Part shown: positions 1 through 64,000 of the stretch, piece after piece | How the letters are laid out: every line of letters begins with the position of its first letter | How positions within the stretch are numbered: position 1 is the stretch's first letter | Source of the DNA: Marine Group III euryarchaeote CG-Bathy1 | GTDB taxonomy: Archaea; Thermoplasmatota; Poseidoniia; MGIII; CG-Epi1 | Direction of reading: 5' to 3' | DNA length: 64,000 nt | Assembly: GCA_001875425.1 (NCBI GenBank) | Contig: MIYU01000001.1 | Coordinates: 129,804 to 193,803 of the forward strand | Notes under the pieces: model-generated | Seen by the model: the letters and a program-made list of their open reading frames with translations, nothing else | Told to the model about the DNA's origin: nothing | Databases searched by the model: none | Program-made: the position numbers and the translations under genes

Positions 1-2
1 TT

Positions 3-509
3 TTAACTCATAAATTATTACCTCTTTTAGAACATAGCAAGACAGCCCGAATCGTAAACGTTGCTTCAATTGCCCATATACGAACTGATATGAATTTTGA
101 TAATTTAAACGGAGAGAAAAATTGGTCTTGGTATGGAGGGGGCTGGAATGCATACTGTTGTTCTAAATTAGCAAATATTATGTTTACTTATCATCTTTCT
201 AAAAAATTAGAAGGGAAACAGATTACAGCTAATTGTCTCCACCCCGGTTTTGTTGCTTCTAAATTCGGAGATAATAATGGTCTATTTTCACGCTCTATCA
301 TAAAAACAGCTAAATTTTTCGGAGCCATAGGTGTAAAAAAAGGATCCGAAACTAGCACATACCTCGCTTCTTCTGATGAAGTAGAAGGAATTTCCGGTAA
401 ATATTTTGCTTCATGCTCAGCACAAAAAAGCTCTAAACAATCGCACAATGAAAAAGATATTGAAAAATTATGGTCCATAAGTGAAGAATACACATCAGAA
501 TATCTTTGA
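3..509 (+). CDS. short-chain dehydrogenase/reductase (SDR), C-terminal part; 5' end is outside the window
   Basis: Frame 3 is open from base 3 (..RIVNVASIAH..). It carries the catalytic YxxxK motif (YCCSK) and HPGFVASKF, typical of classical SDRs. The listed ATG at 90 is internal. Confidence 0.8.
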   Translation, partial: LTHKLLPLLEHSKTARIVNVASIAHIRTDMNFDNLNGEKNWSWYGGGWNAYCCSKLANIMFTYHLSKKLEGKQITANCLHPGFVASKFGDNNGLFSRSIIKTAKFFGAIGVKKGSETSTYLASSDEVEGISGKYFASCSAQKSSKQSHNEKDIEKLWSISEEYTSEYL

Positions 510-1319
510 TTAAGTAAAAGATCTGAGGAGAACGGCTGCCATAATAATAGTCATAATAATCATCAAAATTTCTCCTATTGCAGCAGCAGCACTATCATTT
601 TCAACATAACAAGCATATCGTTCTTCTTTCATTTTTAGAATAGATTCTTTCTCTATATCTGAATCATATCTAAATACTGGATTTGGACTTTCTCCTTGAG
701 GTTTTCTCATTTTATTTAATTCTCCCTTTGAATATGCCTCCAAAGCTTCTTTCATCAATGTCGCTGCTGTAATCAATGTTTTGTAACAAGCATCTTGGTA
801 TGTTTCCCCTCTTTTCATACCAATTTCACGTTTCCCAACTAAATCTCCTGCATCTATTTCGGATGAACAAAAATGACAACTACTTCCTATCGGTATGTCA
901 TGATATATACTCCATGCAGGTGATGCCGAACCACGACATTCGGGCAGTAGTCCTGGATGTGAATTAAGTACGCCATCTCTTTTTTCTCCATATTCTAAAA
1001 TTTTTCCCCTAATAATACGAGTCCCTCCGAATATAATCATTTGAGGGGATATTTTCTCAATAAATTCCATACAATGTTCATCATTATGAATGGGCACTGT
1101 TTCTACAGGTATGTCATTATTTTTTGCTTGAATTGAAATCAATTCTCCAATTTCATTATCGCCAATACGGAATTCAAATTTTTCTCTTTCAATTCCACCC
1201 ACTTCCGAGTCTTCTTCTATTATGAGTGCAGGTTTCAATCCCGCACTAATAAGTTGAGATAACATCTCCCTTCCCCACGGGTGCTCTTTGATTGCCATGA
1301 ACACAAAATGAGGTTTCAT
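510..1319 (-). CDS. formyltransferase-fold protein (Fmt/PurN-like) with a hydrophobic C-terminal tail
   Basis: Contains 'VLNSHPGLLPECRG' (the N-x-H formyltransferase motif) followed by 'EIDAGDLVG' (catalytic Asp context). The C-terminus 'ILMIIMTIIMAAVLL' looks like a TM tail anchor. ATGA overlap with the upstream RidA gene. Confidence 0.7.
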   Translation of the reverse strand: MKPHFVFMAIKEHPWGREMLSQLISAGLKPALIIEEDSEVGGIEREKFEFRIGDNEIGELISIQAKNNDIPVETVPIHNDEHCMEFIEKISPQMIIFGGTRIIRGKILEYGEKRDGVLNSHPGLLPECRGSASPAWSIYHDIPIGSSCHFCSSEIDAGDLVGKREIGMKRGETYQDACYKTLITAATLMKEALEAYSKGELNKMRKPQGESPNPVFRYDSDIEKESILKMKEERYACYVENDSAAAAIGEILMIIMTIIMAAVLLRSFT

Positions 1320-1687
1320 TTGTGAGCTACCACTTTGAATTCTACAGCAATTGGTGTCGGAAGTGCCCCCACTTCAATAGTCGTACGTGTAACTTCATAT
1401 CCTTTAAGGTATTCTCCATATATTTCATTGAATTTTTTAAAATCGTTTTCCATATTTGTCAAAAACACCATTATGTCTACTACATTTTCCATTTCTAGAT
1501 CACACGCTTCTAATACGGCTTTAACATTTCTAAATACTGCATGTGTCTGAGCTTCTATCCCATCAGGTATCTCATCTGTTTTCGGTTCTCTAGGGCCTAT
1601 TCCTGATAAGAATACAAATCCATCAACTTCTTTTGCATGAACGTATGCTCCAATAGGCTTTGCAGATTTTTCAGTATTAATCGCCAT
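1316..1687 (-). CDS. RidA/YjgF-family enamine/imine deaminase (2-aminomuconate deaminase AmnD-like by context)
   Basis: 'KPIGAYVHAKEVDGFVFLSGIGP' and the C-terminal 'IEVGALP..VEFKVVA' match RidA. I prefer the ATG at 1687 (MAINTEK..) over the ORF-track start at 1732, which overlaps the upstream gene by 56 nt. Confidence 0.8.
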   Translation of the reverse strand: MAINTEKSAKPIGAYVHAKEVDGFVFLSGIGPREPKTDEIPDGIEAQTHAVFRNVKAVLEACDLEMENVVDIMVFLTNMENDFKKFNEIYGEYLKGYEVTRTTIEVGALPTPIAVEFKVVAHK

Positions 1688-2636
1688 CAGTTCCTTCCAT
1701 TGTTCCCATTTCAACTTGCCGATATAAATCAAGAACTTCTAAATCGCCTTCATAAACTTCAGGATTTTCTTCATCATATTCTAAATCTCCAGTGCCTTTT
1801 TCCACGGGAGTCAAGGAAACTACAGCACCTCCTGTTCCTATTATTGGCTCATAAGCATGTATTTTTCCAGAATAAAGATTGCTTTGTCCCATGATTGCAG
1901 AAAGCCACCAAAATGGCTTAAAACTTACAACCTTTGGAACTCTCGCTTCTTGATGAAATTGCCGAGATAGCTGAGATACATCTTCCAATCTTCCTTTTTC
2001 TAAATATTCTAAAAATTTTCTATTCCATTCATCATCTTTAGAAGAATGTATCTTATCATTTTCTGCATTCATAGGTGTTGTAATCAATCTGTTAGAAAGA
2101 CTACCTACTACTACTGCAACAGCCTTTCTTTTCTGTTCCCGAACTGCATCTCTCAAAGCTTTACCTAGTACTACAGTTTCAGATCTATTTGCATAAACAT
2201 TACTACTAACTATTATTGCAGGTATTGAATTTTTTGGATTCAAGAGTTTTAAAGCAACTACGGATCCAGTATCTATGGGAAATCCATCATATGCCACAGT
2301 ACGTGTATGGAGCCCCCTTTCTTCACATGTATTTTTACAATGTTTTGCAAACTCAGAATCTATTTTGAATTTATACGGCATACTCCCTAATTCATGAAAT
2401 TCCTCATCAACATGTGTCCATTCAGGATTAGGCATCGCTTGTATTTGATGTCCTAATACCGAAGGCCAATATGTGCTATAAATTATTAATAAATCAGCAT
2501 CACTCTCTTCTATTTCCTTTTTACCTACTTCAAATCCGTCTCTAATAGCTCCCCATCCTTTATTTTTTTCAGGACAGAGTAAGGGGTGTGGCAATCCAGG
2601 AACTAACATTCCAAGTTTGATTACATCATCTCTCAT
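1677..2636 (-). CDS. LigB-family extradiol dioxygenase paralogue, probably a non-catalytic alpha-type subunit (AmnA-like)
   Basis: Same fold signature as the upstream gene ('LVPGLPHPLL'). The second metal-ligand region reads 'IIYSTYWPS' where the partner has 'IHTPHW'. ATGA overlap with the upstream gene. Confidence 0.65.
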   Translation of the reverse strand: MRDDVIKLGMLVPGLPHPLLCPEKNKGWGAIRDGFEVGKKEIEESDADLLIIYSTYWPSVLGHQIQAMPNPEWTHVDEEFHELGSMPYKFKIDSEFAKHCKNTCEERGLHTRTVAYDGFPIDTGSVVALKLLNPKNSIPAIIVSSNVYANRSETVVLGKALRDAVREQKRKAVAVVVGSLSNRLITTPMNAENDKIHSSKDDEWNRKFLEYLEKGRLEDVSQLSRQFHQEARVPKVVSFKPFWWLSAIMGQSNLYSGKIHAYEPIIGTGGAVVSLTPVEKGTGDLEYDEENPEVYEGDLEVLDLYRQVEMGTMEGTDGD

Positions 2637-3538
2637 TTTTCACCTCTTTCAGAATCCCATTCAATGATGGCGTTACCAGTTCCTATTACACTTCCATACG
2701 CATGTATTTTTGCTTCATACTTTGGAAAATCAAGTGCACTGATTAACCAAGTTAAACTTCCTGCATCAGTTTCTGCCATTGTTTGTTCCGTAAAATCTGG
2801 CATGATGTCTATCAATTCTCTATTTTTCCCCTTTAACATTAAATTAATTATTTTCATATCCCAAATGTATTGGTTATGATTCGTTACATGTTCTTTACTC
2901 ATATCTTCTGGCAACTCTGGCTCTACCGTAAAGTGTCTATGAGATAAAGAATTAGATGAAAGTAACAATGCTCGCTTACCACTTTTTTCAATCGCTTCTC
3001 TCGTCGCTTTACCGAGTTTTAACATATTGGCTTGCATAATTTCGTGTGAAAAATAACTAGATGCTCGATTGGATGAAATTACAACTATAGGTTTATCCCA
3101 TTCAGGTCTGGTTAAGTGACAACTGGTAATGGTTCCATAATCTATTCTAAAATCAGGATTTTCCATCATTTTTACATGCAATCCTTCCTTTTCTGCAATA
3201 TTATGTATTTCACGAGATAATTCTACATCAACGTTTAAGTCATAATCATATCTAAAAAGATTAGGAAATACGGGATCAACCGATTTTGATTTGAAATTTT
3301 CCACTCCCAAGAAGTGAGTTCCAATGAATGTTTGCCAATGCGGTGTATGTATTACTATGACATCAAATTCCTTATCACTCATACTTTCACGTAATCGTTC
3401 ATAGCCCCATCTTAATTCCTCCCATCCACCTTCCGATACAGGTTCATTTTGTGGCGGATTTTCTGCATATACTAAATGAGGTGGATGGGGGGCTAATGCT
3501 CCCATGACAATTTTTCCCTTTTCACTCATTTTTTTCAC
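2633..3538 (-). CDS. LigB-family class III extradiol ring-cleavage dioxygenase, catalytic beta-type subunit (AmnB-like)
   Basis: 'GALAPHPPHLV' and 'VIVIHTPHWQT' are histidine motifs characteristic of LigB/AmnB-type dioxygenases. The start is uncertain (M1, M4 or M12). Confidence 0.75.
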   Translation of the reverse strand: MKKMSEKGKIVMGALAPHPPHLVYAENPPQNEPVSEGGWEELRWGYERLRESMSDKEFDVIVIHTPHWQTFIGTHFLGVENFKSKSVDPVFPNLFRYDYDLNVDVELSREIHNIAEKEGLHVKMMENPDFRIDYGTITSCHLTRPEWDKPIVVISSNRASSYFSHEIMQANMLKLGKATREAIEKSGKRALLLSSNSLSHRHFTVEPELPEDMSKEHVTNHNQYIWDMKIINLMLKGKNRELIDIMPDFTEQTMAETDAGSLTWLISALDFPKYEAKIHAYGSVIGTGNAIIEWDSERGEK

Positions 3539-4982
3539 CCATTTCGATACAGACGTTCTGTAACTCTGAAAAGAAGTCTAAAGAGTATCTGCCCCCTTCT
3601 CTACCCACACCTGAATCTTTCATTCCACCAAACGGCACCCTCAAATCTCTCAAGAGCCATGTGTTTACCCAAACCATTCCAGATTCTAAATCTGCACTTA
3701 TTCTATGTGCACGCGATAAATCGCTAGTCCACACGCTAGCAGCCAATCCATAGTTAACAGAATTAGATATTGCAACAGCTTCTTCTTCTGTCTCAAATGG
3801 ATGTATTGTAGCTACAGGCCCAAATATTTCTTCCGTTGCTGTGCGGCAATTCGGAGGTAAACCTGAAATTATTGTGGGTTCTAAAAATGCACCATTATTC
3901 CAAGGATTTTTCAATTCTGGCCGTTTACCTCCACATTCAATACGCCCACCTTCTTCAATCCCCAATCTTATGTATTCCTCAACTTTATCACGGTGTTCGT
4001 GAGATATAACTGCTCCCAAATCTACATTTTTGTCAGAAGGATTTCCAATTTTCATTTTCTTCGTAGCTTTTACTATCCCTTCTAAAAATTGGTCATGAAT
4101 TTTACGTTCTACTAATATTCTAGAACCGCATAGACATACTTGTCCTTGATTTGTAAATGCCGCTCTCACTGCGCCATTTATCGCTTTATTTAAATCTGCA
4201 TCAGCAAAAACTATCGTTGGATTTTTTCCACCCAATTCTAATGATATCTTTTTAAAAGTTGAAGAAGCAGCCTCTGAAACTTTCGCTCCAGCATCCGTAG
4301 AACCCGTGAATGATACGGCAGCTACATCTTGATGTAAAGATAGAGGCTTACCTACTTTAGATCCAGATCCATGTACTAAATTGAAAACTCCATTTGGAAG
4401 TCCAGCTTCATTCATAATCTCTGCTAATGCCGAAGCTGTTAACGGAGTCATGGAGCTAGGTTTCGCTACAACCGTATTACCCATAACTAATGCAGGAGCT
4501 GTTTTCCACGATAGTAAATATATCGGTAAATTCCAAGGCGTTATCAATGCAACAACTCCTAACGGCTTTCTTAAAGTATAATTTACAGCATTTTTCATTT
4601 TATGAAATCCCAATTCATCATGCCGCGCTGCGCCTGCAAAAAAGCGAAAATTAGCAATAGCTCGAGAAATATCTGTATCAAATGCCAACCTAATTGGTTT
4701 ACCCGTGTCTAATGATTCTAATTCAGCTAATTGCTGTTTTCTACTTTCTATAATATTTGCAATTTTCTCTAAAATATCTGCACGTTCATCTACACTTTTA
4801 GCACTCCATTTAGGCAACGCACTCTTCGCTGAATAAACTGCAGCATCTACATCAGATTTATCGCCAAGAGGGACTTTAGAAATTATATCGCCCGTGGCAG
4901 GATTTCTATTTTTCATATACTTACCAGATACGGGTGTATGGAATTTTCCATTAATATATTGTTTAAGCTCCATCACTTTCAT
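3522..4982 (-). CDS. NAD(P)+ aldehyde dehydrogenase (2-aminomuconate/2-hydroxymuconate semialdehyde dehydrogenase-like by context)
   Basis: ALDH hallmarks are present: 'ELGGKNP', 'FTNQGQVCLCGSRILV' (catalytic Cys) and 'EEIFGPV'. ATGA overlap with the upstream gene. Confidence 0.9.
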   Translation of the reverse strand: MKVMELKQYINGKFHTPVSGKYMKNRNPATGDIISKVPLGDKSDVDAAVYSAKSALPKWSAKSVDERADILEKIANIIESRKQQLAELESLDTGKPIRLAFDTDISRAIANFRFFAGAARHDELGFHKMKNAVNYTLRKPLGVVALITPWNLPIYLLSWKTAPALVMGNTVVAKPSSMTPLTASALAEIMNEAGLPNGVFNLVHGSGSKVGKPLSLHQDVAAVSFTGSTDAGAKVSEAASSTFKKISLELGGKNPTIVFADADLNKAINGAVRAAFTNQGQVCLCGSRILVERKIHDQFLEGIVKATKKMKIGNPSDKNVDLGAVISHEHRDKVEEYIRLGIEEGGRIECGGKRPELKNPWNNGAFLEPTIISGLPPNCRTATEEIFGPVATIHPFETEEEAVAISNSVNYGLAASVWTSDLSRAHRISADLESGMVWVNTWLLRDLRVPFGGMKDSGVGREGGRYSLDFFSELQNVCIEMGEKNE

Positions 4983-6079
4983 TGTTTAGTCTCGTGTTCG
5001 TTAGGGTCGAAATACCATCTATCATTATCAGGATCCCATTCATCCCAAGTATATATCTCCTTCAATGACGGTAAGTATTCTGATGGTACTATCCCCGACA
5101 CTAGAAATGCCTTCTGTCTTCTTAACGAGTATGGATTTCTCAATTTCATACCAAGAACTCCTAAAATTCCTCTAGCAACATACCATGCTGCTTGAGGATT
5201 CCATCCATGAGCTATTTTCACTACAACTCCTAATCCCTTTGGATAATCTTTATGTTCTATTGCCATTCCAAGGAGTCCATCTGCTCCCTCTTTAGCTATT
5301 ACTTTCCCTTTACAAGATTTTATAATAGTTGTATCTAGTCGATTAAAACCACCTACTAAGTCTGGATTCTTTACAATAGCATCCCAAATCCAATCCTCTT
5401 TTTTATTCGAAACAATACCTGCATAACAAGTAGCTAATTCATTTACAGTATTCGATACAGTAGGAAATCCATCACCATCTCTTGCTATTCTTTCAGGTTT
5501 CCATTCTTCTCCTAAAAAACGCTTAACTTGTTTTAAGTATTCAAAGAAAAATTCATGACTTGGTAGCGTATAGCCTGCCCTATTCCAACCCTTTTTTCTA
5601 CAACCTAGAAGAATTGCAGCATGTTGACCTGAAGAATTCGAATACCATCGACGAGCTCTTCTAACTTGTCTACCAAATTGAATCAAAGGAAGGTCAAGAG
5701 GCGTTTGCATCAACCCCCATTCTGCTCGAGGAAGTAACGATTGCGCAGTTTTGACATGTTCTGCAGTTCCATTATGGCTAGAAACAGAAATTGCTTTTTG
5801 CTCCCAACTTAACTCTTCCAATTCTTCTGAAAATACTTTGAGCATTAATGGTTTCATCATAGAACGCCCATAGCATAGAACATTACCTCCAAAACTATGT
5901 ATAATTTCGTCGCCACTTGCCCAAGAAACAGCCCCGTGTATTGTCGTTTCCGAAACGCCATTACGTCTATAATCAACTAATGGTTCCCATTCTACATCTC
6001 TTCCTGTTGGCACTTCTCCATCCGTATCTCCCAAGGGGTTGCTTGGATAGAGGTTCTCAATTTCTTTTGGATGTGTCAT
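4979..6079 (-). CDS. asparaginase II-family (Pfam Asparaginase_II-like) amidohydrolase
   Basis: 'RSMMKPLM', 'SSHNGTAEHV', 'NSSGQHAAILLGC' and 'DGDGFP' match my recollection of the thermolabile asparaginase II family motifs. Confidence 0.7.
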   Translation of the reverse strand: MTHPKEIENLYPSNPLGDTDGEVPTGRDVEWEPLVDYRRNGVSETTIHGAVSWASGDEIIHSFGGNVLCYGRSMMKPLMLKVFSEELEELSWEQKAISVSSHNGTAEHVKTAQSLLPRAEWGLMQTPLDLPLIQFGRQVRRARRWYSNSSGQHAAILLGCRKKGWNRAGYTLPSHEFFFEYLKQVKRFLGEEWKPERIARDGDGFPTVSNTVNELATCYAGIVSNKKEDWIWDAIVKNPDLVGGFNRLDTTIIKSCKGKVIAKEGADGLLGMAIEHKDYPKGLGVVVKIAHGWNPQAAWYVARGILGVLGMKLRNPYSLRRQKAFLVSGIVPSEYLPSLKEIYTWDEWDPDNDRWYFDPNEHETKQ

Positions 6080-7344
6080 TTTCTAAGCTCCTTTATTCTA
6101 GGAACTACTTTTTTCATGAATGCTTCCATATTTCTAATAACTCTGTCTGAATCATGATTGAAAAAATCAAACCAAGCCATAACACAATCTTCAGAATGGA
6201 ATCGTTCAACCATCTGTTTAGCTATGTCTTCTGTATTTCCAATTACTGCATTATCTGCAGCTTTCGAAACTTTCATCGGATCTATAGTTCCTTCAAGAGC
6301 TCCCCAATATGAATTCAAGGCTTTCTCAGCTTCACACTTTGCCTGTTCCGTTTTCTCCTTTTCTGAAAGTCCGTTTTCGTCATTAATGAATATCATAATA
6401 GTTCTAGGCATGTATTCTCTCTTCCAAACACCTCCTTCAGGATGATAGTGTTCCATCATTCGTTCATGAGTTTTTTCTATTACTTCTGGCGGGGTTATCG
6501 ATAAATTAAATGTTTTTACAGGTCTTATTTTATTTACCTTTTTTTGCAATTCTGGATCATGTGAACCTAATACAAGATCAAGTAACTCTCTATTCCAATT
6601 TTGAGGTATATTTTTTACATCTTCAAAGTTATATCTTTTAGGTATTTCTATTTTTTCAGGCATCTTTTCCAAACTATCTCTTTCCATAGCTGCTATCTGT
6701 ACTCTTTTCCAATCTTCATCACTTCGAAATAATTTTCGCTCTAACACCGTCTCTGATATCATATTGCTATTGATAGTTTCTCCATTTATCAATCTCAAAA
6801 AGATTTCACAAGCTTCAGAAAATATTTGCCCTCTAAGAGCAGGCCATGCTTCCTCTTCAACAGAATCTCTTGGAACAATTCCATACGGTCTTGCCATAAA
6901 TTCAAATCTTCCTGCAGAAAATCCAATACGTAGTTTCCGTTTCTCTTCTTTTTTTAGTCCATGAAGTGCAATGAATGCACCTACTCTTTCTGCTATTCCA
7001 ATAGGTCCTCCATGTGTCAAAATACTCATTACCGCCGATCCAACATTTATTTTTTCGGTAGATAAAAATACAAGGTGAGCTAACTGAAAAAAATCTGTAC
7101 AAAGCCCCACCTCTCCTTTCCAATGAGGCACTACTGGATTTTTATTATTTTTCTGAATCTCCGTTGAGAGGTGTGCTTGGGCTACCCATGCCGTTTCAAA
7201 TCCTAATTCATCCGCAGCCTTTACCTGTTCAAAAAAATGCTCAAACATTTTTTGTTCAGTAGGCATTTCACCTTCTACAGGCGTTTGGCATATAGATAAA
7301 AAAATGTCAATTTTCATTTCAAATAGAATTCGTCCTTCCACCAT
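6076..7344 (-). CDS. luciferase-like (LLM class) flavin/F420-dependent oxidoreductase or monooxygenase
   Basis: N-terminus 'MKIDIFLS...FEQVKAADELGFETAWVAQAHLS' is typical of the LLM family. The more likely start is the ATG at 7317 (MKIDIF..). Confidence 0.7.
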   Translation of the reverse strand: MVEGRILFEMKIDIFLSICQTPVEGEMPTEQKMFEHFFEQVKAADELGFETAWVAQAHLSTEIQKNNKNPVVPHWKGEVGLCTDFFQLAHLVFLSTEKINVGSAVMSILTHGGPIGIAERVGAFIALHGLKKEEKRKLRIGFSAGRFEFMARPYGIVPRDSVEEEAWPALRGQIFSEACEIFLRLINGETINSNMISETVLERKLFRSDEDWKRVQIAAMERDSLEKMPEKIEIPKRYNFEDVKNIPQNWNRELLDLVLGSHDPELQKKVNKIRPVKTFNLSITPPEVIEKTHERMMEHYHPEGGVWKREYMPRTIMIFINDENGLSEKEKTEQAKCEAEKALNSYWGALEGTIDPMKVSKAADNAVIGNTEDIAKQMVERFHSEDCVMAWFDFFNHDSDRVIRNMEAFMKKVVPRIKELRK

Positions 7345-8056
7345 CTACTGGAAGACTAACCCCCCTCACAAAACTCGCTTCCGGCGATGCCAAAAAAGCC
7401 ACAACACTTCCCAATTCTGAAGGGGTCGCAAGCCTCCCTTCAGGTACTGTTTCTAACCAAGTACGCTCAACATCTTCTGCCGTGCAATTACGTTGTTTAG
7501 CTAAAGTTTTTTTCAATTCTTCTAATCTTCCGGTTGATGTAAAACCAGGCAGAACATTGTTAATTGTAATTCCTTTTGGTAATTCTTTGGACATCGTTTT
7601 CGACCAAGATGCCATCGCACCCCTTATTGTATTACTAACTCCAAGTCCAGCTATAGGTTCTTTTACAGATGTCGAAATAATATTAATAATTCTTCCATAT
7701 TCTGATTTTTCCATACCAGGTAAAAGTAAACTAACTAATTTCTGCGATGCGAGTACATGTCTTCTAAAGGCCTTTTCAAATTCCTCTACTTTTGCTTCAA
7801 CAATCGACCCAGAAGGTGGGCCTCCTGAATTATTTATTAAAATTTGATAGTTTCCATTTGTTTCTATATCTTTATTTACTTTTTCTTCCAAACTTTCTAT
7901 ATCTTCCATATCACAAGATATATTATTTTCACCCATTGCAGTACGGGCCAAAATAGTCACCTTCGCTCCTCTTTTACTAAGTTCTTCAGCAGCAGCCTTA
8001 CCGATTCCTTTAGTCCCTCCACATACTAATGCCCTATATTCCTTCAAGTCATTCAT
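7319..8056 (-). CDS. SDR-family oxidoreductase (FabG-like)
   Basis: 'ALVCGGTKGIGKAAAEEL' is a Rossmann TGxxxGxG motif; 'NNSGG' is also present, and the length is typical. 8-nt overlap with kynA. Confidence 0.85.
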   Translation of the reverse strand: MNDLKEYRALVCGGTKGIGKAAAEELSKRGAKVTILARTAMGENNISCDMEDIESLEEKVNKDIETNGNYQILINNSGGPPSGSIVEAKVEEFEKAFRRHVLASQKLVSLLLPGMEKSEYGRIINIISTSVKEPIAGLGVSNTIRGAMASWSKTMSKELPKGITINNVLPGFTSTGRLEELKKTLAKQRNCTAEDVERTWLETVPEGRLATPSELGSVVAFLASPEASFVRGVSLPVDGGRTNSI

Positions 8057-9062
8057 TTGTTTCTCCTACAAAACTATAAAATTCAGAATTTTTTAATTCA
8101 GGCAATTCTTCTTTTTTAATTAAAATAGTTCTCACACCCCATAAATCAGTAAACACACGGTATCTCGATGTTCTATCTAGATAATCTACACCAGATGAAC
8201 CTCCTGTACCTATTCTACGCCCAATCATCCTTTCAACCATACGTGCATGTGATGACCTCCATAACAACATCGATTCTTCCAATTCTACCATGGTGTCGAT
8301 TAGTTTTCTTGGCCAAGATAATAGGGGGAGTTCACGATACGATTCTATAAATAAAAGTCCAGCACGAGCTCGATCACATTCACCGTTCGGTTTCAAAAAT
8401 TCAGATGCTTGTTTATTCACATCTTTAAACCTATTACTAGTTTCATCATCATCATTATTAGACAATGCATGGGCGGCTTTTTCACCCAATTTAAGATGTA
8501 TATCTAAGTATTCATTTACAAATTCTGAAACTGCTTGACCATCATTAGAGTCATTCGGCAATGATCCCTGTATTGGCGTTCTTGCAAGCCATTTAGTCAC
8601 AACTTCTTGTATCGATTTTTCATTTATCTTATTTTCTATTTTTTTCCCATCAATCCAAAAATCACCCATTATTGCTTCCATCGTTCTCATCTGTTTCGAT
8701 TCAAAACCAGAAGCCGTTCCCAATTCATCTCTAAATGACAAAAATCCTTGGGGGGTAAGAGTTTCCATAACTTTCCATTGTTGCGCCATCAATCTAAAAG
8801 TTTCAATTCCTCTCTCCATATGATGAACTGCTTTCGGTATTTTCGTCTCCTCAACGTAGCTTTCATCTAAAGTATCTCTCGCCTGTCTCAATTCACTAAT
8901 CACTAGTTTAAACCAAAGTTCAAATGATTGATGCACTATTATGAAATGTAGTTCATCTGAGCTTATATTTTCTTCTTTTTCTTTCCACCCACTCTGTAAA
9001 GATAGTAATTCTTTCAATCTCAAATATTCTGGGTAACTTCCCTTATCTGTAGGCGTAGGCAT
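8049..9062 (-). CDS. kynA: tryptophan 2,3-dioxygenase
   Basis: 'YPEYLRLKELLSLQ' and 'DELHFIIVHQSFELWFKL' are signature TDO motifs. First gene of the operon. Confidence 0.85.
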   Translation of the reverse strand: MPTPTDKGSYPEYLRLKELLSLQSGWKEKEENISSDELHFIIVHQSFELWFKLVISELRQARDTLDESYVEETKIPKAVHHMERGIETFRLMAQQWKVMETLTPQGFLSFRDELGTASGFESKQMRTMEAIMGDFWIDGKKIENKINEKSIQEVVTKWLARTPIQGSLPNDSNDGQAVSEFVNEYLDIHLKLGEKAAHALSNNDDDETSNRFKDVNKQASEFLKPNGECDRARAGLLFIESYRELPLLSWPRKLIDTMVELEESMLLWRSSHARMVERMIGRRIGTGGSSGVDYLDRTSRYRVFTDLWGVRTILIKKEELPELKNSEFYSFVGETNE

Positions 9063-9100
9063 ACTTTGCTAAATTTAGACGGAATATAAAGTATAGAGGT

Positions 9101-10033
9101 TTACTTCAACACAGACGAAATTAAAATAGGAAGTATAACTGTAGCATCACCTTCTAGTGTTACATGTTCAGCTTCATGTTTTACTTTCCCCCAAGATACG
9201 GCCTCTTTTACACGAGCGCCACTTAATGATCCATCCCATTCAGGTGCTGTAGTTATCTGTACTGCATAATCCAGCCCCCCTCTGTATTGATTCCACCATA
9301 TTGTATGGTGCTTAGAGATTCCTCCTCCCACCATCAAAGCGCCCGTTTTTTCAGCTTCATATATCAAATCAGATAGTTTATGCTGTTCTTGTAGTATGTC
9401 TAATGTAAAATTTTTATTATCTTGCCAAAATTGCCACAATTGTGACCCTACCGACCCGTCAGTAAGTCCCGGAACAAATACTGGAATACCTTTCTCTGCA
9501 CATTTTGCCAGTAGTGATTGTGAACCACGTTCTTCTTTAGACATACGAATTCCCATCTCTTTCCATATTTCACACGGAATCCATTTTTCTTTTTCATTGT
9601 ATATCTCTTTCAAAAATGGTTGCATCCATTTTTCAATCGGAACTCCATACGAGGTGTCTGGAACGAGAACATTACCTAATCGATTAACGCCTTTATCACG
9701 CAATTCAGCATCGTTCATGTTAAAATCTCCATGATAATAATCAGTTAGTAATCTAGCTAAATCGTGGTCAAGAGTTCCACAAGTAGTTATCACTACATCA
9801 ACTAAATTATGATCAATCATAGTACGTATAACTCCTCTGGTTCCAGTAGCTATTACATTTGCTGGAAATGAAAGAAATTTTGTACATTTTTCATCATTCA
9901 TATCTTTAATAATTTTAGATGCTTTGTTAATTTTTACACTAAGAAAGCCCCCGGTTTCAGCAAATTGGTCTACAAGTTCTGAAACGGTACTATTTCCGTT
10001 CAATTCTATATCTTTTACCGGTTTTTTATTCAT
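9101..10033 (-). CDS. dys: deoxyhypusine synthase
   Basis: Contains 'GGGISKHH', 'TTAPEWDGSLSGA' and 'VSWGK'. Its ATG overlaps the gyrA stop by 1 nt (TAATG). Confidence 0.9.
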   Translation of the reverse strand: MNKKPVKDIELNGNSTVSELVDQFAETGGFLSVKINKASKIIKDMNDEKCTKFLSFPANVIATGTRGVIRTMIDHNLVDVVITTCGTLDHDLARLLTDYYHGDFNMNDAELRDKGVNRLGNVLVPDTSYGVPIEKWMQPFLKEIYNEKEKWIPCEIWKEMGIRMSKEERGSQSLLAKCAEKGIPVFVPGLTDGSVGSQLWQFWQDNKNFTLDILQEQHKLSDLIYEAEKTGALMVGGGISKHHTIWWNQYRGGLDYAVQITTAPEWDGSLSGARVKEAVSWGKVKHEAEHVTLEGDATVILPILISSVLK

Positions 10034-12522
10034 TATTCCGTTTCTATTTCAGTATTTTCTTCATCTATTTTCAGGTAAACTGCAACAGCTACTACTTTTT
10101 CTTTGTCTTTTAATTTAATCAATCTACTTCCTCTGCCAATTCTTTTCATTTCTCTAAGTTCGTCTATATTCGTGTTAATAACTTTTCCAGAACTAGTCGT
10201 TGCCATAATCATGTCTGCATCTCCTACTGATATCGAGGATACTACTTTCCCATATTTTTCAGTTTTAGTATTTATTACACCTTTCGACCCCCTTCTAGTT
10301 AGTCTATAATTGCCTGCCTTGGCTCTTTTACCCCATCCCATCTCTGTTATCGTTAACAATTCCTCCTCTTCATTAACAATGGCCATACTTTTCACTCCAT
10401 CTCCTTCTTTCAATCTAATTCCAATAACTCCTTGTCCAGCACGCCCAACAACTCTTACTTGATTTTCAGGGAATCTATTCGCCATTCCGTCATTCGTTGC
10501 TAACATGATTTCACTTTCTCCATCTGATATCCCTACAGAAATCAACTCATCTCCTTCTTTCAAAGTGATCGCTCTAAATCCTTGATCACTTCTCCATGCC
10601 CGTTCAACTCTAGATGCATATTCTTCCATACGTGTCTTTTTAACAATTCCATTTTTCGTTGCAAAAATTAAGTAATTATCTGGGCTACTTATGTTTGGCA
10701 CAGGCAGCATATTCAATATCTTTTCATCATTTTGATGTCTACGTTCATCTAATTTTTCCAGTAGTTGTACTATCGGAGTCCCTTTCGCGTATCTTGATAC
10801 ATCAGGGATTTGCCACCCCTTTAGGAAATACATACTACCTTCACTAGTAAAGAGAAGTACATGGTCATGAGAGTTCATTGAATGCATCTCAACCGGTACA
10901 TCTCCTTCTTTGGCTTTAATTCCAATCATACCCGTACCTCCGCGATGCTGTATTCTAAAATCTTCTAAAGGCATTCTTTTGACGTAAGATTCATCCGTTC
11001 TCATAACTACTACTTCTTGTTGAGGAATCAAATCTTCAGTTTCTATCTCTCCTTCATGTTCTGAAATTTCCGTTCTACGTTCATCACCATATTTCTCTTT
11101 TAACATTTCTAATTCCTTTCTTATGATGCTGCGAATTCTATTCGGATCTGCTAATGTAGCATCCAATTCTGCTATTTCTCCATTTAATTCCTTTAATTCA
11201 TTTTCTCTGGCATTTCTATCTTGTTTAGAAAGCTGATAGAGGCGCATTTCAGCAATTGCTTCAGCTTGTTTTACACTCAATTTAAATTGTTTTTTCAATC
11301 CGTCTATTACGTCTTTTCTATTATTGGCACTTCTTATGAAAGAAATAACTTGACTCATTTTGTTTATAGCTATTAAAAGTCCTTCAACTATATGTGCTCG
11401 GTCTTTAGCTATTTTTAACTGAAATTTTGTTCTTCGAGTTACAACCTTTTTTCTGTGATTAATATATACCTTCAATAATTCTTTCAAAGACAACCTTTGT
11501 GGCTGTCCATCCACTAGTGCAGTATTATTCACTGCAAACGTACTCTCTAAAGAAGAATGTTTGTATAGTAAATTTTCAATAATAACTGCAGAGGCGTCTC
11601 TCTTCAATTCAATAATTATACGCATACCTTTTCTATTAGATTCGTCCCTAAGATCCCTTATCCCTTCTATTTTTTTATTTTTAACTAAATTTGTAATCTC
11701 TTTCAAAAGACGACCTTTCTCAAGTGAATAAGGTATTTCTGTAATGACAATCTGTGTCGTTTTTTTTGTTTCTTCTATATTCGTTCTTCCTCTAATTTTA
11801 ATCGAACCTCGTCCATTTGAATATGCTTCAAACACACCAGCTCTTCCCATTATTACTCCGCCTGTAGGAAAATCTGGACCAGGTATTACTTGTATGAGTT
11901 CAGAGGTCCTAACTCGTGGATTTTCCATAGTTAAGATAACTGCATCAATCACTTCATTTAGATTATGAGGTGCCATTTTTGTTGCCATTCCTACGGCTAT
12001 TCCTTCCGATCCATTAACAAGTAAATTCGGTAACATACTAGGCAATACAGATGGCTCTTTCAAGGAACCATCATAATTCTCTCCATAGTCTATAGTTTTC
12101 TTTTTTAAATCTTGTAATACAATTTCAGCAATAGGAGTTAATCTGGATTCCGTATATCTCATCGCAGCAGCACGATCGCCATCCACAGAACCAAAATTAC
12201 CCTGCCCATCAACTAAAGGATATCTAAGTGAAAACGATTGTGCCATTCGCACCATCGAATCATAAATTGCTTGGTCTCCATGAGGGTGATATTTACCCAT
12301 CACATCTCCTACTATACGGGCGCTTTTTTTGTATGCAGATCTAGAACCAGAGCCCATTTCTTTCATTGCATATAGTATTCTTCTATGTACTGGTTTTAGC
12401 CCATCTCTAGCATCCGGCAACGCGCGACCTACAATTACAGACATAGCATAATCTAAGTATGATTTTTTCATCTCAGTTGTGAGCGCTTTGTCTTCTATTC
12501 TTTCATTATTATCCTTATTCAA
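10033..12522 (-). CDS. gyrA: DNA gyrase subunit A
   Basis: '[28 protein letters not shown]' and 'RYTESRL' (active-site Tyr region) are present. The C-terminal beta-pinwheel repeats are also there. Confidence 0.97.
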
Positions 12523-12603
12523 TATATCTCTCCGAAATAGTGCATTACCCTAGTTCTATGACCCCATAAAAGGCGTTCGTATGGTCTAAAAATAACTTTC
12601 TTT

Positions 12604-13281
12604 TTAATAAAGGTGCATCGCTTCTTCTATTTGCCCTAATTCTATACCTGTACTGTTCGTCCCACAGACCCCACCTTTAGAATTACAAACGAGTCCAGCA
12701 CCTATTAATGGCATTCCAAAAGCAACAGTCCCATTACTCACTTCTGTTCCAACAATCTTTTTCATGATATCTTTATCTTCATCATTTATTTCTGGGTGAA
12801 CAAGTGCGCCAGATGGTGAAAAACAACCCAACATTCCGATAGTTTCTATTTCTATGAATTCTTTTGAAATTATTTCAATTCCTAAAGTTTCTTCAATTTT
12901 CTTTATATTTTTATTTATTATCTTCGGATTACAAAATCCGGATTTATTATTTATTAACAAATTATTTCCAGCAGCATTATTTCTATCATCTAATATCATA
13001 AAATTCATTTTATTTTTTTTAGCTATCTCCTCTATCTTTTCCCGTTCCCTTTCACTAGCTATGTTGGAACAAACTATTCCATTATCGTTCAAACAAATAA
13101 GAGAACCAATAACTCTACTTCCTCCTACTGTAATAATTTCTACTTCAGTATCTAAGGCCTCTTCTATATCTCTATATTCTTCTTCTGAAAGTCCCGGAGG
13201 CAATAATGTCAATTTTTCCGAGGTTGCACAAAAAACACCAGAATAAGGGCTATTGAATAAATCTCGTTGAATGAGTGCCAT
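12604..13281 (-). CDS. eif6: translation initiation factor 6 (aIF6)
   Basis: About 225 aa with a pentein-like repeat pattern. 'NSPYSGVFCATSEK' and the repeated 'G..L..N..G' units fit aIF6. It sits in the conserved eS19-eL39-eL31-aIF6 cluster. Confidence 0.9.
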   Translation of the reverse strand: MALIQRDLFNSPYSGVFCATSEKLTLLPPGLSEEEYRDIEEALDTEVEIITVGGSRVIGSLICLNDNGIVCSNIASEREREKIEEIAKKNKMNFMILDDRNNAAGNNLLINNKSGFCNPKIINKNIKKIEETLGIEIISKEFIEIETIGMLGCFSPSGALVHPEINDEDKDIMKKIVGTEVSNGTVAFGMPLIGAGLVCNSKGGVCGTNSTGIELGQIEEAMHLY

Positions 13282-13286
13282 CTGCC

Positions 13287-13619
13287 CTATTCAGGCAACT
13301 GAACTTCTACAGTCCCATCTTCAAATTTACGAGCCCGAACTCTTATTCTTGAAGGAGGCTTTTCAATTCCTCTTGCCCATATTTTTCTATTTACTGGAGG
13401 ATCTATGAATAATCTTTTTTCATCTCCCTTTCCAGATTTCGCAATCTTGGCATCTGTAATAACTTCTCCATCAATTTCAGGTTTCATGTGCCTAGTTACA
13501 TAATCTTCAATCACACGCATTGCAACTGGTGCTCTTCTCGTACGTGCAACATTTTTAACCTTCCTCAGAGGAATAGTGTATATTCGTTCTTCAAATGGTA
13601 TTTCTTCTTCATCAGCCAT
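13287..13619 (-). CDS. rpl31e: ribosomal protein eL31
   Basis: Contains 'YTIPLRKVKNVARTRRAPVAMRVIEDYV'. I prefer the ATG at 13619 (MADEEE) over the GTG at 13631 used by the ORF track. Confidence 0.9.
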   Translation of the reverse strand: MADEEEIPFEERIYTIPLRKVKNVARTRRAPVAMRVIEDYVTRHMKPEIDGEVITDAKIAKSGKGDEKRLFIDPPVNRKIWARGIEKPPSRIRVRARKFEDGTVEVQLPE

Positions 13620-13627
13620 ATTATTTC

Positions 13628-13783
13628 TCACTTCTTCAATCTACCTCTTCTCCAAAAATGTCTTTTTGGATGGTTTACAACCCTTCTATTGGTTCTTTGC
13701 ATAACCCAAGCAGGTACTCGCCTGTTTCTTTTGGTTAGTTTCTGAAGGCGTATTTTCTTTCCGTATGGTTTTATGCTAGACAT
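13628..13783 (-). CDS. rpl39e: ribosomal protein eL39 (51 aa, below the ORF-track cutoff)
   Basis: Hand translation gives [51 protein letters not shown]. It has the eL39 motif pattern (RVPAWV, KRxxWRR). It lies between eS19 and eL31, as in other archaea. Confidence 0.85.
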
Positions 13784-13785
13784 TT

Positions 13786-14211
13786 TTATCCTTTTTTGTT
13801 TTCTATTTCTAGGGCAATTCCATCTAACATGGATTGGCCTCTAGGGCTTATTTTTCTACCTTTACCTTTCTCATAAGTTATCAATTCTGATGCTTCAAGC
13901 TGTTTCATTACAGTTCTAATTATTTTTCTTCCACCTGGATGACTTTTATTAGGTTTACCACCTCTATCTTTAGATCCAGAATACATTTTAGACAATCTTT
14001 CAGTTCCCAATGGGCCCTCTATGTATATTTTTCTTAGAATTGATGCAGATCTCATATACCACCAGTCATCTGTATCAGGCGCATTCTCTCTGTGTGCTGC
14101 CGTTTTAGTAGATACACTCCAGTCTGGGATGCTGATAGTTTCCAAATTTTTCAGAGCTTCAGCTAAATCCGAAACTAAACTTTGTCCATGAACATCGTAA
14201 ACTGTAGTCAT
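13786..14211 (-). CDS. rps19e: ribosomal protein eS19
   Basis: Contains '[35 protein letters not shown]'. I prefer the ATG at 14211 (MTTVYDV) over the TTG at 14244. Confidence 0.9.
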
Positions 14212-14269
14212 TTTAACACCTTTCGAGGGGGCTTTGCCAGTCAAAGCCTATTATAAACTTAATCCCCCT

Positions 14270-14551
14270 TCAATCGTTAAAAATATTGAACACATGAAAC
14301 ACATGTACCATTAAACAAAATACAACAATTAAGCCCCCTATTATGTACAATCCTATCGTTTCATCTATTCTTGGAAAAACAATCAAAACTATAGCACCCA
14401 CTATTGCAGTCCATAATAACAGATATCCCATATACACATGAGGGGCTTTCTCGGAATCTTTCGCTCCCTCTACTAATCCTGTTATCTGCCCTCTATCCAT
14501 TCTACCTGTTATTGTATTCCTGTTAAAAACTTCACCGGTCACTATCTGCAA
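14270..14551 (-). CDS. small hypothetical membrane protein (two predicted TM helices)
   Basis: Two hydrophobic stretches: 'LLLWTAIVGAIVLIVF' and 'LYIIGGLIVVFCLMV'. The start is uncertain (TTG at 14551 or ATG at 14500). I recognise no family. Confidence 0.35.
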   Translation of the reverse strand: MQIVTGEVFNRNTITGRMDRGQITGLVEGAKDSEKAPHVYMGYLLLWTAIVGAIVLIVFPRIDETIGLYIIGGLIVVFCLMVHVFHVFNIFND

Positions 14552-15120
14552 TAAATTCTAGCAATTTCGTTTGCCGTTGCCATTTTACTCTTTTTTCCAC
14601 CTTTTAACATTATATTAGTAATTTTAAATCTACGTTTTTCATGTGTTATATTTCCACCAATTTTAAACATTTCTTCAAACGAATATTTTTTGTAAAAAGT
14701 CCTAGTATGTTCACCTTCATTAAATGAAAAGTTAACTTTCACTTCACTTATGTTTCGAGTCCAAATAACAATTCCCCTCTCAGCCTCTATTTCTTTTACA
14801 TTTCTATTTTCTTTTTCAATTCTAGTAATCTCCAAGGTTCCTTCTTGATGTAAAATCCTCGCTCCAACTCTCAGATAGTCTCTTTCTTCTACTTTTAAAA
14901 CGTCTTTACGCGTTTTATCTCCATCAGAAATAAGCACGTTAATTTCAATAATTTTCTTCTCTTTAATTGTTCTTGTAGTGGTATTCTCACATTTACTACA
15001 TTTTACAATTCCATCAAATGAATTATTCTTCTTATTACGATTTTTTAAAATATAATGTATCTCTTCATCATCGCAGTATTTGCATGGAAGCCAAATTTGC
15101 TCATATTCCTCTTCAATCAT
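14542..15120 (-). CDS. hypothetical zinc-ribbon protein
   Basis: 'CKYCDD'...'CSKCEN' forms a CxxC-x(n)-CxxC pair at the N-terminus. The ATG at 15120 overlaps the purH stop by 1 nt (TGATG). Confidence 0.45.
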   Translation of the reverse strand: MIEEEYEQIWLPCKYCDDEEIHYILKNRNKKNNSFDGIVKCSKCENTTTRTIKEKKIIEINVLISDGDKTRKDVLKVEERDYLRVGARILHQEGTLEITRIEKENRNVKEIEAERGIVIWTRNISEVKVNFSFNEGEHTRTFYKKYSFEEMFKIGGNITHEKRRFKITNIMLKGGKKSKMATANEIARIYCR

Positions 15121-16658
15121 CAATGGCGAAAGTGTCTTTCTCCCGTAAAAACCATAGACACTCCTATTTTATTTGCACTATCGATTACTTCTTGATCTCT
15201 TATCGAACCGCCTGATTGAATAATTGCGGTTACTCCAGCTTCAGCAGCCGCTTCTATACCGTCTGGAAATGGAAAGAAAGCATCAGATGCCATAACTGTA
15301 CCTTTCGCATCAGGTCTAGATTTGAAAGAAGCAATCTTTACTGAATCAACTCTAGACATTTGTCCAGCCCCTATACCGACAGTTCGTTTACCCTTCGTAA
15401 AAACTATCGCATTAGATCTAATGTGTTTCATTAATTTCCATCCATACATTAAACCATCCCATTCTTCTTCACTGGGTTTTTTGTCTGTAACTATCGTACA
15501 TTCTTCTCTTGTTATTCTTTTTTTGTCAGATTCTTGTACAAGCCACCCACCTGCAACTGATCTCATTTGTTTTCCTGCTTCATATCGTACTATGTCTCCA
15601 ACTTCTAACAATCTCATATTTTTTTTCTGACTTAAGATTTTCAGAGCTTCTTTAGAGAATGCTGGTGCAACCACACCTTCTTTGAATGATTCTACTATTT
15701 TGTTGGCAGTTTCCATATCTACTTCTCTATTAATTCCAATTATTCCACCAAATGCTGACGAAGGGTCGGTTTCCAGAGCAGAACTGTATGCTTCAGATAT
15801 TATTTCAGATGAAGCCACACCGCACGGATTCGTATGTTTGATTATAACGACAGTAGGTTCTTCAAAATCAGCTACTATTGCTAATGCACCATCAAAATCA
15901 AGTATGTTATTGTAACTGAGCTGTTTCCCCTGTAATTGTTTAGCCGTGGCTATTGATGGGGTGTCTATTCTGGGGTTTATGTAAAAAGCTCCTTTTTGAT
16001 GAGGATTTTCTGCATATCTTAACTCACCCTTCCTTTCTCCTATTATTGTTAAATCATCACTAGTTAAACTTTCTATATCAAAACGATTAGACAATTCAGA
16101 TTGTATGTATGAATCATACTTGGCAGTATGCTGAAATGCTTTCAGAGCTAATTTCTCTCTCATACTTACATCTATTTTTTGATTTTCAATTGCTTGAATT
16201 ACTTCATTATAATCCCCAGGTTCAACAACAACACAAACTCTGGAATAATTTTTAGCCGCAGCTCTAATTAAACTAGGACCTCCTATGTCTATCATCTCTA
16301 TTAATTCAGGTAAAGATTCTTCATTTTTTGCAGTTTCTTCAAATGGATATAAGTTTACTACAACTAAGTCTATATCTTCTATCCCTAAACTTTCTTTTTG
16401 TTCTTTATCCTTTTCTCTAGCCAATATTCCTCCAAATATCTTCGGATGTATAGTTTTCACTCGCCCATCCATAATTTCTGGAAAATCTGTTATTTTCTCA
16501 ACACTTTTTACTTCAATACCTTCATCTTCAATGACTTTTTTTGTACCGCCTGTGGATATTATTTCAATACCACATTTCGCCAATTTTCTTGCAAATTCAG
16601 CTACTCCTTCTTTATCGCTTACACTAATCAAAGCCCTTTTCACAGACATTTTTTCCAT
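15120..16658 (-). CDS. purH: bifunctional AICAR transformylase / IMP cyclohydrolase
   Basis: 'KRALISVSDKEG' is the MGS-like domain start, followed by a full-length AICARFT domain. The start is the ATG at 16658 or 16649; the ORF-track start at 16682 is a TTG. Confidence 0.95.
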   Translation of the reverse strand: MEKMSVKRALISVSDKEGVAEFARKLAKCGIEIISTGGTKKVIEDEGIEVKSVEKITDFPEIMDGRVKTIHPKIFGGILAREKDKEQKESLGIEDIDLVVVNLYPFEETAKNEESLPELIEMIDIGGPSLIRAAAKNYSRVCVVVEPGDYNEVIQAIENQKIDVSMREKLALKAFQHTAKYDSYIQSELSNRFDIESLTSDDLTIIGERKGELRYAENPHQKGAFYINPRIDTPSIATAKQLQGKQLSYNNILDFDGALAIVADFEEPTVVIIKHTNPCGVASSEIISEAYSSALETDPSSAFGGIIGINREVDMETANKIVESFKEGVVAPAFSKEALKILSQKKNMRLLEVGDIVRYEAGKQMRSVAGGWLVQESDKKRITREECTIVTDKKPSEEEWDGLMYGWKLMKHIRSNAIVFTKGKRTVGIGAGQMSRVDSVKIASFKSRPDAKGTVMASDAFFPFPDGIEAAAEAGVTAIIQSGGSIRDQEVIDSANKIGVSMVFTGERHFRH

Positions 16659-16699
16659 TTTATTTCTGTTTGACAATTCCAAATTACCTCTATTTTTTT

Positions 16700-17410
16700 T
16701 CAGGTGCTGTTTGGAAGGCGCTTAAGGTGCTTTCCTACAACCTCTTTCGTTACGAATACAGTAGTACCTGCTTTCATTATTTTTCCACCATCTTTTTCGG
16801 CTTCACGCACATCTAACATCAACACTACAGGTTTCCCTATTATGTGTCTTCCTGCTTCAAGAGCATTTAATCTTGTTCCAGACAAATGCACCATCATTCT
16901 ATCTTCTGGAAAGAGGCCATTCTCTATGTAATCTTCTACATCATCTTCCGAACACGCGTAATAGAGGTGCTCAGGTACGCCTTCTGTTGGTAAATCCAAA
17001 TCTAAATCTATAGAATGGGCATAAGTCGCTCTTATTCTATTATCTTCAAATTGATATCTTCCTTTAGGGTCTGTTTCTATTACAGCTTTTACATGTTTAA
17101 TGGTCAAATATCCTAAACCACCTCTTTTCTGTTTGATTGCATCTACAAATTCCCCAACATCTATCCATCCTTGTTGAGTCATTTCTAAATCAAAACGATC
17201 AGGAAAATGTCTGAGTATTCCTGCCATTATACGTCCAAATTTATCAACATGTCTTGGAGACATTATCATCTCTCCGTCTTCTTCACAGAATTGACATTTT
17301 TCGCCTCTAAAAAAACCGTGTTCATATTTTACACATTCTTTTACAGGCTTTTCTTGAATTCGCCTTCTGTTCGAATAATTCTGTCTGTGCCCTCTCATAC
17401 ATAACCTCAT
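16700..17410 (-). CDS. kptA: RNA 2'-phosphotransferase (Tpt1/KptA) with an N-terminal Cys/His-rich extension
   Basis: 'AGILRHFPDRFDLEMTQQGWIDVGEFV' and 'VHLS' match Tpt1 motifs. The roughly 50-aa N-terminal extension contains 'C..YEH....C.FC'. Confidence 0.85.
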   Translation of the reverse strand: MRLCMRGHRQNYSNRRRIQEKPVKECVKYEHGFFRGEKCQFCEEDGEMIMSPRHVDKFGRIMAGILRHFPDRFDLEMTQQGWIDVGEFVDAIKQKRGGLGYLTIKHVKAVIETDPKGRYQFEDNRIRATYAHSIDLDLDLPTEGVPEHLYYACSEDDVEDYIENGLFPEDRMMVHLSGTRLNALEAGRHIIGKPVVLMLDVREAEKDGGKIMKAGTTVFVTKEVVGKHLKRLPNST

Positions 17411-17444
17411 TCCAAAGGTGTGTGTAAAATGTTTTTCATTTCAA

Positions 17445-19016
17445 TTATTGTAGTTTCGTTTGTTTTGTATCGCTAGTTTTATCTTCTATTTGGTCCTCAT
17501 CAAATTCTAAATTTATATTCTCTAGCATTCGATACATTTCACGTTCTTTAGCACGACTACTCCAGTGCGCCGCTTCATCTCTAGTGTCTTCTGTCATAAA
17601 CATATACACTATCCCTGATGAATCTCTACCAGTTCTACCCCTTCTTTGAATAAGCCTTATCGCAGAAGGCACCGGTTCGTAAAAAATCACCACATCCGTA
17701 GAAGGTATGTCTAGTCCTTCTTCTCCTACTGAAGTAGCTACTAGCACATTGTATTCTCCGCTACGAAATTTATCCAATATGTCTTTCTGCTCATTTTGAG
17801 TTAATCCCTTGTCCCCTTCCCTATTACTTTGACCAACAAATCTAATGGCTTCCGCATTAGGTACCCTTTCCAATTTCTCTACAATCAATGTCGCAGTGTG
17901 TCTTATTTCAGTAAAAACTATTATGCGTCTAGATCCTTCATTTATATGCATATTAATTAAATTCAATAATTTTGGAAGTTTAGGATGTTCTGTTTTGTCA
18001 TTTTCCGCGATATGCACGGCAGTTTTCCAAAATTCTTTTTTTATCAACTGCTTATTGGCCCTACTACCGCCTTTTTTCGAGGCCCCCTTCTCTATTCGTT
18101 CTGCATAATGTAAAAATTGTTCTAAACCCTGACTTTCTATAGTTTGAATCGCGTGTGCTATTTTCATGCCTATTGCTTGTGTGGTCATTGCGTTATAGAA
18201 TGGATATTTCGCACTACCTTTCGCTTGCATTAGTCTCGCTTGTACTTCCTTTCCAATTCTTAAAAGAGAACTGGTCGATACGTGTCTAGGGTTGGATAAA
18301 AATCCTTGTTTATACATCTCCCCTCCTATAATTCCCAATTCATTTTTTAATTCTCTTCTTACTGTTTTTTCTACATCTGTCATTTCAACTTTAATCCAAT
18401 TAGTCTCAAGTTTTTGGATGTACGGTATTACGTCTTCATCAGTATCACTTCTTTTTTCTATTTTTTTTATTCCTAAATTTTTACATATATTTACAATATG
18501 CTCCTTCGTACTTCCAGGTGACGCCGTCATTCCTAATGTCAAAAAGCGCTCAGCAGTTTTCTTGTAAATTTTCCCAATCTTTACATAAGCATAGTTGCCC
18601 ACTGCTCTATGGGCCTCGTCAAATACAACTAAAGAAAATTCTTTCAAGTCAGTATATCCCCTTTCTATATCCTTTTCAACAACTTGCGGAGTCGAAATTA
18701 TAAAATCAGTAATCTCCCAAAGCCTCTCTCTTTCTTTAGGCGCTACATTACCTGTGAATAATTCAATTTTCATATCTAAATATTTTTCGAAGAAGCTAGC
18801 ATGTTGTTGAGCGAGAGGTTTTGTGGGTGCGAGAAATAAAATTTTACCAATCTCAATTCTTTCCAAAATAACTCTTAATGCAATAATTGTTTTTCCTAGG
18901 CCAGTAGGGAGCACTGCTAACGTTGATTGTTTCAAACACGCTTCTGATACTTTATTCTGATATTCTCTTTCTTCTAAATCCTTTATTTTCAACAACCGAT
19001 TTTCAAACACACTCAT
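17445..19016 (-). CDS. hef: Hef/FANCM-like SF2 helicase (helicase module only)
   Basis: Contains 'LPTGLGKT' (Walker A), 'VFDEAHRAVGNYAY' (DEAH box) and 'QRRGRTGR' (motif VI). I see no ERCC4 nuclease motif. The tail is acidic. Confidence 0.85.
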   Translation of the reverse strand: MSVFENRLLKIKDLEEREYQNKVSEACLKQSTLAVLPTGLGKTIIALRVILERIEIGKILFLAPTKPLAQQHASFFEKYLDMKIELFTGNVAPKERERLWEITDFIISTPQVVEKDIERGYTDLKEFSLVVFDEAHRAVGNYAYVKIGKIYKKTAERFLTLGMTASPGSTKEHIVNICKNLGIKKIEKRSDTDEDVIPYIQKLETNWIKVEMTDVEKTVRRELKNELGIIGGEMYKQGFLSNPRHVSTSSLLRIGKEVQARLMQAKGSAKYPFYNAMTTQAIGMKIAHAIQTIESQGLEQFLHYAERIEKGASKKGGSRANKQLIKKEFWKTAVHIAENDKTEHPKLPKLLNLINMHINEGSRRIIVFTEIRHTATLIVEKLERVPNAEAIRFVGQSNREGDKGLTQNEQKDILDKFRSGEYNVLVATSVGEEGLDIPSTDVVIFYEPVPSAIRLIQRRGRTGRDSSGIVYMFMTEDTRDEAAHWSSRAKEREMYRMLENINLEFDEDQIEDKTSDTKQTKLQ

Positions 19017-19088
19017 GCCTGCAGGTAAATCTAGTTACACCTTAAGAGTTATACACCCGGTTCAATTTATTGTTCTGAACATATCGGT

Positions 19089-19880
19089 GTGATTATTTTG
19101 AGTTATTATTACGAAAATAAAAGAGCAATCGTTCGAGGAATCCCCAATACTTTCAATTCCGCTATCTCAAAATATATGGGTTCTGGGCCTATTGATGTAG
19201 CTACTGCAAAGGTTCAACACATTTCCTACGTTGAAAAATTAAAATCACTCAAGGTTGAAGTTTTGAAACTAATGCCAGATGACAACTATCCAGATTGCTG
19301 TTTCGTAGAAGATCAAGTTGTAGTTCTCGATGATAGGGCATTAATCACTAACGCAGGTGCTCAATCTAGAAAGGGCGAAAAAGATGTAATAATCAACACA
19401 CTAAGTGAAAAATTAGCTTTAGAATTTATGGAATCTCCGGCAGAATTAGATGGTGGTGATGTTTTACGAGTAGGTGATATCGTATATGTCGGTAGCAGCA
19501 CACGTACAAATATTCATGGAATAAATGCTTTGAAAGATTTTGCAAATAAATCCAATATCACTGTAAAAACAATACCCATTCCTACTGATTCATTACATCT
19601 TAAAAGTATCTGTTCTTCACCTTGTCCCGATACTTTGATAGTTGCAAAAGATACACTATCCCTAGACCTTTTCGATTCCAGTCATAAATTGTTACAAATA
19701 CCAAAAGAGGACATATATGCTGCAAATACAATAGGAATAGGTCGGAATTTGATTATTCCTGATGAGTATCCAAATACACATAAAATCCTCGAAGACGAAG
19801 GTTTTATTCTTCATAAATTAAGCATGTCTCAAATTCGAAATGCCGACGGTTCTCTTACTTGCCTTTCAGTATTTTATTGA
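19089..19880 (+). CDS. dimethylarginine dimethylaminohydrolase-like amidinotransferase-fold enzyme
   Basis: DDAH-sized at 263 aa. 'DGGDVL' and the C-terminal 'DGSLTCLSV' (catalytic Cys context) fit. GTG start. Confidence 0.7.
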   Translation: MIILSYYYENKRAIVRGIPNTFNSAISKYMGSGPIDVATAKVQHISYVEKLKSLKVEVLKLMPDDNYPDCCFVEDQVVVLDDRALITNAGAQSRKGEKDVIINTLSEKLALEFMESPAELDGGDVLRVGDIVYVGSSTRTNIHGINALKDFANKSNITVKTIPIPTDSLHLKSICSSPCPDTLIVAKDTLSLDLFDSSHKLLQIPKEDIYAANTIGIGRNLIIPDEYPNTHKILEDEGFILHKLSMSQIRNADGSLTCLSVFY

Positions 19881-19920
19881 AAATCATTAATATAAACTGT
19901 ACTATCTGTGAGTTCAAATC

Positions 19921-21246
19921 ATGACAAATCCCGTAGAAATAAAACCAGCCTCTGGAAAGTTAGGAGTTCTACTTCCAGGTATTGGTGCTGTTAGTACTAC
20001 TTTTATTGCCGGTGTAGAGGCTGTTAAGGCAGGTATCGGTAAACCTATTGGGTCTCTGACTCAAATGGGCTCTTTGAGGTTGGGTAAGCGAAATGAACAG
20101 CGCGATTCAAAAATTAAGGATTTTGTCCCCTTATATGATTTAGAAAATTTAGTTTTTGGAGGTTGGGATATTTTTGCAGAATATCCTGATTGTTATTCGG
20201 CGGCTGTAAACGCAGGCGTTCTTGAACAATCTTTACTAGATCAATTAAAAGATCAACTTTCAGAAATCAAATCTATGCCAGCAGTTTTTAATCAAAAATA
20301 CGTTAAAAATCTAAATCCAACTAGAATAAAGGATGTTACAAGTCACAGAGATGCTATTGATGCTTTAAGATCTGATATTCGAAATTTCAAAGAAACTAAT
20401 AATCTAGAAAGGGCCGTTATGGTATGGTGTGGAAGTACAGAAACATTCCAGGCCCCCGATTCAGATATTTTCGAGAACCTTTCTAGTTTTGAAAAAGCAT
20501 TAGATAATGATGATCCATCAATTTTACCAAGCGTTCTGTACGCTTATGCTGCATTACAGGAAGACGTACCATATGCAAACGGCGCTCCAAACCTATCTGC
20601 AGATTTTCCAGCAATGTATGAACTTTCTCATAAATTAAAAGTTCCAATTGCAGGTAAAGATTTCAAAACAGGTCAGACATTAATGAAAACTATTCTCGCT
20701 CCCGGCTTCAAAGCTAGAATGCTAGGTATCGAGGGGTGGTTTTCTACAAACATTTTAGGCAATAGAGATGGGGAAGTTCTTGACGACCCCGAAAGTTTCA
20801 AAACTAAAGAAGTTTCAAAATTAGGAGTTCTTGAACAAATTCTAAAACCGGAGGAAAATCCAGATCTTTATGGGGATTTATATCACAAAGTTAGAATCAA
20901 TTACTATCCACCAAGAGGTGATGATAAGGAAGGTTGGGACAATATAGACATTAGAGGTTGGTTGAATTATCCTATGCAAATCAAAATAGATTTTCTCTGT
21001 AAAGATTCAATCTTAGCTGCACCTATTGTTTTAGATTTAGCACTCTTTATGGATTTAGCTAGTAGATCTGGCAAGTACGGTATCCAAGAATGGCTATCCT
21101 TTTATTTCAAATCACCAACATGTAAACCGGATCTCTATCCTCTGCATGATTTATTTGTTCAGAAAAATAAATTAGAAAACACACTCAGGGATTTAATGGG
21201 TGAGGATCTAATAACTAATCTCGGTTTAGATTATTACGATGAATAA
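19921..21246 (+). CDS. myo-inositol-1-phosphate synthase
   Basis: Contains 'GVLLPGIGAVSTT', 'YANGAPN' and 'NILGNRDG', and the length fits. Confidence 0.85.
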   Translation: MTNPVEIKPASGKLGVLLPGIGAVSTTFIAGVEAVKAGIGKPIGSLTQMGSLRLGKRNEQRDSKIKDFVPLYDLENLVFGGWDIFAEYPDCYSAAVNAGVLEQSLLDQLKDQLSEIKSMPAVFNQKYVKNLNPTRIKDVTSHRDAIDALRSDIRNFKETNNLERAVMVWCGSTETFQAPDSDIFENLSSFEKALDNDDPSILPSVLYAYAALQEDVPYANGAPNLSADFPAMYELSHKLKVPIAGKDFKTGQTLMKTILAPGFKARMLGIEGWFSTNILGNRDGEVLDDPESFKTKEVSKLGVLEQILKPEENPDLYGDLYHKVRINYYPPRGDDKEGWDNIDIRGWLNYPMQIKIDFLCKDSILAAPIVLDLALFMDLASRSGKYGIQEWLSFYFKSPTCKPDLYPLHDLFVQKNKLENTLRDLMGEDLITNLGLDYYDE

Positions 21247-21249
21247 TCT

Positions 21250-21621
21250 ATGCCAACTGTCGATGAAATAGATGTAGCAATCTTAGCTTTTGTTTCAGAT
21301 CATAAAAAATCTAGCGTTACCGATGGTGCAAAAGCTCTCTATCAACCGAGTGATGTTTACGAATTACAAAAAAAAGATGCAATGCTTAGACATCGTTACA
21401 AAGCTTTAGCGGATCGAGGTCTTTTAATTCCTAAAGAAGATGGTAGAAGAACTCTTTATAGTGTAGATAAAAAAAGAATAAAGTTCGGCGTTGGCTTACA
21501 TGAAAAACTCGGTGTTAGATTAGATTCACGTCTCGAAGATGATTATTGTATTTTAATAATTCTCGAGAATGGAATAGTTATACATTCATTGGACGCACTT
21601 GAAGATAAATGGGGTGCGTAG
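21250..21621 (+). CDS. hypothetical protein, possible winged-helix DNA-binding domain
   Basis: Starts 3 nt after the MIPS stop. 'LADRGLLIPKEDGRRTLYSV' resembles a wHTH recognition helix plus wing. Confidence 0.4.
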   Translation: MPTVDEIDVAILAFVSDHKKSSVTDGAKALYQPSDVYELQKKDAMLRHRYKALADRGLLIPKEDGRRTLYSVDKKRIKFGVGLHEKLGVRLDSRLEDDYCILIILENGIVIHSLDALEDKWGA

Positions 21622-21654
21622 TTTGATACATCAAAATTCTGTTTCGAAAATCGG

Positions 21655-21662
21655 TTATATAT
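21655..21662 (+). promoter_or_regulatory. candidate archaeal TATA box for the beta-propeller gene
   Basis: 'TTATATAT' is centred about 32 nt upstream of the ATG at 21691, which would give a very short leader. Based on motif and spacing only. Confidence 0.25.
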
Positions 21663-21690
21663 TGTCTATATTTCTTGTGGAGCGTTCAAA

Positions 21691-23994
21691 ATGAGTAAAC
21701 GCAATGATTTCGTTGGTTTCGTAGGTTATCGCAAGCAGAGAGAACCTTCATTCGTTCAACCAGCTCCATTTACATCTTCTTGGAATCCTCTATTCAGCGT
21801 TTTGATTGTTTTTTGCGTTATTTTTTCAGGAGCTGCAATGTTATTCAGCCCCTTCGATGATGATATGGATAATACATATCAGGTAGAATTTCTGAAGACT
21901 ATGGTTTCAGAAAAGTCTAGAGATTCACCTGCATTAATCGGTTATGAATCTTGTATCGATTTGGAAGATAGATTGAAAACCAATGTTAAAGATGAAATGG
22001 TCACTACAGTAGGTTTAGGATATGGGGGGTATGGTATTTCTCCAGAATTCGGCATGGTCGATGTGGCAATGGATGATGGTGCAGCTTTGGAAAGCGCTGA
22101 TAGTTCTAATAGTGCATCTACTGGTTCATCTTCAAATCAGGAATTTTCTGGTACAAACAACCAAGAACAAGGGGTCGATGAAGGTGATTTCGTAAAAACT
22201 GACGGTGATTTCATTTATGTTTTGAATGATTGGGATTATCAAGTTTACAAGAATTGGGGCTGGTCGTATGAATCAAAGAGTATTCTACATATCTTAGCAG
22301 TACCCGAATTCGGCCAAATTGAAAATACATCTTCTACAGTAATCGAAGGAAATGCAAGAGAAATGCTCCTAGCGGGTGATAGAATGATAGTCTATTCAGA
22401 TATTTACACATGGGATATGCAAGAAGATCATATGCTTTCAGATTACGTCCGTTCCGACGGTAATTATCGTGTCTATGAAATGACTAAAATGACAATTTTG
22501 GATATCTCTAATCGTTCCTCTCCACAAGTAGATCAAGAGGTTTATATCGAAGGAAATTATCAGACTGCTAGGGAAGTAGATGGTACTGTTAGGATGGTAT
22601 CTTATGCATATTTAGACATTCCTGATGTTTTAAATTACATAAATTACGATTATGAAGTTTTCTGGGCAGATACTATGACTGATAGTGCTAGAGAAGATAT
22701 GTGGCGTGACGCTGCAACCTCTACTATAGAGCATAATAATGACGTAATAGATGAGACCTCACTTTCAGATTTAGTTCCTGCAATTTATTTTATGAATGAA
22801 GGTAATTTAGAGGAATTCAACTTCGCAACAGATGGTGGTTCTGGTTGTGACAATTTTGTCATATCTAGTGATGGAACTGGTGATGGTTTCACTTCAATCT
22901 TGACTATTGACTTAACCAAAGACAATTTTAGTTTTGAAGCAGACCATATGATGACCAACTATCCAACTATTTATTCTTCTTCTGACACTATGGTTATTTC
23001 AGAAAATACCAATGATTGGTGGTGGTATATGTTGGATGAAACCGATTATACCGAAGCTACCAATATTCACACTTTCGATGTAAGTGAAATGGGTGATACA
23101 AAATATATTGCCAGTGGAAGGGTGGATGGTACCGTTTCTGGTCAATTCTCTCTTTCTGAATATAATGATGATATACGCGTAGTTTCTACAATTGGAGAGT
23201 GGAATCGATGGTGGTTGGATAATCCAGAAGAATCAGAAACAATAGTTTGTGTTTTGCGTCAAGTTGAAGGTAGTCATGACTTATCTGAAGTAGGTAGAGT
23301 AGATGGTATTGCATTAGGAGAACGGCTATGGTCTGCTCGTTTCGTTGAAGAAAAAGCATACCTAGTCACTTTTAGAAATATAGATCCTCTTTGGGTTATA
23401 GATTTAAGCAATCCTACTATGCCAACAATAGAAGGTGAATTAGAAGTTCCAGGAGTTTCTACATACATACATCCTTTGGATGGCGATCGGTTACTAACTA
23501 TAGGTTACGGCGGAGATGGAGAAGGTCTCGATTGGAGTACTCAGATTTCTTTATTCGATGTTAGCGATCCTAATAATCCAACGTTATCTACTTCTTTGTC
23601 TCTCATGCCTGCAGATGAGAATGGTGGTTGGAGTTGGGGGTGGAGTGAAGCGAATTATGAGCACAAAGCTTTCCAATATTGGAATGGCACTCTAGCCATA
23701 CCAATGAGTACATACAAATATGATTGCGATGAAGATGGTTGGCGTTGTACTTATGAGTACGTAACTAAATTGGTGTTAATTGATGTTACAGATTATAATT
23801 TAGAATTAGATGGAGAGATTCATCATTCAGATTTTTACAATGAAGATAATACTTATTGGAACAATATTGATGTTCGCAGATCAATTTTCATGGGCGATTT
23901 TGTTTATTCAATAAGTAAAGGTGTAGTTCTAGTTCATGATCTATTGGACTTTGAAATGAAAGATTCTGTAAACTTGGGTATCACTTCAAAGTAA
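21691..23994 (+). CDS. membrane-anchored/secreted beta-propeller domain protein (Beta_propel family-like)
   Basis: N-terminal TM segment 'LFSVLIVFCVIFSGAAMLF'. 'GVDEGDFVKTDGDFIYVL' and the later 'ARFVEEKAYLVTFRNIDPLWVIDLSNP' match my recollection of the secreted beta-propeller family. Confidence 0.7.
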   Translation: MSKRNDFVGFVGYRKQREPSFVQPAPFTSSWNPLFSVLIVFCVIFSGAAMLFSPFDDDMDNTYQVEFLKTMVSEKSRDSPALIGYESCIDLEDRLKTNVKDEMVTTVGLGYGGYGISPEFGMVDVAMDDGAALESADSSNSASTGSSSNQEFSGTNNQEQGVDEGDFVKTDGDFIYVLNDWDYQVYKNWGWSYESKSILHILAVPEFGQIENTSSTVIEGNAREMLLAGDRMIVYSDIYTWDMQEDHMLSDYVRSDGNYRVYEMTKMTILDISNRSSPQVDQEVYIEGNYQTAREVDGTVRMVSYAYLDIPDVLNYINYDYEVFWADTMTDSAREDMWRDAATSTIEHNNDVIDETSLSDLVPAIYFMNEGNLEEFNFATDGGSGCDNFVISSDGTGDGFTSILTIDLTKDNFSFEADHMMTNYPTIYSSSDTMVISENTNDWWWYMLDETDYTEATNIHTFDVSEMGDTKYIASGRVDGTVSGQFSLSEYNDDIRVVSTIGEWNRWWLDNPEESETIVCVLRQVEGSHDLSEVGRVDGIALGERLWSARFVEEKAYLVTFRNIDPLWVIDLSNPTMPTIEGELEVPGVSTYIHPLDGDRLLTIGYGGDGEGLDWSTQISLFDVSDPNNPTLSTSLSLMPADENGGWSWGWSEANYEHKAFQYWNGTLAIPMSTYKYDCDEDGWRCTYEYVTKLVLIDVTDYNLELDGEIHHSDFYNEDNTYWNNIDVRRSIFMGDFVYSISKGVVLVHDLLDFEMKDSVNLGITSK

Positions 23995-24031
23995 ACAAAG
24001 CTTTTTTCACCAAAGTTACATTGGTCCTTTT

Positions 24032-27000
24032 ATGAATCGTAGCGTTTTGCCACTTTTAGTGTGTGCAATACTCATTTCCACTCCATTATTCATGCCTCTT
24101 TCAGAGTCATCTAACAGTGACAAAGATGTCCAAGGTTGGTGGTCTAATTATTCCAGAGATAAAGATAGAGATGGAATCAGCGATGTGTTAGAATGGAAAT
24201 TACAACAAGGTAATCGTTTCTTTGAGCCAGATTCAGCACGTGTTTTCATAAGATACGATCATCATCCCACAGATTCAGATATTGAAAAATTAGAAAAATT
24301 AGGAATAGAAGTAACTTATCGTGCTCAATATATCGACTTAGTTGCTACTACAATGCCTCGTAATCTAGTCTATCCAGTCTCTACTTGGTACGGCATTGTA
24401 ATGCTCGATGACATCGGTAAAGCAGTTCCACACATGAATGAAGCCGTTCCTGCAATGGGGGTAGATCAAGTTTGGAACAATTACGGTATTTATGGAAACG
24501 GAATCTCTATCGCTATAGTCGATACCGGGGTTGATAATGCCCATGTCGGTTTAGATGATATGGATGATAACATTCAAACTATGGATGATCTAAAAGTTGT
24601 AGCTTATTATGATGCAGTTCAAGATAATTTAGTATGTTCACCATGCTTACCTGGTGAATCTTTGGATAGTGGTACACACGGTACCCATGTTGCAGGTATA
24701 GCAGCAGGTACTGGTGATGGAGAGGCAGCACCAGACGGTTCACGCCATATTGGTGTCGCACCGAAAGCTAGCTTAGTCAACGTTCTTTCATGTTGCGATG
24801 GTGATATTGAAGACATTATCAGAGGTGTTGAATGGACGATAACTAATCAAAAACTAGTCGAACCAAATATCAGAGTTATGACATCCAGTCTCGGCGAACA
24901 ACAAATCGAATTTCATATCGATAACGATGGAAGCTCTGCTTGGAGTCAAGTTGTCGATGCCGCAGTAGAATCTGGCCTCGTAGTTACTTTGAGTGCAGGT
25001 AATGAATTTGGCTCAGCTACTGCAGCCGGTTGTAACACTATCGATTCACCCGGTGATTCAAGATTACCCATAACAGTCGCTTCTCTCGACAAAGATTTGA
25101 GTTTGGCAATATATAGCTCCAGAGGGTATACTTCGGATGGAAGAGTCAAGCCAGATGTCGCCGCTATAGGAAGCAGTATCATGGCCCCTAACAAGGGAAC
25201 TGGAACAGGTTACACTAGTAAAAGCGGAACTAGTATGGCCACTCCTTTGATGGCAGGTATTGTAGCTTTAACTTTAGAGGCTAATCCCGATTTAACCCCA
25301 ACAGAAGTTAAGGATACGTTAGTTGCAGGCTATTCTATCGAACGAGAAATATTAGATGATGATATAGATGCAGCATCTAATAATTGCTCAATTGCAGAAA
25401 CTAGACCGGACAACGAGTATGGTTATGGGCAGGCTGATCCAAAAACGTTCGTAGATATCTCTGGAAATATTGATTCTTCTTTGAGTATAAATTGGTCGTT
25501 AGAACCTGAATATATGTTAGTGAATGATTCTTACGTAGAGGTCAAACCAAGAATATATAACGAAAGTTGGATTAGAGGGGTCTCTGATTCTTCTGGTCAA
25601 TCAATTAGCATTGGTGTCGAGGTTCGTTTTGGCGTTGATAGTTGGTCTTTAGCAGATGATTTATCAGATAATGGTGATTGGAGTGAGTGGCAAATCAAAG
25701 TTCCTGAACAGACCAAAAAAGGCAATCAAACATTATACGCAAGATTAGTGGCCAATTCTGAACAAATGTCTCCCATGGCATCAGCATCTGTAGTTCTTCT
25801 CGATGAATACGATACTGATGATATCGGTTCTATTTCTTCACTTTCAGATTCAACAATTCTTCTATTGACGGCATTATTACTTGTTTTAACTGCCGGTGTG
25901 GGCATCCCTGTATGGAAGCGATATCGAAAATTAGTTAACAGTAGCACAGAAAATCAAAAACAGAATGTAAATCATCTCTTATTGTTTAGATCTTTAACGG
26001 ATGCTGCTCAGATTGCATTACTATACTGGACGGCTATGCGTTTCTTTTTACGAGATGAAGGGGCAAGCCAATCATTAGTTTCTGCCTATTATGGGATTGC
26101 GCTATTGGTTTTGGGCGTCAGTTTAATTTTTTGGGGGTACATAGCCGATACATATGGTTCTAGAAGAAAAATTCTTCTTTATACTTCAATCGGCTGCGCT
26201 ATTCTCTATCTCTTTATTCCATTTTTAGGCATATACGGTACAGTTTTCATTTCTATATTTCTATTGATGCTCCACGGTTCCGGTCGTATACCTAGGGCGA
26301 TTGCTTCTGAGTATTATCCTGATTGCCAAGGCGAATTCAATGGAGTTTTCTGGGGTATGTTCGCTTTGATATATTCTGTAGCATATCTTGCTGCTCCATC
26401 GATATACGAGTCTTTTGGTATGAATGCAATAGTCTTCTTCTGTTTATTATTGAATATTGCAGCAGCGTTCTGCGCATTCCGTTTAAACGAAATTGATGTT
26501 ATGCCTGGAACATTAGTTACTGATTCATCAACTCCTCTCGATTTTAATTCAAATTCATTCTCTTTAGATTCTCTACGTTTCAAGAATTCCTGGGTTAAAT
26601 GGATTTTACTAACCGTTTTCTTAATCTATATTCCTCGCGGAGTCATCGTTTACAATGCTCCGAATTATTTTGATGATATAGGTTATGACAGAAGTTTTGT
26701 TGGTGTAATAATGGGTTATTCGGTTGTAGCTTCTGTTATTCTTTATCCTTGGCTCGGTTCTGTTTGTGATCGTTTAGGAGCTTGGCAAGTACTTCTTTGG
26801 TCTGCTTTATTGTATATTCTCCTATGGGGTACTTTCAGTTCTGCCGTATCTACGCATCTGTCTGCATTTATTTTTATAATTCCTGTAATTCCATTTTTAC
26901 GTACTTCTAGAGATACGTTATTGTCTCAACTAACTGACTTGGATGAACGGAGTAAAGGTATGGGTTGGGGGGTTTTCATCGGTACACTTGGATATTCAGT

Positions 27001-27169
27001 TGGCGCTTTTTTCGCATCCGCAATGTTAGGTTGGTTAGATGCCAAAGATATGGAAATCCAAATGCAATATCTTTACACGTTCAGAGCTAGTTTAGTATTT
27101 CTTTTGTTAGCCTCTGCAGTTGCGTGGTGGTTGAATAAAAATACATCCAAGGAGGCTACCACTTGGTAG
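24032..27169 (+). CDS. fusion protein: secreted subtilisin-like (S8) serine protease, then a TM anchor, then an MFS transporter
   Basis: Signal peptide, then the S8 triad: 'AIVDTGVD' (D164), 'HGTHVAG' (H217), 'SGTSMATP' (S401). A TM helix spans aa 608-627 and is followed by 'KRYRK'. Next comes a multi-TM domain with MFS motif A 'GYIADTYGSRRK'. One uninterrupted 1045-codon ORF. Confidence 0.85.
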   Translation: MNRSVLPLLVCAILISTPLFMPLSESSNSDKDVQGWWSNYSRDKDRDGISDVLEWKLQQGNRFFEPDSARVFIRYDHHPTDSDIEKLEKLGIEVTYRAQYIDLVATTMPRNLVYPVSTWYGIVMLDDIGKAVPHMNEAVPAMGVDQVWNNYGIYGNGISIAIVDTGVDNAHVGLDDMDDNIQTMDDLKVVAYYDAVQDNLVCSPCLPGESLDSGTHGTHVAGIAAGTGDGEAAPDGSRHIGVAPKASLVNVLSCCDGDIEDIIRGVEWTITNQKLVEPNIRVMTSSLGEQQIEFHIDNDGSSAWSQVVDAAVESGLVVTLSAGNEFGSATAAGCNTIDSPGDSRLPITVASLDKDLSLAIYSSRGYTSDGRVKPDVAAIGSSIMAPNKGTGTGYTSKSGTSMATPLMAGIVALTLEANPDLTPTEVKDTLVAGYSIEREILDDDIDAASNNCSIAETRPDNEYGYGQADPKTFVDISGNIDSSLSINWSLEPEYMLVNDSYVEVKPRIYNESWIRGVSDSSGQSISIGVEVRFGVDSWSLADDLSDNGDWSEWQIKVPEQTKKGNQTLYARLVANSEQMSPMASASVVLLDEYDTDDIGSISSLSDSTILLLTALLLVLTAGVGIPVWKRYRKLVNSSTENQKQNVNHLLLFRSLTDAAQIALLYWTAMRFFLRDEGASQSLVSAYYGIALLVLGVSLIFWGYIADTYGSRRKILLYTSIGCAILYLFIPFLGIYGTVFISIFLLMLHGSGRIPRAIASEYYPDCQGEFNGVFWGMFALIYSVAYLAAPSIYESFGMNAIVFFCLLLNIAAAFCAFRLNEIDVMPGTLVTDSSTPLDFNSNSFSLDSLRFKNSWVKWILLTVFLIYIPRGVIVYNAPNYFDDIGYDRSFVGVIMGYSVVASVILYPWLGSVCDRLGAWQVLLWSALLYILLWGTFSSAVSTHLSAFIFIIPVIPFLRTSRDTLLSQLTDLDERSKGMGWGVFIGTLGYSVGAFFASAMLGWLDAKDMEIQMQYLYTFRASLVFLLLASAVAWWLNKNTSKEATTW

Positions 27170-27837
27170 CTGTCGCTATCACTCTATCTGAAGATAAATA
27201 TTTTGAAAAATACGCATCTTGGCTTCGAGAAATAGATGTCGAACCAGTGCGGATTACAGATTCCGAAGCTCTTTGCGATTTTGATATTTTAGTTCTTTCA
27301 GGAGGTGGCGATTTAAGTGTCGAAATTGGAGCTTACGGTCAACCAGAAAGAACAGATTTTCCTCTTCAATTCATAAAACCTGAACGGGATGAGTTGGAAA
27401 TTTCCCTTCTGAATAAAGCAACAAAAAATAAGATGCCAGTTTTAGGTATCTGTAGAGGGTTGCAAATAATCAATGTTTACTGTGGAGGTACACTCTGGCC
27501 AGATATCAGTGAAGGCAATTTCAATACTTTATTGCATAGGAAACATTCTGGAGATGATGGAGATACAGAACACGAAGTGGATTTAGTAGATTCAAATTTC
27601 GATGTAGCTAGTCACCACCATTTAGCTATTCATATTTTAGGTGACAATCTTTCAGCAATCGGTCACAGTAATGATGGTCTGATTGAAGCAGTTAAACATA
27701 CAGAACTTCCATGGTTTGCTGTTCAATGGCATCCTGAAAGAACTTTAGAGGGTCCCGGCCGTTCAATACCAAAAGAATGGCTTTTACAACAGATTAGAAA
27801 TATCTCAAATTCTAAAGATTCGGATAGCGTCGCTTAA
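27163..27837 (+). CDS. class I glutamine amidotransferase-like peptidase C26 (gamma-glutamyl hydrolase/PuuD-like)
   Basis: 'PVLGICRGLQIINV' carries the nucleophile Cys and 'VQWHPE' the His-Glu pair. The TTG start overlaps the upstream stop by 7 nt. Confidence 0.8.
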   Translation: MVAVAITLSEDKYFEKYASWLREIDVEPVRITDSEALCDFDILVLSGGGDLSVEIGAYGQPERTDFPLQFIKPERDELEISLLNKATKNKMPVLGICRGLQIINVYCGGTLWPDISEGNFNTLLHRKHSGDDGDTEHEVDLVDSNFDVASHHHLAIHILGDNLSAIGHSNDGLIEAVKHTELPWFAVQWHPERTLEGPGRSIPKEWLLQQIRNISNSKDSDSVA

Positions 27838-27880
27838 ATACACCCCCAAATGTCCGACGTACTGTTTAGGAGTATTATAT

Positions 27881-27985
27881 TTGAAACGTAGTTCCCGTGT
27901 ATGGAAGAAAAAAGGCAATCAACGTTGGAAGTGGCGCAAGAAGAAGATGCGACGCAGAAAACGGGCAGCCAGACGTAAGCAGTAG
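27881..27985 (+). CDS. rpl41e: archaeal ribosomal protein eL41-like microprotein (34 aa, below the ORF-track cutoff)
   Basis: Hand translation gives (M)KRSSRVWKKKGNQRWKWRKKKMRRRKRAARRKQ. It resembles the archaeal L41e pattern KRSSRxWKKKGxxRWKW. TTG start with AGGAG about 8 nt upstream. Confidence 0.7.
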   Translation: MKRSSRVWKKKGNQRWKWRKKKMRRRKRAARRKQ

Positions 27986-28027
27986 TTTTTCAGTTGAGTT
28001 TAAAAACACCAGATGTTTAGGCATATT

Positions 28028-29641
28028 ATGCCAGTTATAACTATAGAATTTGATGATTTGAATCGTTTGCTGGCCGAACCCATTACTCCAGATGATTTTA
28101 GAAAAAATATACCTTTGATAGGGGCAGATCCAGATTATATAGATGAAACAGGCGCCGCGGTTGAATTTTTTCCAGATAGGCCTGATTTATGCTCTACAGA
28201 AGGTGTGGCTAGGGCTTTACGCCCTCTTCTAGGTCAAAAACCCGGTTTAACAAATTACCAAGTTGCTAAATCAAAGACTCATATGACTGTCGATTCCTCT
28301 GTTCTAGATATTAGGCCAGTAATGATGAGTTGTATAGTTCATAATGTAAATTTAGATGATGCTGCTATACGTTCTTTAATAGAGCTTCAAGAAAAATTAC
28401 ATCTTACGGTCGGTCGCAAGAGACGAAAAGCATCCATAGGGGTTCATGATATTTCTGATTTAACACCCCCTTTCACGTATAGTTCTTGCTCAAAACACGA
28501 ACCAGCTTTCGTACCTCTTCATTTTGATATGGATATGACTCCAGAAGAGATACTAACTGAACATCCTAAAGGTATCGACTATGCTCATCTTTTGAAAGAT
28601 TTCGATAATTATCCAATTCTTACAGATGCCGAAGGTAATGTTGCTTCTTTACCTCCCATCATAAATGGGGCACTTACAACCGTCACAGCAGATACTAATG
28701 ACATCTTACTTGACGTTACAGGTCTCGATGAGAAAGCAGTAGAAACATGTCTCAATATTGTCGCAACTGCTTTAGTGGAAAGAGGTGGCGAACTCGAGGC
28801 CATCGAACTTCGTTACCCTTCTCATAGAACGACTTATCCTAATCTAAAACCTCGTGTTCATAAAATAGACCATCAATATCTAACATCTATACTCGGCTGG
28901 GATCCGGGCGACGATTTACTATCGAAGTCATTTATGAGGTGTGGTATGGATTCTTCAAAGAATGCGGATGTTTGGTCAGTTAGCGTTCCAGCATATCGTT
29001 CAGATTTAATCCATCCAATAGATTTGGTTGAAGAATCAGCTATAGGTTTGGGCTATGAAACACTTCCTAAAGTTTTACCTAAATCTGCTAGCTTCGGTAG
29101 TGAGTTAGATTCGAGAGCTATAGAAAGAAAATGCCGAGAAACCATGCTCGGTCTAGGGTTTCAAGAAGTAGTAACTTTAACTTTGAGCTCCAAAAAAGCT
29201 CAATATGAACTTACAGGGCGTAAAGAATCATCTGTAACGACACTTTCAAATCCAGTTAATGAAGAATATAATATTCTTCGTCCTTCTCTTTTACCTTGTC
29301 TTTTAACTCTATTAAAATCAAACAAACATAGGGAATTACCTCAAAGAGTTTTTGAAGTTGGGTGGGTCGTTAGGAATAATCATAACAAATTATCTCTTTC
29401 TTGGATAGAAATAGATAGTAAAGCACCTTTCTCAAAATTACGCGATATTTCAGATGTTATCTGTTCCAAATTAAAATTTACCGAAGCTATAACGGAAAAG
29501 TCAGATTCGATTTTTGTAGACGGTCGTTGCGCCGGTTTCGATATAGATAATCTTTCACTAGTTTTCGGTGAATTACATCCTCGCACATTGTCTGGTTTCG
29601 AATTAGGTTATCCGGCAATAGGCGGAGAGATTTTGTGGTAA
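28028..29641 (+). CDS. pheT: phenylalanine--tRNA ligase beta subunit (archaeal type)
   Basis: 'MPVITIEFDDLNRLL' is a typical archaeal PheT N-terminus, followed by B3/4 and B5 domains. The ORF-track start at 28013 is also possible. Confidence 0.9.
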   Translation: MPVITIEFDDLNRLLAEPITPDDFRKNIPLIGADPDYIDETGAAVEFFPDRPDLCSTEGVARALRPLLGQKPGLTNYQVAKSKTHMTVDSSVLDIRPVMMSCIVHNVNLDDAAIRSLIELQEKLHLTVGRKRRKASIGVHDISDLTPPFTYSSCSKHEPAFVPLHFDMDMTPEEILTEHPKGIDYAHLLKDFDNYPILTDAEGNVASLPPIINGALTTVTADTNDILLDVTGLDEKAVETCLNIVATALVERGGELEAIELRYPSHRTTYPNLKPRVHKIDHQYLTSILGWDPGDDLLSKSFMRCGMDSSKNADVWSVSVPAYRSDLIHPIDLVEESAIGLGYETLPKVLPKSASFGSELDSRAIERKCRETMLGLGFQEVVTLTLSSKKAQYELTGRKESSVTTLSNPVNEEYNILRPSLLPCLLTLLKSNKHRELPQRVFEVGWVVRNNHNKLSLSWIEIDSKAPFSKLRDISDVICSKLKFTEAITEKSDSIFVDGRCAGFDIDNLSLVFGELHPRTLSGFELGYPAIGGEILW

Positions 29642-30039
29642 AATTACCACTCTGTTTCGAAGCAGGCTCTGCAGCATCTGTTTTTCGACAGGTTTTAGAT
29701 GATATGGGACTAACTTATTCCAGACAAGATGGAACTCGCAGTTATACTCGATTCGCTGCCGTAGTTGCTCTCGAACAATCTGCATACTCTTACAAATATA
29801 ATATTCAAAATCCAAATATAAATTTCGAAATATGGTCAGAAGTACCGGGTCTTTCTGGCAATATAACGTATCTAGGTTTCAATACTGAGTCTAATTCACA
29901 TCTTCAAAAAATACTTCAAAATTATGTAGACAACCTTCCAAGAAATCCTTGGCTTTTCTCCCTTTCTCAAAAATTAAGAAATGGTTTCCTTTCCCCAGGA
30001 ATTTATGGTGCTAAAAAAAAGTGGAAGGAGTTTTTGTAA
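29635..30039 (+). CDS. hypothetical protein (no family recognised)
   Basis: 134-codon ORF. Its GTG start overlaps the pheT stop by 7 nt, and it ends directly at the priS start. Supported mainly by this tight operon packing. Confidence 0.4.
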   Translation: MVKLPLCFEAGSAASVFRQVLDDMGLTYSRQDGTRSYTRFAAVVALEQSAYSYKYNIQNPNINFEIWSEVPGLSGNITYLGFNTESNSHLQKILQNYVDNLPRNPWLFSLSQKLRNGFLSPGIYGAKKKWKEFL

Positions 30040-31284
30040 TTGAGTTTGGTCGGCGAGAAGGAAAGAGCACATCTAGAAATCACTAAAACGCAGAATTTTC
30101 TAAAGGAAAAGTTTCGAAATTATTACAGCAGTGTAAAATTGAAAACACCACCTAGATTCACATCTAGAGAATGGGGGTTCTTGGGTTGGTCAGGAAAACT
30201 AATGAATCGGCATCAAAGTTTTAGATCTAAGAAAGATCTTCAATCTTATCTATCTAAATACGGACCTAAACACGCTTATCATTCCGTTGCATATTACAGT
30301 ATACCTAATGCCCCTACAATGAAAGATAAATCTTGGCAAGGTGCAGATTTAATATTCGATTTAGATGCAGACCACATTCCAAATGCAAAACAGGTACTTT
30401 CTTCAGATCCTGACGGGTTTCAGAAATTAATGAAGACGATTCAAGATCAAACATATCGACTAGTTAATGATTTTTTATTAGGTGATATGGCTTTTGATAT
30501 TAAAGATTTAATGATTACTTTTAGCGGTGGCCGAGGTTATCATGTACATATTAGGGATGCTTCAGTTCTAAATCTTTCTTCTAGTGCAAGAAGAGATATT
30601 GTCGATTATGTAACAGGTCAAGGTCTTATCAGAACAAATCTATTGAAAGATTCAAGTCACATGGCAAATTTAAAATCAAAAGGCATTGAATATTCAAAAA
30701 AAATAACCATTTCAAATTTTTCATTATATGATCAGAATGCACCAGGTTGGCAAGGTCACATTTCTCGTCACATTAATGATTTTTTGAATAATTTATCTAC
30801 GTTAGATAGGAAGTCACAAATTAATAATTTAGTGGCAATTAATGGCATCACTCCTTCTATGGCAAATAAAATTAAAATCTCAGACAACAGTTCATTGACT
30901 TTTCGTAATATGTCTCGCAAGAATGGTGAACTTTCAAAGGCGCAATCCTCACTCGTAAATATGGCCGTTCAACAGCAATCAGTTTTTCCAGATGAACCGG
31001 TAACAGGCGATACTCATCGTCTAATCAGACTTCCAAATTCTTTACACGGTGGTTCGGGGATGTCTGTAGTCGAATTAGACTTAGAAACTCTAAAAACATT
31101 CATACCATTAGAGGAAGCAACAGTTTTTGGCGATTCTATGATAAATATCAAAGCTCTTAGGTCTTCAAAAATCAAAATGGGCAAAGTATACAATTTAAAA
31201 GAAGGCGAGGTGACTTCTGTTCCAGAGAAAGTCGGTATCTATTTTATGTGCAGGGGTCTGGCTTCTTTAACTTTGAAAACATGA
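30040..31284 (+). CDS. priS: DNA primase small (catalytic) subunit
   Basis: Contains 'DLIFDLDADH' (catalytic DxD), 'GGRGYHVHI' and 'RLIRLPNSLHG'. TTG start. Confidence 0.9.
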   Translation: MSLVGEKERAHLEITKTQNFLKEKFRNYYSSVKLKTPPRFTSREWGFLGWSGKLMNRHQSFRSKKDLQSYLSKYGPKHAYHSVAYYSIPNAPTMKDKSWQGADLIFDLDADHIPNAKQVLSSDPDGFQKLMKTIQDQTYRLVNDFLLGDMAFDIKDLMITFSGGRGYHVHIRDASVLNLSSSARRDIVDYVTGQGLIRTNLLKDSSHMANLKSKGIEYSKKITISNFSLYDQNAPGWQGHISRHINDFLNNLSTLDRKSQINNLVAINGITPSMANKIKISDNSSLTFRNMSRKNGELSKAQSSLVNMAVQQQSVFPDEPVTGDTHRLIRLPNSLHGGSGMSVVELDLETLKTFIPLEEATVFGDSMINIKALRSSKIKMGKVYNLKEGEVTSVPEKVGIYFMCRGLASLTLKT

Positions 31285-31919
31285 TATTGTGCGGTGTCGA
31301 TGAAGCGGGGCGGGGTCCAGTAATAGGGCCATTGGTGGTAGCTGCTGCAGCCATCGAAAATGTAGAACTTTTAAATTCAATGGGGTTGAAAGATTCAAAA
31401 CTTCTCAATCCGGTTCAACGTAAAATTTTGAATAATAAAATAAGAGAGCACTGCGATTTTGCATTGGAAATAATAGATGCTCAAACTGTCGATAGTTATG
31501 TTAAGAACAACGAACTCAATAAATTATCAATTATAGCTTTTAGTTCGGTAATATCTAAATTAAATCCAACTAAAGCAATTGTCGATTCTTGCGATGTTAA
31601 ACCAGAGCGCTTCGCTCAAAATATACTCAAAGAGTTAGGTAATAATGTGAATGTAGAGATTGACTCACATCATAAAGCTGATACATTATTTCCCATAGTA
31701 TCTGCAGCTTCTATTCTAGCTAAAGAGGCCAGAGAGAATGAAATGCAATCAATAAAAAAAGAGATAGGGGATTGTGGTAGCGGTTATCCTTCCGATCCAA
31801 AAACCATAGCTTTTTTATCAAACCAATGGAAGAAATCGAGAAGTTGGCCGAAATATATACGTCAGGAATGGAAAACCATCAAACGTTTCAATACCTCTAC
31901 ACTTGATGATTTTGATTAG
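31281..31919 (+). CDS. rnhB: ribonuclease HII
   Basis: 'MILCGVDEAGRGPVIGPLVV' is the canonical N-terminus and 'DSKLL' is present. ATGA overlap with the priS stop. The ORF-track start at 31248 is an upstream extension. Confidence 0.92.
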   Translation: MILCGVDEAGRGPVIGPLVVAAAAIENVELLNSMGLKDSKLLNPVQRKILNNKIREHCDFALEIIDAQTVDSYVKNNELNKLSIIAFSSVISKLNPTKAIVDSCDVKPERFAQNILKELGNNVNVEIDSHHKADTLFPIVSAASILAKEARENEMQSIKKEIGDCGSGYPSDPKTIAFLSNQWKKSRSWPKYIRQEWKTIKRFNTSTLDDFD

Positions 31920-31922
31920 ATT

Positions 31923-32273
31923 ATGAATGAAGCCGAATTATTAGCAGTCGTCGAAGAAAAAATTACACTCTTCAATGAGAAAGTAAAAGAAGATTCAGAT
32001 TTTGCAGAAATTATAGGTACTAGTGATCGCACAGTCTCTATTTCAATTTCCGATGGAGATAATTATGTTTGCGAACTCAAAGATGGGGTTTTATCGCCAG
32101 TCAAAAAATCCGATGATACGGTTACTTCTGATATTTCTTTAGAAAGTGATTTTGAAACTATAGGTGCTATTTTGAATAATGAAATGTCTCCTATGAAAGC
32201 CTACGTCAAACAAAAATTAAGCGTGAATGCTAGTTTTAGAGATTTAATGCTTTTACGACAATTATTATCGTAA
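31923..32273 (+). CDS. SCP2 (sterol carrier protein 2)-like domain protein
   Basis: 116 aa. The C-terminal 'MSPMKAYVKQKLSVNASFRDLMLLRQLL' resembles the SCP2 'fm.GklkveGdm.lamkl' motif. Confidence 0.6.
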   Translation: MNEAELLAVVEEKITLFNEKVKEDSDFAEIIGTSDRTVSISISDGDNYVCELKDGVLSPVKKSDDTVTSDISLESDFETIGAILNNEMSPMKAYVKQKLSVNASFRDLMLLRQLLS

Positions 32274-32275
32274 TA

Positions 32276-33082
32276 CTAAATCAGTTTTGTTATTTCATTT
32301 GCTAAATTAGCAATTTCTTCAGGATTTAGTACTTCCCCTCTCAACTCCATAAATGGCAATTTATCCAGTTCAAGATTCTCAAATCTAGTTTTTAGTGCAT
32401 TTTTTAGAGTTTTTCTTCTATGGGTAAAAATCGCCCTGACTACTTCATCAAATATCTTTACATCTTTCACTTCATAGTTCGGCGCTTCTCTTTTTAGTTC
32501 AACAACTACAGAATGTACTCTCGGTTGAGGTAAGAACATGTTTCTACTTACTCTGAAAAGCTTTTTACATTTGACATGTACAGAAGCCATCACAGTCAAT
32601 CTTCCGTATTGTTTAGTTCCATGCTCGGCTGTCAATCTATTTGCAAATTCTTCTTGAAACATAATTACGGCTCTATCCCATTTTGTTTCAAATAAATGAA
32701 AAAGTAGAGGGGATGATATCGAATAAGGTATGTTAGAAACAATAACATCTATATCTGGAATATCAACTTTCATAATATCTCCTTCAATTATTTCAACATT
32801 CTCTCTCCTAAGTTTCTGGTTCAACACGGTAAATAGCCATTTATCCTTTTCAACAGCCACTAAACTTTTTCCCATTTGTGCCAATTTCTCTGTTAAAATT
32901 CCTCTTCCAGGCCCTATTTCTAAAATATCTTCGTCATCTTTTATCTCTGCTGCATCAACTATACGCTGTGCAATTTTCTCATCAACTAAAAAATTCTGGC
33001 CTAAGGCTTTTCTCCGTTTGTAGGATTGGTGGGCCGGGGCGGAATCGAACCGCCGATCTTCGCCTTGTAAGGGCGACGTCAT
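32276..33082 (-). CDS. rsmA: 16S rRNA (adenine-N6,N6)-dimethyltransferase KsgA/Dim1; start codon problematic
   Basis: 'ALGQNFLVDEKIAQRIV', 'EIGPGRGILT' (SAM motif) and 'SNIPYSISSP' are present. The only canonical in-frame start upstream of the SAM motif is the ATG at 33082, inside the tRNA-Val gene. Confidence 0.9.
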   Translation of the reverse strand: MTSPLQGEDRRFDSAPAHQSYKRRKALGQNFLVDEKIAQRIVDAAEIKDDEDILEIGPGRGILTEKLAQMGKSLVAVEKDKWLFTVLNQKLRRENVEIIEGDIMKVDIPDIDVIVSNIPYSISSPLLFHLFETKWDRAVIMFQEEFANRLTAEHGTKQYGRLTVMASVHVKCKKLFRVSRNMFLPQPRVHSVVVELKREAPNYEVKDVKIFDEVVRAIFTHRRKTLKNALKTRFENLELDKLPFMELRGEVLNPEEIANLANEITKLI

Positions 33083-33102
33083 AACCCCTAGACCACCGGC
33101 CC
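33027..33102 (-). tRNA. tRNA-Val (anticodon UAC), 76 nt, with genomically encoded CCA
   Basis: Hand-folded cloverleaf: acceptor GGGCCGG/CCGGCCC, anticodon stem TCGCC/GGCGA, loop CTTACAA, T arm GGCGG-TTCGATT-CCGCC, discriminator A plus CCA. No intron. Confidence 0.93.
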
Positions 33103-33192
33103 AATCTTAAGTTAACCCCTAAGTCTAGTTCTGTTCTGTATTTGTTATGGGCATAGTACCTATTAATATTACATCCGTTGATTTTTGGTTAA

Positions 33193-33200
33193 TTATTTAT
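33193..33200 (+). promoter_or_regulatory. candidate TATA box for pckA (would imply a leaderless mRNA)
   Basis: 'TTATTTAT' is centred about 26-27 nt upstream of the pckA ATG at 33223. Based on motif and spacing only. Confidence 0.3.
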
Positions 33201-33222
33201 CCCTGTTGCTAGTCCCACGTGC

Positions 33223-34785
33223 ATGGAGTTGCTGAATAATTTCGGTATACAACCAAAGAAAGTATATCATAACTTATCGCAAGCCCAATACAGGGATGAA
33301 GTTATCGATAGAGGTGAAGGTAGATTATCTTCTAACGGAACTGCCGTTGTGACTACTGGTATTTTTACGGGTCGTTCACCAAACGATAGATTTTTCGTAT
33401 TAAATTCAGATTCAGAACAGAAAATAGATTGGGGTGAGATAAACAAACCACTCCCTTCTGATTCATTCGATACACTTTTGGATTTAGTTAAAGATGAAAT
33501 GAATGATCAAGATTTATTTGTTTTTGATGGGTTTGCAGGTGCAGATGCAAGATATCGACTCCCAATTAGAATTGTTACAATGAAAGCGTGGCAGTCTCAT
33601 TTCTCCAATAATATGTTTATCCGTCCATCCAAAGAGGAACTTTCGTCTTTTAATCCAGAATTCACGGTGCTTAACGCATCTAGTGTTAACGTTTCTAACT
33701 GGTCTCAACTTTCTCTAAATTCAGAAATCTTCATAGTTGTAAATATTGAAAAAAAACTAGTTATAATTGGTGGTACAGAATATGGTGGCGAAATCAAAAA
33801 AAGTATTTTCTCAGTTTTGAATTATCTGCTTCCTAATGAGGGAGTTTTACCAATGCATTGTTCTGCAAATATCGGCTCCAATGAGGACACTGCGTTATTC
33901 TTCGGTCTCAGTGGAACTGGCAAAACTACACTCTCTACTGATTCTACAAGAAGATTGATTGGTGATGATGAACACGGTTGGTCTGATCAAGGCGTTTTCA
34001 ATTTTGAAGGAGGTTGCTATGCTAAAACTATCAATCTCGATCCGACAAAAGAACCTGAAATATACAATGCCATTCGTCCCGGGGCTTTATTGGAAAATGT
34101 AGTCATGGATAAAGATGGAAATATTGACTATAGTGATTCATCGATAACTGAGAATACCAGGGTCTCTTATCCTATTGATTATATAGATAATATCGAACCA
34201 TCTGAATGCGGAGGACATCCACGCAATGTTTTCTTCCTAACTGCTGATGCGTTCGGAGTTCTTCCTCCTATTTCTCAGCTAACTCCTGAAATGGCAATGT
34301 ATCATTTTCTTAGTGGTTACACAGCAAAAGTTGCAGGTACTGAACGGGGTATCGTAACTCCAACAGCTACCTTTTCTGCCTGTTTTGGAGCGCCATTTAT
34401 GCCTCAACATCCAACAGTTTACGCCAATTTACTAGGTGAAAAAATCGCCAAACATAATGCCAAAGTATGGCTAATCAATACCGGTTGGACAGGTGGGCCT
34501 TATGGTATAGGAAAGCGCATCGATCTCCCTTTAACTCGTAGAATGCTGAATGCAATATTATTGGGTGAGCTAGAGCATACTGAATTCGTCGCAGATCCTA
34601 TTTTTCAATTATTAGTTCCTAAATCTGTAGAAGGTATACCTAGCGATATTTTAGAACAACGAAACACTTGGGATGATGACATTGCCTATGATAATAAGGC
34701 CCATGAATTAGCTACTCTGTTTGTAAATAATTTTGAAAAATATCGAGATTACGGCGATTTCGAATCAGCCGGTCCGTTACTGTAA
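33223..34785 (+). CDS. pckA: phosphoenolpyruvate carboxykinase (ATP)
   Basis: Contains 'FFGLSGTGKTTLS' (kinase-1a P-loop), 'LIGDDEHGW' and 'NTGWTGG'. Confidence 0.95.
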   Translation: MELLNNFGIQPKKVYHNLSQAQYRDEVIDRGEGRLSSNGTAVVTTGIFTGRSPNDRFFVLNSDSEQKIDWGEINKPLPSDSFDTLLDLVKDEMNDQDLFVFDGFAGADARYRLPIRIVTMKAWQSHFSNNMFIRPSKEELSSFNPEFTVLNASSVNVSNWSQLSLNSEIFIVVNIEKKLVIIGGTEYGGEIKKSIFSVLNYLLPNEGVLPMHCSANIGSNEDTALFFGLSGTGKTTLSTDSTRRLIGDDEHGWSDQGVFNFEGGCYAKTINLDPTKEPEIYNAIRPGALLENVVMDKDGNIDYSDSSITENTRVSYPIDYIDNIEPSECGGHPRNVFFLTADAFGVLPPISQLTPEMAMYHFLSGYTAKVAGTERGIVTPTATFSACFGAPFMPQHPTVYANLLGEKIAKHNAKVWLINTGWTGGPYGIGKRIDLPLTRRMLNAILLGELEHTEFVADPIFQLLVPKSVEGIPSDILEQRNTWDDDIAYDNKAHELATLFVNNFEKYRDYGDFESAGPLL

Positions 34786-34802
34786 CTTAATCTTCATAGC
34801 CA

Positions 34803-35780
34803 TTACAAGAATTCATTCACCATCTCTCTCTCTTTGGTAAGTTCATCATTCGTTCTTTCTAACGCTTCCTTTGCGAATGAATTATGTTCCATTCCTTTCA
34901 CAATTTCAAAATTACCTGAAGAAACAGTTCTTGTTGGCATTCCTGCCCAGACGCCCTTTGCAAAACCATATTCCCCTCTACTAACAGCCGCAATTGAATT
35001 TATTTTATCACTAGGTTTGTCCAGACCTTGAACATGATTTATCAGAGCATTAGCAGCCGATGCAGCACTGGATAGTCCTCTCGCTTTGATAATCTCAGCA
35101 CCACGTTGCCCAACTGCAGGAATAAATTCTTTCTGCATCCAGTTTTCATCTCCTATAATTTCTATTGCTGCTTTGTTCGATATTTTTGCATTCTCATAAT
35201 CGGGATACATAGTGGGACTGTGATTACCGTAAATCACTACATCACTCACTTCTGCAACGTCCACACCAGCCTTCTTGGCAAGCATCGCTTCAGCTCTATT
35301 TTGATCTAAACGAACCATAGCAGTGAAGCGTTCATCACCCAATCGATTACCTTGTGCTGCTGCAATCATACAATTAGTGTTACATGGATTTCCAACGACG
35401 ACAATTCTACAATTATCGGCAGCATTTTCATCTATTGATTTCCCTTGTCCTACAAAGATTCTTCCATTATCTCTTAATAGATCAGAGCGTTCCATTCCAG
35501 GCCCTCTAGGTTTACTCCCAACTAATAAACATAAATTAGTTCCAGCAAACGCTTCATCTGGATTTGATGAAGTAACAATTCCCTTTAGTAAAGGAAAAGC
35601 ACAATCTTCTAATTCCATTGCAACACCATTAAGTGCATCCATAGCAGGCGGTATCTCTAACAATTGTAAAATTACTGGCTGTTCTTTTCCAAACATTTCG
35701 CCAGTGGCTATTCTAGGCAATAAACTATATCCTATCTGTCCAGCAGCACCAGTAACTGCAATACGCATGGCTTCTTTCAT
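34803..35780 (-). CDS. mdh: malate dehydrogenase (NAD-dependent, LDH/MDH family)
   Basis: Contains '[16 protein letters not shown]', '[16 protein letters not shown]' and 'VVGNPCNTN'. Confidence 0.92.
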
Positions 35781-35886
35781 TCTGTCGTAAATAGTAAGAA
35801 CAGTGCTTAAATGTTTCTGTCTATTTTATCTCACAATCTTCTATACTACTCCAAAGTCCTTTTATCCTATTCACCATTAAGGAGTT

Positions 35887-36051
35887 ATGAATCCTATTAC
35901 AGATGTCAAGAAATACGACATACAAAGAAGAATCTATTTGCCAAAGTGGGTAGAGGAAGAATTAGGCATAGTTCCTGGAAAAAATTACGTTACCTTCCTA
36001 CCTAAGAATGGAGAGATTGTTATCAAAAAAGTAAACATAAGTTTAGATTAG
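35887..36051 (+). CDS. AbrB/SpoVT (MazE-like) domain small DNA-binding protein (54 aa, below the ORF-track cutoff)
   Basis: Hand translation gives MNPITDVKKYDIQRRIYLPKWVEEELGIVPGKNYVTFLPKNGEIVIKKVNISLD. It fits the swapped-hairpin AbrB pattern (r..iPk.v.eelgi.pGd.v.....g.ivi.k). GGAG lies 4-5 nt upstream of the ATG. Confidence 0.6.
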   Translation: MNPITDVKKYDIQRRIYLPKWVEEELGIVPGKNYVTFLPKNGEIVIKKVNISLD

Positions 36052-37511
36052 ATGGTCTCTTTTAACCATTCCAAATCACTTTGAAATAACATTCTTATAT
36101 CTTTCAATCCAAGTTTTAACATAGCTAATCTTTCCAGTCCTAGGCCCCATGCCAAAACTGGATGCTCTATTCCAAATGGAGCAGTCACTTCTGGTCTAAA
36201 CACACCTGCACCTCCTAATTCAAGCCATTTACCATTGAAAACAACTTCTATTTCTAAAGAGGGTTCAGTGTATGGGAAATAAGCAGGTCTAACACGTACT
36301 TCAGAGAATCCCATTCGTTTGTAAAATTCTTTTAGAACTCCAATTAACATTGCAAAGCTTGCATCTTTTTCCATTATTATCCCCTCTACTTGCGTGAATT
36401 CTGGTAGGTGTGTGGAATCAACAGATTCATATCTGAACACCCTCCCCACTCCAAAAACTCTAGCAGGGGGTTTAGGATTTTCCGATAAATATTTTATCGT
36501 GTTAACAGTAGTATGTGTTCGTAGCAAAGCTTTCTTTGCTTTTTCGACATCCCATTTCCCCCCCCAACCTGTCGATTCAGTATCTCCACCTTTTTCATGA
36601 ATTTCTTTAATTTTCTGAACCAATTCTTTATCATTCAAATCAAAACTCTTTTCTTCTAAATACAGTGTATCTTGTAATTCTCTCGCCGGGTGATCTTGTG
36701 GTATGAATAAAGTATCCATATTCCAAAAAGCCGATTGCACGTAATCACCTTCTATCTCTTGAAAGCCCATTTGTAAAAATATCAATCGTATATCTTCAAT
36801 AAATCTGGTGAATGGGTGTAATGTTGCATGTTGTGCACTCACAGTTTTTGTGTTTAATGAATATTTTTGAAAATCTTTATCCTTCCAACTACCACTCTGT
36901 ATCATTTCTGGAGTAATTTCACCTATTGTAGGGGATTCTCCTAAATCAAACTCCTTCCCCTCTTTTGTCAGAACTATTTCACGATCAATCTCTTCACGTT
37001 TATCTAGTATTTTTCTCCCTTTCAATAATTTAAATCCTTCTTTTTCTATTTCTTCTGCTTTAATCTCTTCTTCAAATAATAGTTGCATTAAAACAGGTTC
37101 ATCTGGCGTTTCATCTTTCTTTCCAGCATATTTTATTTGCGGCCCACCCTTGCCTTTTTCAATAGTTGCAAAACCTTTTCTTTTCAACCATCCCACTGCA
37201 ATTTTTCCTTCACTTTCACTGATGCCAGCTTTCTCTATTTCAGACAGAGTTATTGTTTCATTTTCAGATAACCACTCAACAACTCGTCTTTCAGGTAATC
37301 CATCTTTAGCATATTTTTTACCCTCTTCATTTAGCGATATAAATTCAGTTATATGTTCTTCAAAGTTAACTAACTCTTTAGTTCTAAGCCAAGATGCAGC
37401 AGACATTACTTCCTGCACAGTACTTTCCATCAGAGAAGAAATTTCATTCGGCTTCGTTTCACCATCTCTAATCGCTTTCAATACTTCATACTCATTTGAT
37501 GACAGGTCCAC
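36048..37511 (-). CDS. pheS: phenylalanine--tRNA ligase alpha subunit (archaeal type)
   Basis: Contains 'FRYESVDSTHLPEFTQVEG' (motif 2) and 'GLGLERLAML' (motif 3), with N-terminal winged-helix repeats. GTG start. Confidence 0.93.
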   Translation of the reverse strand: MDLSSNEYEVLKAIRDGETKPNEISSLMESTVQEVMSAASWLRTKELVNFEEHITEFISLNEEGKKYAKDGLPERRVVEWLSENETITLSEIEKAGISESEGKIAVGWLKRKGFATIEKGKGGPQIKYAGKKDETPDEPVLMQLLFEEEIKAEEIEKEGFKLLKGRKILDKREEIDREIVLTKEGKEFDLGESPTIGEITPEMIQSGSWKDKDFQKYSLNTKTVSAQHATLHPFTRFIEDIRLIFLQMGFQEIEGDYVQSAFWNMDTLFIPQDHPARELQDTLYLEEKSFDLNDKELVQKIKEIHEKGGDTESTGWGGKWDVEKAKKALLRTHTTVNTIKYLSENPKPPARVFGVGRVFRYESVDSTHLPEFTQVEGIIMEKDASFAMLIGVLKEFYKRMGFSEVRVRPAYFPYTEPSLEIEVVFNGKWLELGGAGVFRPEVTAPFGIEHPVLAWGLGLERLAMLKLGLKDIRMLFQSDLEWLKETI

Positions 37512-37541
37512 ATTCTGTTACATATCTGGTGCTTAATAGGT

Positions 37542-38318
37542 CTAAGGTCTTCTTTCAATCCACGATTCATCATACTTCTCTATTGATTCTATTATTTCCT
37601 TTGCTACATCTTCAACTTCTTTATTCGTTGTATTGATTATTACATCATATCCTTCAACATCTCTATAATCGAATCCATAAAGTTTGTGATACCTCTCTCT
37701 GTCATCTTCATCTCTATTTTGATTGTCAATAAATGCCTTCATTACGCTCTTAGTGTTCGGTATATCGAGTTTATCTATTTCTTTCGCTACATCTTCTAAA
37801 TTTTCAAAATCTTCTTCAGGCAATTTTTCCTTCACAAATAGGTAATCTTCTTTCGTAGTTTCTCTTTTCAAAAAGCGCAAAGCCTGTTCTCGGACACTAC
37901 ATCCAAGATATATTCTTACAAGCCCTTCTTTACCTAGACTTTCCATGAATCCTCCCATGAATGCAGGTTGTCGCCCTTCTATAACTGCTAAATCAACATC
38001 CAATCCCATTCCACCTATCATTTTACAAGTAGAGTAGTCAATCTGTACATCAATTCCCCGTTCCTTTTTTAGAAGTCTAGCTTGCTCTGCAACACTCACT
38101 CCCCTTCTTTTGGCTTCTTCTCTGAATAAAGTTCCAACTGATAAATTTTTTCCATTATATTTTTCTGATAATCTTTTTGCTTGAGTAGATTTGCCAGTTA
38201 ATTGGTCTCCAGCAATCAATATCATTGGTTTTTTTGTAATAGTCTCTTTCAATTTATCAATAGAATTTTCACCGATATATTCTTTGAATGCCTTTTCAAT
38301 TCCTTCTATGTAATTCAT
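37542..38318 (-). CDS. P-loop kinase-like protein (cytidylate kinase-like family)
   Basis: Walker A 'IAGDQLTGKST' with a small nucleotide-kinase-like layout. The specific function is not resolved. Confidence 0.5.
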   Translation of the reverse strand: MNYIEGIEKAFKEYIGENSIDKLKETITKKPMILIAGDQLTGKSTQAKRLSEKYNGKNLSVGTLFREEAKRRGVSVAEQARLLKKERGIDVQIDYSTCKMIGGMGLDVDLAVIEGRQPAFMGGFMESLGKEGLVRIYLGCSVREQALRFLKRETTKEDYLFVKEKLPEEDFENLEDVAKEIDKLDIPNTKSVMKAFIDNQNRDEDDRERYHKLYGFDYRDVEGYDVIINTTNKEVEDVAKEIIESIEKYDESWIERRP

Positions 38319-38324
38319 ACTATA

Positions 38325-39395
38325 TCAACAGCTAAACTGATTTGCAGTTTTATCAGGGATTGGGCTTCCAAAATCAATTTTCCGTCCTTCCCAATCTTTC
38401 TTTGCTATTAAAACAACTCTACTATTTTCAGCTTCATCTATAATTTTCCAACCCAATTCTTTTGCTATTTTTTTAGCAAATATTCGGACCTCTCCATGGT
38501 CGAGCATATTGCTTTTACTCAATCGTTCTCTTGCCGGTCCTAAGTGCATATACGATTTCACTTCAATCATCGTATCTTCTCCACTTCTTCGAATTAAATC
38601 GGCATATCCTTTAGCATCAAAATCATTCCATTCTCTAACTAACGTCATTCTCAATACCTTTCTCGTTTTTAATTTAGACATAGTTTTCAATGATCCTAAT
38701 ACACGCTCCCAAAAATCCGGTATCAATGGTATGTCAATTTTTTTCCAAGTTTTTTTATCAGGAGCATCCAACGACATGTATAGTTGAGTGGGCAATGCAT
38801 TTTCTTTATCCAATTTCTCCAATACTTCAGGATGTAATCCATTAGTCACTAGGAATGAACTTATCTCTCTTTTATGCAATTCTTTAATCATTTCTGGTAA
38901 TCTTTTGTACAGAGTTGGTTCACCAGTAAGAGAAATGGCAAAATGCCTTACATGTTTCGATTCTTCAAACGTCTGCTGGTCTATCCTTTCATTCCCACCA
39001 AAGCCAGAGAGCTTTTTCAAATGAGCAGTTATAGAATCTTCTATAATATCAATCGGATCATCATTGGCCTCTTCCATCAAATCCTGTTTTCCAGAAAAAA
39101 ACTCATTAGCTTTCCAACAGAATGTACATTTTTGGTCACAAGCCACGGCTGCTGGAGACATCTGTGTGCATTGATGCGATCTTATACCATAGAATTTCTG
39201 TTTGTAACATCCCCCTTCATTTCCTTTCATACTCTTTTTAGTCCACCCACAAATCTCTACTGCAGAATGATTTCCAACTATTGCATAGGATGCCTTTTCA
39301 AGTGCATTTTTGTAATCATCAGTAAATAACTTAGTACTTTCGACACTCTCTATCTTAGGTTTAGATAACAGAGGTTGCTGTGTAGTAGATTTCAT
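38325..39395 (-). CDS. taw1: radical SAM tRNA 4-demethylwyosine synthase (Taw1/TYW1)
   Basis: Contains 'CDQKCTFCWK' (radical SAM cluster) and an upstream Cys-rich auxiliary-cluster region 'EICGWTK..C'. 'AISLTGEPTLY' is also present. Confidence 0.85.
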   Translation of the reverse strand: MKSTTQQPLLSKPKIESVESTKLFTDDYKNALEKASYAIVGNHSAVEICGWTKKSMKGNEGGCYKQKFYGIRSHQCTQMSPAAVACDQKCTFCWKANEFFSGKQDLMEEANDDPIDIIEDSITAHLKKLSGFGGNERIDQQTFEESKHVRHFAISLTGEPTLYKRLPEMIKELHKREISSFLVTNGLHPEVLEKLDKENALPTQLYMSLDAPDKKTWKKIDIPLIPDFWERVLGSLKTMSKLKTRKVLRMTLVREWNDFDAKGYADLIRRSGEDTMIEVKSYMHLGPARERLSKSNMLDHGEVRIFAKKIAKELGWKIIDEAENSRVVLIAKKDWEGRKIDFGSPIPDKTANQFSC

Positions 39396-40126
39396 ACCGT
39401 TTGAACCTCATTTATATTTTCAATAATCCAGGTCGTCATAGTTATATTAATTTCATAATCTAACGTATCATCTTCTCCTGGAAAAATTGCATTACTATCA
39501 TCATATACGACTTCAACAAAAATATATTCACCATCTATCTCTAATTGAAATAGAAAATCTTCTTGACTGTCTGCAGACATTGTAATGTTTCCAGCACTCG
39601 TCAGATTATTAATCATGTAATCGTATTGCCATGTGTGTTCGTAGGAGCTTTGAGTATCGGTATAGAGGTCAACTCCTTCGCTACCATTAGCTATCCGTAT
39701 AGATACGGTCGGTTCCGTTTGATCCGTAATTGAAGGACTTTCAAAATAGAATTGAACACTAATCATTCCGATATTTCTTATTCCCTTCAAATCACTACCC
39801 ATCGAATCTTGCATTACATCAAATGTCAAACTCTGTCCTTCATCAAAGAAACCACTTCCACTTAGTATTTGTTCTTGAGTCGAATTTATTTGAGCAATAT
39901 ATGCATTCACCCCGCCTATGGCTGTAGAATCTGTACTACTCGCTGCATACTTAAAAGACATCGAAAGAACTAATATTATAACAGTAAAACCAACAATCCC
40001 AGAGACCAATCTCCCGGTAACGGTGAATTCCGTATTCATTACCGGCAATGCGATTTTTCTAATCTCACGCTCGTTAAATCTTTCGAATTCAACATACTTA
40101 CGAGATACTGTTTCGAGTACTGCCAC
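39392..40126 (-). CDS. hypothetical membrane-anchored protein
   Basis: One N-terminal TM helix 'LVSGIVGFTVIILVLSMSF' followed by a Ser/Thr/Asp-rich ectodomain. ATGA overlap with taw1. Confidence 0.4.
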   Translation of the reverse strand: MAVLETVSRKYVEFERFNEREIRKIALPVMNTEFTVTGRLVSGIVGFTVIILVLSMSFKYAASSTDSTAIGGVNAYIAQINSTQEQILSGSGFFDEGQSLTFDVMQDSMGSDLKGIRNIGMISVQFYFESPSITDQTEPTVSIRIANGSEGVDLYTDTQSSYEHTWQYDYMINNLTSAGNITMSADSQEDFLFQLEIDGEYIFVEVVYDDSNAIFPGEDDTLDYEINITMTTWIIENINEVQTV

Positions 40127-40158
40127 AAATAGTCAGTTTGGCTGTTTTATTTATGGCT

Positions 40159-43100
40159 TTACGAACAACCAGTTGTTGCACCACAACCCAAACATTTGAA
40201 GCAACTACCATTAGGAACTAGTTTGAATTGTCCACATTCTGGGCAAGGATCTCCCGAGTATCCCATCTTAATTGCTTCACTCGCACTTTCATTCCCACCT
40301 CGAACATCCGTTGAAACAATATTAACATTCTCTAAGTCTGTTGTATCATATATTGTATCACTTGTTCCAACATCATCTAAGGTCATCTGTATCTCATGAT
40401 TGTCTGTGGTTTCAGATCTAGGTGTTAATTTATTTCGACTTGCTTGTTCATTTTTCTCTTCGGATTCGGTCCGCAAAGCATCATGCATTAAATCTTCCGG
40501 CGTAACTTGATGGCCCAATTCTGTTCGTCCTAAGTAATTTATGGCTAAATCTCTGAATAAATAATCTATAACACTGGTGGTCATTTTTATTCTTTCATTT
40601 CCAACAATCGGTCCATTAGGTTCAAATCTAGTAAATACAAATGCATCTACAAATTCTTCTAGAGGTACTCCATGCTGAAGCCCAAGACTAATCGCTATAG
40701 CAAAACTATTCATTAACGATCTGAAAGCTGCTCCTTCTTTATGCATGTTAATGAATATCTCACCTAGCGTTCCATCTTCATATTCTCCAGTGTGTAAGAA
40801 TATGGTATGGCCTGCTATCTTAGCTTTTTGAATATAGCCTCCTCTCTTGTTGGGCATTCTTCTTCTCTGTGCTATATATCTGGTTATGATTTTCTTAGCA
40901 GCTAATTTTGCATTTGCCATAGGAAGTGCTTCAGATAGCATTTCTGCCGCAGCTCCAGCCGTCATCATTCCTTCAGGAATCATCATCTCTTCATCTTCTT
41001 CCATTTCTATCGCAGATGCGATTTCAAGTAATGCTCCAGACATCAAAGGCTGACTCAGTTTACTTGCGTCTCTGTATACTGCCATGGCCTTGTTCATTAA
41101 TTTCCATGATAATTCATAAACTTCTTCTATATCTTCTACAAGAACTTCATGCGGCATGTTTATTGTTTTTGATATTGCTCCACTTATGAATGGTTGAGCT
41201 GCTGCCATCATTCGAACATGAGCCTTATAATCTATAGATCTCTTTCCATATTTTCCGCATTTATTGGCACAATCAAATACTGCAAGATGCTCCTCTTTGA
41301 TATGGGGTGCATTTTCTATTGTAAGTTTACCAAAAATATGATTCTCCGCTTCTTCTATCTGTTGCTCTGAAAAACCCATATGTTTCAGTAATACAAACAT
41401 GGGATCATTCATCTGTTCATCCGTAAGTTTCAAATTATTTTTACAGAATTCGTCACCTATATTGAGAGGTGTAAACAACATTTTCATCGAAGTTAAACTA
41501 GCAACGCGCCCTTCTAGTTCAGATAATACTTTTTCTGTAAATCCATAATTCATTAATGTTTCATTATTGATGTGCGGTGCTCCATCAAATTTTCCAGTTC
41601 CTATTATGTATTCTACAATCTCATCTCTTTCAGAGTCAGAGTATCCAAGTTTTTTCAATGCCAAAGGGACTGATTGATTTATTATTTTTAGAGACCCGCC
41701 ACCTGCTAATGTTTTAAATTTAATTAAAGCAAAATCAGGTTCTATTCCGGTAGTGTCACAATCCATCACAATGCCTATTGTGCCTGTAGGTGCAATCACA
41801 GTTGCTTGAGCATTTCTATATCCATGTTCTTCTCCCATTTCTAATGCAGAGTCCCAAGCTTTTTTGGCTGCTTTTACTAAATATTCTGGACAACTGTCTG
41901 GATTTATTCCCTGAGGCGTTATAGTCAATTCTTCATATTTTTCTGGTTTTTTATTATATGCAGCTCTGCGATGATTTCTAATTACTTTTAACATTTCATT
42001 CTTATTATAATCATATCTTTCAAACGGACCTATAACTCCTGCTATCTCGGCACTCGTTGCATAACTTATACCTCCCAATATTGCAGTAAGGGATCCACAT
42101 ATCGCATAAGCTCGAGGATCATCATATGGTATTCCCATTCTCATTAAGAGAGATCCAATATTCGCATATCCCAACCCTAGTGTTCGATATTCATAGCTAA
42201 GGCGCGCTATTGCTTCACTCGGGAATTGAGCCATTAATACGGATATTTCTAGAACTACAGTCCATATTCTTACAGCGTGCTCATAAGCTTCTACATCGAA
42301 CGTTTCTGTTTTTTCATCATAAAAACTTCCTAGATTCAAACTTGCTAAATTACATGCAGTATCATCTAAGAACATATATTCAGAACATGGATTACTGCCT
42401 CTTATTTTTCCATCCTTCGGGCAAGTATGCCATTCATTTATTGTTGAATGATATTGTATTCCTGGATCTGCACACGACCATGCTGCCTGAGATATTTTTC
42501 TCCACAAGTCATTGGCTGGCATGCTTTTACAAGGTTCAGCCACCCGCCCCTCTTTCTCTGCCTTTACCAGTTCAGTTCTCCAATAAAGATTCCACACTCC
42601 ATCTTTGGCAACAGCTTCCATGAATTCATTTGTTACTCTTACTGAATTATTACTATTCTGTCCAGAAACAGTTTGGTAAGCTTCCCCTTCCCATTCAGTT
42701 CCATATGTTTCGAATTCTATAGATGTCCATCCCTGTTCACCCAATTCTAAAACTCTTCCTATCAAACTATTCGGTATATGGGCTTTCATTGCCTTTTTCA
42801 AAGCTTTAGCTAGTTCTGGATTTTCTTTCTGATCCATTCTTTTTTCAGCATCTGGATATGCTTGTATTGCTGCTAACAATTCATTACAATGTTCTTGTAT
42901 GTGTAACGAACCAGAAACTAATCCTGCTACCTTTTCTTCTTCTTTAACTTTCCATTCTATGAATTCTTCTATATCTGGATGGTCCATATCTAAACTAACC
43001 ATTTTTGCTGCACGTCTAGTCGTTCCACCAGATTTGATAGCTCCTGCAGCAGTATCTCCTATTTTTAGAAATGACATTAATCCAGAACTTGTTCCACCAC

Positions 43101-43860
43101 CTGATAGGGCTTCACCTCCACCTCTTATATGTGAAAAATTACTACCTGTTCCAGAACCATATTTGAATAGTCTTGCTTCTCTTGTCCATAAATCCATTAT
43201 CCCACCTTCTTTGACTAAATCATCACTTACAGATTGAATGAAACAAGCATGAGGCTGTGGTCTTTCATATGCATTTTTAGAATTTTCAACTTGACCAGTT
43301 TCTTGATCAACATACAGATGCCCCTGTGCCGGCCCTTCTATTCCATAGGCCCAGTTAAGTCCAGTGTTGAACCATTGTGGTGAATTAGGTGATGCCATTT
43401 GCGCGGCCAACATATAGCATAATTCATCATAGAAAGCCCTCGCATCTTTTTCCGTTTTAAAGTAATCATTTTTCCATCCCCAGTATGTCCACGTTCCAGC
43501 TAATCTTCTAAACAATTCTTTTCCATCAGTTTCTTCCACATATCTTTTTTCTTTTTTAATTTTAGAAAGTGCTTTTTCATCAGGCACACTCTTTGAAAGC
43601 CAAAGGGGCACTCCGCGCTCTTTCGACTTTTTTAGTTTCGCTGCGATTCCCGCCTTTCTAAAATATTTCTGCGATAACACGTTAGCTGCAACACCGCTAA
43701 AATTTTCGGGCAAGTTTACATTTTTCATTTCGAAAGCGCTGCTTCCATCAATATTCAAAATCTCTATATTTCTCTTTTTCCATTTCAATTTTCCAAATGC
43801 TTCTTCCCCCTCATTTGTAAATTTTCTACCTACCTTCAAACCTTCAGAATTCGGCGGCAC
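40159..43860 (-). CDS. nrdJ: adenosylcobalamin-dependent (class II) ribonucleotide reductase, long form with a C-terminal zinc ribbon
   Basis: Contains 'ACFIQSV', '[13 protein letters not shown]', '[21 protein letters not shown]' and 'APTGTIG'. The C-terminal 'CPECG...CFKCLGCG' is a zinc ribbon. GTG start with GGAGGAG 5 nt upstream. Confidence 0.95.
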
Positions 43861-44077
43861 ACATGCTCCTCCAGTTTTTCATTATTTCTTTCATAATCGT
43901 CTACCTCGTATCACTTGTTCTCAAATTAGATTTCTTTTTCGCATATTGTAAAATCGAAACCATAGAGTAAATGTGATGTTAGAAACTAGCTTTAAGTGTT
44001 GCATAGGTTTTTAGTTTTTTTACTCAACAATCTTTGTGACGACATGAGTCCTGAATTCGTAAATTGACGTAATTTTT

Positions 44078-44881
44078 CTAAGCAATCCCTATCACTTCAC
44101 GCCAGTCAATTCCAACAGTACGTATTCCTATTTTGCAAACTGGCGGAAAAATTCTTTTGTGTATTGTGCCTTTAATCATCTCTTTTGTTTTCTTAATCTG
44201 TTCTACACTCACTTCCATTTTTTCAATTATTTTTTCATCATCAAACTTCTTTTCTAATCCCATTAAAATCTTATCAAGTTCACTATACTTCATTCCTATT
44301 TCCTGTTCGTCCGTTTGTCCCTCCCACAATTCAGCTGTAGGTTTTCTTTCTATTATATTTTGAGGGACATTCATCTCCTTTGCTAATTGATATACTTGGG
44401 TTTTGTATAGATCTCCAATAGGTAATAAATCTGCACCACCATCTCCCCATTTTGTATAATAGCCTATCAATAATTCAGATTTGTTAGAAGTCCCCACTAC
44501 TAATCTATTAGTTTGATTTGATTTTGCATAAAGTAAAGACATTCTTATCCGTGCTTTTAAATTTCCTATTTCAGATTTATTTTCAAACAGTTTTGTTTGT
44601 TTAATAAAGGTTGAAAGAATAGGTTGTATGTCTATTATTTCAGTTTCAACATTTAGAGCTTTTGCATGTTCTGTAGCCATAGTCGTTGATTCTGTTTCTC
44701 CATCCGGCATAATCATTCCAACTACCTTTTCATTTCCTAATGCATCTGTAACTAATTCTAACACAGTCGCTGAATCTATTCCTCCCGAAAGCCCAATCAC
44801 TACGCCCTCTCTTTCCGCTTCTAAAATTCTAGTTTTTATGAATGAGCGAATTATATTTTGAGTATCTTTTGGAAGATTCAT
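44078..44881 (-). CDS. nadE: NH3-dependent NAD+ synthetase
   Basis: 'GVVIGLSGGIDSATV' is the PP-loop SGGxDS motif. I prefer the ATG at 44881 (MNLPKD..). The ORF-track 5' extension to 45088 overlaps the divergent gene. Confidence 0.9.
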   Translation of the reverse strand: MNLPKDTQNIIRSFIKTRILEAEREGVVIGLSGGIDSATVLELVTDALGNEKVVGMIMPDGETESTTMATEHAKALNVETEIIDIQPILSTFIKQTKLFENKSEIGNLKARIRMSLLYAKSNQTNRLVVGTSNKSELLIGYYTKWGDGGADLLPIGDLYKTQVYQLAKEMNVPQNIIERKPTAELWEGQTDEQEIGMKYSELDKILMGLEKKFDDEKIIEKMEVSVEQIKKTKEMIKGTIHKRIFPPVCKIGIRTVGIDWREVIGIA

Positions 44882-44948
44882 TAAGACCGAATAATCACAT
44901 AGTATAAACAAACAGTGTCTTTTATAGACTGTAAAGCCTGAGACGGAA

Positions 44949-45740
44949 GTGAAGCTGGCCGTTCTACAAGCTGAAGTCCGAAGAGGAGACGTAGTCTCAA
45001 ATTTATCAACTGTAAAAAGATTGATTACAGATTCCAAGGAAGAAATAAATCTTCTAACTTTACCCGAATTATTTGTTACAGGGTACAACCTCAGAGATGG
45101 TTTGAACGACGTGGCAGAAACTATACCTGGAAATGGTCCTGCATTGTCTGGTCTATGTGATTTAGCTGCCTTTCATAATATGTATATAGCTGCAGGAATG
45201 GTAGAAAAATCATCGGGAACTCTATACAATTGTGCAGTTTTAGTTGGGCCTGAGGGATACATAGGACACTATCGTAAACAGTACCTTCCTAATTTCGGTC
45301 CCTTCGAAGAAAAAACCTATTTCGGAGAGGGCGAAGAAATACAAGTCTTCGAAACAGAAATAGGTAAGATAGGAATTCAGGTCTGTTATGATCTTTTCTT
45401 TCCAAGACAATCAACAGCTTTAGCTCGTGGAGGTGCTGAAGTAATATTAAATTTAGCCGCTAGCCCAACAACTTCTCGCCCATTATTTCACAGAGTTCTT
45501 CCCGCTCGAGCAATAGAAACTACATGTTTCTGGGCTTTTGCTAACAACGTCGGCGTTCAAGGTTCTTTGTCTTTTGCAGGTGAATCAACAATATATGATC
45601 CACGTGGAAAAGAGATAGCCACTATTCCAAAATTCGAAGAAGGAATTGCAGTCGCAGATATCTCGTTGGATGATATTTCTACTTTTAGGGATTTGAGACC
45701 GGTGTTAAGAGATGGGGCTTTACGTGAAGAAACTTTATAG
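44949..45740 (+). CDS. carbon-nitrogen hydrolase (nitrilase superfamily)
   Basis: The E-K-C triad contexts are present: 'LPELFVTGY', 'HYRKQYLP', 'QVCYDLFFP'. GTG start. Confidence 0.85.
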   Translation: MKLAVLQAEVRRGDVVSNLSTVKRLITDSKEEINLLTLPELFVTGYNLRDGLNDVAETIPGNGPALSGLCDLAAFHNMYIAAGMVEKSSGTLYNCAVLVGPEGYIGHYRKQYLPNFGPFEEKTYFGEGEEIQVFETEIGKIGIQVCYDLFFPRQSTALARGGAEVILNLAASPTTSRPLFHRVLPARAIETTCFWAFANNVGVQGSLSFAGESTIYDPRGKEIATIPKFEEGIAVADISLDDISTFRDLRPVLRDGALREETL

Positions 45741-46574
45741 ATAAAATTTCATACCTTCTGTACCAATTTCCCATCCCATTTCTATAACTTTTTTGTATTC
45801 TTTCGTTTCCTTGTTTAGGACTGGGTTTGTATGATTAAAATGTACAAATATGATTCTAGGATCGTCTTCCTCACTCATTCCAATTCTTTCTAACGTTTCC
45901 TCAATTGGTGGATGTTTAACATTTTCTTGAGAACGGTGTTTTATTTCTTTATCATTCCAAAACGTTCCATCAATTAGCGCTATATCTATTTCCAAATTTT
46001 TCAACCATTCTTTTATTGATTCATATCCAACAGATTCAAGAGTTTCATTCCAGGTGTCATGATCTGGCATAAACAGTAGTTTGTTTTCCATTCCTTCAAT
46101 TATAAGTGCATGATTATCGCCAAGTTCATCTCTATGCGGTATCTCTACTGGCGTTATTTTGAAGTTTTCATTTCTCACTCCCCAATCGCCAAATACCAAA
46201 TTTTCATTTTCTAGTAGAAGTTTTAATGAAGGTGTTTTTTCTATATTTTTAGAAACCTTTTCTGAGCAATGTAAGGTTGCTCTTGTCGTATTCATCGATT
46301 CAGTTCCAAATTGTCCTAGTCCATCAATATGTCCAAGGTGTACATGCGTTATCCAAACACTTTTCGGTATTTTATTATCAACCAGTGTAAGCTGTTTTCC
46401 AATCATCCTACTAGCTTCTATTAGGTGTAACTCTTCTTCTTCTATAACTCCCAATGATACTGGGGTCCTCCATAGTTCTGATTTAGAGTGTATATCTATA
46501 CAACAATCTAGATTACAACCTGCTTGAGGCCTTCCTCCATCCTGAGCAATACCTAGTAAAACAACCTCAATCAT
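45735..46574 (-). CDS. metallo-beta-lactamase-fold protein, PqqB-like
   Basis: The N-terminus 'LLGIAQDGGRPQAGCNLDCC' resembles PqqB, and 'ITHVHLGHIDGL' is an HxHxDH-like motif. Confidence 0.65.
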   Translation of the reverse strand: MIEVVLLGIAQDGGRPQAGCNLDCCIDIHSKSELWRTPVSLGVIEEEELHLIEASRMIGKQLTLVDNKIPKSVWITHVHLGHIDGLGQFGTESMNTTRATLHCSEKVSKNIEKTPSLKLLLENENLVFGDWGVRNENFKITPVEIPHRDELGDNHALIIEGMENKLLFMPDHDTWNETLESVGYESIKEWLKNLEIDIALIDGTFWNDKEIKHRSQENVKHPPIEETLERIGMSEEDDPRIIFVHFNHTNPVLNKETKEYKKVIEMGWEIGTEGMKFYL

Positions 46575-46827
46575 TTTTTTCCTTTCCCCATTTTTTCTCT
46601 TTAACTAAAGCTACAGCCTCTGCCACTTCCTCAGGACTATTTACTCTATTCCAAATTTTTATTTTACTTATTTTATGCCGTTGTCTACAACCATTACAAC
46701 CATAACTCACCCTTCCTTCAATTTTTATACCCTGTATCTGCATACACTTAGGACAAACAACTATTCCGTACACAATGCCTCCTAAAGGACGGGTACCAAA
46801 GAGTTTTTGTCGGGCCTCTTTCCTCAC
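46567..46827 (-). CDS. small zinc-ribbon protein (DUF1922-like)
   Basis: 'CPKCMQ'...'CNGCRQ' forms a CxxC-x(n)-CxxC pair. The start is ambiguous: GTG at 46827 or in-frame GTG at 46773. The latter leaves a more plausible 61-bp divergent intergenic region with asnS. Confidence 0.45.
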   Translation of the reverse strand: MRKEARQKLFGTRPLGGIVYGIVVCPKCMQIQGIKIEGRVSYGCNGCRQRHKISKIKIWNRVNSPEEVAEAVALVKEKKWGKEKND

Positions 46828-46834
46828 TATTCAG

Positions 46835-48178
46835 ATGACATATCCTGAATTTCCAGATTCAGAAAACTTCACCACAATCGGCGATATCCTAAATGGAGCA
46901 GTAGATGGCAAATCAATTTCCGTAAGAGGTTGGATTTACCGAACACGTTCATCAGGTAAACTTTCTTTCGTAGTTTTACGTGACAGTACTGGAATTATAC
47001 AATCTATAGTTTCCTCTGATTCCGTTTCGGAATCAAGTTTTACTGCTTCGAAAAAAGCTCTAGTCGAATCTTCAGTGTTAGTTACCGGAATACCAATAAA
47101 GGACGAAAGAGCACCCGGTGGTTGGGAACTAAAAGCCTCTAATTTTGAAGTACTCCATTATGCTGATACCTTCCCAATTACTAAAGATCAAAGTGATGAA
47201 CACTTGTTGAACAATAGACATCTCTGGCTCCGAAGTCGTGACATGGTCTCATGTCTCAAAATACGTTCAACAATATTTCAAGCTTTTAGAAATTATTGGA
47301 TTTCTTTGGGTTATTCCGAAGTACAATCTCCAAGTTTTACCACCAGTGCATGCGAAGGAGGCTCCACACTTTTCAACGTTTCTTACGATGATCAAAATGA
47401 AAAATCGGGACAAAAATTTTACGCTCATTTAAGTCAATCTTGGCAACTTTATGCCGAAGCTACGATGTTCGGTTTAGAGAAAATTTTTACCGTCGCTCCA
47501 TCATTCAGAGCAGAAAAATCTAGGACTAGACGCCATCTCACTGAATTCTGGCACGCCGAAGTAGAAGCTGCCTGGACTCATAATCATCAAATGATGGAAT
47601 TAGAAGAAGGAATGATAACTACCATCTTGAATGAAGTATTGTCTAATAATCTTTCCGAATTAGAACACCTCGGTAGGGATGTTTCTCTATTACAAAACGT
47701 CAAAGGACCATTCGAAAAAATGAAATATTCTGATGTAATAGATGAACTCAACTCTTTAGGTTTTGATTTATCTTGGGGGGATGATTTCGGCTACAAAGAA
47801 GAGAAAGCTCTTACAAGTTCTAGAACTCAACCATTATTCATAACTCATTTTCCAAAGGAAAAAGGATTCTATCACCGTCCCGATCCTGCAGATCCTAAAT
47901 CTCTGGTTTGTCATGATTTATTAGCTCCTGAAGGTTACGGAGAAATTATCGGCGGAGGCGAAAGAATTTGGTCCCCTGAGGAATTAGATACTAGAATTCG
48001 AGAAGAAGGTATGGAACCCTCTTCATACGGTTGGTATATGGATTTACGTAAGTATGGCTCCGTTCCTCATTCAGGATTCGGTTTAGGTTTAGATAGATTA
48101 ACTAGTTGGATTTGCGGTGCAGAACATATCAAGAATGTAATTCCATTTCCAAGAACAATGAGACGTACTAATCCTTAA
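46835..48178 (+). CDS. asnS: asparagine--tRNA ligase (archaeal type)
   Basis: 'SFRAEKSRTRRHLTEFWHAEVE', 'LAPEGYGEIIGGGER' and 'YGSVPHSGFGLGLDRL' closely match archaeal AsnRS as I recall it. I prefer the ATG at 46835 over 46775. Confidence 0.85.
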   Translation: MTYPEFPDSENFTTIGDILNGAVDGKSISVRGWIYRTRSSGKLSFVVLRDSTGIIQSIVSSDSVSESSFTASKKALVESSVLVTGIPIKDERAPGGWELKASNFEVLHYADTFPITKDQSDEHLLNNRHLWLRSRDMVSCLKIRSTIFQAFRNYWISLGYSEVQSPSFTTSACEGGSTLFNVSYDDQNEKSGQKFYAHLSQSWQLYAEATMFGLEKIFTVAPSFRAEKSRTRRHLTEFWHAEVEAAWTHNHQMMELEEGMITTILNEVLSNNLSELEHLGRDVSLLQNVKGPFEKMKYSDVIDELNSLGFDLSWGDDFGYKEEKALTSSRTQPLFITHFPKEKGFYHRPDPADPKSLVCHDLLAPEGYGEIIGGGERIWSPEELDTRIREEGMEPSSYGWYMDLRKYGSVPHSGFGLGLDRLTSWICGAEHIKNVIPFPRTMRRTNP

Positions 48179-48876
48179 TTTTCGTAATTTCCAAGTCGTT
48201 CTATTAAATCAGCTTTCTTCCCACCGACTTTCATTTTTTTATCTCTGAGCATTTCTTTCAATTCTTTTACTGTTTTTTGTTCTAAATCGATTTCTTCCTG
48301 CTCTTCTTCATCAGTTTCATTATCCTCTTCTACGATTTCTTCTACCGCTTCTTCGGATGTTGAGATTTCTCTTTCAGGGACTTCTAGGTTTCTAAATTTC
48401 AGAACTCTACCTGCTCCCATTCTTTTCATTTCATCTCCACTATCTATTAATTTCTCTATTTTCGACATTACACTTTCTCCCATTTCACTTAGTGATTTTG
48501 CCGCACGTAGTCTAACATATTTGTCTTCATCAGATAATGTTTGAATCAATGCTTCTACAGATTTATTTGAATCGAATTTTCTTAGACCTTTAACAGCATG
48601 CCATCTAACTTTGGAATCTTCACTCTGCGTACCTAATATGAGATAAGGCATTCCTTTAGAGGATTTTACTCTTCCAATCATATCCATCGAAGCTCTTTGA
48701 ACGTCACTATCTTCATTATCTATTCCTTCATTAACTAAACTAACTAATGCCTCTTCTCCCATTTTTCCGAATTCAGTCATAGCTTCTCTTCTAGTTTTCG
48801 AGTCTCCAATCATGGTGATTAAACTCTGATTTTCAACATCATTCGACTGCTCATTCGTCTCTTCATTCTCTTCCAT
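48175..48876 (-). CDS. HEAT-repeat protein with an acidic linker and a C-terminal SAP/Rho_N-like motif
   Basis: HEAT-like repeats ('DSDVQRASMDMIG', 'DSKVRWHAVKGL', 'DKYVRLRAAKSL'). An acidic stretch follows, then 'KTVKELKEMLRDKKMKVGGKKADLIERL'. Confidence 0.6.
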   Translation of the reverse strand: MEENEETNEQSNDVENQSLITMIGDSKTRREAMTEFGKMGEEALVSLVNEGIDNEDSDVQRASMDMIGRVKSSKGMPYLILGTQSEDSKVRWHAVKGLRKFDSNKSVEALIQTLSDEDKYVRLRAAKSLSEMGESVMSKIEKLIDSGDEMKRMGAGRVLKFRNLEVPEREISTSEEAVEEIVEEDNETDEEEQEEIDLEQKTVKELKEMLRDKKMKVGGKKADLIERLGNYEN

Positions 48877-48951
48877 GCTTACTACGACTTAGTGAATTTG
48901 TCTATATAACTTTGCTAGACACTAATTTAAACATTTACTCATACGTTATTT

Positions 48952-50268
48952 GTGCTAGTTTCAGATTTATTCAAAGTATTGTCGGATTATCATCTCTGTT
49001 TATCTTGTATGGGGCGGCAAGTGGGAATGGTCGGTTCTGGACTAACAAATCTTGAGCGTGGCATCTCTCTTTTAGAACATAAATACTTTTTAGATGATTC
49101 TAAAAAGAAAGATTTTATCACAGTTCAAGAGAAAATAGGACAAGATTATTTCTTGTCTATAGATATCGATGATTCCACTTCTACTCATTTATCTGGGGAT
49201 AATGATTGTAATCTATGTTTAGGAATATTAACAGAAAAAGAAAATTTTGTAGACATTGCAATATCTGCCGTTTCCGATTATTCCTTTTCAACTTTCGAAA
49301 TCGGAAGCATCGTTGATAAAAAAGTATTAGAGTTGGAGAATAAAATTCAAGAATTATTAGGTGAAGATTTAGGAGAATCGATCAAAACACAAATCAATAG
49401 AGAGGTGGGTATTCTTATTTCCAAAAAAATGGACATTCGCCTGGAAAGGCCAAATCCCGAAATTACTATTTTGATAGACACTCTTTATGGTGTAGCCGAA
49501 CCCACTGTACGCTCTCTTTTCATAGAAGGTCGTTATGTGAAATTAGATCGTACAATTCCTCAGACACGTTGGCCATGTAGAAAATGCAGAGGCAGGGGCT
49601 GTTCATCCTGTAATGAAACAGGTCAGACTTATCCAGAATCGGTACAATCATTAATAGCGAAGCCATTTTTGGAAAGCAGTCTTTCCATTTCAGATTCTTT
49701 TCACGGTATGGGTAGGGAAGACATAGATGCTAGAATGCTGGGGGATGGCCGGCCATTTATTTTAGAATTAAAAACACCAAAAAAACGTTCATTAGATTTA
49801 GTTTCTCTTCAATCATCAGTTAACGATGAAAATGAAGGTAGGGTTTCAATATCAAATCTCTCATTAGTAGATAAGAAAAGAGTAAGGACACTCAAAAATA
49901 CAGCCTGTGATAAATTATACCGTGTAAAGATTTCTTCAGTGCCACCTATTTCAAAGGAAAAGCTTAAGAAAGGGGCGGCTGCGTTGACCGGCACAGTCGT
50001 CGAGCAGAGAACTCCTAAACGTGTTTCTCATCGCCGTTCAGACTTGATAAGAAAGCGAGGTATAAGGGATGTCGACATTGTCGATTTTTCAGACGACCAC
50101 GCAGTCTTGGAAATCTGTGCGGAGCATGGGACTTACATCAAGGAACTGGTCAGTGGTGATGAAGGTCGCACAGAGCCGAACCTCTCTGGACTCGTAGACT
50201 CAGAATGTAAGGTCGAACGATTAGACGTTGTTCAACTTTATTTAGAAGAAACCGAGGTAAAAAAATGA
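48952..50268 (+). CDS. pus10: tRNA pseudouridine synthase Pus10
   Basis: Zinc-ribbon/THUMP N-terminal part ('CLSCMGR', 'CRKCRGRGCSSC'). The catalytic part has 'GREDIDARMLGDGRPFILE' and 'YIKELVSGDEGRTEPNLS'. GTG start. Confidence 0.85.
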   Translation: MLVSDLFKVLSDYHLCLSCMGRQVGMVGSGLTNLERGISLLEHKYFLDDSKKKDFITVQEKIGQDYFLSIDIDDSTSTHLSGDNDCNLCLGILTEKENFVDIAISAVSDYSFSTFEIGSIVDKKVLELENKIQELLGEDLGESIKTQINREVGILISKKMDIRLERPNPEITILIDTLYGVAEPTVRSLFIEGRYVKLDRTIPQTRWPCRKCRGRGCSSCNETGQTYPESVQSLIAKPFLESSLSISDSFHGMGREDIDARMLGDGRPFILELKTPKKRSLDLVSLQSSVNDENEGRVSISNLSLVDKKRVRTLKNTACDKLYRVKISSVPPISKEKLKKGAAALTGTVVEQRTPKRVSHRRSDLIRKRGIRDVDIVDFSDDHAVLEICAEHGTYIKELVSGDEGRTEPNLSGLVDSECKVERLDVVQLYLEETEVKK

Positions 50269-50555
50269 AACGTTCGCGTGGGCTAAGAAGTGCATCTAGG
50301 AAAAAACTATCGAAGAGTATTCGAGATAAGGGCCTTTCTCCAATTACTAGGTCACTCATTAGTTACAATGAAGGGGAGAAAGTTAGTATAGTAATTGATC
50401 CATCTATTCAGAAAGGGCAACCACATTCACGTTTTCACGGTTTAACTGGAGAAGTAATCGGTACTCAGGGACAGGCTTATCTAGTCAAAACACGTATTGG
50501 AAAAATGTACAAGGAACTAATAGTACGTTCCGAACATTTACGAAAAGCAAATTAG
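50265..50555 (+). CDS. rpl21e: ribosomal protein eL21
   Basis: Contains 'MKRSRGLRSASRKKL...GEKVSIVIDPS...HSRFHGLTGEV'. ATGA overlap with pus10. Confidence 0.92.
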   Translation: MKRSRGLRSASRKKLSKSIRDKGLSPITRSLISYNEGEKVSIVIDPSIQKGQPHSRFHGLTGEVIGTQGQAYLVKTRIGKMYKELIVRSEHLRKAN

Positions 50556-50568
50556 GAGAATTATTATC

Positions 50569-51069
50569 ATGTCAGAAGAACCACAACCACTTACTTTATC
50601 CGAAGTCAAAATTCTATTTTCAGAAGAATTATCGAGACGTGAAAATCGATTAAGATGTATTGAGTGCGGTCATTTTCAACCAGTACCTGAAGTCGAGGAA
50701 ACTCCAGAAACTCCAGCTCCCGAATCAACTGATGATTCAGAAGAGGAAGTAGAAGGGCCAAAAGGACCAACCTGTGATTCTTGTGGTTCAGATAGGTTGA
50801 TGTTAAATGAACAGATAAAATACGAACACAATTTAGCATTAGATCATGTTCAAAAAGTTTCTACTGTAAACTTAGAAACTTCAAAAGCGATAATGGAGGG
50901 TGTTCAAGATTTAGAGCACGTTAATGCATATTATGCAACTAAAATCGCAGACATTCTACCTCAATCACCAGATGAAGTTAGAGCTTTATTTTCCAGAGAA
51001 AGGTTCACTTTGGGCAATGATGAAATAGCACAAATAATCACAGCCGTCAAGGACAATTTAGGGGATTGA
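50569..51069 (+). CDS. rpoF: RNA polymerase subunit Rpo4/F-like protein carrying an inserted zinc ribbon and acidic linker
   Basis: It sits in the conserved archaeal eL21-RpoF-DUF655 order. The C-terminal 'KIADILPQSPDEVRALFSRERFTL..DEI' is an Rpb4/F-type HRDC-like region. The insertion 'CIECG...CDSCG' lies at aa 28-78. Confidence 0.65.
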   Translation: MSEEPQPLTLSEVKILFSEELSRRENRLRCIECGHFQPVPEVEETPETPAPESTDDSEEEVEGPKGPTCDSCGSDRLMLNEQIKYEHNLALDHVQKVSTVNLETSKAIMEGVQDLEHVNAYYATKIADILPQSPDEVRALFSRERFTLGNDEIAQIITAVKDNLGD

Positions 51070-51073
51070 TTTT

Positions 51074-51613
51074 TTGGAGGAATTTGCATTTTTATTAGAT
51101 ATATTACCGGAAGGTAGGCCAGATAGTCAAAGAAGATTTAGAAGAGAATCTATTGTTTACGGCATCGGTTCTGAGGAATACAAAATTTTTGAAATGGAAC
51201 CGGTCAAGGACGCATCACTCTCTATTGGTGACAAAGTCTATATCGGTAAAGAACATGAATTAAGAACGCAAATCGAATCCGTAAAGGCTCGAGTCAAATA
51301 CAACGATTTAACTCATACTGCTCAATCAGAATTACCATTTATTCTCGATGACATAATAAAATCTCAAGAAGAAAAATTCGTCCAATTCTTCAACAACGCC
51401 GGTCCGATTTCAAGAAGATATCATTCTTTAGAATTACTACCTGGTTTGGGTAAAAAAACAATGCAAGGAGTTATCGGATCTCGTCCTTTTTCTTCTTTTC
51501 AAGAAATAGAAGATAAAGTTCAAGGTTTCAAAAATCCGGCTAAGTACATATCTGCACGTATAGAGCACGAAATAAAAGTTCAAGATCAAAAATACCGATT
51601 ATTCGTTCGTTAA
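51074..51613 (+). CDS. DUF655-family predicted nucleic-acid-binding protein (OB plus HhH)
   Basis: N-terminus 'FAFLLDILPEGRP' and C-terminal 'LELLPGLGKKTMQGVI' (HhH). Conserved position after rpoF. TTG start. Confidence 0.7.
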   Translation: MEEFAFLLDILPEGRPDSQRRFRRESIVYGIGSEEYKIFEMEPVKDASLSIGDKVYIGKEHELRTQIESVKARVKYNDLTHTAQSELPFILDDIIKSQEEKFVQFFNNAGPISRRYHSLELLPGLGKKTMQGVIGSRPFSSFQEIEDKVQGFKNPAKYISARIEHEIKVQDQKYRLFVR

Positions 51614-52755
51614 TCTTTTTCACTTCCTTCCATTTTCAATATCTCTCTAGCTTCTGAAACGCAGTAGAAAGATCCCGTTATCAACGTTTTTTGTTCATCT
51701 ATATTTTCTATTGCATTTTTAATCGATTCAAAACTTCTATACTTATTTTGGTTACGTTCAGCAGCTTTTATCATATCCCTTACGCTCATTCCTCTTTTAT
51801 TTTTCATAGGACACAATAATAATTCAACGTTCTCTGGTAAAGTAGACAACATTCTATCAACATCCTTGTCTTTCATACAAGAAAAGATTATTTTTTCTAC
51901 AGTATCTACTCTTTTCATCAATCTTTCCAAGGCTTGAAAATTGTGCGCACCATCAAGTATGAAATTATTTCGTATCTCCATTCTTCCTGGTATCTTTACC
52001 GTTCTCTTTTCGTATTTTATTCCTAATAGATTAGATACACATTCTACCCATTCATCCGAATCTTCCCCAAATTGTATCTTAACGCATTCAGGTATAAGTC
52101 TCCAATTTTCTTTTTGCCATCCGGTAATAACTTCACTATATTCTTTCACTATCTTACCTTTTGTCGTACCTATTTCTTTTATTGTGTTGCCTAAATATTC
52201 TACATGATCTAAACCTAATGTCGTCAGAACTACAATATCTCCCCTTCCAATATTAACAGCATCAAATTCACCACCCATTCCAACTTCCATCACTGCCAGA
52301 TCTACTTTATTGTTTTCAAAGTAAAGATATGCCATGACGGTCGTAATCTCAAAATACGTTACGAGGATTCCATTCTTCTCTGCTACCCTATTAACTCGAT
52401 TAAAGATTTCAACGAAATCATTCCTTTCAATTATTTTTCCATCGATTCGAAACCGTTCTCTTATTGTATGTAAGTGGGGCGAAGTAAAACATCCAACTTT
52501 CAGATTATTATTTTTAATCAAATCTTCAAGTTTGTAGCATGTGGTTCCTTTTCCATTGGTACCTCCTACTATTATCGTTTTTAATTTTTTTTCAGGATTA
52601 CCAAGTTTTTCCATTATCGCTTCGATTCTTTCAAGACCGGGTTTTATTACAAATTCTCCAATTCTTTCTAGTTCATCTAGGCATTTGTAGTATTCTTTAT
52701 TCTTACTCAATTGTTTCCCATTCCATATCTCTTTCCGTAAGTATTCCCTGATCAC
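51610..52755 (-). CDS. folC: Mur-ligase-family folylpolyglutamate/dihydrofolate synthase-like protein
   Basis: Contains 'IIVGGTNGKGTT' (P-loop), 'SPHL' and 'MEVGMGGEFDAVN'. Short form of 381 aa. The start is uncertain: GTG at 52755 or TTG at 52710. Confidence 0.8.
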   Translation of the reverse strand: MIREYLRKEIWNGKQLSKNKEYYKCLDELERIGEFVIKPGLERIEAIMEKLGNPEKKLKTIIVGGTNGKGTTCYKLEDLIKNNNLKVGCFTSPHLHTIRERFRIDGKIIERNDFVEIFNRVNRVAEKNGILVTYFEITTVMAYLYFENNKVDLAVMEVGMGGEFDAVNIGRGDIVVLTTLGLDHVEYLGNTIKEIGTTKGKIVKEYSEVITGWQKENWRLIPECVKIQFGEDSDEWVECVSNLLGIKYEKRTVKIPGRMEIRNNFILDGAHNFQALERLMKRVDTVEKIIFSCMKDKDVDRMLSTLPENVELLLCPMKNKRGMSVRDMIKAAERNQNKYRSFESIKNAIENIDEQKTLITGSFYCVSEAREILKMEGSEKD

Positions 52756-52993
52756 GGAGCAATGCTAGAAATTTATCAGTAGAAACGCCAGTTATTTCAG
52801 CCCCCTTCGTCAGGGTAACTGTGCCCATTTTGTATAATGCAACACTAGATGCTTGTTTCAAATTAGGCTTTTTTTCTAATAAGAATCTAAGGGCTTCTTT
52901 AACTACGTCAGAACGGCTACTAAAGTGCCCTGACTCGACGAGGCCCTCTATTTGCGAGACCAATAATTTGGGTAGTGAATAGGATTGACTCAT
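52703..52993 (-). CDS. ribbon-helix-helix (CopG-like) plus UPF0175-like HTH small protein
   Basis: N-terminal 'LPKLLVSQIEGLVESGHFSSRSDVVKEALRFLL' is RHH-like. C-terminal 'VTLTKGAEITGVSTDKFLALLRDQGI' is UPF0175-like. Confidence 0.55.
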   Translation of the reverse strand: MSQSYSLPKLLVSQIEGLVESGHFSSRSDVVKEALRFLLEKKPNLKQASSVALYKMGTVTLTKGAEITGVSTDKFLALLRDQGILTERDMEWETIE

Positions 52994-52995
52994 AA

Positions 52996-53018
52996 AATAA
53001 TAATTAGTAATTATTATT
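52996..53018. repeat. perfect 11-bp inverted repeat with a 1-nt spacer (AATAATAATTA-G-TAATTATTATT); candidate operator
   Basis: Read directly from the sequence. It lies 3 nt upstream of the RHH gene start codon, inside the 79-bp divergent region shared with the giant surface-protein gene. Confidence 0.6.
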
Positions 53019-53036
53019 AATAGTTATTTCACAAGC

Positions 53037-53043
53037 TTTATAT
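53037..53043 (+). promoter_or_regulatory. candidate TATA box for the giant surface-protein gene
   Basis: 'TTTATAT' is centred about 33 nt upstream of the ATG at 53073. Based on motif and spacing only. Confidence 0.3.
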
Positions 53044-53072
53044 GCGGTGCATCCGTAAATGCGAAGGGTGCG

Positions 53073-56000
53073 ATGATGAATTTCAGACCAAATAATACCA
53101 TGTTAGCCAGCTGGCTCGTTATGCTAGCTGCCGTGGGAGCACTATTCTTAGTCGGGTCAGCCGATGCCGGTTACACGGTATCCGTTACACCGGCAGAACA
53201 GAATGGTGTCCCAGAAGAGACACTGTCCTTCACAATAACTATAGATAATACCGATCCGGATGACGACGATACGTTTCTCGTCAACGTAAGTTTTGTCGGT
53301 TCTGTCGAACAAGACTGTGACGGATGTTGGGATACTTGGGTGTCTCAATCTACACTCAGTATAGATGCAGACGAGTCTGGAAGTACTAACTTCTATGTCA
53401 AGATTGGAGATATAGCACATGCAGAAGCCGATAGCGATGAGAGAGTTCTAGTAGAAGTAACACCTACCGTTGATAATGAAGCCTATTCTCAAGATGTTCG
53501 TGTTATCGTTGACCCAGCTTACGGCTGTACTCTAGAATTACTAACGCAAGAGTCTCCAGATTTAGATCCCTTTGATACATATCAGTTCGATTTCAACATA
53601 ACCAATTCAGATGGAAATGCCGAAGATAATATCGCTCTTTCATACAGTGCAAGTAGCGAAGACGGCATGTCAATCGCATACCCACCTCAAGTTTCAGATA
53701 TTGGTATGGGTGAAACAGCAGGATTCTCAGTAACTATATCTATAGATGAGACGACCGCAGCTAAAGGAACTAGATACATAAGTGTCACAGCTACCTCTGC
53801 AGACGGTTCAACAAACGTATCCACTACTTTCCAGTTTACCGTCAATATCTATAGGGATATTCAACTTTCTGAAGTAGATACAGGTTCAAAGGATATTATT
53901 GAGGGTGGTTCAGTCTATTATGGCGTAACTGTTACTAATGTAGGTAATTCTGCAGATACCTTCGTTCTAAGTATCGACGAGTCTTCAATTCCAGCCGACT
54001 GGGATGCTCAGTTGGGTTCATTGACAGATACAGGTAGTTTGGCACCAGGTGCAAGTTACACTTTCAGTGAAGCTATCTTTGTTTATGCACCAGATGATGC
54101 AGTTGCAGATGATATTGCTTTAATAGATATCGTCGTGACATCTGATGCAGATACTAATACTTCTAAATCGTTCCAAACTCGTTCTACAGTAGCTCAGAAT
54201 TATAAGCCTACTATACAAACGACTTCACAAACCAGTAGCGGCGCTCCAGGGACTGTAGTTTCATACACATTTACAGTTACTAACGCAGGTAATGGTAATG
54301 ATGAATTCAGTATTGAAATCACAGAACCAAATGCTGATGAATGTGCTCAGAACAATGCAGCATGCTGGGGTGTCGATCTAACTCCAGATGATGTAACGCC
54401 ACAAATGGCTCCTGATGGCTCCTTCGCGTTCACACTCAATATAACTATCAATGAAAATGCCTTGAAGCAATCATATACGGTTGTAATTAATGCAACATCT
54501 TCAGGCGCAGGATCCGATGGGTCATACACAACTAAAAACGTCTATGTGGAAGTTTCCGCTAGAGCAGATATTAGTTTAGATTCATCTGGAACTTCAAATA
54601 TAGAAGTAGATGCAGGTCAAACTGCAGAATATAATCTAACTATCACTAATGATGGAAATGATGAAGACGATATTTCTTTATCAGCAACTTGTGAGGCATG
54701 TGCTGATGGAGATTGGACTTTCCAATTCGTTGGCGGTTCAACTGTAACTATCGCTGCAGAATCTAGTACTACAGTGGTTTTCAGAGTAGATTCTCCTGAT
54801 GATGCAATTGCAAATCCTTACACCACAGTAATTACCGCAACTTCATCTATCGATGAGACTGAGACTGCTACAACAGAAGTTATCACCGAGATAAAGGAAA
54901 AATTCGAAGTTGATTTAGATTCAACAGAATCACAGAAACCAGGTACACCTTCAGACACTGTTGAGTTCTCATTAACTGTAACTAATGATGGTTCAGGCGT
55001 TGATGAGATTGAACTAACTTATGAGTTCGATGAGGCATCTTCTGGAGAGTTCTTAGAGTTCCCATCTTTCAGTAATAACACAGTTTCTTTGAATCCCGGC
55101 GAGAGTGCATCAGTAACCTTTTCATTACAAGTTTCTGAAGATGCTGATGATGTTTCTCACGGTATCACTGTAACAGCGACTTCTAAGAATGCAGAATCTG
55201 AAGAAGGTATTTCCGTTACAGATATGGTAAGTCTAACTGTAGTTGTTCAACCAGTATATGATGTTAGATTAACTTCAGATACTACAGTTGTAACAGCCAA
55301 TCCAAGCGAAAGTATCGATTTCGAAATGACGCTTGAAAATCAAGGTACAGATGAAGATACAATTACAATTACTGCAGAATATCCTTCTGCAATATATTCA
55401 GTATCTATATCACCAAACGCTCCAACAGTTTCTGAGGGTTCAAACGTAACTATCTCAGTCACAATAACTGTCGATGAAGATGCGTTGAAGGATATCTATA
55501 ATATCACTTTCACTGCTACTTCAGAAAATGACGGAACAGTTGATGCTACACACATGCTAGATGTAGATGTAGCTCAGCGATATGAAATTGAAATTCTCTT
55601 TTCAGATGGTTCATACGAAGCTGCACCTTCAGAAGAAGCAGTTTCAAATGTAACATTGACTAACAAAGGTACTGGTGATGACAGAGTTCAATTATCAATC
55701 GATAATGATGACTGTATAACTCGATATTCAGCAGAAAATTGTGTTGGAGATTGGGGTTCATTAGCACAAACATTAGTCCCAGCTGCAGACGGGTCGTTTG
55801 CTGCTGAAGAGACTGCAGAAGTAGCATTGACTGTTACTATTCCATCTTCCGCAGAACCTTCTGTTACTGCAGGTGTGTATTATGTTACAGTAGCTGTTCA
55901 ATCGTTGGACAATGAAACGGCAATGGATTTTGTAGACATACAGATAGTAGTCAAAACAATCTCTGTAGATCTTACTGGAGTTAGTACTACAGCTGATATT

Positions 56001-59000
56001 GAACCGGGTAGAACAGGCCAATTCACTGTCGATGTAACAAATGATGGTCAGGTTTCCGATACAATAACTGTTACTATTTCAGAAAGTAGTGGTTTCGGTT
56101 GGGCCTCTTTTGACGAAGACGGTAGTACAGAAATACAAATTTTATTGGCTGCAGGCGCTATCTCAACTGTAACTATCAATTTGGATCTTCCAAATTATGA
56201 TAATGTTACCGGTAGTGAGAAACAGAAATTAGCGGCAGACTATAATTACAATTTCAAGGTCGAGGCAAAGACTTCAGTCGGTTCAGTTGAATCATCTAAT
56301 TCCGTAACTATGACTGCAACTATCGAACAGATATATGGAGTCACAGTTGAATTAATTAATTCAGCCGTAACTAATGCAAGTACATTCCCATCAGCTGAAA
56401 TCGAGACAACTATTTTCGATGTACTGATAACTAATCTGGGTAATGGACAAGATAATTTCAAGGTCGAGACTTCACAACCAACAGGATTGACAGTCAACGT
56501 ATTCAACGTTAAGAGTTCATCCAGTTGTAGTGATGAATGGTCTCAGGCACAAGATACAATAAACGCTGCAGATGATGCTAGAGTTTATCTCTGTTTAACA
56601 CCACAAGAATCTGATTTAGATATTGGTAATTATCCAATCTCAATGTCCGTCAAGGCTAGAAATGGTGGAGACTCACCAGAATCTATAGATGTTGAGTTAG
56701 AGGTCAAAGAACCAACTAGAGATTTCTCACTAACTGTTGAAACAGCAGTGAAAGAAGTAGCTCCTGAATTCAGTTCAAGTGGAACGCCAAGCTCTACGAA
56801 GAACGTCGTCAAATTCAGAATAATCGTTCAAAACGATGGTTCACACGATGACAGATTCGTACCAGATATGGTGGAAGGTTACAATACAGCAACAAATGCA
56901 GACATAGGTGGTAATGGTGTCGACTGGTCATGGGACTTTTACGAGAGCCAAACTGAAACTAGCAGTAATAAGTGGGGAGGCTCACAAAGTTATGAGCTAA
57001 TTGATAGTGGTGCACAGAAAGAACTCTGGTTCATCATACATGTAGATTCCGAAGACGTTCAGTCTGGAACTTACAATATGACTCTCAAAGTCGAGATAGA
57101 AGATCAGGAAGGAGACATCAAACTATCTAAGACTACTACCGTTTCAATAATTGTTAATGAACCAACTCCAGGTATGTCCTTGACTATTTACGAGAACGTC
57201 AAAGATATCCAACCGGAGTACGAAGGGACATCTAGTGACAATGAAATACAATTCAAGATTAAGATAGAGAATACAGGTTCTCATACAGATTCTTTCATCT
57301 ATGTAGATGATCCAGACGCGGTTGAAGATGGCTGGGATATTGAATTCCAGACAAGTACAGGTTCTACATGGGATGATAATAACGGTGAAGATATTCAATC
57401 AACAGAATCTAAAGATATGTATGTCGTAATCACTGTTGACGATGAGGCAGAAGTCGGTAACTACACTATCAGAATTGACATTCAAAATTCAGAGGGTGAC
57501 AGTGAAGCTTCTGATACAGCAGTTCTTTACGTAATGGTCTTGAGGCCAGATTTAGCTTTAACACCTGCAGATATTACATTGTTAGTTAACAATGCAGAGG
57601 CAAACGCTTCACTTATCAGAGAGGACGATTCTCTAGCTATTTCTATAGCTGTTAAGAATTCAGAAAGCTCTGATGAATTTGCAACTAAGGCGGATGATGT
57701 TTTAGTAGAAGTTTACGTCTATCCTAGAACAAGCCCAGAACCAGGCTCAACACTAGCTACTGAATTAGAATTCACTTATGGTTTCACACAAGATAACGAT
57801 TACGGTTTCATCAAGATGATTTACAGCAGAGAGAATCGAATCGATGTCGGTGGTAGAGATATAGGAACTAGTGATTGGTCTGTAATCGGTGGAGAATGGT
57901 ATATCGAAGTCCGAGTGGATTACGATTCTTCTGATGACAACGGTAAGATTCTAGAAACTAACGAGAATAACAACAAAGCTCGTTACGCAGAACTACTACA
58001 AATCAAGGCCGATTTATCAATATCTGAAGTTTATGTAGATAGTAAGTATGTCGGTAATGGTTCCAGTGTTCCAAACTTAGGTGATACGGTAACGTTCACT
58101 GCAACAGTTGCTAATACTGGAGCAGCAGACATTCAGGATGCAAAACTCTTCATTACTGGCGATACAACTACTTCTAATGAAATCTTGAAGACCACTAGCA
58201 GTCAAAGTTATGTCGAATTCGATGTCGACGCTGGTGGAACTAAACAGGTCACATTCCGTTGGAAGGCCGGCTCTGTAGCTAGTACCTCTAAACTAGTTTC
58301 AGAATCTTGGAATGGTATCAGAATATCTGTAAATCCAAGATGTAGTGATTTCAATCTATTCGGCTGTGATACTGATTTAGATAGGGAGTTCGACGAGCTT
58401 AACCGTTATCAGAACAACGAGTATCCATCTTCAGGTCAGTTCACTCAGAATGGTTATGAGCTAGCATTCAACATGCTTCCAGATTTCACAATAGCTAAAG
58501 TCAAAATGAATCCATCATCACCAACTGTGGGTGAAACTGTTGCAATTACAGTTACTATCGAAAACGTCGGTAACACTGATTGGGAATACGGTTCAGGATC
58601 ATTATACTTAGTATTCGATGACAGTATTGGCGATGAAGTAACTACACAAATCGGTTCCTCTATTGATAAGGGTGGAGATTTCGATGTAGAATTCGATTGG
58701 ATATTCCCAGAAGCTGAAAACAAGAACGAAATCAAACTTTCATTTGAGCTTGATGCAGGTTCAGGAAGTAATAAGATTGAACAACTATCAAGCGACAATG
58801 ATGATGAAGAAGTAACACTAGAGGTCGTACTTCCTGCTGTTTTAGGTGATGTACCTGGTGTTGAGTTCTTGACTAAGAGAGAATTAATTCCAGGCGTACC
58901 TATGTACATACCTGTCGTACTCTTCCTGGGTGTTTTCGTTGTTGGTTTACCAGTACTCTTCAAACTGCGCAGTCTTACTGCTGCAGCAGCCAAAGCAGAG

Positions 59001-59324
59001 GCAAAGGCCGGAGGAAAATCAGATGATGACGGTGATAAACCAGCATCCGCAGCACCAGTAGCAGCTGCAACAGAAGCAGCAGCACCAGCAGCACCAAGCA
59101 AGGTAGGTTTGTCTATCAAATCTCCAGATGGCAAGACTGCAAATGTCAAAGTCCCTTCAATCATGCCAGTTCAGAGATTATTGCAAAATTGTGTGAATAA
59201 CAAATTCATACCTGATGCAAACTTCAATGTAATGCTTGATGGAAAGCCAGTTGATCCAAACACTACTTTGGGTGATGCAGGTTTCAAAGACGGCTCAGAA
59301 GTACAACTAGCACCTAAAAAATAG
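53073..59324 (+). CDS. giant (2083 aa) multi-repeat cell-surface protein with a C-terminal TM anchor and a cytoplasmic ubiquitin-like tail domain
   Basis: Signal peptide 'LASWLVMLAAVGALFLVGSADA'. At least 12 Ig-like/CARDB-NEW3-type modules each carry a 'T(V/I)TN.G...D.(F/I)' motif. TM helix at aa 1944-1963 (58902-58961), then an Ala/Lys/Asp-rich linker. The last 73 or so aa align position by position with ubiquitin. Confidence 0.8.
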   Translation: MMNFRPNNTMLASWLVMLAAVGALFLVGSADAGYTVSVTPAEQNGVPEETLSFTITIDNTDPDDDDTFLVNVSFVGSVEQDCDGCWDTWVSQSTLSIDADESGSTNFYVKIGDIAHAEADSDERVLVEVTPTVDNEAYSQDVRVIVDPAYGCTLELLTQESPDLDPFDTYQFDFNITNSDGNAEDNIALSYSASSEDGMSIAYPPQVSDIGMGETAGFSVTISIDETTAAKGTRYISVTATSADGSTNVSTTFQFTVNIYRDIQLSEVDTGSKDIIEGGSVYYGVTVTNVGNSADTFVLSIDESSIPADWDAQLGSLTDTGSLAPGASYTFSEAIFVYAPDDAVADDIALIDIVVTSDADTNTSKSFQTRSTVAQNYKPTIQTTSQTSSGAPGTVVSYTFTVTNAGNGNDEFSIEITEPNADECAQNNAACWGVDLTPDDVTPQMAPDGSFAFTLNITINENALKQSYTVVINATSSGAGSDGSYTTKNVYVEVSARADISLDSSGTSNIEVDAGQTAEYNLTITNDGNDEDDISLSATCEACADGDWTFQFVGGSTVTIAAESSTTVVFRVDSPDDAIANPYTTVITATSSIDETETATTEVITEIKEKFEVDLDSTESQKPGTPSDTVEFSLTVTNDGSGVDEIELTYEFDEASSGEFLEFPSFSNNTVSLNPGESASVTFSLQVSEDADDVSHGITVTATSKNAESEEGISVTDMVSLTVVVQPVYDVRLTSDTTVVTANPSESIDFEMTLENQGTDEDTITITAEYPSAIYSVSISPNAPTVSEGSNVTISVTITVDEDALKDIYNITFTATSENDGTVDATHMLDVDVAQRYEIEILFSDGSYEAAPSEEAVSNVTLTNKGTGDDRVQLSIDNDDCITRYSAENCVGDWGSLAQTLVPAADGSFAAEETAEVALTVTIPSSAEPSVTAGVYYVTVAVQSLDNETAMDFVDIQIVVKTISVDLTGVSTTADIEPGRTGQFTVDVTNDGQVSDTITVTISESSGFGWASFDEDGSTEIQILLAAGAISTVTINLDLPNYDNVTGSEKQKLAADYNYNFKVEAKTSVGSVESSNSVTMTATIEQIYGVTVELINSAVTNASTFPSAEIETTIFDVLITNLGNGQDNFKVETSQPTGLTVNVFNVKSSSSCSDEWSQAQDTINAADDARVYLCLTPQESDLDIGNYPISMSVKARNGGDSPESIDVELEVKEPTRDFSLTVETAVKEVAPEFSSSGTPSSTKNVVKFRIIVQNDGSHDDRFVPDMVEGYNTATNADIGGNGVDWSWDFYESQTETSSNKWGGSQSYELIDSGAQKELWFIIHVDSEDVQSGTYNMTLKVEIEDQEGDIKLSKTTTVSIIVNEPTPGMSLTIYENVKDIQPEYEGTSSDNEIQFKIKIENTGSHTDSFIYVDDPDAVEDGWDIEFQTSTGSTWDDNNGEDIQSTESKDMYVVITVDDEAEVGNYTIRIDIQNSEGDSEASDTAVLYVMVLRPDLALTPADITLLVNNAEANASLIREDDSLAISIAVKNSESSDEFATKADDVLVEVYVYPRTSPEPGSTLATELEFTYGFTQDNDYGFIKMIYSRENRIDVGGRDIGTSDWSVIGGEWYIEVRVDYDSSDDNGKILETNENNNKARYAELLQIKADLSISEVYVDSKYVGNGSSVPNLGDTVTFTATVANTGAADIQDAKLFITGDTTTSNEILKTTSSQSYVEFDVDAGGTKQVTFRWKAGSVASTSKLVSESWNGIRISVNPRCSDFNLFGCDTDLDREFDELNRYQNNEYPSSGQFTQNGYELAFNMLPDFTIAKVKMNPSSPTVGETVAITVTIENVGNTDWEYGSGSLYLVFDDSIGDEVTTQIGSSIDKGGDFDVEFDWIFPEAENKNEIKLSFELDAGSGSNKIEQLSSDNDDEEVTLEVVLPAVLGDVPGVEFLTKRELIPGVPMYIPVVLFLGVFVVGLPVLFKLRSLTAAAAKAEAKAGGKSDDDGDKPASAAPVAAATEAAAPAAPSKVGLSIKSPDGKTANVKVPSIMPVQRLLQNCVNNKFIPDANFNVMLDGKPVDPNTTLGDAGFKDGSEVQLAPKK

Positions 59325-59334
59325 GTACATTTAG

Positions 59335-60516
59335 ATGTACTATGACGCCTTAGTGATAGGCGCAGGACCTAGTGGTTCCAGAGTCGCTTGGAGGCTGGCA
59401 GAAGCCAATCTAAAAGTTGCATTAATTGAAGAAGACTCAATCGTAGGAGAGCCGTGTCAATGCGCAGGTTTAGTCACCCCTAGGACAATCGACTATCTAA
59501 ATTATGATATTCCCATTCTAGGTGAAATGAGCGGGGCTCGCCTTTGGGGTCCTCAAAATTCGTTCCTAGAGTTTCAAGCTAATGAGACTAAAGCATTAGT
59601 CATAAATCGTCCAGATTTAGATCGTTCAATAGCGGATAAGGCCGTTTCAGCAGGCGCCGTTCTAATGACAAATACACAATATCTAGGGTTTAGTAGAATT
59701 GATAGTCATTTGAAAGTAACACTTCAATCTGAAAATAAAACTATAGAGTTAGAAACAGAATTGATTATAGGTTCAGATGGCCCAGCTTCTCGAGTTGCTC
59801 GTGATGCAGAACTTCAAACTTCTAGAGAGGTTCTAGCTGCATTTGGTGGGGACGTAGAAGGTTTAACAACCAAAGAAAATCATGTAGAATTATTCGTCGG
59901 TTCAGAAGTCGCTCCAAGATTCTTTGCTTGGATTATTCCAACAGGCGAATCTACCGGTAGACTAGGTCTTGCTACTTCTCTTCCAAGTAGACCTAAGAAA
60001 TATTTCTGGGATTTATTCAAGAAAGGAGCTCCTTCTGCATTACTTGAAAATGCTAAAATTGTAAATCGAATCAGCGGTCTTATTCCATTCGGTTTACGAA
60101 ATCCCGCATATTCTGATAATGTTATCTTAACTGGTGATGCTGCCGGAATGGCGAAACCAACTTCCGGTGGAGGAATCTATTCAGGTTTAGTTTCAGCAGA
60201 TGCAGCTGTAGATACTGCAATTCTCGCTTTTCAGAAAGGGGATTTATCTGCCTCTACTTTGAAAAGATATCAATTTCTAATAGAATCTGATTTTGCTAAA
60301 GAACTTAAATTAGGTTCATATCTAAGAAGGGCTTTCGTCGAATTAAGTGATTCTCAATTAGCTGAAATAATAAACAGCTTAAATGATCCAAAAATAAAGA
60401 AAACAATACAAGAGTACGGCGATTTAGATTACGCTTCAGCTGTCGCTTTTGCTGTTCTTAAGGTAAAGCCACAAATGATCAAGTTCGCCCCTCTCTTACT
60501 GAAGCCATTTGTTTAA
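59335..60516 (+). CDS. geranylgeranyl reductase-family flavoprotein (digeranylgeranylglycerophospholipid reductase-like)
   Basis: Contains 'YDALVIGAGPSGS' (FAD GxGxxG), 'GSDGPASRV' and 'LTGDAAGMAKPTSGGGI'. Starts 10 nt after the giant gene. Confidence 0.85.
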   Translation: MYYDALVIGAGPSGSRVAWRLAEANLKVALIEEDSIVGEPCQCAGLVTPRTIDYLNYDIPILGEMSGARLWGPQNSFLEFQANETKALVINRPDLDRSIADKAVSAGAVLMTNTQYLGFSRIDSHLKVTLQSENKTIELETELIIGSDGPASRVARDAELQTSREVLAAFGGDVEGLTTKENHVELFVGSEVAPRFFAWIIPTGESTGRLGLATSLPSRPKKYFWDLFKKGAPSALLENAKIVNRISGLIPFGLRNPAYSDNVILTGDAAGMAKPTSGGGIYSGLVSADAAVDTAILAFQKGDLSASTLKRYQFLIESDFAKELKLGSYLRRAFVELSDSQLAEIINSLNDPKIKKTIQEYGDLDYASAVAFAVLKVKPQMIKFAPLLLKPFV

Positions 60517-60537
60517 TTTTTCAGGGAGCATATATTT

Positions 60538-61992
60538 ATGCTCAGATGTTATCATTTAGATGTGACATGGGCCTCAAGAATTTTAACTACCGCCTTTCTT
60601 TTCTTAGTTTTATGCTCTCAAAACTCATCAGCAGAGGATGTTCATTACGATAACCTAAGTATATCTTACGAAGAGTCTTTGGTTCATATCGACGATCAAA
60701 TATTTTTGAAAGATTCTATCGAATTATACGGCAACCTCTCTCTCTATAATTGTACTGTATGGATGGATAAACCGGAAGATGGCTGGTCTGAAATTCGTAT
60801 ACACACTAATGCAACTTTAACCATGGTCAATAGTTCGATTAGACCTACAGAAGAGTTAGAAAATTACATCTTAACTGAAATAGGTCTCGGTTCAGCATAC
60901 GGTTTTGCAGTTGGAGCTGACACCATTCCAAGTACAGATACCTGGGCTCGATTAGATATTTCTAATTCAGATTTTTTCATGACGCATATTCGTTTAAAAC
61001 ATGCGAATGCAACAATAGAAAACAGTACTTTTCACGGTTATCATCACAACAATACTACAGCTATACCTGATGGTCTATGGTCTGAAAATTCTTTTTTAGA
61101 TATTCAAAATTCAAGTTTTATTGATTATGATCAAGGTTTCAAATCCGTAGGCTATTTAGCAAATCACTACAATGTCACTTGTTCAGATTGCATTTTTCTA
61201 ATGTCACAAGAATGGTGGACAAACAATATCTCCTTATTAGATCAAAACGATTTACAAATCAATTATTCAAAATTAGTCAAGTATTTGGATTCTAGTATTT
61301 CTTGTTACAATTCAGGTATTTGTTCCAATTTAACAGGTTGGTTTTGGGTCCCAGAATACTTTATCCTAAGTGATGGAGAGTCGATAGAATATCAGAATAC
61401 CACTCTGATTTTTTCCGTACCGAAGGCATTGTGGACTGAGGATATTAGTAATTTTAAATTGATTTGGTCTGGTACTATTTCTGAAAATAACCCCTCACTT
61501 TCTATCAATCTTAATGATATATTCTTGTCAAATATGATTCTTTATAGCGATAATGAAACTATAGTTGATAATTCCCCTATTAAGAAATATTCAAACGTTT
61601 CCTCATCATTAATTATCAACAATCCTACTGACTTTTCTATTCAGAATTTAGATTTAGAACTCCTAGCAGATAATCAATCAGTTTCTGTTAGAATTTCAGT
61701 TAACATACCTGCTCATTCTAGTATCAATGTAGAGCTTTCCTGTAATTCTCTTTGCTGGTATTCTACAAACGGTAGTTCAAATCAGAGTCCTATTGTTTTG
61801 AGCGCAGTTCTCAGCGCTTCTGATAATGGCGTTTATTATTTCCAGTCTAATACTTCTTCTAATTTATTTTTTACACCTATAACTCCTTTCGTTGAAGATG
61901 AAACCGATCCAAGATTCACAGTCTATTTTACCGTCTTAATCGTTACTTTTGCAATTGGCATAGTCCTTTATCGAAACTTGAATTGGAAGTAA
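60538..61992 (+). CDS. hypothetical secreted, C-terminally TM-anchored protein, extremely rich in N-glycosylation sequons
   Basis: Signal peptide 'ILTTAFLFLVLCSQNSSA' and C-terminal TM 'FTVYFTVLIVTFAIGIVLY'. My hand count gives about 22 N-x-S/T sequons in 484 aa. Confidence 0.5.
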   Translation: MLRCYHLDVTWASRILTTAFLFLVLCSQNSSAEDVHYDNLSISYEESLVHIDDQIFLKDSIELYGNLSLYNCTVWMDKPEDGWSEIRIHTNATLTMVNSSIRPTEELENYILTEIGLGSAYGFAVGADTIPSTDTWARLDISNSDFFMTHIRLKHANATIENSTFHGYHHNNTTAIPDGLWSENSFLDIQNSSFIDYDQGFKSVGYLANHYNVTCSDCIFLMSQEWWTNNISLLDQNDLQINYSKLVKYLDSSISCYNSGICSNLTGWFWVPEYFILSDGESIEYQNTTLIFSVPKALWTEDISNFKLIWSGTISENNPSLSINLNDIFLSNMILYSDNETIVDNSPIKKYSNVSSSLIINNPTDFSIQNLDLELLADNQSVSVRISVNIPAHSSINVELSCNSLCWYSTNGSSNQSPIVLSAVLSASDNGVYYFQSNTSSNLFFTPITPFVEDETDPRFTVYFTVLIVTFAIGIVLYRNLNWK

Positions 61993-61993
61993 T

Positions 61994-62977
61994 ATGGTTG
62001 GTATAACTTTAGGTATAGAATCGACTGCCCACACTGCAGCCGTTGGCATAATCTCTCCCGACGGCACAATTCTAGCAGATGAAAAATCGATTTATACTCC
62101 TGAAAAGGGAAGTGGCATCCATCCTAGAGAAGCAGGAAGACATCATGCAGAAGCTTTACCTAAATTAATTACTGATGCTCTACTTTCTGCTAATTTATCT
62201 TCTTCTGATATTTCACTAGTATCTTTTGCAAGGGGGCCAGGTCTCGGACCATGTTTGAGAACTGGAGCGACCGCAGCTAGATCTTTCGGTCACAAATTAA
62301 ATATCCCAATAATCGGCGTTAATCACTGTGTAGCTCATTTGGAAATAGGTTTACTCGAGGGTGCTACAGATCCGGTCTTACTATATGTGTCTGGTGCGAA
62401 TACACAAGTAATAGCATATTCTAACGGCCGCTTCCGCGTGTTTGGTGAAACGCTTGATATAGGGTTAGGTAACGGCCTTGATAAATTTGGAAGGGAAGTG
62501 GGTCTTGAATTTCCCGGTGGACCAAAAATAGAAAAATTATCTGAAGGTCCCAATTTAATCAATCTTCCATATTCCGTTAAAGGAATGGATATGTCTTTTA
62601 GCGGTTTGATAACTTCAAGTTTGAATAAATTCAAGAGTGGTCAAAAATTAGAGAACGTTTGTTATTCACTTCAGGAAACGGCTTTTGCGATGTCTTGCGA
62701 AGTTGCAGAGCGTGCACTTGCACACACTGGAAAAAATGAATTAGTTTTGGGCGGCGGTGTAGCTTGCAATAGTAGATTAAGAGAAATGGCAGAGACAATG
62801 GCTAAAGAACGAAATGCTACTTGCTTTGTTCCCGAACGCTCTCTTTGCGTAGATAATGGCGTTATGATTGCTTGGCTCGGTAGTGTAATGATGGCCGGTG
62901 ATTATCAATTATCGGAGATAGATAATCAAGTAGATCAAAAATTTAGAACAGACATGGTGGAGGTTTCATGGCGTTAA
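61994..62977 (+). CDS. kae1: tRNA N6-adenosine threonylcarbamoyltransferase Kae1
   Basis: Contains 'LGIESTAHTAAVGI', 'GVNHCVAHLE' (metal-binding His pair) and 'GGGVACNSRLR'. Confidence 0.93.
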   Translation: MVGITLGIESTAHTAAVGIISPDGTILADEKSIYTPEKGSGIHPREAGRHHAEALPKLITDALLSANLSSSDISLVSFARGPGLGPCLRTGATAARSFGHKLNIPIIGVNHCVAHLEIGLLEGATDPVLLYVSGANTQVIAYSNGRFRVFGETLDIGLGNGLDKFGREVGLEFPGGPKIEKLSEGPNLINLPYSVKGMDMSFSGLITSSLNKFKSGQKLENVCYSLQETAFAMSCEVAERALAHTGKNELVLGGGVACNSRLREMAETMAKERNATCFVPERSLCVDNGVMIAWLGSVMMAGDYQLSEIDNQVDQKFRTDMVEVSWR

Positions 62978-63573
62978 ATTTTCGCGGTGCAGAGGCAGTA
63001 GTAACAGAAATTTCTTGGGCAGGTAAATCTGCAATTTCAAAGTTTAGAAATCCAAGAGGGTATCGTCATCCAGATTTAGACGAAAAATTAATTCGTGAAA
63101 GGTTAAGGAATGAAGCTCGTCTATTAGAAAAATCAGCCGAGGCAGACCTCCCAGTTCCATCTCTCTATTCTGTTAATTTAAACGGAACTCTCATTATGGA
63201 AAAGATAGAAGGACCATCGTTGGAAGAATATTTAAAAAGCAATAACGACCTTTCCAAAATTTCAGATTTAGGACATCTCCTTTCTAATATTCATGCTTCA
63301 GGTATTGTTCACGGAGATCCAACAAGTAGTAATTTCATTGTTAGTTCAAAACTTTACGCTATAGATTTTGGTTTAGGCAGTGTTGATGATAGTGACGAAG
63401 CAAGAGCAACAGACATACGGGTTTTACTCGAATCACTCGAAGGCCACCATTCAGATTTGAATTGTAGAGATACTCTTCTAGCTGCTTATTCTAAATGGAA
63501 TAATTCAGGTCCCGTTTTAGAAAGATTAAGAGTTATAGAACTCAGAGGGAGATACAATCTCATGAGAGGTTAG
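62968..63573 (+). CDS. bud32: Bud32/PRPK atypical kinase (KEOPS subunit)
   Basis: About 200 aa with 'IVHGDPTSSNFIV' (catalytic loop) and 'IDFGLG' (DFG). Overlaps the kae1 stop by 10 nt. Confidence 0.85.
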   Translation: MALNFRGAEAVVTEISWAGKSAISKFRNPRGYRHPDLDEKLIRERLRNEARLLEKSAEADLPVPSLYSVNLNGTLIMEKIEGPSLEEYLKSNNDLSKISDLGHLLSNIHASGIVHGDPTSSNFIVSSKLYAIDFGLGSVDDSDEARATDIRVLLESLEGHHSDLNCRDTLLAAYSKWNNSGPVLERLRVIELRGRYNLMRG

Positions 63574-63609
63574 AGTTATTTATCAGTTTCAATTAGAGGG
63601 TTAGATTAT

Positions 63610-64000
63610 ATGTCAGAATTAAACACTTCAGATTCTTTTCGCAACGAAACTTTCGCAGATTTCACAAATGAAGAAGCCGCATCTTCTTTCAGAGAAGCCC
63701 TCTCTACAGCTCGCGATATGTTGGGACAAAATCATCAATTATATATCGGCGGAACATGGAAGGATTCTTCTGATAATTCCACGTTCAATTCAGTTAACCC
63801 TTCTAATCCCAATGAGATTATAGGGACTTTTTCCCGAGGTACAAAAGAAGATGCTGAAGATGCAGTTGTAGCAGCTCAAAATGCATTCACCAGTTGGTCA
63901 AAAACCAATTACATAGATAGAGCAAACCTACTCTTCAAAGTAGCAGACCTAATGAGAGAAAGGCGACATTTATTCAGCGCTATGATGACGTTAGAAGTTG
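63610..64000 (+). CDS. aldehyde dehydrogenase, 1-pyrroline-5-carboxylate dehydrogenase-like; N-terminal part, continues beyond the window
   Basis: ATG at 63610 and open to the window end. 'FADFTNEEAASSFREAL...LYIGGTWKDS...FNSVNPSNPNEIIGTF' is a typical P5CDH/ALDH N-terminus. Confidence 0.75.
   Translation, partial: MSELNTSDSFRNETFADFTNEEAASSFREALSTARDMLGQNHQLYIGGTWKDSSDNSTFNSVNPSNPNEIIGTFSRGTKEDAEDAVVAAQNAFTSWSKTNYIDRANLLFKVADLMRERRHLFSAMMTLEV

Follow-up and report, generated by a model that had tools for sequence, protein, structure and literature searches.

A tryptophan 2,3-dioxygenase operon of Poseidoniia and several bacterial phyla proposed to lead from kynurenine to 2-aminophenol ring cleavage

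Aryl ketones are broken down by a Baeyer–Villiger monooxygenase (BVMO), of which 4-hydroxyacetophenone monooxygenase is an example, acting with an esterase. Kynurenine belongs to the o-amino aryl ketones. Its Baeyer–Villiger product is a beta-substituted aspartate, and the phenol freed from this product is the textbook substrate of AmnAB. In the group C flavin monooxygenases, which include luciferase, the type II BVMOs, DszA and RutA, a flavin peroxide attacks electrophilic centres. The RidA family includes bacterial and fungal 2-aminomuconate deaminases (bioRxiv 10.64898/2026.06.05.730449), and the roles of the residues of Rhizobium-type asparaginase have been described, including Arg47 of ReAV as the anchor of the alpha-carboxylate (PMC12292245). 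No published description of a route from tryptophan 2,3-dioxygenase (TDO) to aminophenol cleavage was found. We propose, at roughly even odds, that the operon described here catabolizes L-tryptophan via kynurenine while bypassing kynurenine 3-monooxygenase (KMO), kynureninase (KynU), 3-hydroxyanthranilate dioxygenase (HAAO) and ACMS decarboxylase (ACMSD), with a luciferase-like monooxygenase (LLM) and an asparaginase homologue generating aspartate plus 2-aminophenol. If true, this would be an undescribed breakdown of tryptophan in which kynurenine feeds straight into the enzymes of 2-aminophenol ring cleavage, aspartate probably being released.

The operon comprises nine genes on the minus strand between positions 510 and 9062 of the window, the 64-kb stretch of DNA that was analysed as a whole and that belongs to a Marine Group III archaeon (Poseidoniia). 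All nine open reading frames of the original prediction are present in the sequence, and their fold assignments all hold in Pfam and NCBIfam profile searches (Table 1). Each of the eight junctions, taken straight from the sequence, is a stop/start overlap or a 1-nt gap. The three ATGA overlaps and the 8-nt overlap listed previously are as claimed; the ATGA between LLM and the asparaginase homologue was missing from that list. All 8 junctions of the cluster are of 1 nt or less, compared with 12 of the 36 same-strand junctions elsewhere in the window (p about 1.5e-4, assuming independent junctions).

Table 1. Genes, gene junctions and putative promoter of the operon (positions in the window)
Feature	Position	Strand	Description
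TDO (kynA)	8049..9062	minus	tryptophan 2,3-dioxygenase, long eukaryote-like form, 337 aa; Pfam Trp_dioxygenase, 192 bits
SDR	7319..8056	minus	atypical NADP-type SDR, 245 aa; Pfam adh_short_C2 and adh_short
LLM	6076..7317	minus	luciferase-like (group C) flavin monooxygenase, isolated clade, 413 aa; Pfam Bac_luciferase, N-terminus only, 33 bits
Asparaginase homologue (AsnaseII, ASN2)	4979..6079	minus	class-3 (Rhizobium-type) L-asparaginase homologue, 366 aa; Pfam Asparaginase_II, 145 bits
ALDH	3522..4982	minus	2-aminomuconate-6-semialdehyde dehydrogenase-like (AmnC/NbaE type), 486 aa; TIGR03216, 594 bits
AmnB	2633..3529	minus	catalytic beta subunit (AmnB type) of an aminophenol extradiol dioxygenase, 298 aa when started at ATG 3529; E 3.7e-111
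AmnA	1677..2636	minus	AmnA-type non-catalytic alpha subunit, 319 aa; E 7e-44 to CnbCa 3vsg_A
RidA	1316..1687	minus	RidA-family deaminase; Pfam Ribonuc_L-PSP, 98 bits; TIGR00004, 109 bits, above cut-off
FT	510..1319	minus	formyltransferase-fold protein, 269 aa; Pfam Formyl_trans_N
Junction TDO/SDR	8049-8056	minus	ATGAATGA, overlap 8 nt
Junction SDR/LLM		minus	gap 1 nt
Junction LLM/ASN2	6076-6079	minus	ATGA
Junction ASN2/ALDH	4979-4982	minus	ATGA
Junction ALDH/AmnB		minus	overlap 8 nt with AmnB ATG 3529, or 17 nt with GTG 3538
Junction AmnB/AmnA	2633-2636	minus	ATGA
Junction AmnA/RidA		minus	overlap 11 nt with RidA ATG at 1687
Junction RidA/FT	1316-1319	minus	ATGA
TATA-box-like TTTATAT	9084..9090	minus	putative archaeal operon promoter, read in the sequence

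More than 100 loci from archaea and bacteria have kept these genes in this order, which bears out the predicted coupling of a kynA-led operon to an AmnAB-type meta-cleavage set. Conservation in related archaea was also borne out, but the pathway had been thought of as archaeal, and the cluster is not archaea-specific; several bacterial phyla carry it too. The order TDO–SDR–LLM–AsnaseII–ALDH–AmnB–AmnA–RidA recurs in Planctomycetota, Myxococcota, Latescibacterota and relatives of Bdellovibrio. The archaeal and bacterial versions of the central enzyme share 66–75% protein identity across phyla, making horizontal transfer likely. Among 45 loci with at least 6.5 kb on each side of the asparaginase-like gene, LLM and ALDH are each present in 43, AmnB and AmnA in 42, RidA in 40, SDR in 39, FT or the kynurenine formamidase KynB in 33 (never together) and TDO in 30. 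The arrangement varies: a Bdellovibrio-like form runs SDR–LLM–ALDH–AmnB–AmnA–AsnaseII–RidA, some Bdellovibrionales loci have AmnBA–AsnaseII–RidA with no LLM nearby, and TDO is missing from the vicinity of some Poseidoniia clusters. The asparaginase homologue accompanies the cluster in every arrangement; it mostly lies between LLM and ALDH, and follows AmnA in loci of the Bdellovibrio-like form.

The first step would be the conversion of tryptophan to N-formylkynurenine by TDO. The protein matches the Drosophila and human enzymes over its full length (E 8e-45), and the distal-histidine motif HQxFELWFK, the carboxylate-binding FRxxLxxASGF(E/Q)S, the proximal-histidine WRxxH and GTGGSSG are found in 27–28 of 28 orthologues. 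The formyl group would then be removed, either before or after the action of the asparaginase homologue. Kynurenine formamidase had been noted as lacking from the operon; this holds in Poseidoniia, where the last gene encodes FT, but the bacterial versions end in KynB. In Planctomycetota, for example, the operon reads TDO–SDR–LLM–AsnaseII–ALDH–LigB–LigB–RidA–Cyclase, and the best match of the cyclase is the arylformamidase TIGR03035 (191–202 bits). An arylformamidase at the end of the bacterial operons ties the cluster to N-formylkynurenine. FT alone is found in 34 loci, KynB alone in 28 and both in none. Asn119-x-His121, the PGLLPxxRG motif and Asp156 of FT are invariant in 23 sequences, so that the Asn–His–Asp triad and folate loop are retained. 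Because of this complementary distribution and the intact folate and catalytic motifs, we propose that FT specifically fills the place of KynB, as a folate-dependent aryl-formamide deformylase or transformylase, probably handing the formyl group to tetrahydrofolate. PurH, a user of 10-formyl-tetrahydrofolate, is encoded in the same window. In other Poseidoniia clusters FT is also the first gene, joined to SDR–LLM.

AmnB matches the beta subunits of the structurally solved 2-aminophenol and 2-amino-5-chlorophenol 1,6-dioxygenases (E 3.7e-111 and 3.3e-110, respectively), with 54–55% identity to 2-aminophenol-type beta subunits, gap-free over 290 residues. Its iron ligands (His18, His67, Glu256) and its base (His200) are conserved. 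AmnA has no equivalents of the second iron-ligand histidine and the catalytic histidine (motifs YSTYW and LSNRL). The LigB pair groups with AmnB/AmnA and CnbCb/CnbCa and not with the protocatechuate or gallate types. The assignment of the ALDH as AmnC likewise stood: its best PDB matches are the dehydrogenase AMSDH (4i1w and 4npi, E 5e-150), and all 45 sequences compared have the catalytic Cys283 and Glu249. AmnBA would convert 2-aminophenol to 2-aminomuconate 6-semialdehyde, which the ALDH would oxidize to 2-aminomuconate. RidA, a proposed AmnD-like 2-aminomuconate deaminase, would then form 2-oxohex-3-enedioate (4-oxalocrotonate), for whose downstream metabolism no genes were found in the cluster. 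The net yield would be aspartate and ammonia together with a C1 unit and a C6 dicarboxylate.

The connection between kynurenine and 2-aminophenol would be made by LLM and the asparaginase homologue. In a set of 1.84e9 representative proteins, only 312 match LLM at E<=1e-3. Its AF2 model (pLDDT 89) has the TIM-barrel LLM fold, and the structural neighbours found with Foldseek are luciferases, RslO1, RutA and 3,6-diketocamphane monooxygenase, at no more than 18% identity, with a type II BVMO ranking just 28th. Its reaction type thus rests upon chemical logic and context. We propose that LLM is an (N-formyl)kynurenine monooxygenase of Baeyer–Villiger/Dakin type, which would put oxygen into the bond that joins the side-chain carbonyl to the aryl ring, with aryl migration, giving the beta-(2-aminophenyl) ester of L-aspartate. 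With its amine free, this ester might rearrange to N4-(2-hydroxyphenyl)-L-asparagine. Reduced FMN could come from the adjacent SDR, which lies directly upstream of LLM in 73 of 84 loci. This protein lacks the catalytic Tyr and Lys, the YxxxK positions being Ser141 and Arg145 in all 39 orthologues, and may serve LLM as its flavin reductase or else be an enoate reductase. Flavin reductases of SDR type are rare, the SDR is kept in two LLM-less loci (L067 and L068), and the scheme does not require it.

The asparaginase homologue matches ReAIV (8cly, E 6e-13). Arg72-Ser73-x-x-Lys76, Ser101-His-Asn-Gly and Lys263-x-Gly-Ala-Asp-Gly are conserved in 53/53 aligned sequences (52 orthologues and the window protein, one row being gapped at Arg72 and Ser73), whereas Ser, Gln and Asp stand at the zinc ligands of class-3 asparaginases. 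Arg72 corresponds to ReAV Arg47 and both Ser-Lys tandems are kept, as would suit a beta-substituted aspartate as substrate. We propose that the protein is a beta-aspartyl aryl ester or anilide hydrolase, whose Ser-Lys machinery would split the LLM product into L-aspartate and 2-aminophenol.

As predicted, the canonical enzymes of the middle steps are absent from the operon; no KMO, KynU, HAAO or ACMSD gene was found within the window or the annotated neighbourhoods of related loci. The idea that unrelated folds substitute for these steps is supported at its core, but one-for-one replacement is improbable, and the shorter route to 2-aminophenol and aspartate is more likely.

A different use of the same proteins, which we regard as unlikely, would pass through 3-hydroxykynurenine. 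LLM, with SDR as its reductase, would be a non-homologous kynurenine 3-hydroxylase, AmnBA would open the ring of 3-hydroxykynurenine, and the asparaginase homologue would then deacylate the ring-fission product, removing its 3-acyl substituent by retro-Claisen C–C hydrolysis via a beta-aspartyl-enzyme. The products would be aspartate and 2-aminomuconate (or its semialdehyde), the latter handled by ALDH and RidA. A cluster-specific arginine (Arg201) adjoins the catalytic histidine of AmnB in 42/42 cluster proteins, where characterized 2-aminophenol dioxygenases have Trp or Leu; it could indicate a carboxylated substrate such as 3-hydroxykynurenine. Arg72 of the hydrolase suits an aspartyl moiety here too, and the LLM-less AmnBA–AsnaseII–RidA of Bdellovibrionales could be a self-contained 3-hydroxykynurenine module. 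However, those metagenomic proteins that are most closely related to the Bdellovibrio hydrolase come from clusters with SDR–LLM, and no canonical KMO was seen adjoining any LLM-less cluster. Moreover, three unprecedented activities are required: an LLM would have to hydroxylate an aromatic ring, an AmnB so close to the 2-aminophenol enzymes would have to take a bulky substrate, and a Ser-Lys amidohydrolase would have to hydrolyse a C–C bond.

It is improbable that the asparaginase homologue acts as a further hydrolytic deaminase, of 2-aminomuconate or an imine, or as some other amidase, with SDR and LLM making aminophenol otherwise and AmnBA, ALDH, RidA and TDO/KynB acting as proposed. Its location between AmnA and RidA in the Bdellovibrio-like arrangement would fit, and there is a precedent in CnbZ of Comamonas, an amidase-family enzyme that reportedly deaminates 2-amino-5-chloromuconate. 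Yet this would duplicate RidA, present in most of the full loci, and leave the kynurenine side chain with no enzyme to detach it; the retained arginine for the alpha-carboxylate and full asparaginase catalytic set point to an Asn-like substrate.

A biosynthetic cluster, whose product would be picolinate, quinolinate destined for NAD, or an aminophenol or phenoxazinone metabolite derived from Trp, is very improbable. 2-Aminomuconate semialdehyde and ACMS close spontaneously to picolinate and quinolinate, and the window has an NAD synthase gene outside the cluster, but the conserved AMSDH-like ALDH and RidA draw the semialdehyde away from cyclization, NRPS, PKS, phenoxazinone synthase and QPRT genes are all absent from the cluster, and its surroundings are the housekeeping genes of proteolytic marine heterotrophs. 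That AmnB, AmnA, ALDH and RidA, which alone resemble amnBACD, form an ordinary xenobiotic 2-aminophenol/nitroaromatic (amn/nbz-type) island with TDO adjoining by chance is scarcely credible and already contradicted by the co-conservation of TDO (30/45 full loci) and arylformamidase or FT (33/45) in fixed order across phyla, by the absence of nitroreductase and hydroxylaminobenzene mutase genes and amnEFGH, and by the carriers, planktonic marine archaea and Planctomycetota.

ATG 7317, rather than 7344, is the most likely start of LLM, matching the length of its orthologues; RidA starts at 1687, a TTG at 1732 having been rejected. The G+C content of the cluster (0.36–0.38) is that of the rest of the window. 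The TTTATAT lies 22–28 nt upstream of the TDO ATG (9062), inside the 38-nt spacer that follows the deoxyhypusine synthase gene, a position that fits the operon having its own promoter and a leaderless or short-leader transcript.

All nine minus-strand ORFs of the original prediction are present in the sequence, in the order tryptophan 2,3-dioxygenase (TDO), SDR, luciferase-like flavin monooxygenase (LLM), class-3-asparaginase homologue (PF06089; hereafter the hydrolase), ALDH, AmnB and AmnA (LigB-type beta and alpha subunits), RidA and a formyltransferase-fold protein (FT). Its fold assignments are all upheld by Pfam and NCBIfam models (Trp_dioxygenase, SDR, Bac_luciferase, Asparaginase_II, Aldedh, LigB twice, RidA and Formyl_trans_N), and direct reading of the junctions bore out each of the four overlaps it had quoted. 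The junctions further include an ATGA between LLM and the hydrolase, overlaps of 8 nt at ALDH/AmnB and 11 nt at AmnA/RidA, and a gap of 1 nt at SDR/LLM. The beta subunit gene AmnB precedes the alpha subunit gene AmnA, with an ATGA overlap. The LLM start was placed on the basis of its orthologues, which are 413 aa long. All eight junctions of the cluster have spacings of ≤1 nt, as do 12 of the 36 other same-strand junctions in the window. A TATA-like element lies upstream of the TDO gene, and the G+C content of the cluster is the same as that of the remainder of the window. The positions are collected in the table.

Positions of the cluster, its junctions and other features discussed in the text
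Feature	Sequence	Position	Strand	Remarks
Nine-gene cluster	window	510–9062	−	TDO to FT
TATA-like TTTATAT	window	22–28 nt upstream of TDO ATG		read from sequence
TDO gene	window	8049–9062	−	long form
8-nt overlap	window	8049–8056	−	in original prediction
LLM start	window	7317	−	
ATGA, LLM/hydrolase	window	6076–6079	−	additional to original prediction
ATGA overlaps	window	4979–4982, 2633–2636, 1316–1319	−	in original prediction
RidA start	window	1687	−	
FT hydrophobic tail	window	510–600	−	~30 residues, AAAAIGEILMIIMTIIMAAVLLRSFT
PurH	window	15120–16682	−	bifunctional (AICARFT/IMPCHase), archaeal
Subtilase–MFS ORF	window	24032–27169	+	1045 aa
Ribonucleotide reductase	window	40159–43860	−	class II (B12), 1233 aa
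Repeat protein	window	53073–59324	+	2083 aa; Rad60-SLD at residues 2013–2079
Alpha/beta-hydrolase gene	L007 (MGIII locus)	12545–13513		YheT/PRK10985-like
Nitroreductase/BluB-like gene	L061 (Poseidoniales variant)	12018–12698	−	directly after LLM, opposite strand
LLM-clade gene	L142 (Streptomyces clavuligerus ATCC 27064 megaplasmid)	532574–533779		48% identical

The cluster is probably a non-canonical operon of tryptophan/kynurenine catabolism that feeds an AmnBA-type meta-cleavage. A TDO/arylformamidase front end is co-conserved with an AmnBA/AMSDH/RidA back end via three uncharacterised enzymes. A scan of one genome per species with the hydrolase as query returned 54 loci, the best of which (Marine Group III/Poseidoniia) is 93% identical and shares the gyrA-DHS-TDO context of the window, which places the window in this group. 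The gene order proves to be conserved, as the original prediction had proposed to check; tblastn with the nine proteins found the complete order TDO-SDR-LLM-AsnaseII-ALDH-AmnB-AmnA-RidA-FT in ~27 Poseidoniia loci, and the first eight genes in identical order in Planctomycetota, Myxococcota and 'Deltaproteobacteria'. The archaeal and bacterial hydrolases are 66–75% identical. Pfam-annotated contigs of Planctomycetota read TDO-SDR-LLM-AsnaseII-ALDH-LigB-LigB-RidA-Cyclase. In a complete Latescibacterota genome the MFS and TDO genes are oriented divergently to SDR-LLM-AsnaseII, and a few genes separate the latter from ALDH-AmnB-AmnA. Scanning of metagenomes brought another 80 loci, among them a Bdellovibrio-like order SDR-LLM-ALDH-AmnB-AmnA-AsnaseII-RidA, and a second Poseidoniia arrangement has FT first and no TDO nearby. 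Among the 45 loci with at least 6.5 kb on either side of the hydrolase gene, LLM and ALDH are each found in 43, AmnB and AmnA in 42, RidA in 40, SDR in 39, TDO in 30 and either FT or KynB in 33. The SDR gene lies directly upstream of that for LLM in 73 of 84 cases.

The claim that the canonical genes are absent holds across the window, where none of the 55 ORFs encodes KMO, kynureninase, HAAO or ACMSD; the sole FAD_binding_3 protein is geranylgeranyl-reductase-like. Nor do any of the four occur in the Pfam-annotated neighbourhoods of six further loci (L055–L058, L060 and L061).

The lower module closely resembles enzymes of known structure. A PDB search with AmnB gave E values of 3.7e-111 and 3.3e-110 for 8ihg_A and 3vsg_B, solved beta subunits of 2-aminophenol and 2-amino-5-chlorophenol 1,6-dioxygenases. 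Identity to the solved beta subunits is 54–55%, with no gaps across 290 residues. The beta subunit of class III extradiol enzymes of the AmnAB/CnbC type carries 2-His-1-Glu iron ligands and a catalytic His195; the corresponding iron ligands His18, His67 and Glu256 and the catalytic His200 are kept in 42–43 of 43 sequences. The residue following the catalytic histidine is Arg201, invariant in 42 cluster sequences, in place of Trp, Trp and Leu in 8ihg_A, 3vsg_B and 7txy_B, and it might bind a carboxylate. An exact-sequence look-up of the window AmnB returned no record. AmnA (E = 7e-44 to the alpha subunit 3vsg_A) lacks the catalytic residues, having YSTYW and LSNRL in place of HxPHW and LSHxHF. 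Among proteins of known structure the ALDH is closest to 2-aminomuconate-6-semialdehyde dehydrogenases (4i1w and 4npi; E = 5e-150, 503 bits), followed by a hydroxymuconic semialdehyde dehydrogenase (423 bits). Its catalytic Cys283 and Glu249 are invariant, and the Aldedh Pfam score is 587 bits. NCBIfam has no AMSDH model, and the model for 2-hydroxymuconic semialdehyde dehydrogenase (TIGR03216) scores the ALDH at 594, under its cut-off of 693. RidA belongs to the RidA family (TIGR00004, 109.4 against a cut-off of 106.25), and scores 53 bits with the RutC model, for which the cut-off is 169 bits. Bacterial and fungal 2-aminomuconate deaminases are found in this family (bioRxiv 10.64898/2026.06.05.730449); by analogy with these, and from its gene context, RidA is a candidate 2-aminomuconate deaminase. 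The cluster contains no genes for the onward metabolism of 2-oxohex-3-enedioate.

At the other end of the operon, the TDO scores 192 bits with PF03301 (cut-off 34.9) and aligns over its full length with the Drosophila and human enzymes, with the distal histidine, substrate arginine and proximal histidine all kept. It falls under the cut-off of the bacterial equivalog TIGR03036 (160 against 391) because it is of the long, eukaryote-like form. This form is found in the Poseidoniia clusters, where the best PDB matches are the Drosophila and human enzymes; the clusters of Planctomycetota (among loci L032–L058) have a short bacterial TDO that is ~30% identical. The type of TDO thus differs by lineage, and therefore the first gene has been swapped between lineages while the remaining operon was retained.

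The gene proposed to remove the formyl group also differs between lineages. Over all loci, 34 have FT without KynB and 28 have KynB without FT, and the two never occur together. Neither the window nor any Poseidoniia cluster has KynB (TIGR03035); in bacterial clusters it is located at the 3′ end, with TIGR03035 as best model at 191–202 bits against a cut-off of 223. The hallmarks of PF00551 are an Asn-x-His ... Asp triad and a SLLPxxRG folate loop. FT, with a PF00551 score of 30.4 (cut-off 26.1) and all specific NCBIfam equivalogs far under their cut-offs, has Asn119, His121, Asp156 and PGLLPECRG invariant in 23 sequences. The presence of PurH in the window implies that the organism uses 10-formyl-tetrahydrofolate. 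Together with the complementarity of FT and KynB and the intact folate motifs, this suggests that Poseidoniia transfer the formyl group to tetrahydrofolate and do not release it as formate.

The FT of the window and its closest relatives (locus L001) is 269 aa long and has an extra hydrophobic tail, which may be a membrane anchor or the result of read-through; most Poseidoniia orthologues have 238–245 aa. In eight MGIII loci (L002, L006, L007, L012, L013, L015, L017 and L022) a gene for an alpha/beta-hydrolase of 322 aa lies between those for ALDH and AmnB. This protein may assist the pathway as an esterase or formamidase. An essential role of that kind was rejected, as the window and about half of the MGIII loci lack the gene.

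The middle of the operon comprises the three uncharacterised enzymes. The Bac_luciferase Pfam model matches LLM over its N-terminus only (33.4, cut-off 27.9), and sequence and profile searches of the PDB gave marginal matches only, with E ~1e-3 to two luciferase-like chains in the profile search. An AF2 model based on an alignment of 50 diverse sequences had a pLDDT of 89; a shallow alignment of 22 sequences gave a poor model with a pLDDT of 60. With Foldseek the TIM barrel resembles luciferases, RslO1, RutA, SsuD/MsuD and 3,6-diketocamphane monooxygenase at a probability of 1.00, all at ≤18% identity, and the type II BVMO 4uwm ranks 28th among the structural neighbours (13–14% identity). Exhaustive searching with phmmer found only 312 relatives (E ≤ 1e-3) among 1.84 billion representative proteins, about ten of them full-length 50% clusters, and the clade is isolated on account of this small number. 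Retrieval of homologues gave more than 5000, most of them from the ocean and many from Tara Oceans. Flavoenzymes of group C, to which LLM proteins belong, typically use a nucleophilic flavin peroxide that acts on carbonyls and like centres. Dependence of LLM upon F420 was considered and rejected, since to our knowledge there are no F420 producers among the carrier organisms.

Two further members of the LLM clade occur in other settings. That of S. clavuligerus, a cultured actinomycete, has no partner genes nearby, and its neighbours (eCIS, DUF389 and polyprenyl synthase genes) are uninformative; it could provide an experimental handle on the chemistry of the clade. In a metagenomic protein of 1501 aa (P0364) the LLM is fused to class-I glutamine amidotransferase and ApbE flavin-transferase domains. 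The fusion hints at flavin use, or may be an artefact of gene calling.

The hydrolase matches the Asparaginase_II Pfam model with 145 bits and is distant from the Rhizobium class-3 asparaginases (E = 6e-13). In the Rhizobium enzyme ReAV, Arg47, Ser48, Lys51, Ser80 and Lys263 are essential, and Arg47 anchors the alpha-carboxylate of the substrate (PMC12292245). The hydrolase retains this pattern, including the Ser48-Lys51 and Ser80-Lys263 tandems, as Arg72, Ser73, Lys76, Ser101 and Lys263, which are kept in 53 of 53 aligned sequences (one row is gapped at Arg72 and Ser73). The zinc site of ReAV (Cys135-Lys138-Cys189) is replaced by Ser149, Gln152 and Asp203 in the window and in other Poseidoniia, and reads Cys/Glu/Cys in 19 bacterial orthologues; therefore the hydrolase is not classed as an asparaginase proper. 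The operon context points to a bulky N4- or O4-aryl aspartyl substrate in preference to free asparagine. A role as PLP-free kynureninase was rejected, as the enzyme has no means of stabilising an alanyl carbanion.

The SDR has the GxxxGIG and NNxGG motifs. Its catalytic Tyr and Lys are replaced by Ser141 and Arg145, which are invariant in 39 sequences, and this disfavours ordinary carbonyl reduction. Two PDB entries that are uncharacterised, 5va8 and 1o5i, show the same variant, and the conjugate reductase BacG is among the PDB relatives (1e-23). The tight pairing with LLM suggests that the SDR is a candidate NADPH:FMN reductase for LLM; alternatively it might reduce 2-oxohex-3-enedioate to 2-oxoadipate. 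In a Poseidoniales variant of the cluster, with the order FT-SDR-LLM ... AsnaseII-ALDH ... LigB (locus L061), the LLM gene is followed by that for a nitroreductase/BluB-like flavoprotein, which offers another candidate flavin reductase for LLM.

Kynurenine is an o-amino aryl ketone, and for aryl ketones there is an established microbial route of Baeyer–Villiger oxygenation followed by ester hydrolysis, for example with 4-hydroxyacetophenone monooxygenase. From context and chemistry we infer the reaction type of LLM and the substrate of the hydrolase. LLM would carry out a Baeyer–Villiger or Dakin oxygenation of (N-formyl)kynurenine, with the beta-(2-aminophenyl) ester of aspartate as the expected product of aryl migration. 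The ester could rearrange by an O-to-N shift to N4-(2-hydroxyphenyl)asparagine, and ester or anilide would each be an analogue of asparagine. The hydrolase fits such a substrate because it has kept the acyl-enzyme machinery and the alpha-carboxylate anchor, and is encoded next to LLM; lacking zinc, it would cleave the beta-aspartyl 2-aminophenyl ester or anilide into aspartate and 2-aminophenol. The leaving group 2-aminophenol, the textbook substrate of AmnBA, would then pass to the AmnBA encoded three genes downstream. In Poseidoniia FT would replace kynurenine formamidase by transferring the formyl group of the aryl-formamide to tetrahydrofolate, so saving the C1 unit as 10-formyl-THF. The net route would be Trp → Asp + C1 + NH3 + 2-oxohex-3-enedioate. 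The model covers every conserved gene save that of the SDR. Taken as a whole, with the Baeyer–Villiger step, the release of aspartate and 2-aminophenol and the formyl transfer, we give it an even chance of being correct.

The main rival has LLM hydroxylating C3 of kynurenine, AmnBA cleaving 3-hydroxykynurenine, and the hydrolase stripping the ring-fission product of its beta-aspartyl ketone substituent. The strongest argument for this scheme is the arginine that follows the catalytic histidine of AmnB in 42 of 42 cluster proteins, and it fits the few Bdellovibrionales loci without a nearby LLM gene. However, the nearest metagenomic relatives of those loci do have SDR-LLM, and neither KMO nor another hydroxylase was found beside the LLM-less clusters (Bdellovibrio-like, and L067/L065), where the neighbours are unrelated (TonB receptor, solute-binding protein, FA_hydroxylase protein, LysR, Ddl and PP-loop protein). 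The scheme also demands three activities without precedent, and we consider it unlikely. Three other interpretations, in which the cluster is biosynthetic, is a xenobiotic island or includes a second deaminase, are weaker.

The cluster can be compared with several known systems. Like the amn and cnb operons (amnBACFEDHG of Pseudomonas sp. AP-3, cnbCaCb... of Comamonas sp. CNB-1 and the actinobacterial ARO locus of 7txy), it encodes a heteromeric LigB dioxygenase with catalytic beta and degenerate alpha subunits, together with AMSDH and a putative deaminase of the RidA family. Unlike the amn operons it lacks amnEFGH (4-oxalocrotonate decarboxylase, hydratase, aldolase and acetaldehyde dehydrogenase), and it adds TDO, SDR, LLM and the hydrolase ahead of the lower module; the source of the aminophenol would be tryptophan and not nitroaromatics. 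With the canonical bacterial pathway through kynurenine and 2-aminomuconate (kynA, kynB, kmo, kynU, haaO/nbaC, ACMSD/nbaD, AMSDH/nbaE and AMD/nbaF; Burkholderia cenocepacia and Cupriavidus) it has a common start in TDO and arylformamidase (KynB in the bacterial clusters), and a common end in AMSDH and a RidA-type candidate 2-aminomuconate deaminase, which would lead to 2-oxohex-3-enedioate. In place of the FAD-dependent KMO, PLP-dependent kynureninase, cupin HAAO and amidohydrolase ACMSD it has LLM, the hydrolase, the atypical SDR and AmnBA, and the predicted by-product is aspartate, whereas the canonical pathway gives alanine and CO2. The proposed logic of aryl ketone to aryl ester to phenol and acid, and on to ring cleavage, is that of HAPMO and its aryl-ester hydrolase in Pseudomonas fluorescens ACB, as an analogy that implies no homology: HAPMO belongs to the single-component FAD/NADPH type I BVMOs, whereas LLM is a TIM-barrel, type II-like protein and the hydrolase an asparaginase homologue. 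The Rut operon (RutA LLM, RutB amidohydrolase, RutC RidA, RutD alpha/beta hydrolase and RutF flavin reductase) likewise brings together an LLM, an amide hydrolase and a RidA; the optional alpha/beta-hydrolase of some MGIII clusters and the structural proximity of RutA to LLM add to the likeness. The Rut proteins are not orthologous to those of the cluster, however; RutB has another fold, and TDO, AmnBA and ALDH are extra in the cluster. The hydrolase shares family and Arg-Ser-x-x-Lys, Ser and Lys tandems with ReAV and ReAIV of Rhizobium etli, from which it differs in its distance and the replaced zinc site.

The back end is thus an amn/cnb/nba-type module that differs in Arg201, and kynA (plus kynB in bacteria) forms the front end. 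What appears to be new is the middle, composed of the LLM clade, the zinc-less hydrolase and the Tyr-less SDR, and the displacement of KynB by FT; a search of 8.3 million full-text papers, incomplete in coverage, found no description of the cluster, the route or a counterpart. The ARO microcompartment paper from which 7txy derives mentions neither tryptophan nor kynurenine. That the LLM Baeyer–Villiger or Dakin step, the zinc-less hydrolase and the transfer of formyl to tetrahydrofolate in Poseidoniia jointly make up a new and widespread route of tryptophan degradation is put forward as a tentative and rather doubtful proposal.

The kynurenine pathway is among the best studied of amino-acid pathways, and its KMO, kynureninase, HAAO and ACMSD steps are usually taken as fixed. 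If the proposal is true, there is a different and conserved means of dismantling kynurenine, present in hundreds to thousands of marine metagenomic sequences and used by abundant marine archaea and Planctomycetota, with carriers that include uncultured Marine Group II/III and several bacterial phyla. Confirmation would provide new reactions for three large enzyme families in which most members lack annotation, a case in which a metal-dependent formamidase has given way to a folate-dependent enzyme, and a physiological origin for 2-aminophenol, which has so far been known mainly from nitroaromatic degradation. It would also alter the fluxes of tryptophan, aromatic nitrogen and C1 units inferred from marine metagenomes.

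Three other genes of the window are of note. One ORF is an unusual fusion, with a subtilase (Peptidase_S8) at the N-terminus and an MFS transporter domain at the C-terminus, and the protein of 2083 aa contains Ig-like, CARDB, DUF11 and FixG_C-type repeats and ends in a Rad60-SLD (ubiquitin/SUMO-like) domain. The ribonucleotide reductase has a barrel match in two stretches and a TSCPD domain, and is large enough to suggest an insertion, for example an intein.

Follow-up and report, generated by a model that had tools for sequence, protein, structure and literature searches.

Known systems that bring proteolysis close to a membrane machine

In lactococci, the surface S8 proteinase PrtP feeds the Opp oligopeptide permease, and 'selfish' Bacteroidota couple surface hydrolysis to uptake, which limits diffusive loss of products. 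These systems consist of separate proteins working with ABC or TonB-dependent importers, unlike the protein described here, which is encoded by a gene fusion. Mycosins, which belong to type VII secretion, associate non-covalently with the export machine. Like our protein, mycosins and the stand-alone Poseidoniia orthologues P0056/P0059 have an S8 ectodomain that is tethered by a helix just after the stalk, but they possess one helix or a PGF-CTERM-like tail and no covalent transporter. Among solved structures, the catalytic domain of Tk-SP of Thermococcus kodakarensis (3afg) is the nearest match (E~1e-33). Its domain order is shared too, with a propeptide at the N terminus, then the S8 domain, then a C-terminal beta-domain, which in Tk-SP is a beta-jelly-roll. 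However, Tk-SP is soluble and secreted, and has neither a membrane anchor nor a transporter.

In mammals, PepT1 and PepT2 have an extracellular domain that recruits trypsin (Beale et al. 2015, PMC4597091), clustering proteolysis at the mouth of an MFS-fold importer, as proposed below for our protein. These carriers differ in that the association is non-covalent, they are eukaryotic members of the POT family, and the ectodomain is not N-terminal but inserted between TM9 and TM10. S8 peptidases are universal among the genomes of Marine Group II (MGII). In MGII/III transcriptomes, the most abundant transcripts include those of four dominant extracellular peptidase families, one of which is S08A (PMC6864105, PMC4660358). 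Neither of these two papers mentions a peptidase-transporter fusion, and our full-text literature search found no description of an S8-MFS fusion.

One open reading frame for a subtilase and an MFS transporter

The DNA analyzed here is a stretch of 64 kb from a planktonic marine archaeon, hereafter called the window. At positions 24032-27169 (+), it has a single ORF of 1045 codons that starts with ATG and, in agreement with the original prediction, is free of stops. The G+C content of the DNA is about 38-40%, at which stops are frequent, so a frame left open over such a length goes far beyond chance. A Pfam scan, proposed together with the original prediction, matched both Peptidase_S8 and MFS_1, and the domains are arranged in the order signal peptide, propeptide-like region, S8 subtilase, beta-sandwich spacer, an additional transmembrane helix (TM0) and a canonical 12-TM MFS. 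It is almost certain that this one polypeptide combines an extracytoplasmic S8 protease with a complete MFS transporter. No second S8 or MFS paralogue was found in the 64-kb window.

The fusion is genuine and did not arise through assembly. Full-length copies, at least seven in number and all 1045 aa long, were present in assemblies from NCBI, JGI, ENA and Logan, on contigs of up to 211 kb; in these independent assemblies, the ORF is not split by an indel or a stop. Two relatives with 88% (L007) and 95% (L008) identity likewise have an intact ORF, in the same gene order. Purifying selection at the codon level spans the junction and both halves, with dN/dS of 0.03-0.06 in the MFS halves, the same level as in the S8 domain (0.04-0.06), versus 0.3-0.6 in the loops. 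One close relative of 842 aa (P0003) is frameshifted after TM6.

The ORF begins with the predicted Sec-type signal peptide (aa 1 to about 26; 24032..24109, +), whose hydrophobic core spans aa 5-23 with a hydropathy peak of 2.26; this N-terminal hydrophobic segment is kept in all homologues aligned. It is followed by a propeptide-like region with a beta-alpha-beta pattern (aa ~27-140; 24110..24451, +), in which the homologue alignment revealed the conserved blocks WW..YSRD.D.DGISD and RVF.RYDH.P.D. This region precedes the match to mature Tk-SP (residue 121 of 3afg aligns to residue 137 of the query) and may serve as the propeptide.

The catalytic domain (aa 141-470; 24452..25441, +) matched PF00082 (Peptidase_S8) over aa 155-466 with E=4e-47, covering the full profile (1-288) at 161 bits against a gathering cutoff of 21.8, and matched 9ues/3afg in the PDB (E~1e-33). 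Its best NCBIfam match was mycosin (3.6e-19), far under the model cutoff. As in peptidase family S8, the catalytic residues follow the Asp-His-Ser order and, together with the oxyanion-hole Asn, each lies in its signature motif: D164 in IVDTG (24521-24523), H216 in SGTHGTH (24677-24679), N324 in SAGNE (25001-25003) and S401 in GTSMA (25232-25234), all on the + strand. Across 14 aligned homologues, none of the four varies. The triad had originally been given as D164/H217/S401, of which D164 and S401 were correct, but the histidine is H216, residue 217 being glycine. These features suggest that the domain is an active subtilisin-type protease.

Spacer, junction and transporter module

A spacer domain of about 130 aa had been predicted after the protease, and we found it at aa ~471-600 (25442..25831, +). 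It is all-beta in the full-length AF2 model, of which it is the best-modelled part (pLDDT 60-85), and is conserved in fused and stand-alone homologues alike; it may keep the protease away from the membrane. The full-length model, built from a 14-sequence alignment, was poor overall (pLDDT 40), too poor to place the active site relative to the transporter.

The next segment (25832..25912, +) consists of a linker and TM0 (aa 606-627; hydropathy 2.53), which is predicted to run from outside to inside and was modelled by AF2 as a helix with pLDDT 93-96. A short cytoplasmic connector (aa 628-648; 25913..25975, +) then brings five K+R against one D+E, including KRYRK, so that the one TM helix and the positive cluster of the original prediction were both found in that order, the latter as WKRYRK. 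TM0 and the downstream W-KRYRK-L fit the consensus of the TM0-MFS family described below and not the anchor of the protease relatives, and the point at which protease and MFS lineages recombined lies around aa 592-606. The linker/TM0 region is fast-evolving (dN/dS 0.2-0.4 versus L007). At the homologous position, stand-alone orthologues end in a PGF-CTERM-like tail (…SPGLPLLVGL…ALRRRD; 'PGLPLL...RRRD'). No PGF-like motif was found before TM0 in the sequence of the window protein or in the homologue alignment, and its chain runs on into the MFS, unlike a PGF-CTERM/archaeosortase substrate.

Downstream of TM0, hydropathy analysis gave 12 TM helices in a 6+6 arrangement with a central cytoplasmic loop. 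Pfam gave MFS_1 (E=4e-22) together with MFS_1_like at aa 670-940, with MFS_1 scores of 78.9-82.4 bits against a gathering cutoff of 33.4. The N-domain (TM1-TM6, aa 649-818; 25976..26485, +), which carries the MFS_1/MFS_1_like match, was modelled with pLDDT >90 and has a dN/dS of 0.05-0.06. The motif A of the original prediction, GYIADTYGSRRK, is present in its TM2-TM3 loop (aa 702-713; 26135-26170, +) and fits the superfamily consensus G-x-x-x-D-R/K-x-G-R-R/K; this motif serves the conformational switch of MFS proteins. Family-invariant positions of the N-domain include five in motif A (G, W, G, D and R) and the E of the 'SEYYP..GE' block. The central cytoplasmic loop (aa 819-852; 26486..26587, +) has a pLDDT of 50-57 and a dN/dS of 0.34-0.63. 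The last segment (26588..27169, +) comprises the C-domain (TM7-TM12, aa 853-1034), the cytoplasmic tail and the stop. The C-domain has the best MFS_1 stretch in Pfam (aa 858-1038), a dN/dS of 0.03-0.06, a second A-like motif in the TM8-TM9 loop (GSVCDRLGA) and a conserved T..(D/E)ER..G loop. An AF2 model of aa 604-1045, based on 48 sequences, reached pLDDT 91 and pTM 0.90 with TM0 plus 12 helices, and Foldseek matched this model to solved MFS transporters at probability 1.0 with TM-scores of 0.6-0.7. The MFS half is probably a functional transporter.

The predicted topology is self-consistent, with the N terminus outside, TM0 crossing once and both MFS termini inside. When K+R were counted by predicted loop, about 17 were inside and 3 outside, satisfying the positive-inside rule. 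Hydropathy, this count and the AF2 model of the MFS support the earlier view that the protease is outside, the anchor crosses once and the MFS begins on the cytoplasmic side; the prediction does not place the protease in the cytoplasm.

The suggestion that the MFS imports the peptides did not find support, as its sequence matched generic MFS models only (Pfam, NCBIfam) and gave no match to the POT/PTR2 profile (PF00854) at E<=1. There were also no POT chains in PDB sequence/profile searches and no POT structures among the best 50 Foldseek matches, so that a POT/PTR2 oligopeptide transporter was ruled out by both sequence and fold searches. Membership of the AmpG/PAT family (TC 2.A.1.25) was also rejected, because the window MFS has no AmpG, BT1 or Acatn match among the family models TIGR00901 and PF13000/PF03092-like. 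The nearest folds were monocarboxylate, oxalate, SV2, nucleoside and sugar-phosphate carriers, whose substrates are small organic anions, nucleosides or sugar phosphates, an observation that weighs against the functional coupling discussed below.

Distribution of the fusion and exchange of its MFS module

In GTDB species genomes, S8 and MFS are combined in one ORF at 65 of the 80 protease-homologous loci, which, where named, are from Poseidoniia, Marine Group II or III. The relatives therefore do not always encode the two parts as separate genes. More than 100 protein clusters share the architecture, and 'subtilisin family serine protease/MFS family permease' is already in use as a JGI product name. 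The statement that no characterised protease-MFS fusion is known thus holds for the literature that we searched, but the architecture is not unique, being abundant in databases; S8-MFS fusions are common in Poseidoniia yet apparently unstudied. Twelve complete stand-alone orthologous proteases have neither an MFS nor an MFS neighbour, indicating that the coupling is not obligatory. Gene fission was rejected as their origin, since the stand-alone 610-aa proteases have no adjoining MFS gene and hence are not split fusions.

The MFS is AmpG-like in 64 of the 65 fused loci. In such fusions (P0006, 1176 aa; P0084, 1270 aa), orthology to the window protein (55-75% identity) extends over the signal peptide, the propeptide region, the S8 domain and the spacer, and the topology agrees as well, with one TM helix leading into the MFS within a single ORF. 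They differ in having an AmpG/PAT-like MFS with two extra central-loop helices and in their genomic neighbourhoods. The P0006-type MFS matched TIGR00901 (AmpG) at 6.9e-35, under the NCBIfam cutoff of 350 bits, as well as BT1 and Acatn in Pfam; according to NCBIfam, AmpG-like modules also resemble RhtX/FptX siderophore carriers.

The proteases of the window and P0006 are 74.7% identical, yet BLASTP of the window MFS against the MFS halves of P0006 and P0084 gave only E=0.02-0.05 (0.02 for P0006), which is not significant. Between P0006 and P0084, by contrast, the MFS halves retain 35% identity (E=1e-89) with proteases that are only 51% identical. On this basis, vertical divergence of the window MFS from an AmpG-like module was rejected. 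These comparisons indicate that the window lineage exchanged its MFS module for an unrelated MFS and kept the protease.

Relatives of the window MFS were found by exhaustive phmmer, which yielded 56 in 1.84 billion representative proteins; a word-index search yielded none with the MFS half alone and three proteins with alignment A2, and the word index apparently saturates on hydrophobic sequence. Six of the ten relatives with E<=1e-10 have the layout signal peptide, ectodomain, TM0 and MFS. We define here a Poseidoniia TM0-MFS subfamily, whose members (P0121-P0128, P0132; annotated 'MFS transporter') share this layout with the window protein and have a homologous MFS (21-34% identity; phmmer E-values from 6e-65 to 3e-23). 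They also share the W..RYR.L signature of TM0, motif A, 'TEW.P..KGE' and the 'ERNRG' loop, and 21 invariant columns of alignment A2 are common to the family and the window. The window MFS has each feature that defines the subfamily, namely TM0 with W..RYR.L, motif A, the E of 'TEW/SEY-P..GE', 'CDR.GA' and 'ER..G'. The ectodomains of the other members are unannotated beta-rich domains or PQQ-like beta-propellers, whereas that of the window is a protease, and no homology of these ectodomains to the window spacer or propeptide was found. All members with source names come from Poseidoniia, Thalassarchaeaceae or Marine Group III. TM0-MFS proteins form a rare subfamily, so far seen in Poseidoniia only, always with TM0 and usually with an ectodomain.

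Gene neighbourhood

Immediately downstream (27163..27837, +) lies a gene for a cytoplasmic hydrolase of the Peptidase_C26/class-I glutamine-amidotransferase-like type (PF07722, E=2e-33), which also has NCBIfam matches of the gamma-glutamyl hydrolase type. The overlap with the fusion ORF is 7 nt at each of the three loci of the window type (window, L007 and L008), and the two genes are probably co-transcribed and translationally coupled. Upstream, separated by 37 nt, a gene for a membrane-anchored or secreted Beta_propel protein (PF09826, E=9e-110; 767 aa; 21691..23994, +) is retained next to the fusion in the window-type clade, with the same order in L007 and L008, and may belong to the same operon. 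Neighbourhoods differ among the three fusion clades, indicating that there is no conserved pathway context, and no conserved biosynthetic or precursor genes were found beside any of the three.

Proposed mechanism and alternatives

We propose that the protein would digest at the surface and import next door. The signal peptide would lead the N terminus out of the cell, and the propeptide-like region, S8 domain and beta-sandwich stalk would stay outside. TM0 would cross inward, so that the MFS begins and ends in the cytoplasm, as an MFS requires. Held covalently on the outer membrane face by the 12-helix MFS, the tethered protease would cut dissolved or particulate protein, and the adjoining carrier would import the product, or a co-released solute, before it diffuses away. 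The translationally coupled C26-type hydrolase may process the imported product further in the cytoplasm. The activities of both protease and transporter are inferred, and so are the transport direction and the solute carried. As a whole, the explanation that a tethered protease and a working MFS are functionally coupled is the one we lean towards; for uptake of the proteolysis products themselves by the MFS, the balance falls just short of even.

It is unlikely, but deserves weight, that the MFS is a carrier for a substrate unrelated to proteolysis or simply a sturdy anchor, the fusion being harmless or ensuring 1:1 surface display. The stand-alone orthologues need only a C-terminal TM anchor, the fused MFS types are not peptide carriers, and the two fused MFS modules are unrelated, as if any polytopic protein could serve. 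However, a 12-TM anchor is costly, and because a single TM helix is enough to anchor the stand-alone orthologues, the conserved 12-TM module is unlikely to be an anchor alone. Motif A and the family-invariant residues have been kept at the low dN/dS given above, and neutral persistence does not predict that most loci would keep the fusion or that it would be re-created with a second MFS. Two different MFS modules on one protease, both under constraint, favor functional coupling over mere anchoring.

As in a polyprotein, the role of the fusion would be limited to co-synthesis and membrane targeting if the folded subtilase, by itself or through a sortase-like enzyme, were cut off before TM0 and then became free or S-layer-bound. 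Subtilases autoprocess their own propeptides, and such release would fit the fast evolution of the linker/TM0 region and the PGF-CTERM-like tail at the homologous position in stand-alone orthologues. The absence of a PGF-like motif before TM0 in the window protein speaks against it, and release does not explain the recruitment of one specific MFS family that brings its own TM0; we consider this improbable.

Maturation proteases of the S8 family beside exporters are a known paradigm, as in the LanP/NisP leader peptidases, and by analogy the MFS could export a precursor (for example a peptide, siderophore-like compound or surface component) that the tethered S8 domain matures outside. Weak matches to PatA/PatG-type and mycosin-type models and the resemblance of AmpG-like modules to siderophore carriers point in this direction. 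But the three fusion clades have no conserved biosynthetic or precursor genes beside them, and the family occurs almost universally, and in high copy, in a group of heterotrophs known to degrade protein, which makes export very improbable. A frameshift, mis-assembly or chimeric contig joining two genes is effectively refuted by the independent copies, the syntenic relatives, the selection across the junction and 64 more fused loci in other species, the frameshift of P0003 lying within the MFS and off the junction.

Implications for Marine Group II/III

Marine Group II/III archaea are globally abundant and uncultured, and they count among the surface ocean's most abundant heterotrophic archaea. 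How extracellular enzymes profit free-living microbes despite diffusion of the products is a long-standing problem of carbon and nitrogen cycling in the ocean. Of the known solutions, the covalent union of a protease and a carrier would be the most direct. What is new here is a rare, module-swapped variant of membrane-tethered subtilases, the common form of which, with an AmpG-like MFS, is already in databases. As a natural experiment, the swap suggests that the protease-transporter pairing itself was selected, not a particular transporter. The fusion also provides a handle for substrate assignment in two orphan MFS groups, and a single N-terminal helix, TM0, offers a simple rule for adding ectodomains to MFS carriers. 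We put forward tentatively, as a possibility short of an even chance, that S8-MFS fusions are a hitherto unrecognised class of covalent 'digest-and-import' machines and a main route through which Marine Group II/III recover what their own extracellular proteolysis releases. The coupling would then be advantageous enough to have been assembled two or more times with MFS modules that are unrelated, the window variant being the second assembly. The fusion may tie the digestion of protein outside the cell to uptake.

A single reading frame joins an S8 protease to an MFS transporter

The fusion is encoded by one ORF of 1045 codons with an ATG start (window 24032-27169, + strand). Because the G+C content of its DNA is only about 38-40%, an open frame of this length is not a product of chance. 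Pfam assigned Peptidase_S8 to aa 155-466 (E=4e-47, full profile), and MFS_1 (E=4e-22) together with MFS_1_like to aa 670-940. Hydropathy analysis revealed a signal-peptide core (aa 5-23), a strong TM helix (TM0, aa 606-627) followed by WKRYRK, and 12 more TM helices, the last of which ends at aa 1034. An all-beta spacer (aa 471-600) is kept in every homologue, and the loop between TM2 and TM3 contains motif A, GYIADTYGSRRK (aa 702-713). When the protease is placed outside, Lys and Arg number about 17 in the predicted inside loops versus 3 in the outside loops, so the topology is self-consistent. The predicted arrangement, with the protease outside, one membrane crossing and then the MFS, was borne out. 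The catalytic residues D164, H216, N324 and S401 are invariant among 14 aligned homologues; in the triad of the original prediction, D164 and S401 were correct, and H217 was off by one, as position 217 is a glycine and the histidine is H216.

Among solved proteases, Tk-SP, a subtilase from an archaeon, is nearest (3afg/9ues, E~1e-33). Modelling of aa 604-1045 with AF2 on 48 sequences gave TM0 plus a 12-helix bundle (pLDDT 91, pTM 0.90), and Foldseek matched the MFS model to solved MFS carriers with probability 1.0 and TM-scores of 0.6-0.7. The sequence and fold features tested as defining peptidase family S8 and the MFS were all found in the window protein.

The fused frame is conserved and constrained

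The 90%-identity cluster contains at least seven full-length 1045-aa members from NCBI, JGI, ENA and Logan assemblies, on contigs of up to 211 kb. The ORF is also intact in two diverged loci of the window type: L007, from an unrelated assembly (88% identical to the window protein), and L008, from a GTDB representative MAG (CAXEHI01; 95% identical). Both keep the gene order of the window: ADI-like, inositol-1-P synthase, beta-propeller protein, fusion, C26 hydrolase and PheT. dN/dS values, calculated by the Nei-Gojobori method between the window, L007 and L008 copies, were 0.04-0.06 in the S8 domain, 0.03-0.06 in each MFS half, 0.05-0.4 in the linker and TM0, and 0.34-0.63 in the central loop. 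The low values in S8 and MFS indicate that both halves are translated and constrained. The fusion is not caused by an assembly artefact.

The single exception was P0003 (842 aa), which has a frameshift after TM6 of its MFS. The protein of a further protease-homologous locus, L033 (867 aa), also ends after TM6. The two truncations are due either to errors in sequencing or to the transporter half having occasionally become a pseudogene.

Just downstream, a gene for a Peptidase_C26/class-I amidotransferase-like hydrolase (27163-27837, + strand) starts at a TTG within the stop region of the fusion, giving an overlap of 7 nt that is also present in L007 and L008. Its top NCBIfam similarities are gamma-glutamyl hydrolases.

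Fused and stand-alone relatives of the protease

With the whole protein as query, over 100 clusters of 1164-1297 aa were found to combine S8 and MFS domains; those that JGI names are designated 'subtilisin family serine protease/MFS family permease'; S8-only matches in the same search were named Poseidoniia or Thermoplasmatota. Scanning one genome per GTDB species gave 186 relatives, of which the best 80 loci were classed. An AmpG-like MFS was present in the same ORF as the protease in 64 of these 80, and a window-type MFS in one (L008). In twelve the protease was complete, stood alone and had a single TM anchor at its end, and three were cut by a contig end. No MFS gene was found at positions neighbouring the stand-alone proteases. 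Neighbour joining on the protease part placed the window clade as sister to the AmpG-like fusions of 1164-1200 aa, largely from Marine Group III CG-Epi1 MAGs; outside this pair lie the stand-alone forms and the fusions of 1255-1297 aa.

Stand-alone proteases of 610 aa (L001-L003, L028, L030 and L038) carry a PGF-CTERM-like C-terminal tail, '…SPGLPLL…ALRRRD', where the fusions have TM0, and one stand-alone protease is named MYXO-CTERM by JGI. The features tested for the PGF-CTERM class were absent from the window protein itself. In several Thalassarchaeaceae-type MAGs (L078, L083, L084 and L085), the region matched by tblastn is about 4 kb long and the ORF with the catalytic serine measures only 667-711 aa, pointing to stand-alone S8 paralogues in tandem. 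Window positions 19089-21246 (+ strand), a short way upstream of the fusion, encode an ADI/DDAH-like protein and an inositol-1-phosphate synthase. In L001-L003, from Poseidoniia MAGs, this gene pair is situated 4-6 kb away from the stand-alone protease with the relative orientation inverted, an arrangement that points to an ancient shared neighbourhood.

Two unrelated MFS modules on one protease

The window protease is 74.7% identical to that of P0006 and 54.6% identical to that of P0084, both common Poseidoniia fusions, whereas the MFS parts have no significant similarity in either comparison (BLASTP E=0.02 over 87 aa and E=0.05, respectively). P0006 and P0084 share 51% identity in the protease and 35% over the full length of the MFS (E=1e-89). 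The stand-alone orthologue P0059, for which an MFS comparison does not apply, is 70% identical to the window protease. The common MFS has two additional helices in its central loop and matches AmpG (TIGR00901, 6.9e-35), RhtX/FptX, BT1 and Acatn; the window MFS matched none of these, and the features tested for AmpG/PAT membership were absent from the window protein.

Exhaustive phmmer searching of 1.84 billion representative proteins returned 56 relatives of the window MFS (10 at E<1e-10), the best 30-34% identical; where the sources name them, they are an 'MFS transporter' of Thalassarchaeaceae, Poseidoniia or Marine Group III. Among the matches at E<=1e-10, six (P0121, P0123, P0124, P0127, P0128 and P0132) consist of a signal peptide, a 200-450-aa ectodomain, TM0 and a 12-TM MFS, and two of TM0 and MFS only. 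One of the six ectodomains is a PQQ/BamB-like beta-propeller; the other five have no Pfam match and are weakly related to each other. This TM0-MFS subfamily has so far been found only in Poseidoniia and is very rare: the 1.84 billion representatives contain about 10 clusters with E<1e-10.

TM0 and 'W-KRYRK-L' of the window protein fit the TM0-MFS signature, not the anchor of the protease family, which places the protease/MFS junction at about aa 592-606. The simplest reading is that the AmpG-type fusion is old in Poseidoniia, and that the window lineage either acquired a new MFS in place of the old one or descends from a stand-alone paralogue that underwent a separate fusion with a TM0-MFS. 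In both cases, two unrelated MFS modules were joined to the same protease.

Other genes in the window

An ORF of 2083 aa (53073-59324, + strand) consists of Ig-like, CARDB, NPCBM_assoc and FixG_C-type repeats and has a Rad60-SLD ubiquitin-like domain at its C-terminus (aa 2013-2079, Pfam E=8e-7). Giant proteins of the surface type do not usually end in a ubiquitin-like fold. At 40159-43860 (- strand) lies the gene for a 1233-aa class II (B12-dependent) ribonucleotide reductase with a TSCPD domain. Its barrel domain was matched in two stretches, and the surplus length might be an insertion such as an intein.

Proposed coupling of proteolysis and transport

The S8 subtilase is exported and apparently active, and the beta spacer is its stalk. 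The one extra helix, TM0, lets the ectodomain join an MFS, whose N-terminus must be cytoplasmic. The MFS is canonical, is under strong purifying selection and retains those residues of motif A that take part in the conformational cycle. One helix suffices as anchor for the stand-alone orthologues, and yet a 12-TM module has been retained and re-acquired, which argues that transport is coupled to the protease. We therefore infer functional coupling of the two activities. Its most likely form would be uptake of the products at the site of hydrolysis, and the cytoplasmic C26-type hydrolase, probably linked to the fusion by translational coupling, may carry out a later step.

The main alternative, that the MFS is an anchor or that its transport is unrelated to proteolysis, runs against this retention of 12 helices where one would do, and we consider it unlikely, though more probable than the other alternatives. 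A polyprotein from which the protease is released from the MFS is improbable, and an export-and-process role slightly more so. With intact copies in unrelated assemblies, an artefact has practically no probability.

In sequence and fold, the window MFS is nearest to generic or small-solute carriers (NorA, EmrD, SV2A, OxlT, SfMCT, YegT, sialin and G6PT), and the features tested for POT identity were absent. Peptide uptake by this non-POT transporter is a reasonable hypothesis, though the family assignment does not speak for it.

Functionally, the fusion resembles the PrtP-Opp pairing of lactococci and 'selfish' surface hydrolysis coupled to uptake; here the coupling is by covalent joining. It is also functionally like mammalian PepT1/2, whose ectodomain recruits trypsin (PMC4597091), the archaeal protein being coupled covalently instead. 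Studies of MGII/III peptidases report extracellular S8 peptidases as universal and S08A among the families with abundant transcripts, and do not mention a transporter half (PMC6864105, PMC4660358). Full-text searching of the literature found no description of an S8-MFS fusion; the architecture is present in databases and apparently so far undescribed. Taken together, the S8-MFS finding is real and biologically meaningful, and the window protein, one of the membrane-tethered subtilases, is a rare module-swapped form of this fusion.

Follow-up and report, generated by a model that had tools for sequence, protein, structure and literature searches.

In the Marine Group III family CG-Epi1, the reading frame of the 16S rRNA dimethyltransferase KsgA runs back into the gene for tRNA-Val(UAC) on the same strand, and we hold with high confidence that this fusion is real and conserved and that its translation very probably begins within the tRNA. 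Comparison of the loci, which is a comparison of sequences, establishes the fusion, the translation of the spacer between tRNA and KsgA core as judged from its codons, and A21 of the tRNA as the only shared start. In the window (the whole 64,000-nt stretch of DNA that was analysed), the overlap is laid out as follows.

33027–33102, minus strand: tRNA-Val(UAC) gene, 76 nt with the CCA encoded, called by ARAGORN as tRNA-Val(TAC).
32276–33082, minus strand: ksgA/rsmA coding sequence, 268 aa, 16S rRNA m6,2A1518/1519 dimethyltransferase, from the open reading frame and TIGR00755.
33080–33082, minus strand: ksgA start codon ATG, which is A21-U22-G23 of the tRNA, 26 codons before LGQ in every fused locus.
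33027–33082, minus strand: doubly coded stretch of 56 nt in the sequence, tRNA nt 21–76 being KsgA residues 1–18 plus 2 nt of codon 19.
33005–33026, minus strand: 22-nt spacer encoding the KsgA N-terminal basic region SYKRRKA, of invariant length and with synonymous variation.
32900–32920, minus strand: SAM-binding motif EIGPGRG, aa 55–61, from the sequence and open reading frame.

The KsgA frame is closed by a TAA nine codons 5' of the ATG, with no start codon in between; downstream, canonical starts next occur only past EIGPGRG, as a TTG (aa 67) and an ATG (aa 70). The sequence-only reading had placed the tRNA at 33102–33027 and the ATG at 33082–33080, listed the codons between CCA and LGQ, and argued that a start at the next Met, aa 70, would delete the SAM motif; ARAGORN and the open reading frame calls bear out this layout, the codon list agrees with the sequence, and aa 70 does lie after the motif at aa 55–61. 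A sequencing error at the junction, the objection raised with that reading, is excluded, since the junction recurs unchanged in another genome of the genus and on three metagenome contigs, and its spacing in 82 loci. The D-arm ATG itself is not special, being present in every tRNA-Val examined from these archaea. Judging from the aligned loci, what goes beyond chance is the fixed 22-nt spacer with synonymous-only change.

The tRNA has the features of a functional molecule, with cloverleaf, anticodon and CCA all intact in ARAGORN. Across three genera the fused tRNA-Val shows 0–4 differences, including a G-U wobble change, a conservation above that of Val-GAC and not above that of Ala-GGC. It is the only Val-UAC gene found in its own genome (79% complete) and in the fused relatives checked; the other Val hits checked in these incomplete genomes were GAC or CAC. 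RNase P RNA and an archaeal CCA-adding enzyme were found in the own genome. RNase Z was not found in this 79%-complete assembly, and RNase Z-like matches below the cut-off occurred in four relatives. Every credible ARAGORN tRNA gene in the own genome (G000) ends in an encoded CCA, despite the archaeal CCA-adding enzyme, and the only intron-bearing tRNA called there is a tRNA-Tyr(GTA) with a 42-nt intron (contig C12, 50250–50369).

KsgA scored 258.8 bits against TIGR00755, above the family cut-off of 171, and its basic region, motif X (LGQNF), SAM motif and NIPY (NxPY) motif are intact, in likeness to the KsgA/RsmA/Dim1 family. The difference lies in the first 18 residues, which a tRNA gene encodes and to which nothing in the solved homologues corresponds; the alignment with the best solved relative, M. 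jannaschii Dim1 (PDB 3grr), begins at residue 20. Keeping the motif set intact requires a start at or upstream of residue ~20. The N-terminal basic region of KsgA contributes to activity and motif X is critical (PMC11789486). The h45 GGAA target loop was found in the 16S rRNA of a relative, and its methylation by KsgA is predicted. Public gene calls give the protein four different lengths (268, 232, 202 and 199 aa, the 232-aa record beginning at aa 37 with a non-canonical codon); motif X or the SAM motif is missing from the short records. The KsgA proteins of the sister family (L031, L032) carry an internal insertion of ~20–35 residues near query position 132–138 and total ~290–300 aa.

The fusion was present in 37 of the 39 assessable CG-Epi1 genomes, the own genome included. 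KsgA matches were obtained in 39 of the 42 other genomes of the family: 34 begin at residue 1, three run into contig edges (two of these begin at residue 3, the other is truncated at residue 33), and two (G005 and G013) begin at residues 15–20. The fused proteins cover three genera, g1 (the own genus), g2 and g3, and are ~60–65% identical, while in the sister family and MGII ksgA has an ordinary ATG with no adjoining tRNA. The comparison of orthologous loci that the sequence-only reading had proposed thus finds tRNA adjacency, internal ATG and extension all kept in those 37 genomes.

The spacer from CCA to LGQ (motif X) is exactly 22 nt in all 82 fused loci, some of them redundant, and ksgA codon -8 overlaps the CCA. 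Most g2 loci carry an ATG at -1, 19 nt after the CCA, which is replaced by GCC, GCG, GCA or AGG (Ala/Arg) in g1, g3 and two g2 loci. Gene annotation would choose this ATG as the start. Upstream of this ATG, the six codons of the 27 distinct g2 spacers hold 16 extra codons and only 2 extra amino acids, with swaps among AGG, AGA and CGN for Arg; kinship inflates counts of spacer pairs and affects this distinct-allele count less. Permuting the spacer columns gave a mean of 12.1 extra amino acids and a value as low in 0 of 20,000 permutations, and the other frames gave 13–14. Because the spacer is under coding selection even upstream of the g2 ATG, translation starts further upstream; in most loci in-frame stops stand 35–44 codons upstream, shortly 5' of the tRNA, so the start lies in the tRNA, and no canonical start codon other than ATG21 is common to the loci there. 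The core of the sequence-only reading, that KsgA begins at the tRNA ATG with 18 tRNA-encoded residues, is strongly supported by this family-wide selection. An upstream exon joined to ksgA with the tRNA spliced out is ruled out, since no conserved coding sequence lies upstream.

As a control, tRNA-Ala(GGC) likewise precedes a gene throughout the family, with a variable spacer of 10–13 nt to the start ATG and a frame that is not maintained. As a second case of fusion it is ruled out, because the frame from its internal ATG is not conserved. This tRNA (G000 contig C19, 12203–12279, minus strand; loci L243–L256) lies 10–13 nt upstream of a conserved membrane-protein gene, and the ATG inside it shares the gene's frame only in g1 and at a single g2 locus, an ordinary tRNA-leader arrangement.

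Three promoter-like elements in the 5' flank of the tRNA bear on how such a start could be reached.

33106–33111, minus strand: CTTAAG, candidate TATA box of a putative leaderless ksgA promoter, at -29 from the ATG within the tRNA.
33161–33168, minus strand: TATTAATA, tentative pre-tRNA promoter, farther upstream than at other tRNAs and not firmly assigned.
33196–33201, plus strand: TTTATC, resembling a TATA box, at -27 from the start of the divergent pckA (33223), which illustrates leaderless promoter spacing in the same DNA.

CTTAAG (33111–33106) stands 9–4 nt upstream of the tRNA 5' end. An EM-trained TATA/BRE matrix gave a diffuse motif with 69% occupancy and little discrimination, ranking the site 3 of 33 tRNAs, and a fixed consensus calibrated on the own genome was therefore used instead; a sigma-70 promoter/terminator scan is unsuited to archaea and was uninformative. 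In the own genome, YTTAW occurs at -30 to -26 from the ATG of 69 of 496 genes (13.9%), compared to 3–6% in other windows. The genes carrying it have fewer Shine-Dalgarno (SD) motifs (16% vs 39%), and its modal position is -29. Among the 33 tRNAs of this genome, tRNA-Val alone has the motif at the -29 place. It was found there in none of the 21 unfused tRNA-Val genes examined, 12 of which carry it at -29 to -35 from G1, as their own promoter. In the GC-rich g3 (61–68% GC), whose upstream flanks otherwise cannot be aligned with those of g1, [CT]TTATC stands at -29 in all fused loci, against a background of 0.0007 per position. A TATA box at leaderless distance was thus found at -29 in g1 and g3, which are only two lineages and share common ancestry, and mostly not in g2, where strict YTTAW at -30 to -27 occurs in 6 of 36 upstream haplotypes and YTTAC in 8 more. 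Some g2 subclades have nothing TATA-like upstream in these 36 haplotypes, yet their spacers are under coding selection. Outside the fusion, the ksgA ATG is preceded at -27 by CTTAAG or CTTAAA in the sister family and by TTTATC in the two unfused g3 genomes; given these leaderless-type promoters, ksgA looks natively leaderless in the order. The PEP carboxykinase (pckA-like) gene at 33223–34785 (plus strand) is divergent from the tRNA and convergent with a malate dehydrogenase gene at 34803–35780 (minus strand), and the synteny pckA-tRNA-ksgA holds in g3.

We think it rather likely that the ksgA mRNA is a nested leaderless transcript that cannot fold as a tRNA. One stretch of DNA would then give two RNAs, a pre-tRNA and a leaderless ksgA mRNA. 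An upstream promoter would yield the pre-tRNA, which RNase P and 3' processing would mature and whose 3' trailer holds no start codon in the own genus. The mRNA would be driven by CTTAAG, with its 5' end at, or a few nt before, tRNA A21; leaderless archaeal mRNAs begin 0–5 nt before the AUG (PMC4983044). When folded, an RNA from A21 formed the anticodon and T hairpins without an acceptor stem; that the hairpins lie close to the AUG counts against this reading. Lacking nt 1–20, such an RNA would have no acceptor or D stem and so should escape tRNA processing; by established substrate rules, RNA without an acceptor stem should escape both RNase P and RNase Z. Expression of ksgA would be low through promoter occlusion. 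The fusion would have arisen once, in the family ancestor, when the tRNA gene ended up immediately downstream of the leaderless promoter of ksgA and the AUG already present in the tRNA D-arm took over from the old ksgA start. The placement of the TATA box in g1 and g3 is read directly from the DNA, and we infer the transcription start, the escape from processing, the low expression and the origin. For the own genome, a separate leaderless mRNA from about tRNA nt 21 is the likeliest reading and the best fit, one that was absent from the options offered by the sequence-only reading.

The main rival is translation of KsgA from an unprocessed or only 5'-processed tRNA-mRNA co-transcript, which we regard as possible and hold only tentatively. 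The 30S subunit would bind tRNA nt 6–13 as a Shine-Dalgarno sequence and start at A21 before the cloverleaf folds, so that each transcript becomes either tRNA or mRNA, through the following element.

33090–33097, minus strand: SD-like GGTGGTCT, tRNA nt 6–13, which complements the family anti-SD, lies ~6 nt too far from the ATG and bears on the co-transcript only.

No T-tract follows the CCA, and tRNA nt 1–13 pair with the anti-SD (read from the 16S rRNA of a relative, G003) at -13.8 kcal/mol, above 99% of gene starts and the strongest of 33 tRNAs. The absence of the -29 box in some g2 subclades also speaks for a co-transcript, which may be the main route in that genus, as does the binding of an archaeal tRNA-Val 5' fragment to 30S subunits, although as an inhibitor (PMC11009984). 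However, the GGAGG-equivalent lies 13 nt from the start, against a mode of 7, and every fold hides the SD within the acceptor stem. The SD-like G6 also occurs in the unfused tRNA of the sister family, so this element predates the fusion and is not an adaptation; adaptation of the D-loop or SD after fusion is likewise ruled out, since AGGGG and G6 occur in unfused tRNA-Val. A co-transcript also leaves the -29 TATA box of g1 and g3 unexplained. The suggestion of the sequence-only reading that KsgA is made from a co-transcript, with expression and tRNA maturation mutually exclusive, thus survives as a live rival and is not the best fit for the own genome. Both routes, nested transcript and co-transcript, may operate in proportions differing by genus. 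It is conceivable, and on balance unlikely, that the overlap is regulatory, either through competition between the tRNA promoter and the nested ksgA promoter or between ribosome loading and tRNA folding or processing on one co-transcript. If so, the output of KsgA, a 30S maturation factor, would be tied to tRNA transcription or processing, and the tRNA would act as the translation-initiation region of a housekeeping mRNA.

A leaderless mRNA could also arise by endonucleolytic cutting of the pre-tRNA in the D-loop just before A21. This would need no second promoter or TATA box and would cover g2, and archaeal tRNA fragments are known (PMC3544259); we consider it improbable, as no enzyme or site was identified, the -29 box is again left unexplained, and the modelled Haloferax Val fragment comprises residues 1–26, so that cut falls after the AUG. 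We give slightly less weight still to a start downstream of the tRNA on a 3'-processing product, at a non-canonical codon or at the g2 ATG at -1. Most g2 loci do offer that ATG, and one public record (P0003) begins the protein at aa 37, but all seven codons upstream of ATG -1 evolve as coding sequence, the ATG is replaced in the loci noted above, a start there removes the basic region, and a start at aa 37 removes the critical motif X (PMC11789486). In g1 and most g3 loci there is no start between the tRNA and the SAM motif, as a tRNA-punctuated co-transcript would have. The non-canonical start on an RNase Z product that the sequence-only reading had allowed for finds no support, as every spacer codon varies synonymously and no near-cognate start is conserved; the g2 ATG at -1 may be at most a minor second start. 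A ksgA pseudogene or an assembly error at the junction has only the odd layout in its favour and deserves practically no credence: frame and motifs are intact in 39 of 42 family genomes, and junction geometry is identical in 82 loci under purifying selection, so the relatives' junctions and the spacer selection refute it.

Two genomes, G013 and G005, have lost the fusion. G013 (L147) keeps the g3 upstream flank and the 5' half of the fused tRNA, of which the 3' half is altered and mispairing; ~150 nt of other DNA, a different 77-nt tRNA-Val(TAC) on the opposite strand and then ksgA with a new ATG (MSHSSPRRRKALG) follow. The replacement cassette is shared by G005, where AT-rich DNA lies beyond it. 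In the KsgA tree both unfused proteins sit among fused g3 proteins, with a weak root within g3. The loss looks derived, because of the leftover tRNA in L147 more than the weakly rooted tree. Both genomes show that the 18 tRNA-derived residues are dispensable; each has nonetheless kept a tRNA-Val(UAC) as well as a ksgA start located 5' of the basic region. The insertions at the fused tRNA-Val (L147:2383–2790 in G013 and L148:3243–4200 in G005) are a near-identical cassette in two species, with, in G013, the mispairing chimeric remnant of the tRNA. Its other parts are an inverted replacement tRNA-Val(TAC) under a promoter of its own, and a new ATG and promoter for ksgA. It resembles a mobile element that targets tRNA genes, or else a repair cassette acquired by transfer; no integrase was identified.

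Co-transcripts of tRNA and mRNA are known from the E. coli thrU-tufB operon and from mitochondrial tRNA punctuation. They resemble the present locus in having a tRNA directly upstream of a coding sequence with no terminator, and the tRNA-Ala(GGC) locus of this family is of that type; in those systems, however, the start codon is 3' of the tRNA and the mRNA is released by processing, whereas here processing would sever the start codon. Plant dicistronic tRNA-mRNA transcripts are also known (10.1101/2020.04.13.039131). Leaderless mRNAs and internal starts in archaea (H. volcanii dRNA-seq, PMC4983044; GeneMarkS-2 group D, PMC6028130) share the TATA box at a fixed distance before the AUG and the independence from an SD, and the same TATA-AUG spacing is seen in other genes of the own genome; the difference is that the putative start site and the AUG lie inside a same-strand tRNA gene, with the TATA box in its 5' flank. 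The split tRNA-Asp of Aeropyrum pernix (PMC3218864) likewise has a second same-strand TATA/BRE inside a supposed single tRNA gene, but the product of its nested promoter is a tRNA half destined for trans-splicing rather than an mRNA. The 5' part of tRNA-Val in the Val-tRF of Haloferax volcanii contacts the 30S subunit near the mRNA channel (PMC3544259, PMC5711459, PMC11009984) as a non-coding inhibitor in trans, whereas the tRNA-Val sequence here would be a coding start in cis. Our literature search, mostly without subscription papers, found no report of a start codon plus 56 coding bases inside a same-strand prokaryotic tRNA gene, and none on the CG-Epi1 tRNA-Val/ksgA locus.

Leaderless mRNAs, internal transcription starts and tRNA-mRNA co-transcripts are already known, and KsgA and tRNA-Val are ordinary members of their families; the ordinary machinery invoked limits the distance from known biology. 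The locus would nevertheless mean that, across a family, roughly three quarters of a tRNA gene doubles as same-strand coding sequence for a ribosome-biogenesis enzyme that is nearly universal, and it breaks the annotation rule that tRNA genes and coding sequences do not overlap. It also suggests how a gene can acquire a new start codon from a motif conserved in a tRNA, here the A21-U22-G23 that every tRNA-Val examined carries.

Follow-up and report, generated by a model that had tools for sequence, protein, structure and literature searches.

The last 74 residues of a 2,083-residue type I membrane protein from a Marine Group III (MGIII) archaeon are a true ubiquitin-family beta-grasp domain. 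The protein, hereafter the giant, is encoded by ORF 53073..59324 on the plus strand of the window, which is the whole 64,000-nucleotide stretch of DNA that was analysed. A large repeat ectodomain is joined by one transmembrane (TM) helix and a flexible linker to the ubiquitin-like (Ubl) domain at the very C-terminus. The string of 73 residues singled out in the initial annotation is the exact C-terminus of this ORF, and the interval assigned to the tail (58962-59321) corresponds to the 120 residues that follow the sole C-terminal TM helix. The residue numbers given there for the Ubl, 2005-2083, are also correct, with the fold itself occupying approximately residues 2010-2081.

Architecture and topology of the giant

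The features of the giant and of two neighbouring genes are as follows.

51610..52755, minus strand: FolC-type Mur-ligase-family gene, divergent and upstream of the giant (NCBIfam folC, 285.9 bits)
53073..53168, plus strand: signal peptide, residues 1-32 (MMNFRPNNTMLASWLVMLAAVGALFLVGSADA), with cleavage likely after ADA (site read from the sequence)
53169..58901, plus strand: ectodomain, about 1,900 residues of Ig-like repeats, very acidic (D+E 17%, K+R 4.6%)
58902..58961, plus strand: TM helix, residues 1944-1963 (MYIPVVLFLGVFVVGLPVLF), Kyte-Doolittle peak 2.5
58962..59099, plus strand: predicted cytoplasmic linker, residues 1964-2009, 46 residues, flexible and rich in Ala, Lys, Asp and Pro
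59100..59321, plus strand: ubiquitin-like (beta-grasp) domain, residues 2010-2083, 74 residues, without Gly-Gly
59335..60516, plus strand: geranylgeranyl reductase family gene, 10 nt downstream of the giant (NCBIfam GG-red-SF, 203.5 bits)

The ectodomain matches the Pfam families FixG_C, NPCBM_assoc/NEW3, DUF7507, CARDB and DUF11. It belongs to the NCBIfam choice-of-anchor T family (NF041740), which it matches in seven stretches with 188.9 bits (cut-off 70). The match to PACE-CTERM, a “putative S-layer protein” family, is weak and remains below the cut-off (29 bits, cut-off 110).

Hydropathy analysis of the giant revealed only two hydrophobic segments, the first being the signal peptide and the second the TM helix, so that the single C-terminal helix initially assigned to the protein is confirmed. 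Exactly two such segments occur in 26 of the 27 full-length orthologues, and in the remaining one, L017, a further window at residue 929 also exceeds the cut-off; the N-terminal segment is matched in all 27. The TM helix of the orthologues is directly followed by KLR, KxR or RRR. Its flanks carry on average 4.4 Lys and Arg after the helix versus 2.0 before it, with a mean of 3.9 Asp and Glu before it. By hydropathy and the positive-inside rule, the giant is a type I (N-out, C-in) single-pass protein. From the hydropathy and the positive charges after the TM helix, we infer that the tail lies on the cytoplasmic side in 27 of the 27 full-length orthologues, which supports the location originally proposed.

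The linker between the helix and the Ubl begins with KLRS, in accordance with its initial description as a positively started Ala/Lys/Asp-rich segment. Its AlphaFold pLDDT is below 50. Among the orthologues it is 27-46 residues long and acidic or Ser-rich. An ORF of 236 residues on the opposite strand (58454..59164) was rejected: the Ala-rich linker gives rise to it mechanically, and it is the plus frame that is conserved as protein in 35 other loci.

The signal peptide, the acidic Ig-like ectodomain and the C-terminal anchor with a basic cluster are shared with archaeal S-layer and other surface glycoproteins and with the choice-of-anchor families. The usual anchor, however, stops a few basic residues past the helix, whereas the giant adds 120 residues including a folded, conserved domain. 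No PGF motif stands ahead of the TM helix (...RELIPGVPMYIPVV...), and with 120 residues after the helix the giant does not fit the pattern of an archaeosortase substrate. A word-index search with the membrane-proximal ectodomain, capped at 8,000 candidates, gave close relatives and one CARDB protein of 24% identity, which is anchored by a plain TM segment and lacks a Ubl.

A ubiquitin-family fold at the C-terminus

The tail matches the Pfam family Rad60-SLD (PF11976) with 33.6 bits (E 3.4e-8, gathering score 23.8) over positions 3-70 of the 72 in the profile; with the whole protein as query the score is 29.2 bits. The match to Pfam ubiquitin (PF00240) reaches 22.5 bits, slightly under the cut-off of 25.4. 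Homologues bear precomputed PF11976 and PF11470 assignments. The tail aligns without gaps to residues 4-73 of human ubiquitin at 19-22% identity (phmmer, MAFFT), so the column-by-column correspondence first noticed by eye is genuine and, given the Rad60-SLD E value, beyond chance. The best PDB sequence matches of the tail are ubiquitin, and an exhaustive profile search with it brings back ubiquitin-family proteins. Beyond its own family, the nearest sequence relatives are eukaryote-type multi-Ubl proteins (33-36% identity), and no prokaryotic Ubl family is as near to the tail in sequence as eukaryote-type ubiquitin.

AlphaFold modelled the tail as a confident beta-grasp with a pLDDT of 86.6. 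The predicted elements are strands at 6-12 and 18-24, a helix at 29-38, strands at 47-51 and 54-56, a short helix at 62-65 and a strand at 71-77. This order, strand-strand-helix-strand-strand-short helix-strand, places the predicted structure among the beta-grasp folds. In a Foldseek search the model superposed on ISG15, ubiquitin, NEDD8 and SUMO with TM scores of 0.80-0.86, an rmsd of 1.7-2.2 A and a probability of 1.00. The profile match, the model and the superpositions together bear out the initial claim of a beta-grasp Ubl. With ubiquitin, NEDD8, ISG15, SUMO and Rad60-SLD, the domain shares the fold, the strand order, the GKT turn, the IP after the helix, the GK..D..TL.D pattern and the hydrophobic core. 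It differs from these proteins in having neither a flexible C-terminal tail nor Gly-Gly and in being permanently fused at its N-terminus to a membrane protein. We therefore consider the Ubl of the giant an integral domain and not a modifier.

Comparison with other Ubl families

A resemblance to the YukD/EccD-type domains of membrane secretion machines had also been suggested, which our searches do not support. The Pfam YukD model (PF08817) gave 14.5 bits against a cut-off of 27 over only 22 residues (92-113), and no YukD, ThiS or MoaD structure appears among the 50 best Foldseek matches listed. YukD and EccD are comparable to the tail as non-conjugated cytoplasmic beta-grasp domains that form part of, or accompany, an envelope machine embedded in the membrane. 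EccD, however, is polytopic and carries its Ubl at the N-terminus, and the type VII secretion (T7SS) context is missing around the giant, with no T7SS gene among the scanned ORFs of the 64-kb window. Kinship to ThiS, MoaD or the SAMPs was rejected as well, as no such Pfam model matched at E values up to 1 and the Gly-Gly is lacking. SAMPs, Urm1, ThiS and MoaD are also beta-grasp proteins of archaea, but they are free small proteins with a Gly-Gly end and E1-like activation, and the tail of the giant matches none of them.

The chain of the giant ends with ...QLAPKK at the position equivalent to ubiquitin L73, which confirms the lack of the C-terminal Gly-Gly that marks conjugatable modifiers. 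In each of the 34 MGIII orthologues the chain reaches ubiquitin position 73 or the residue after it and closes with LAPKK, LVPLE or LVSLEE, again without Gly-Gly; the MGIII proteins stop 2-4 residues past the last strand. A tail of this kind is not a modifier of the SAMP or ubiquitin type. Since it has no Gly-Gly, its N-terminus lies within the giant chain and its C-terminus comes right after the last strand, the Ubl is not conjugatable.

Two readings that would deny the tail its place as a fixed cytoplasmic Ubl were weighed against these results. That the resemblance is due to chance or low complexity, or that the tail is actually extracellular, is scarcely credible. The score below the cut-off with Pfam ubiquitin and one N-x-T sequon within the tail agree with such a reading, but the Rad60-SLD match clears its own cut-off, the model is confident with a Foldseek probability of 1.00, ubiquitin-family proteins are retrieved by the exhaustive profile search, and the positive-inside signal is present in 27 of 27 orthologues. 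The other reading, in which the Ubl is cut from the giant, or a Gly-Gly is exposed by processing, and the product is then conjugated like ubiquitin or SAMP, was already disfavoured and is in our opinion very improbable. It could draw on the closeness of the tail to eukaryote-type ubiquitin and on two members of a divergent branch (P0032 and P0024) that read ...VVAKGG followed by a Pro/Ala tail. One MGII single-cell genome has further been reported to encode a UCH DUB and RING E3s (PMC4327156). Against it, the window protein and its 34 MGIII orthologues are devoid of Gly-Gly, and no E1, E2 or JAMM gene is nearby among the scanned ORFs of the 64-kb window. The KGG varies even within its own branch, where P0094 reads KDAG, and a processed Gly-Gly form was rejected.

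Distribution and conservation

Ectodomain, TM helix and Ubl are combined in this way, at one and the same locus, in 34 MGIII (Poseidoniia) genomes, and a single more distant lineage shares the arrangement. Every homologue found carries the Ubl behind the TM helix, and the concern that the tail might be absent from homologues is answered by the 34 MGIII loci and the divergent orthologue.

The mean pairwise identity of the Ubl is 0.79 compared with a protein median of 0.63, making it one of the two most conserved 76-residue stretches. The TM helix has a mean identity of 0.43, and the linker, at 0.36, the lowest of the protein. When the window protein is compared with the others, the Ubl reaches 0.57, versus 0.21-0.45. 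Within the Ubl, the block DGKTANVKVPSxMP, whose 14 positions correspond to ubiquitin 9-22, is invariant save one position in 26 distinct MGIII copies. This stretch of ubiquitin includes T9, K11, T12, T14, E16, E18, P19, D21 and T22, which we take to be solvent-exposed. The divergent lineage retains the invariant block only in part (DGKVAKPKMPPSMP), and the putative interface is therefore not universal. Separately, folding constraints of so small a domain could account for part of the Ubl conservation.

Gene neighbourhood

The giant is surrounded by housekeeping genes. The upstream neighbours are Pus10, L21e, RpoF, DUF655 and FolC, and the downstream neighbours are the geranylgeranyl reductase, an unnamed protein of 484 residues, Kae1 and Bud32. 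The FolC-type gene is kept in 25 loci and in the distant locus L035. The geranylgeranyl reductase gene lies directly downstream in 34 of 34 MGIII loci and again in L035, and it is probably co-transcribed with the giant. The pairing is compatible with a functional link and equally with an inherited gene order.

Because the entire region is syntenic across MGIII, adjacency to the giant is little informative, and the choice of a partner from gene context was rejected. Our scan covered approximately 45 of the 48 ORFs of at least 150 residues in the window. Of the co-occurring partners that the initial annotation had anticipated, JAMM proteases and E1-like enzymes did not appear among these ORFs, and neither did genes for E2, a DUB, the AAA+ protein Cdc48, the proteasome or UBA-type proteins. 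An HMM search for a second copy or a free Ubl, run over the ORFs of all six frames in the window and in 35 loci, returned only the tail of the giant itself.

A possible docking module

On balance we lean slightly towards the view that the Ubl is a built-in, non-covalent docking module for a putative cytoplasmic partner, the existence and identity of which we infer. The Ubl would be held in the cytoplasm by a flexible leash of about 45 residues beneath the membrane anchor, and a partner in the cytoplasm, soluble or peripheral, would attach to its conserved surface. The putative binding surface might be formed by the hairpin of strands 1 and 2, the exposed side of strand 2, the loop leading into the helix and the Ile44-equivalent residue. 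The residues proposed are T, N and K on strand 2, the Ile44-equivalent Met and the PSxMP loop. Binding of the partner would couple a conserved surface protein, single-copy at its locus, to the cell interior. If the partner is an AAA+ unfoldase, either Cdc48/VAT or PAN together with the proteasome, it would extract and turn over the protein; other candidates are a cytoskeletal or division protein for positioning and a membrane-peripheral enzyme. Docking had originally been suggested to serve secretion, anchoring or turnover. Secretion is unlikely since the Ubl is the last-made part of the chain, while anchoring, organisation or turnover may be served, and the conservation pattern supports docking as such.

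Membrane-anchored proteins with an integral Ubl or UBX domain are found in eukaryotes, where Herp/HERPUD1, TMUB1/2 and UBXD8/Ubx2 use this domain on the cytosolic face to recruit a soluble machine such as p97/Cdc48, the proteasome or ERAD factors. Like the giant, they are membrane proteins that present a non-conjugatable ubiquitin fold to the cytosol, a likeness of fold only that implies no further homology. They are, however, small ER proteins with a usually N-terminal Ubl, whereas the Ubl of the giant is C-terminal on an archaeal surface protein of 2,000 residues. It is tentative, and rather doubtful in this specific form, that the eukaryote-type Ubl on the main MGIII envelope protein is a non-covalent recruitment handle, likeliest for a Cdc48/VAT- or PAN-type AAA+ or a cytoskeletal/division partner.

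Two other roles would do without a cytoplasmic partner. The Ubl and the RRR cluster could act as a passive stopper that prevents pull-out of the TM helix under a force-bearing ectodomain, or could simply cap the chain end. This is consistent with the single TM helix for a very large ectodomain, with the finding of no partner gene among the scanned neighbours and with a Ubl that always follows the helix on a short leash. We consider it unlikely, as any hydrophilic tail would suffice. It explains neither the specifically ubiquitin-family fold nor the invariance of exposed positions across 26 distinct copies whose TM helix and linker drift. The Ubls could otherwise pair under the membrane, in the manner of PB1 domains or the EccD Ubl dimer, and thereby cluster or register the giants into an ordered surface array. 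The conserved surface patch fits a homotypic interface too, and the conserved syntenic gene has an S-layer-like repeat ectodomain with the weak PACE-CTERM match mentioned above. A flexible leash that varies from 27 to 46 residues, however, would transmit the register of a lattice poorly, and self-association appears decidedly improbable to us.

No paper found in literature searches links a ubiquitin-like tail or an S-layer Ubl to Marine Group III or Poseidoniales, and the terms “transmembrane”, “membrane-associated” and “membrane protein” are all absent from the text of a 2007 survey of beta-grasp proteins. This agrees with the initial impression that no archaeal surface protein of this arrangement had been described. 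Marine Group III, like its sister Group II, is abundant in the ocean and uncultured, and next to nothing is known of the envelopes of these archaea. All MGIII genome fragments recovered carry the giant at an identical position, and it is therefore probably a principal surface protein of MGIII. The highly conserved Ubl at the inner end of the giant suggests that envelope and cell interior are physically linked, in a way that is undescribed for archaeal surface proteins.

The domain is clearly similar to ubiquitin proper, not to SAMP, ThiS or YukD, and it occurs in Thermoplasmatota as a fixed domain rather than a tag, which is relevant to the origin of ubiquitin-fold adaptors before, or alongside, conjugation. 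A recruitment handle, if true, would give the UBX/Herp-type membrane adaptors a counterpart in archaea and would extend non-conjugative ubiquitin-fold signalling at membranes beyond eukaryotes and the Asgard/Aigarchaeota ubiquitin systems. As the domain of 74 residues is small, soluble and easily expressed, the question of its partner is directly testable.

Architecture and topology of the giant protein

The initial annotation assigned a cytoplasmic ubiquitin-like tail to window positions 58962–59321. These positions are the final 120 codons of an ORF encoding a giant surface protein, and the tail string quoted in the annotation matches the last 74 residues of the protein exactly. Only two hydrophobic segments were detected by hydropathy.

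Window 53073–59324, + strand: giant ORF, 2,083 codons
Residues 8–30: N-terminal signal-peptide-like segment, ...LVGSADA/GY
Residues 1944–1963: single C-terminal helix, MYIPVVLFLGVFVVGLPVLF

The ectodomain between the two segments comprises about 1,900 residues and is strongly acidic (D+E 17%, K+R 4.6%). It matches the Ig-like surface repeat families FixG_C, NPCBM_assoc/NEW3, DUF7507, CARDB and DUF11 in Pfam, as well as the NCBIfam model "choice-of-anchor T" over seven stretches (188.9 bits vs a cut-off of 70). The helix is followed by KLRS, a 46-residue Ala/Lys/Asp/Pro linker and the 74-residue ubiquitin-like domain (Ubl). No archaeosortase-type signature is present in the giant, and its tail is much longer than a sorting signal. 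Direct reading of the DNA revealed TTTATAT at 53037–53043, about 30 nt 5′ of the ATG, within an AT-rich intergenic region common to the giant gene and a divergent FolC gene; the motif would suit an archaeal TATA box, and the transcript would then be nearly leaderless.

Topology was assessed by hydropathy and the positive-inside rule. Exactly two hydrophobic segments occur in 26 of 27 full-length orthologues, the remaining one (locus L017) having one extra hydropathy window above the cut-off. Across the 27 proteins, the 15 residues N-terminal to the helix show an acidic bias (mean D+E 3.9, K+R 2.0), and RRR, KLR or KAGKKK lies directly C-terminal to it (mean K+R 4.4). With its signal peptide and a lone stop-transfer helix, the giant is predicted to be a type I protein with the ectodomain outside and the Ubl inside, in agreement with a cytoplasmic tail.

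Fold and family of the tail

Four independent lines of evidence establish that the tail is a ubiquitin-like domain. The Pfam model Rad60-SLD (PF11976) matches it above the cut-off of 23.8 (33.6 bits, E 3.4e-8, profile positions 3–70 of 72), and the ubiquitin model PF00240 falls slightly below its own cut-off at 22.5 bits. In a comparison with solved structures, its sequence is matched best by ubiquitin chains, which align without gaps over ubiquitin residues 4–67. AlphaFold2 run on the single sequence gave the beta-grasp order in the tail (pLDDT about 85), with the transmembrane segment as a helix and the linker as disorder. The Ubl modelled alone from a seven-sequence alignment reached pLDDT 86.6, with strands at 6–12, 18–24, 47–51, 54–56 and 71–77 and helices at 29–38 and 62–65. 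Foldseek against the PDB returned ISG15, ubiquitin, NEDD8 and SUMO with probability 1.00, TM-scores of 0.80–0.86 and rmsd of 1.7–2.2 Å at 13–22% identity. All the above indicate that the domain groups with ubiquitin proper, to which the initial annotation had aligned it. The kinship with YukD/EccD that it also suggested was not borne out, as the YukD Pfam model covers only 22 residues at 14.5 bits and ISG15, ubiquitin, NEDD8 and SUMO fill the best 50 Foldseek matches listed. ThiS/MoaD models are absent from the Pfam matches of the tail, and kinship with ThiS, MoaD or SAMP was rejected for want of a profile match and of a Gly-Gly.

Conservation of the Ubl

Conservation was measured as mean pairwise identity among the 27 orthologues, aligned with MAFFT. 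The Ubl scores 0.79 vs a median of 0.63 for 76-residue windows across the protein, a level matched by a single ectodomain stretch, near residue 1604. When the protein studied here is compared with all others except its L001 counterpart, identity is 0.57 in the Ubl and 0.21–0.45 in the ectodomain. The least conserved parts of the giant, the transmembrane helix (0.43) and the linker (0.36), both flank the Ubl.

All 26 distinct Marine Group III (MGIII) Ubl sequences share the block D-G-K-T-A-N-V-K-V-P-S-x-M-P. The helix residues L, Q, N and C are likewise invariant, and the position equivalent to ubiquitin Ile44 is Met in 88%. The block corresponds to ubiquitin 9–22, which covers the turn between strands 1 and 2, strand 2 itself and the loop leading to the helix. 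Within this stretch, T9, K11, T12, T14, E16, E18, P19, D21 and T22 of ubiquitin are solvent-exposed in that protein. These data show strong purifying selection on the Ubl, surface positions included, and invariance at exposed positions argues for a putative binding surface beyond maintenance of the fold alone.

Distribution and the divergent branch

Scanning prokaryotes at one genome per species yielded 34 loci, and a word-indexed search found six metagenomic fragments with the order transmembrane helix, linker, Ubl. In every locus with a complete gene, the ORF has 1,774–2,106 codons and ends in the Ubl. The informatively named loci are mostly Marine Group III, Poseidoniia or Poseidoniales, and many others bear no more than the label "uncultured archaeon", "Methanobacteriota" or "Thermoplasmata". 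The L001 locus shares 91% identity with the window over the transmembrane-Ubl tail, its neighbouring genes being 87–99% identical, so the window derives from an MGIII archaeon that is a close relative of this MAG. Two loci labelled "Pirellulaceae bacterium" (L022, JBJLEF010000011.1) and "Candidatus Thalassarchaeaceae archaeon" (L013, CAUYZR010000014.1) carry giant genes near-identical to MGIII copies, and their source MAGs were probably mis-binned or mislabelled. No clearly separate group of matches emerged from the heavily sampled Marine Group II, which probably lacks the Ubl tail.

When 1.84 billion representative proteins were searched exhaustively with a HMMER profile, only 79 matched at E ≤ 1e-3. 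The six with E < 1e-30 are all giants or their fragments, and the rest are mostly proteins with 4–10 tandem Ubl repeats, eukaryotic where named ("ubiquitin family protein [Pelomyxa schiedti]", "ubiquitin C"); one of these shares 33–36% identity per repeat with the window's Ubl. Two unrelated proteins among the matches, P0027 and P0045, contain similar Ubl repeats of the pattern GKTVTAELP...L...L..KM.LP. In P0027 (305 aa) a pair of hydrophobic segments precedes two Ubl domains, and in P0045 (1,052 aa) two Ubl domains lie on either side of what by eye appears to be a Hint/intein segment. Membrane-tethered or embedded Ubl domains may be commoner in prokaryotes than annotation shows.

P0032 (2,374 aa; locus L035, 10001–17125) is a distant orthologue with the overall design of the giant. 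Its locus has a divergent FolC-type gene upstream and a geranylgeranyl reductase gene downstream, as in the window, and therefore the design is older than the lineage split. The same contig encodes FlpD/heterodisulfide-reductase-like Fe-S proteins, which hint at a different lifestyle. In P0032 and its relatives P0024 and P0094 the Ubl is not terminal, being followed by a Pro/Ala-rich extension of 35–40 residues, and the counterpart of the invariant MGIII block reads DGKVAKPKMPPSMP.

Gene context

The giant gene lies among housekeeping genes. Pus10, L21e, RpoF, DUF655 and the divergent FolC are found upstream, and a geranylgeranyl reductase family gene, an unnamed 484-aa protein, Kae1 and Bud32 downstream; this order is kept in 23–34 loci, depending on the gene.

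Window 59335–60516, + strand: geranylgeranyl reductase family gene, starting 10 nt past the giant stop
Window 60538–61992, + strand: 484-aa ORF between the reductase and Kae1
L035 17146–17346: geranylgeranyl reductase family gene of the distant locus

The reductase starts 10–21 nt past the giant stop in 34 of 34 MGIII loci, and likewise at the locus of the distant orthologue. The pairing of the giant with this lipid-saturating enzyme, which predates the rest of the checkable synteny, may reflect co-transcription. Neither Pfam nor NCBIfam has a model that matches the 484-aa ORF, a fast-evolving protein retained in place in 27 loci at only 23–28% identity beyond the closest relative. No E1-, E2-, JAMM-, Cdc48- or UBA-type protein was found among the ORFs scanned in the 64-kb window, nor a second copy of the Ubl in the window or the loci.

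Proposed role of the Ubl

On balance, we regard the Ubl as probably a non-covalent docking module. It is tethered to the inner membrane face by a flexible leash of 27–46 residues and is unable to undergo conjugation. Eukaryotic integral Ubl/UBX proteins such as Herp, TMUB1 and UBXD8 dock in this non-covalent mode; at the ER membrane they recruit p97/Cdc48 and the proteasome. Candidate partners would be archaeal Cdc48/VAT or PAN together with the proteasome, proteins of the cytoskeleton or of cell division, or an enzyme peripheral to the membrane. A docking role in secretion, raised in the initial annotation, is unlikely because the Ubl is the last part of the protein to be made.

A less likely role is that of a passive stopper preventing the single helix from leaving the membrane, since this leaves the invariant surface residues unexplained; self-association of the Ubl to organise a surface array appears rather doubtful. 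That the domain is a released or conjugated modifier is very improbable. Aligned with human ubiquitin, the window's Ubl stops at the L73 position (...QLAPKK), so that the flexible tail is missing together with the Gly-Gly, whose absence had been noted from the outset, and orthologues end in LVPLE or LVSLEE. Two divergent-branch members do read ...VVAKGG before their extension, but the third reads ...VVAKDAG, and the Gly-Gly is therefore incidental. Chance similarity or an extracellular tail is hardly credible, both being contradicted by the fold, family and topology results.

Integral membrane-tethered Ubl domains are already known as a kind. In the literature we found no such domain described for Poseidoniia or for an archaeal surface protein, and its role here is directly testable. 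A 2015 survey reported a UCH DUB and RING E3s in one MGII single-cell genome (PMC4327156).

Other genes in the window

A 1,045-aa ORF (24032–27169, +) encodes a subtilase (Peptidase_S8, residues 155–466, 161 bits) fused to a C-terminal MFS transporter (residues about 670–1040, MFS_1 78.9 bits), an unusual protease-transporter architecture. It is directly preceded by a 767-aa Beta_propel (PF09826) protein at 21691–23994. A run of catabolic genes at 1677–9062 (−) encodes tryptophan 2,3-dioxygenase, two LigB-type extradiol dioxygenase subunits, aldehyde dehydrogenase, short-chain dehydrogenase, luciferase-like monooxygenase and asparaginase II. In this Marine Group III archaeon the run resembles a kynurenine cluster or one for aromatic ring cleavage. 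At 40159–43860 (−) lies an unusually long class II ribonucleotide reductase (1,233 aa), with a TSCPD domain at residues 1017–1106 and a barrel domain matched in two separate stretches; the split could be due to an intein or other insertion.
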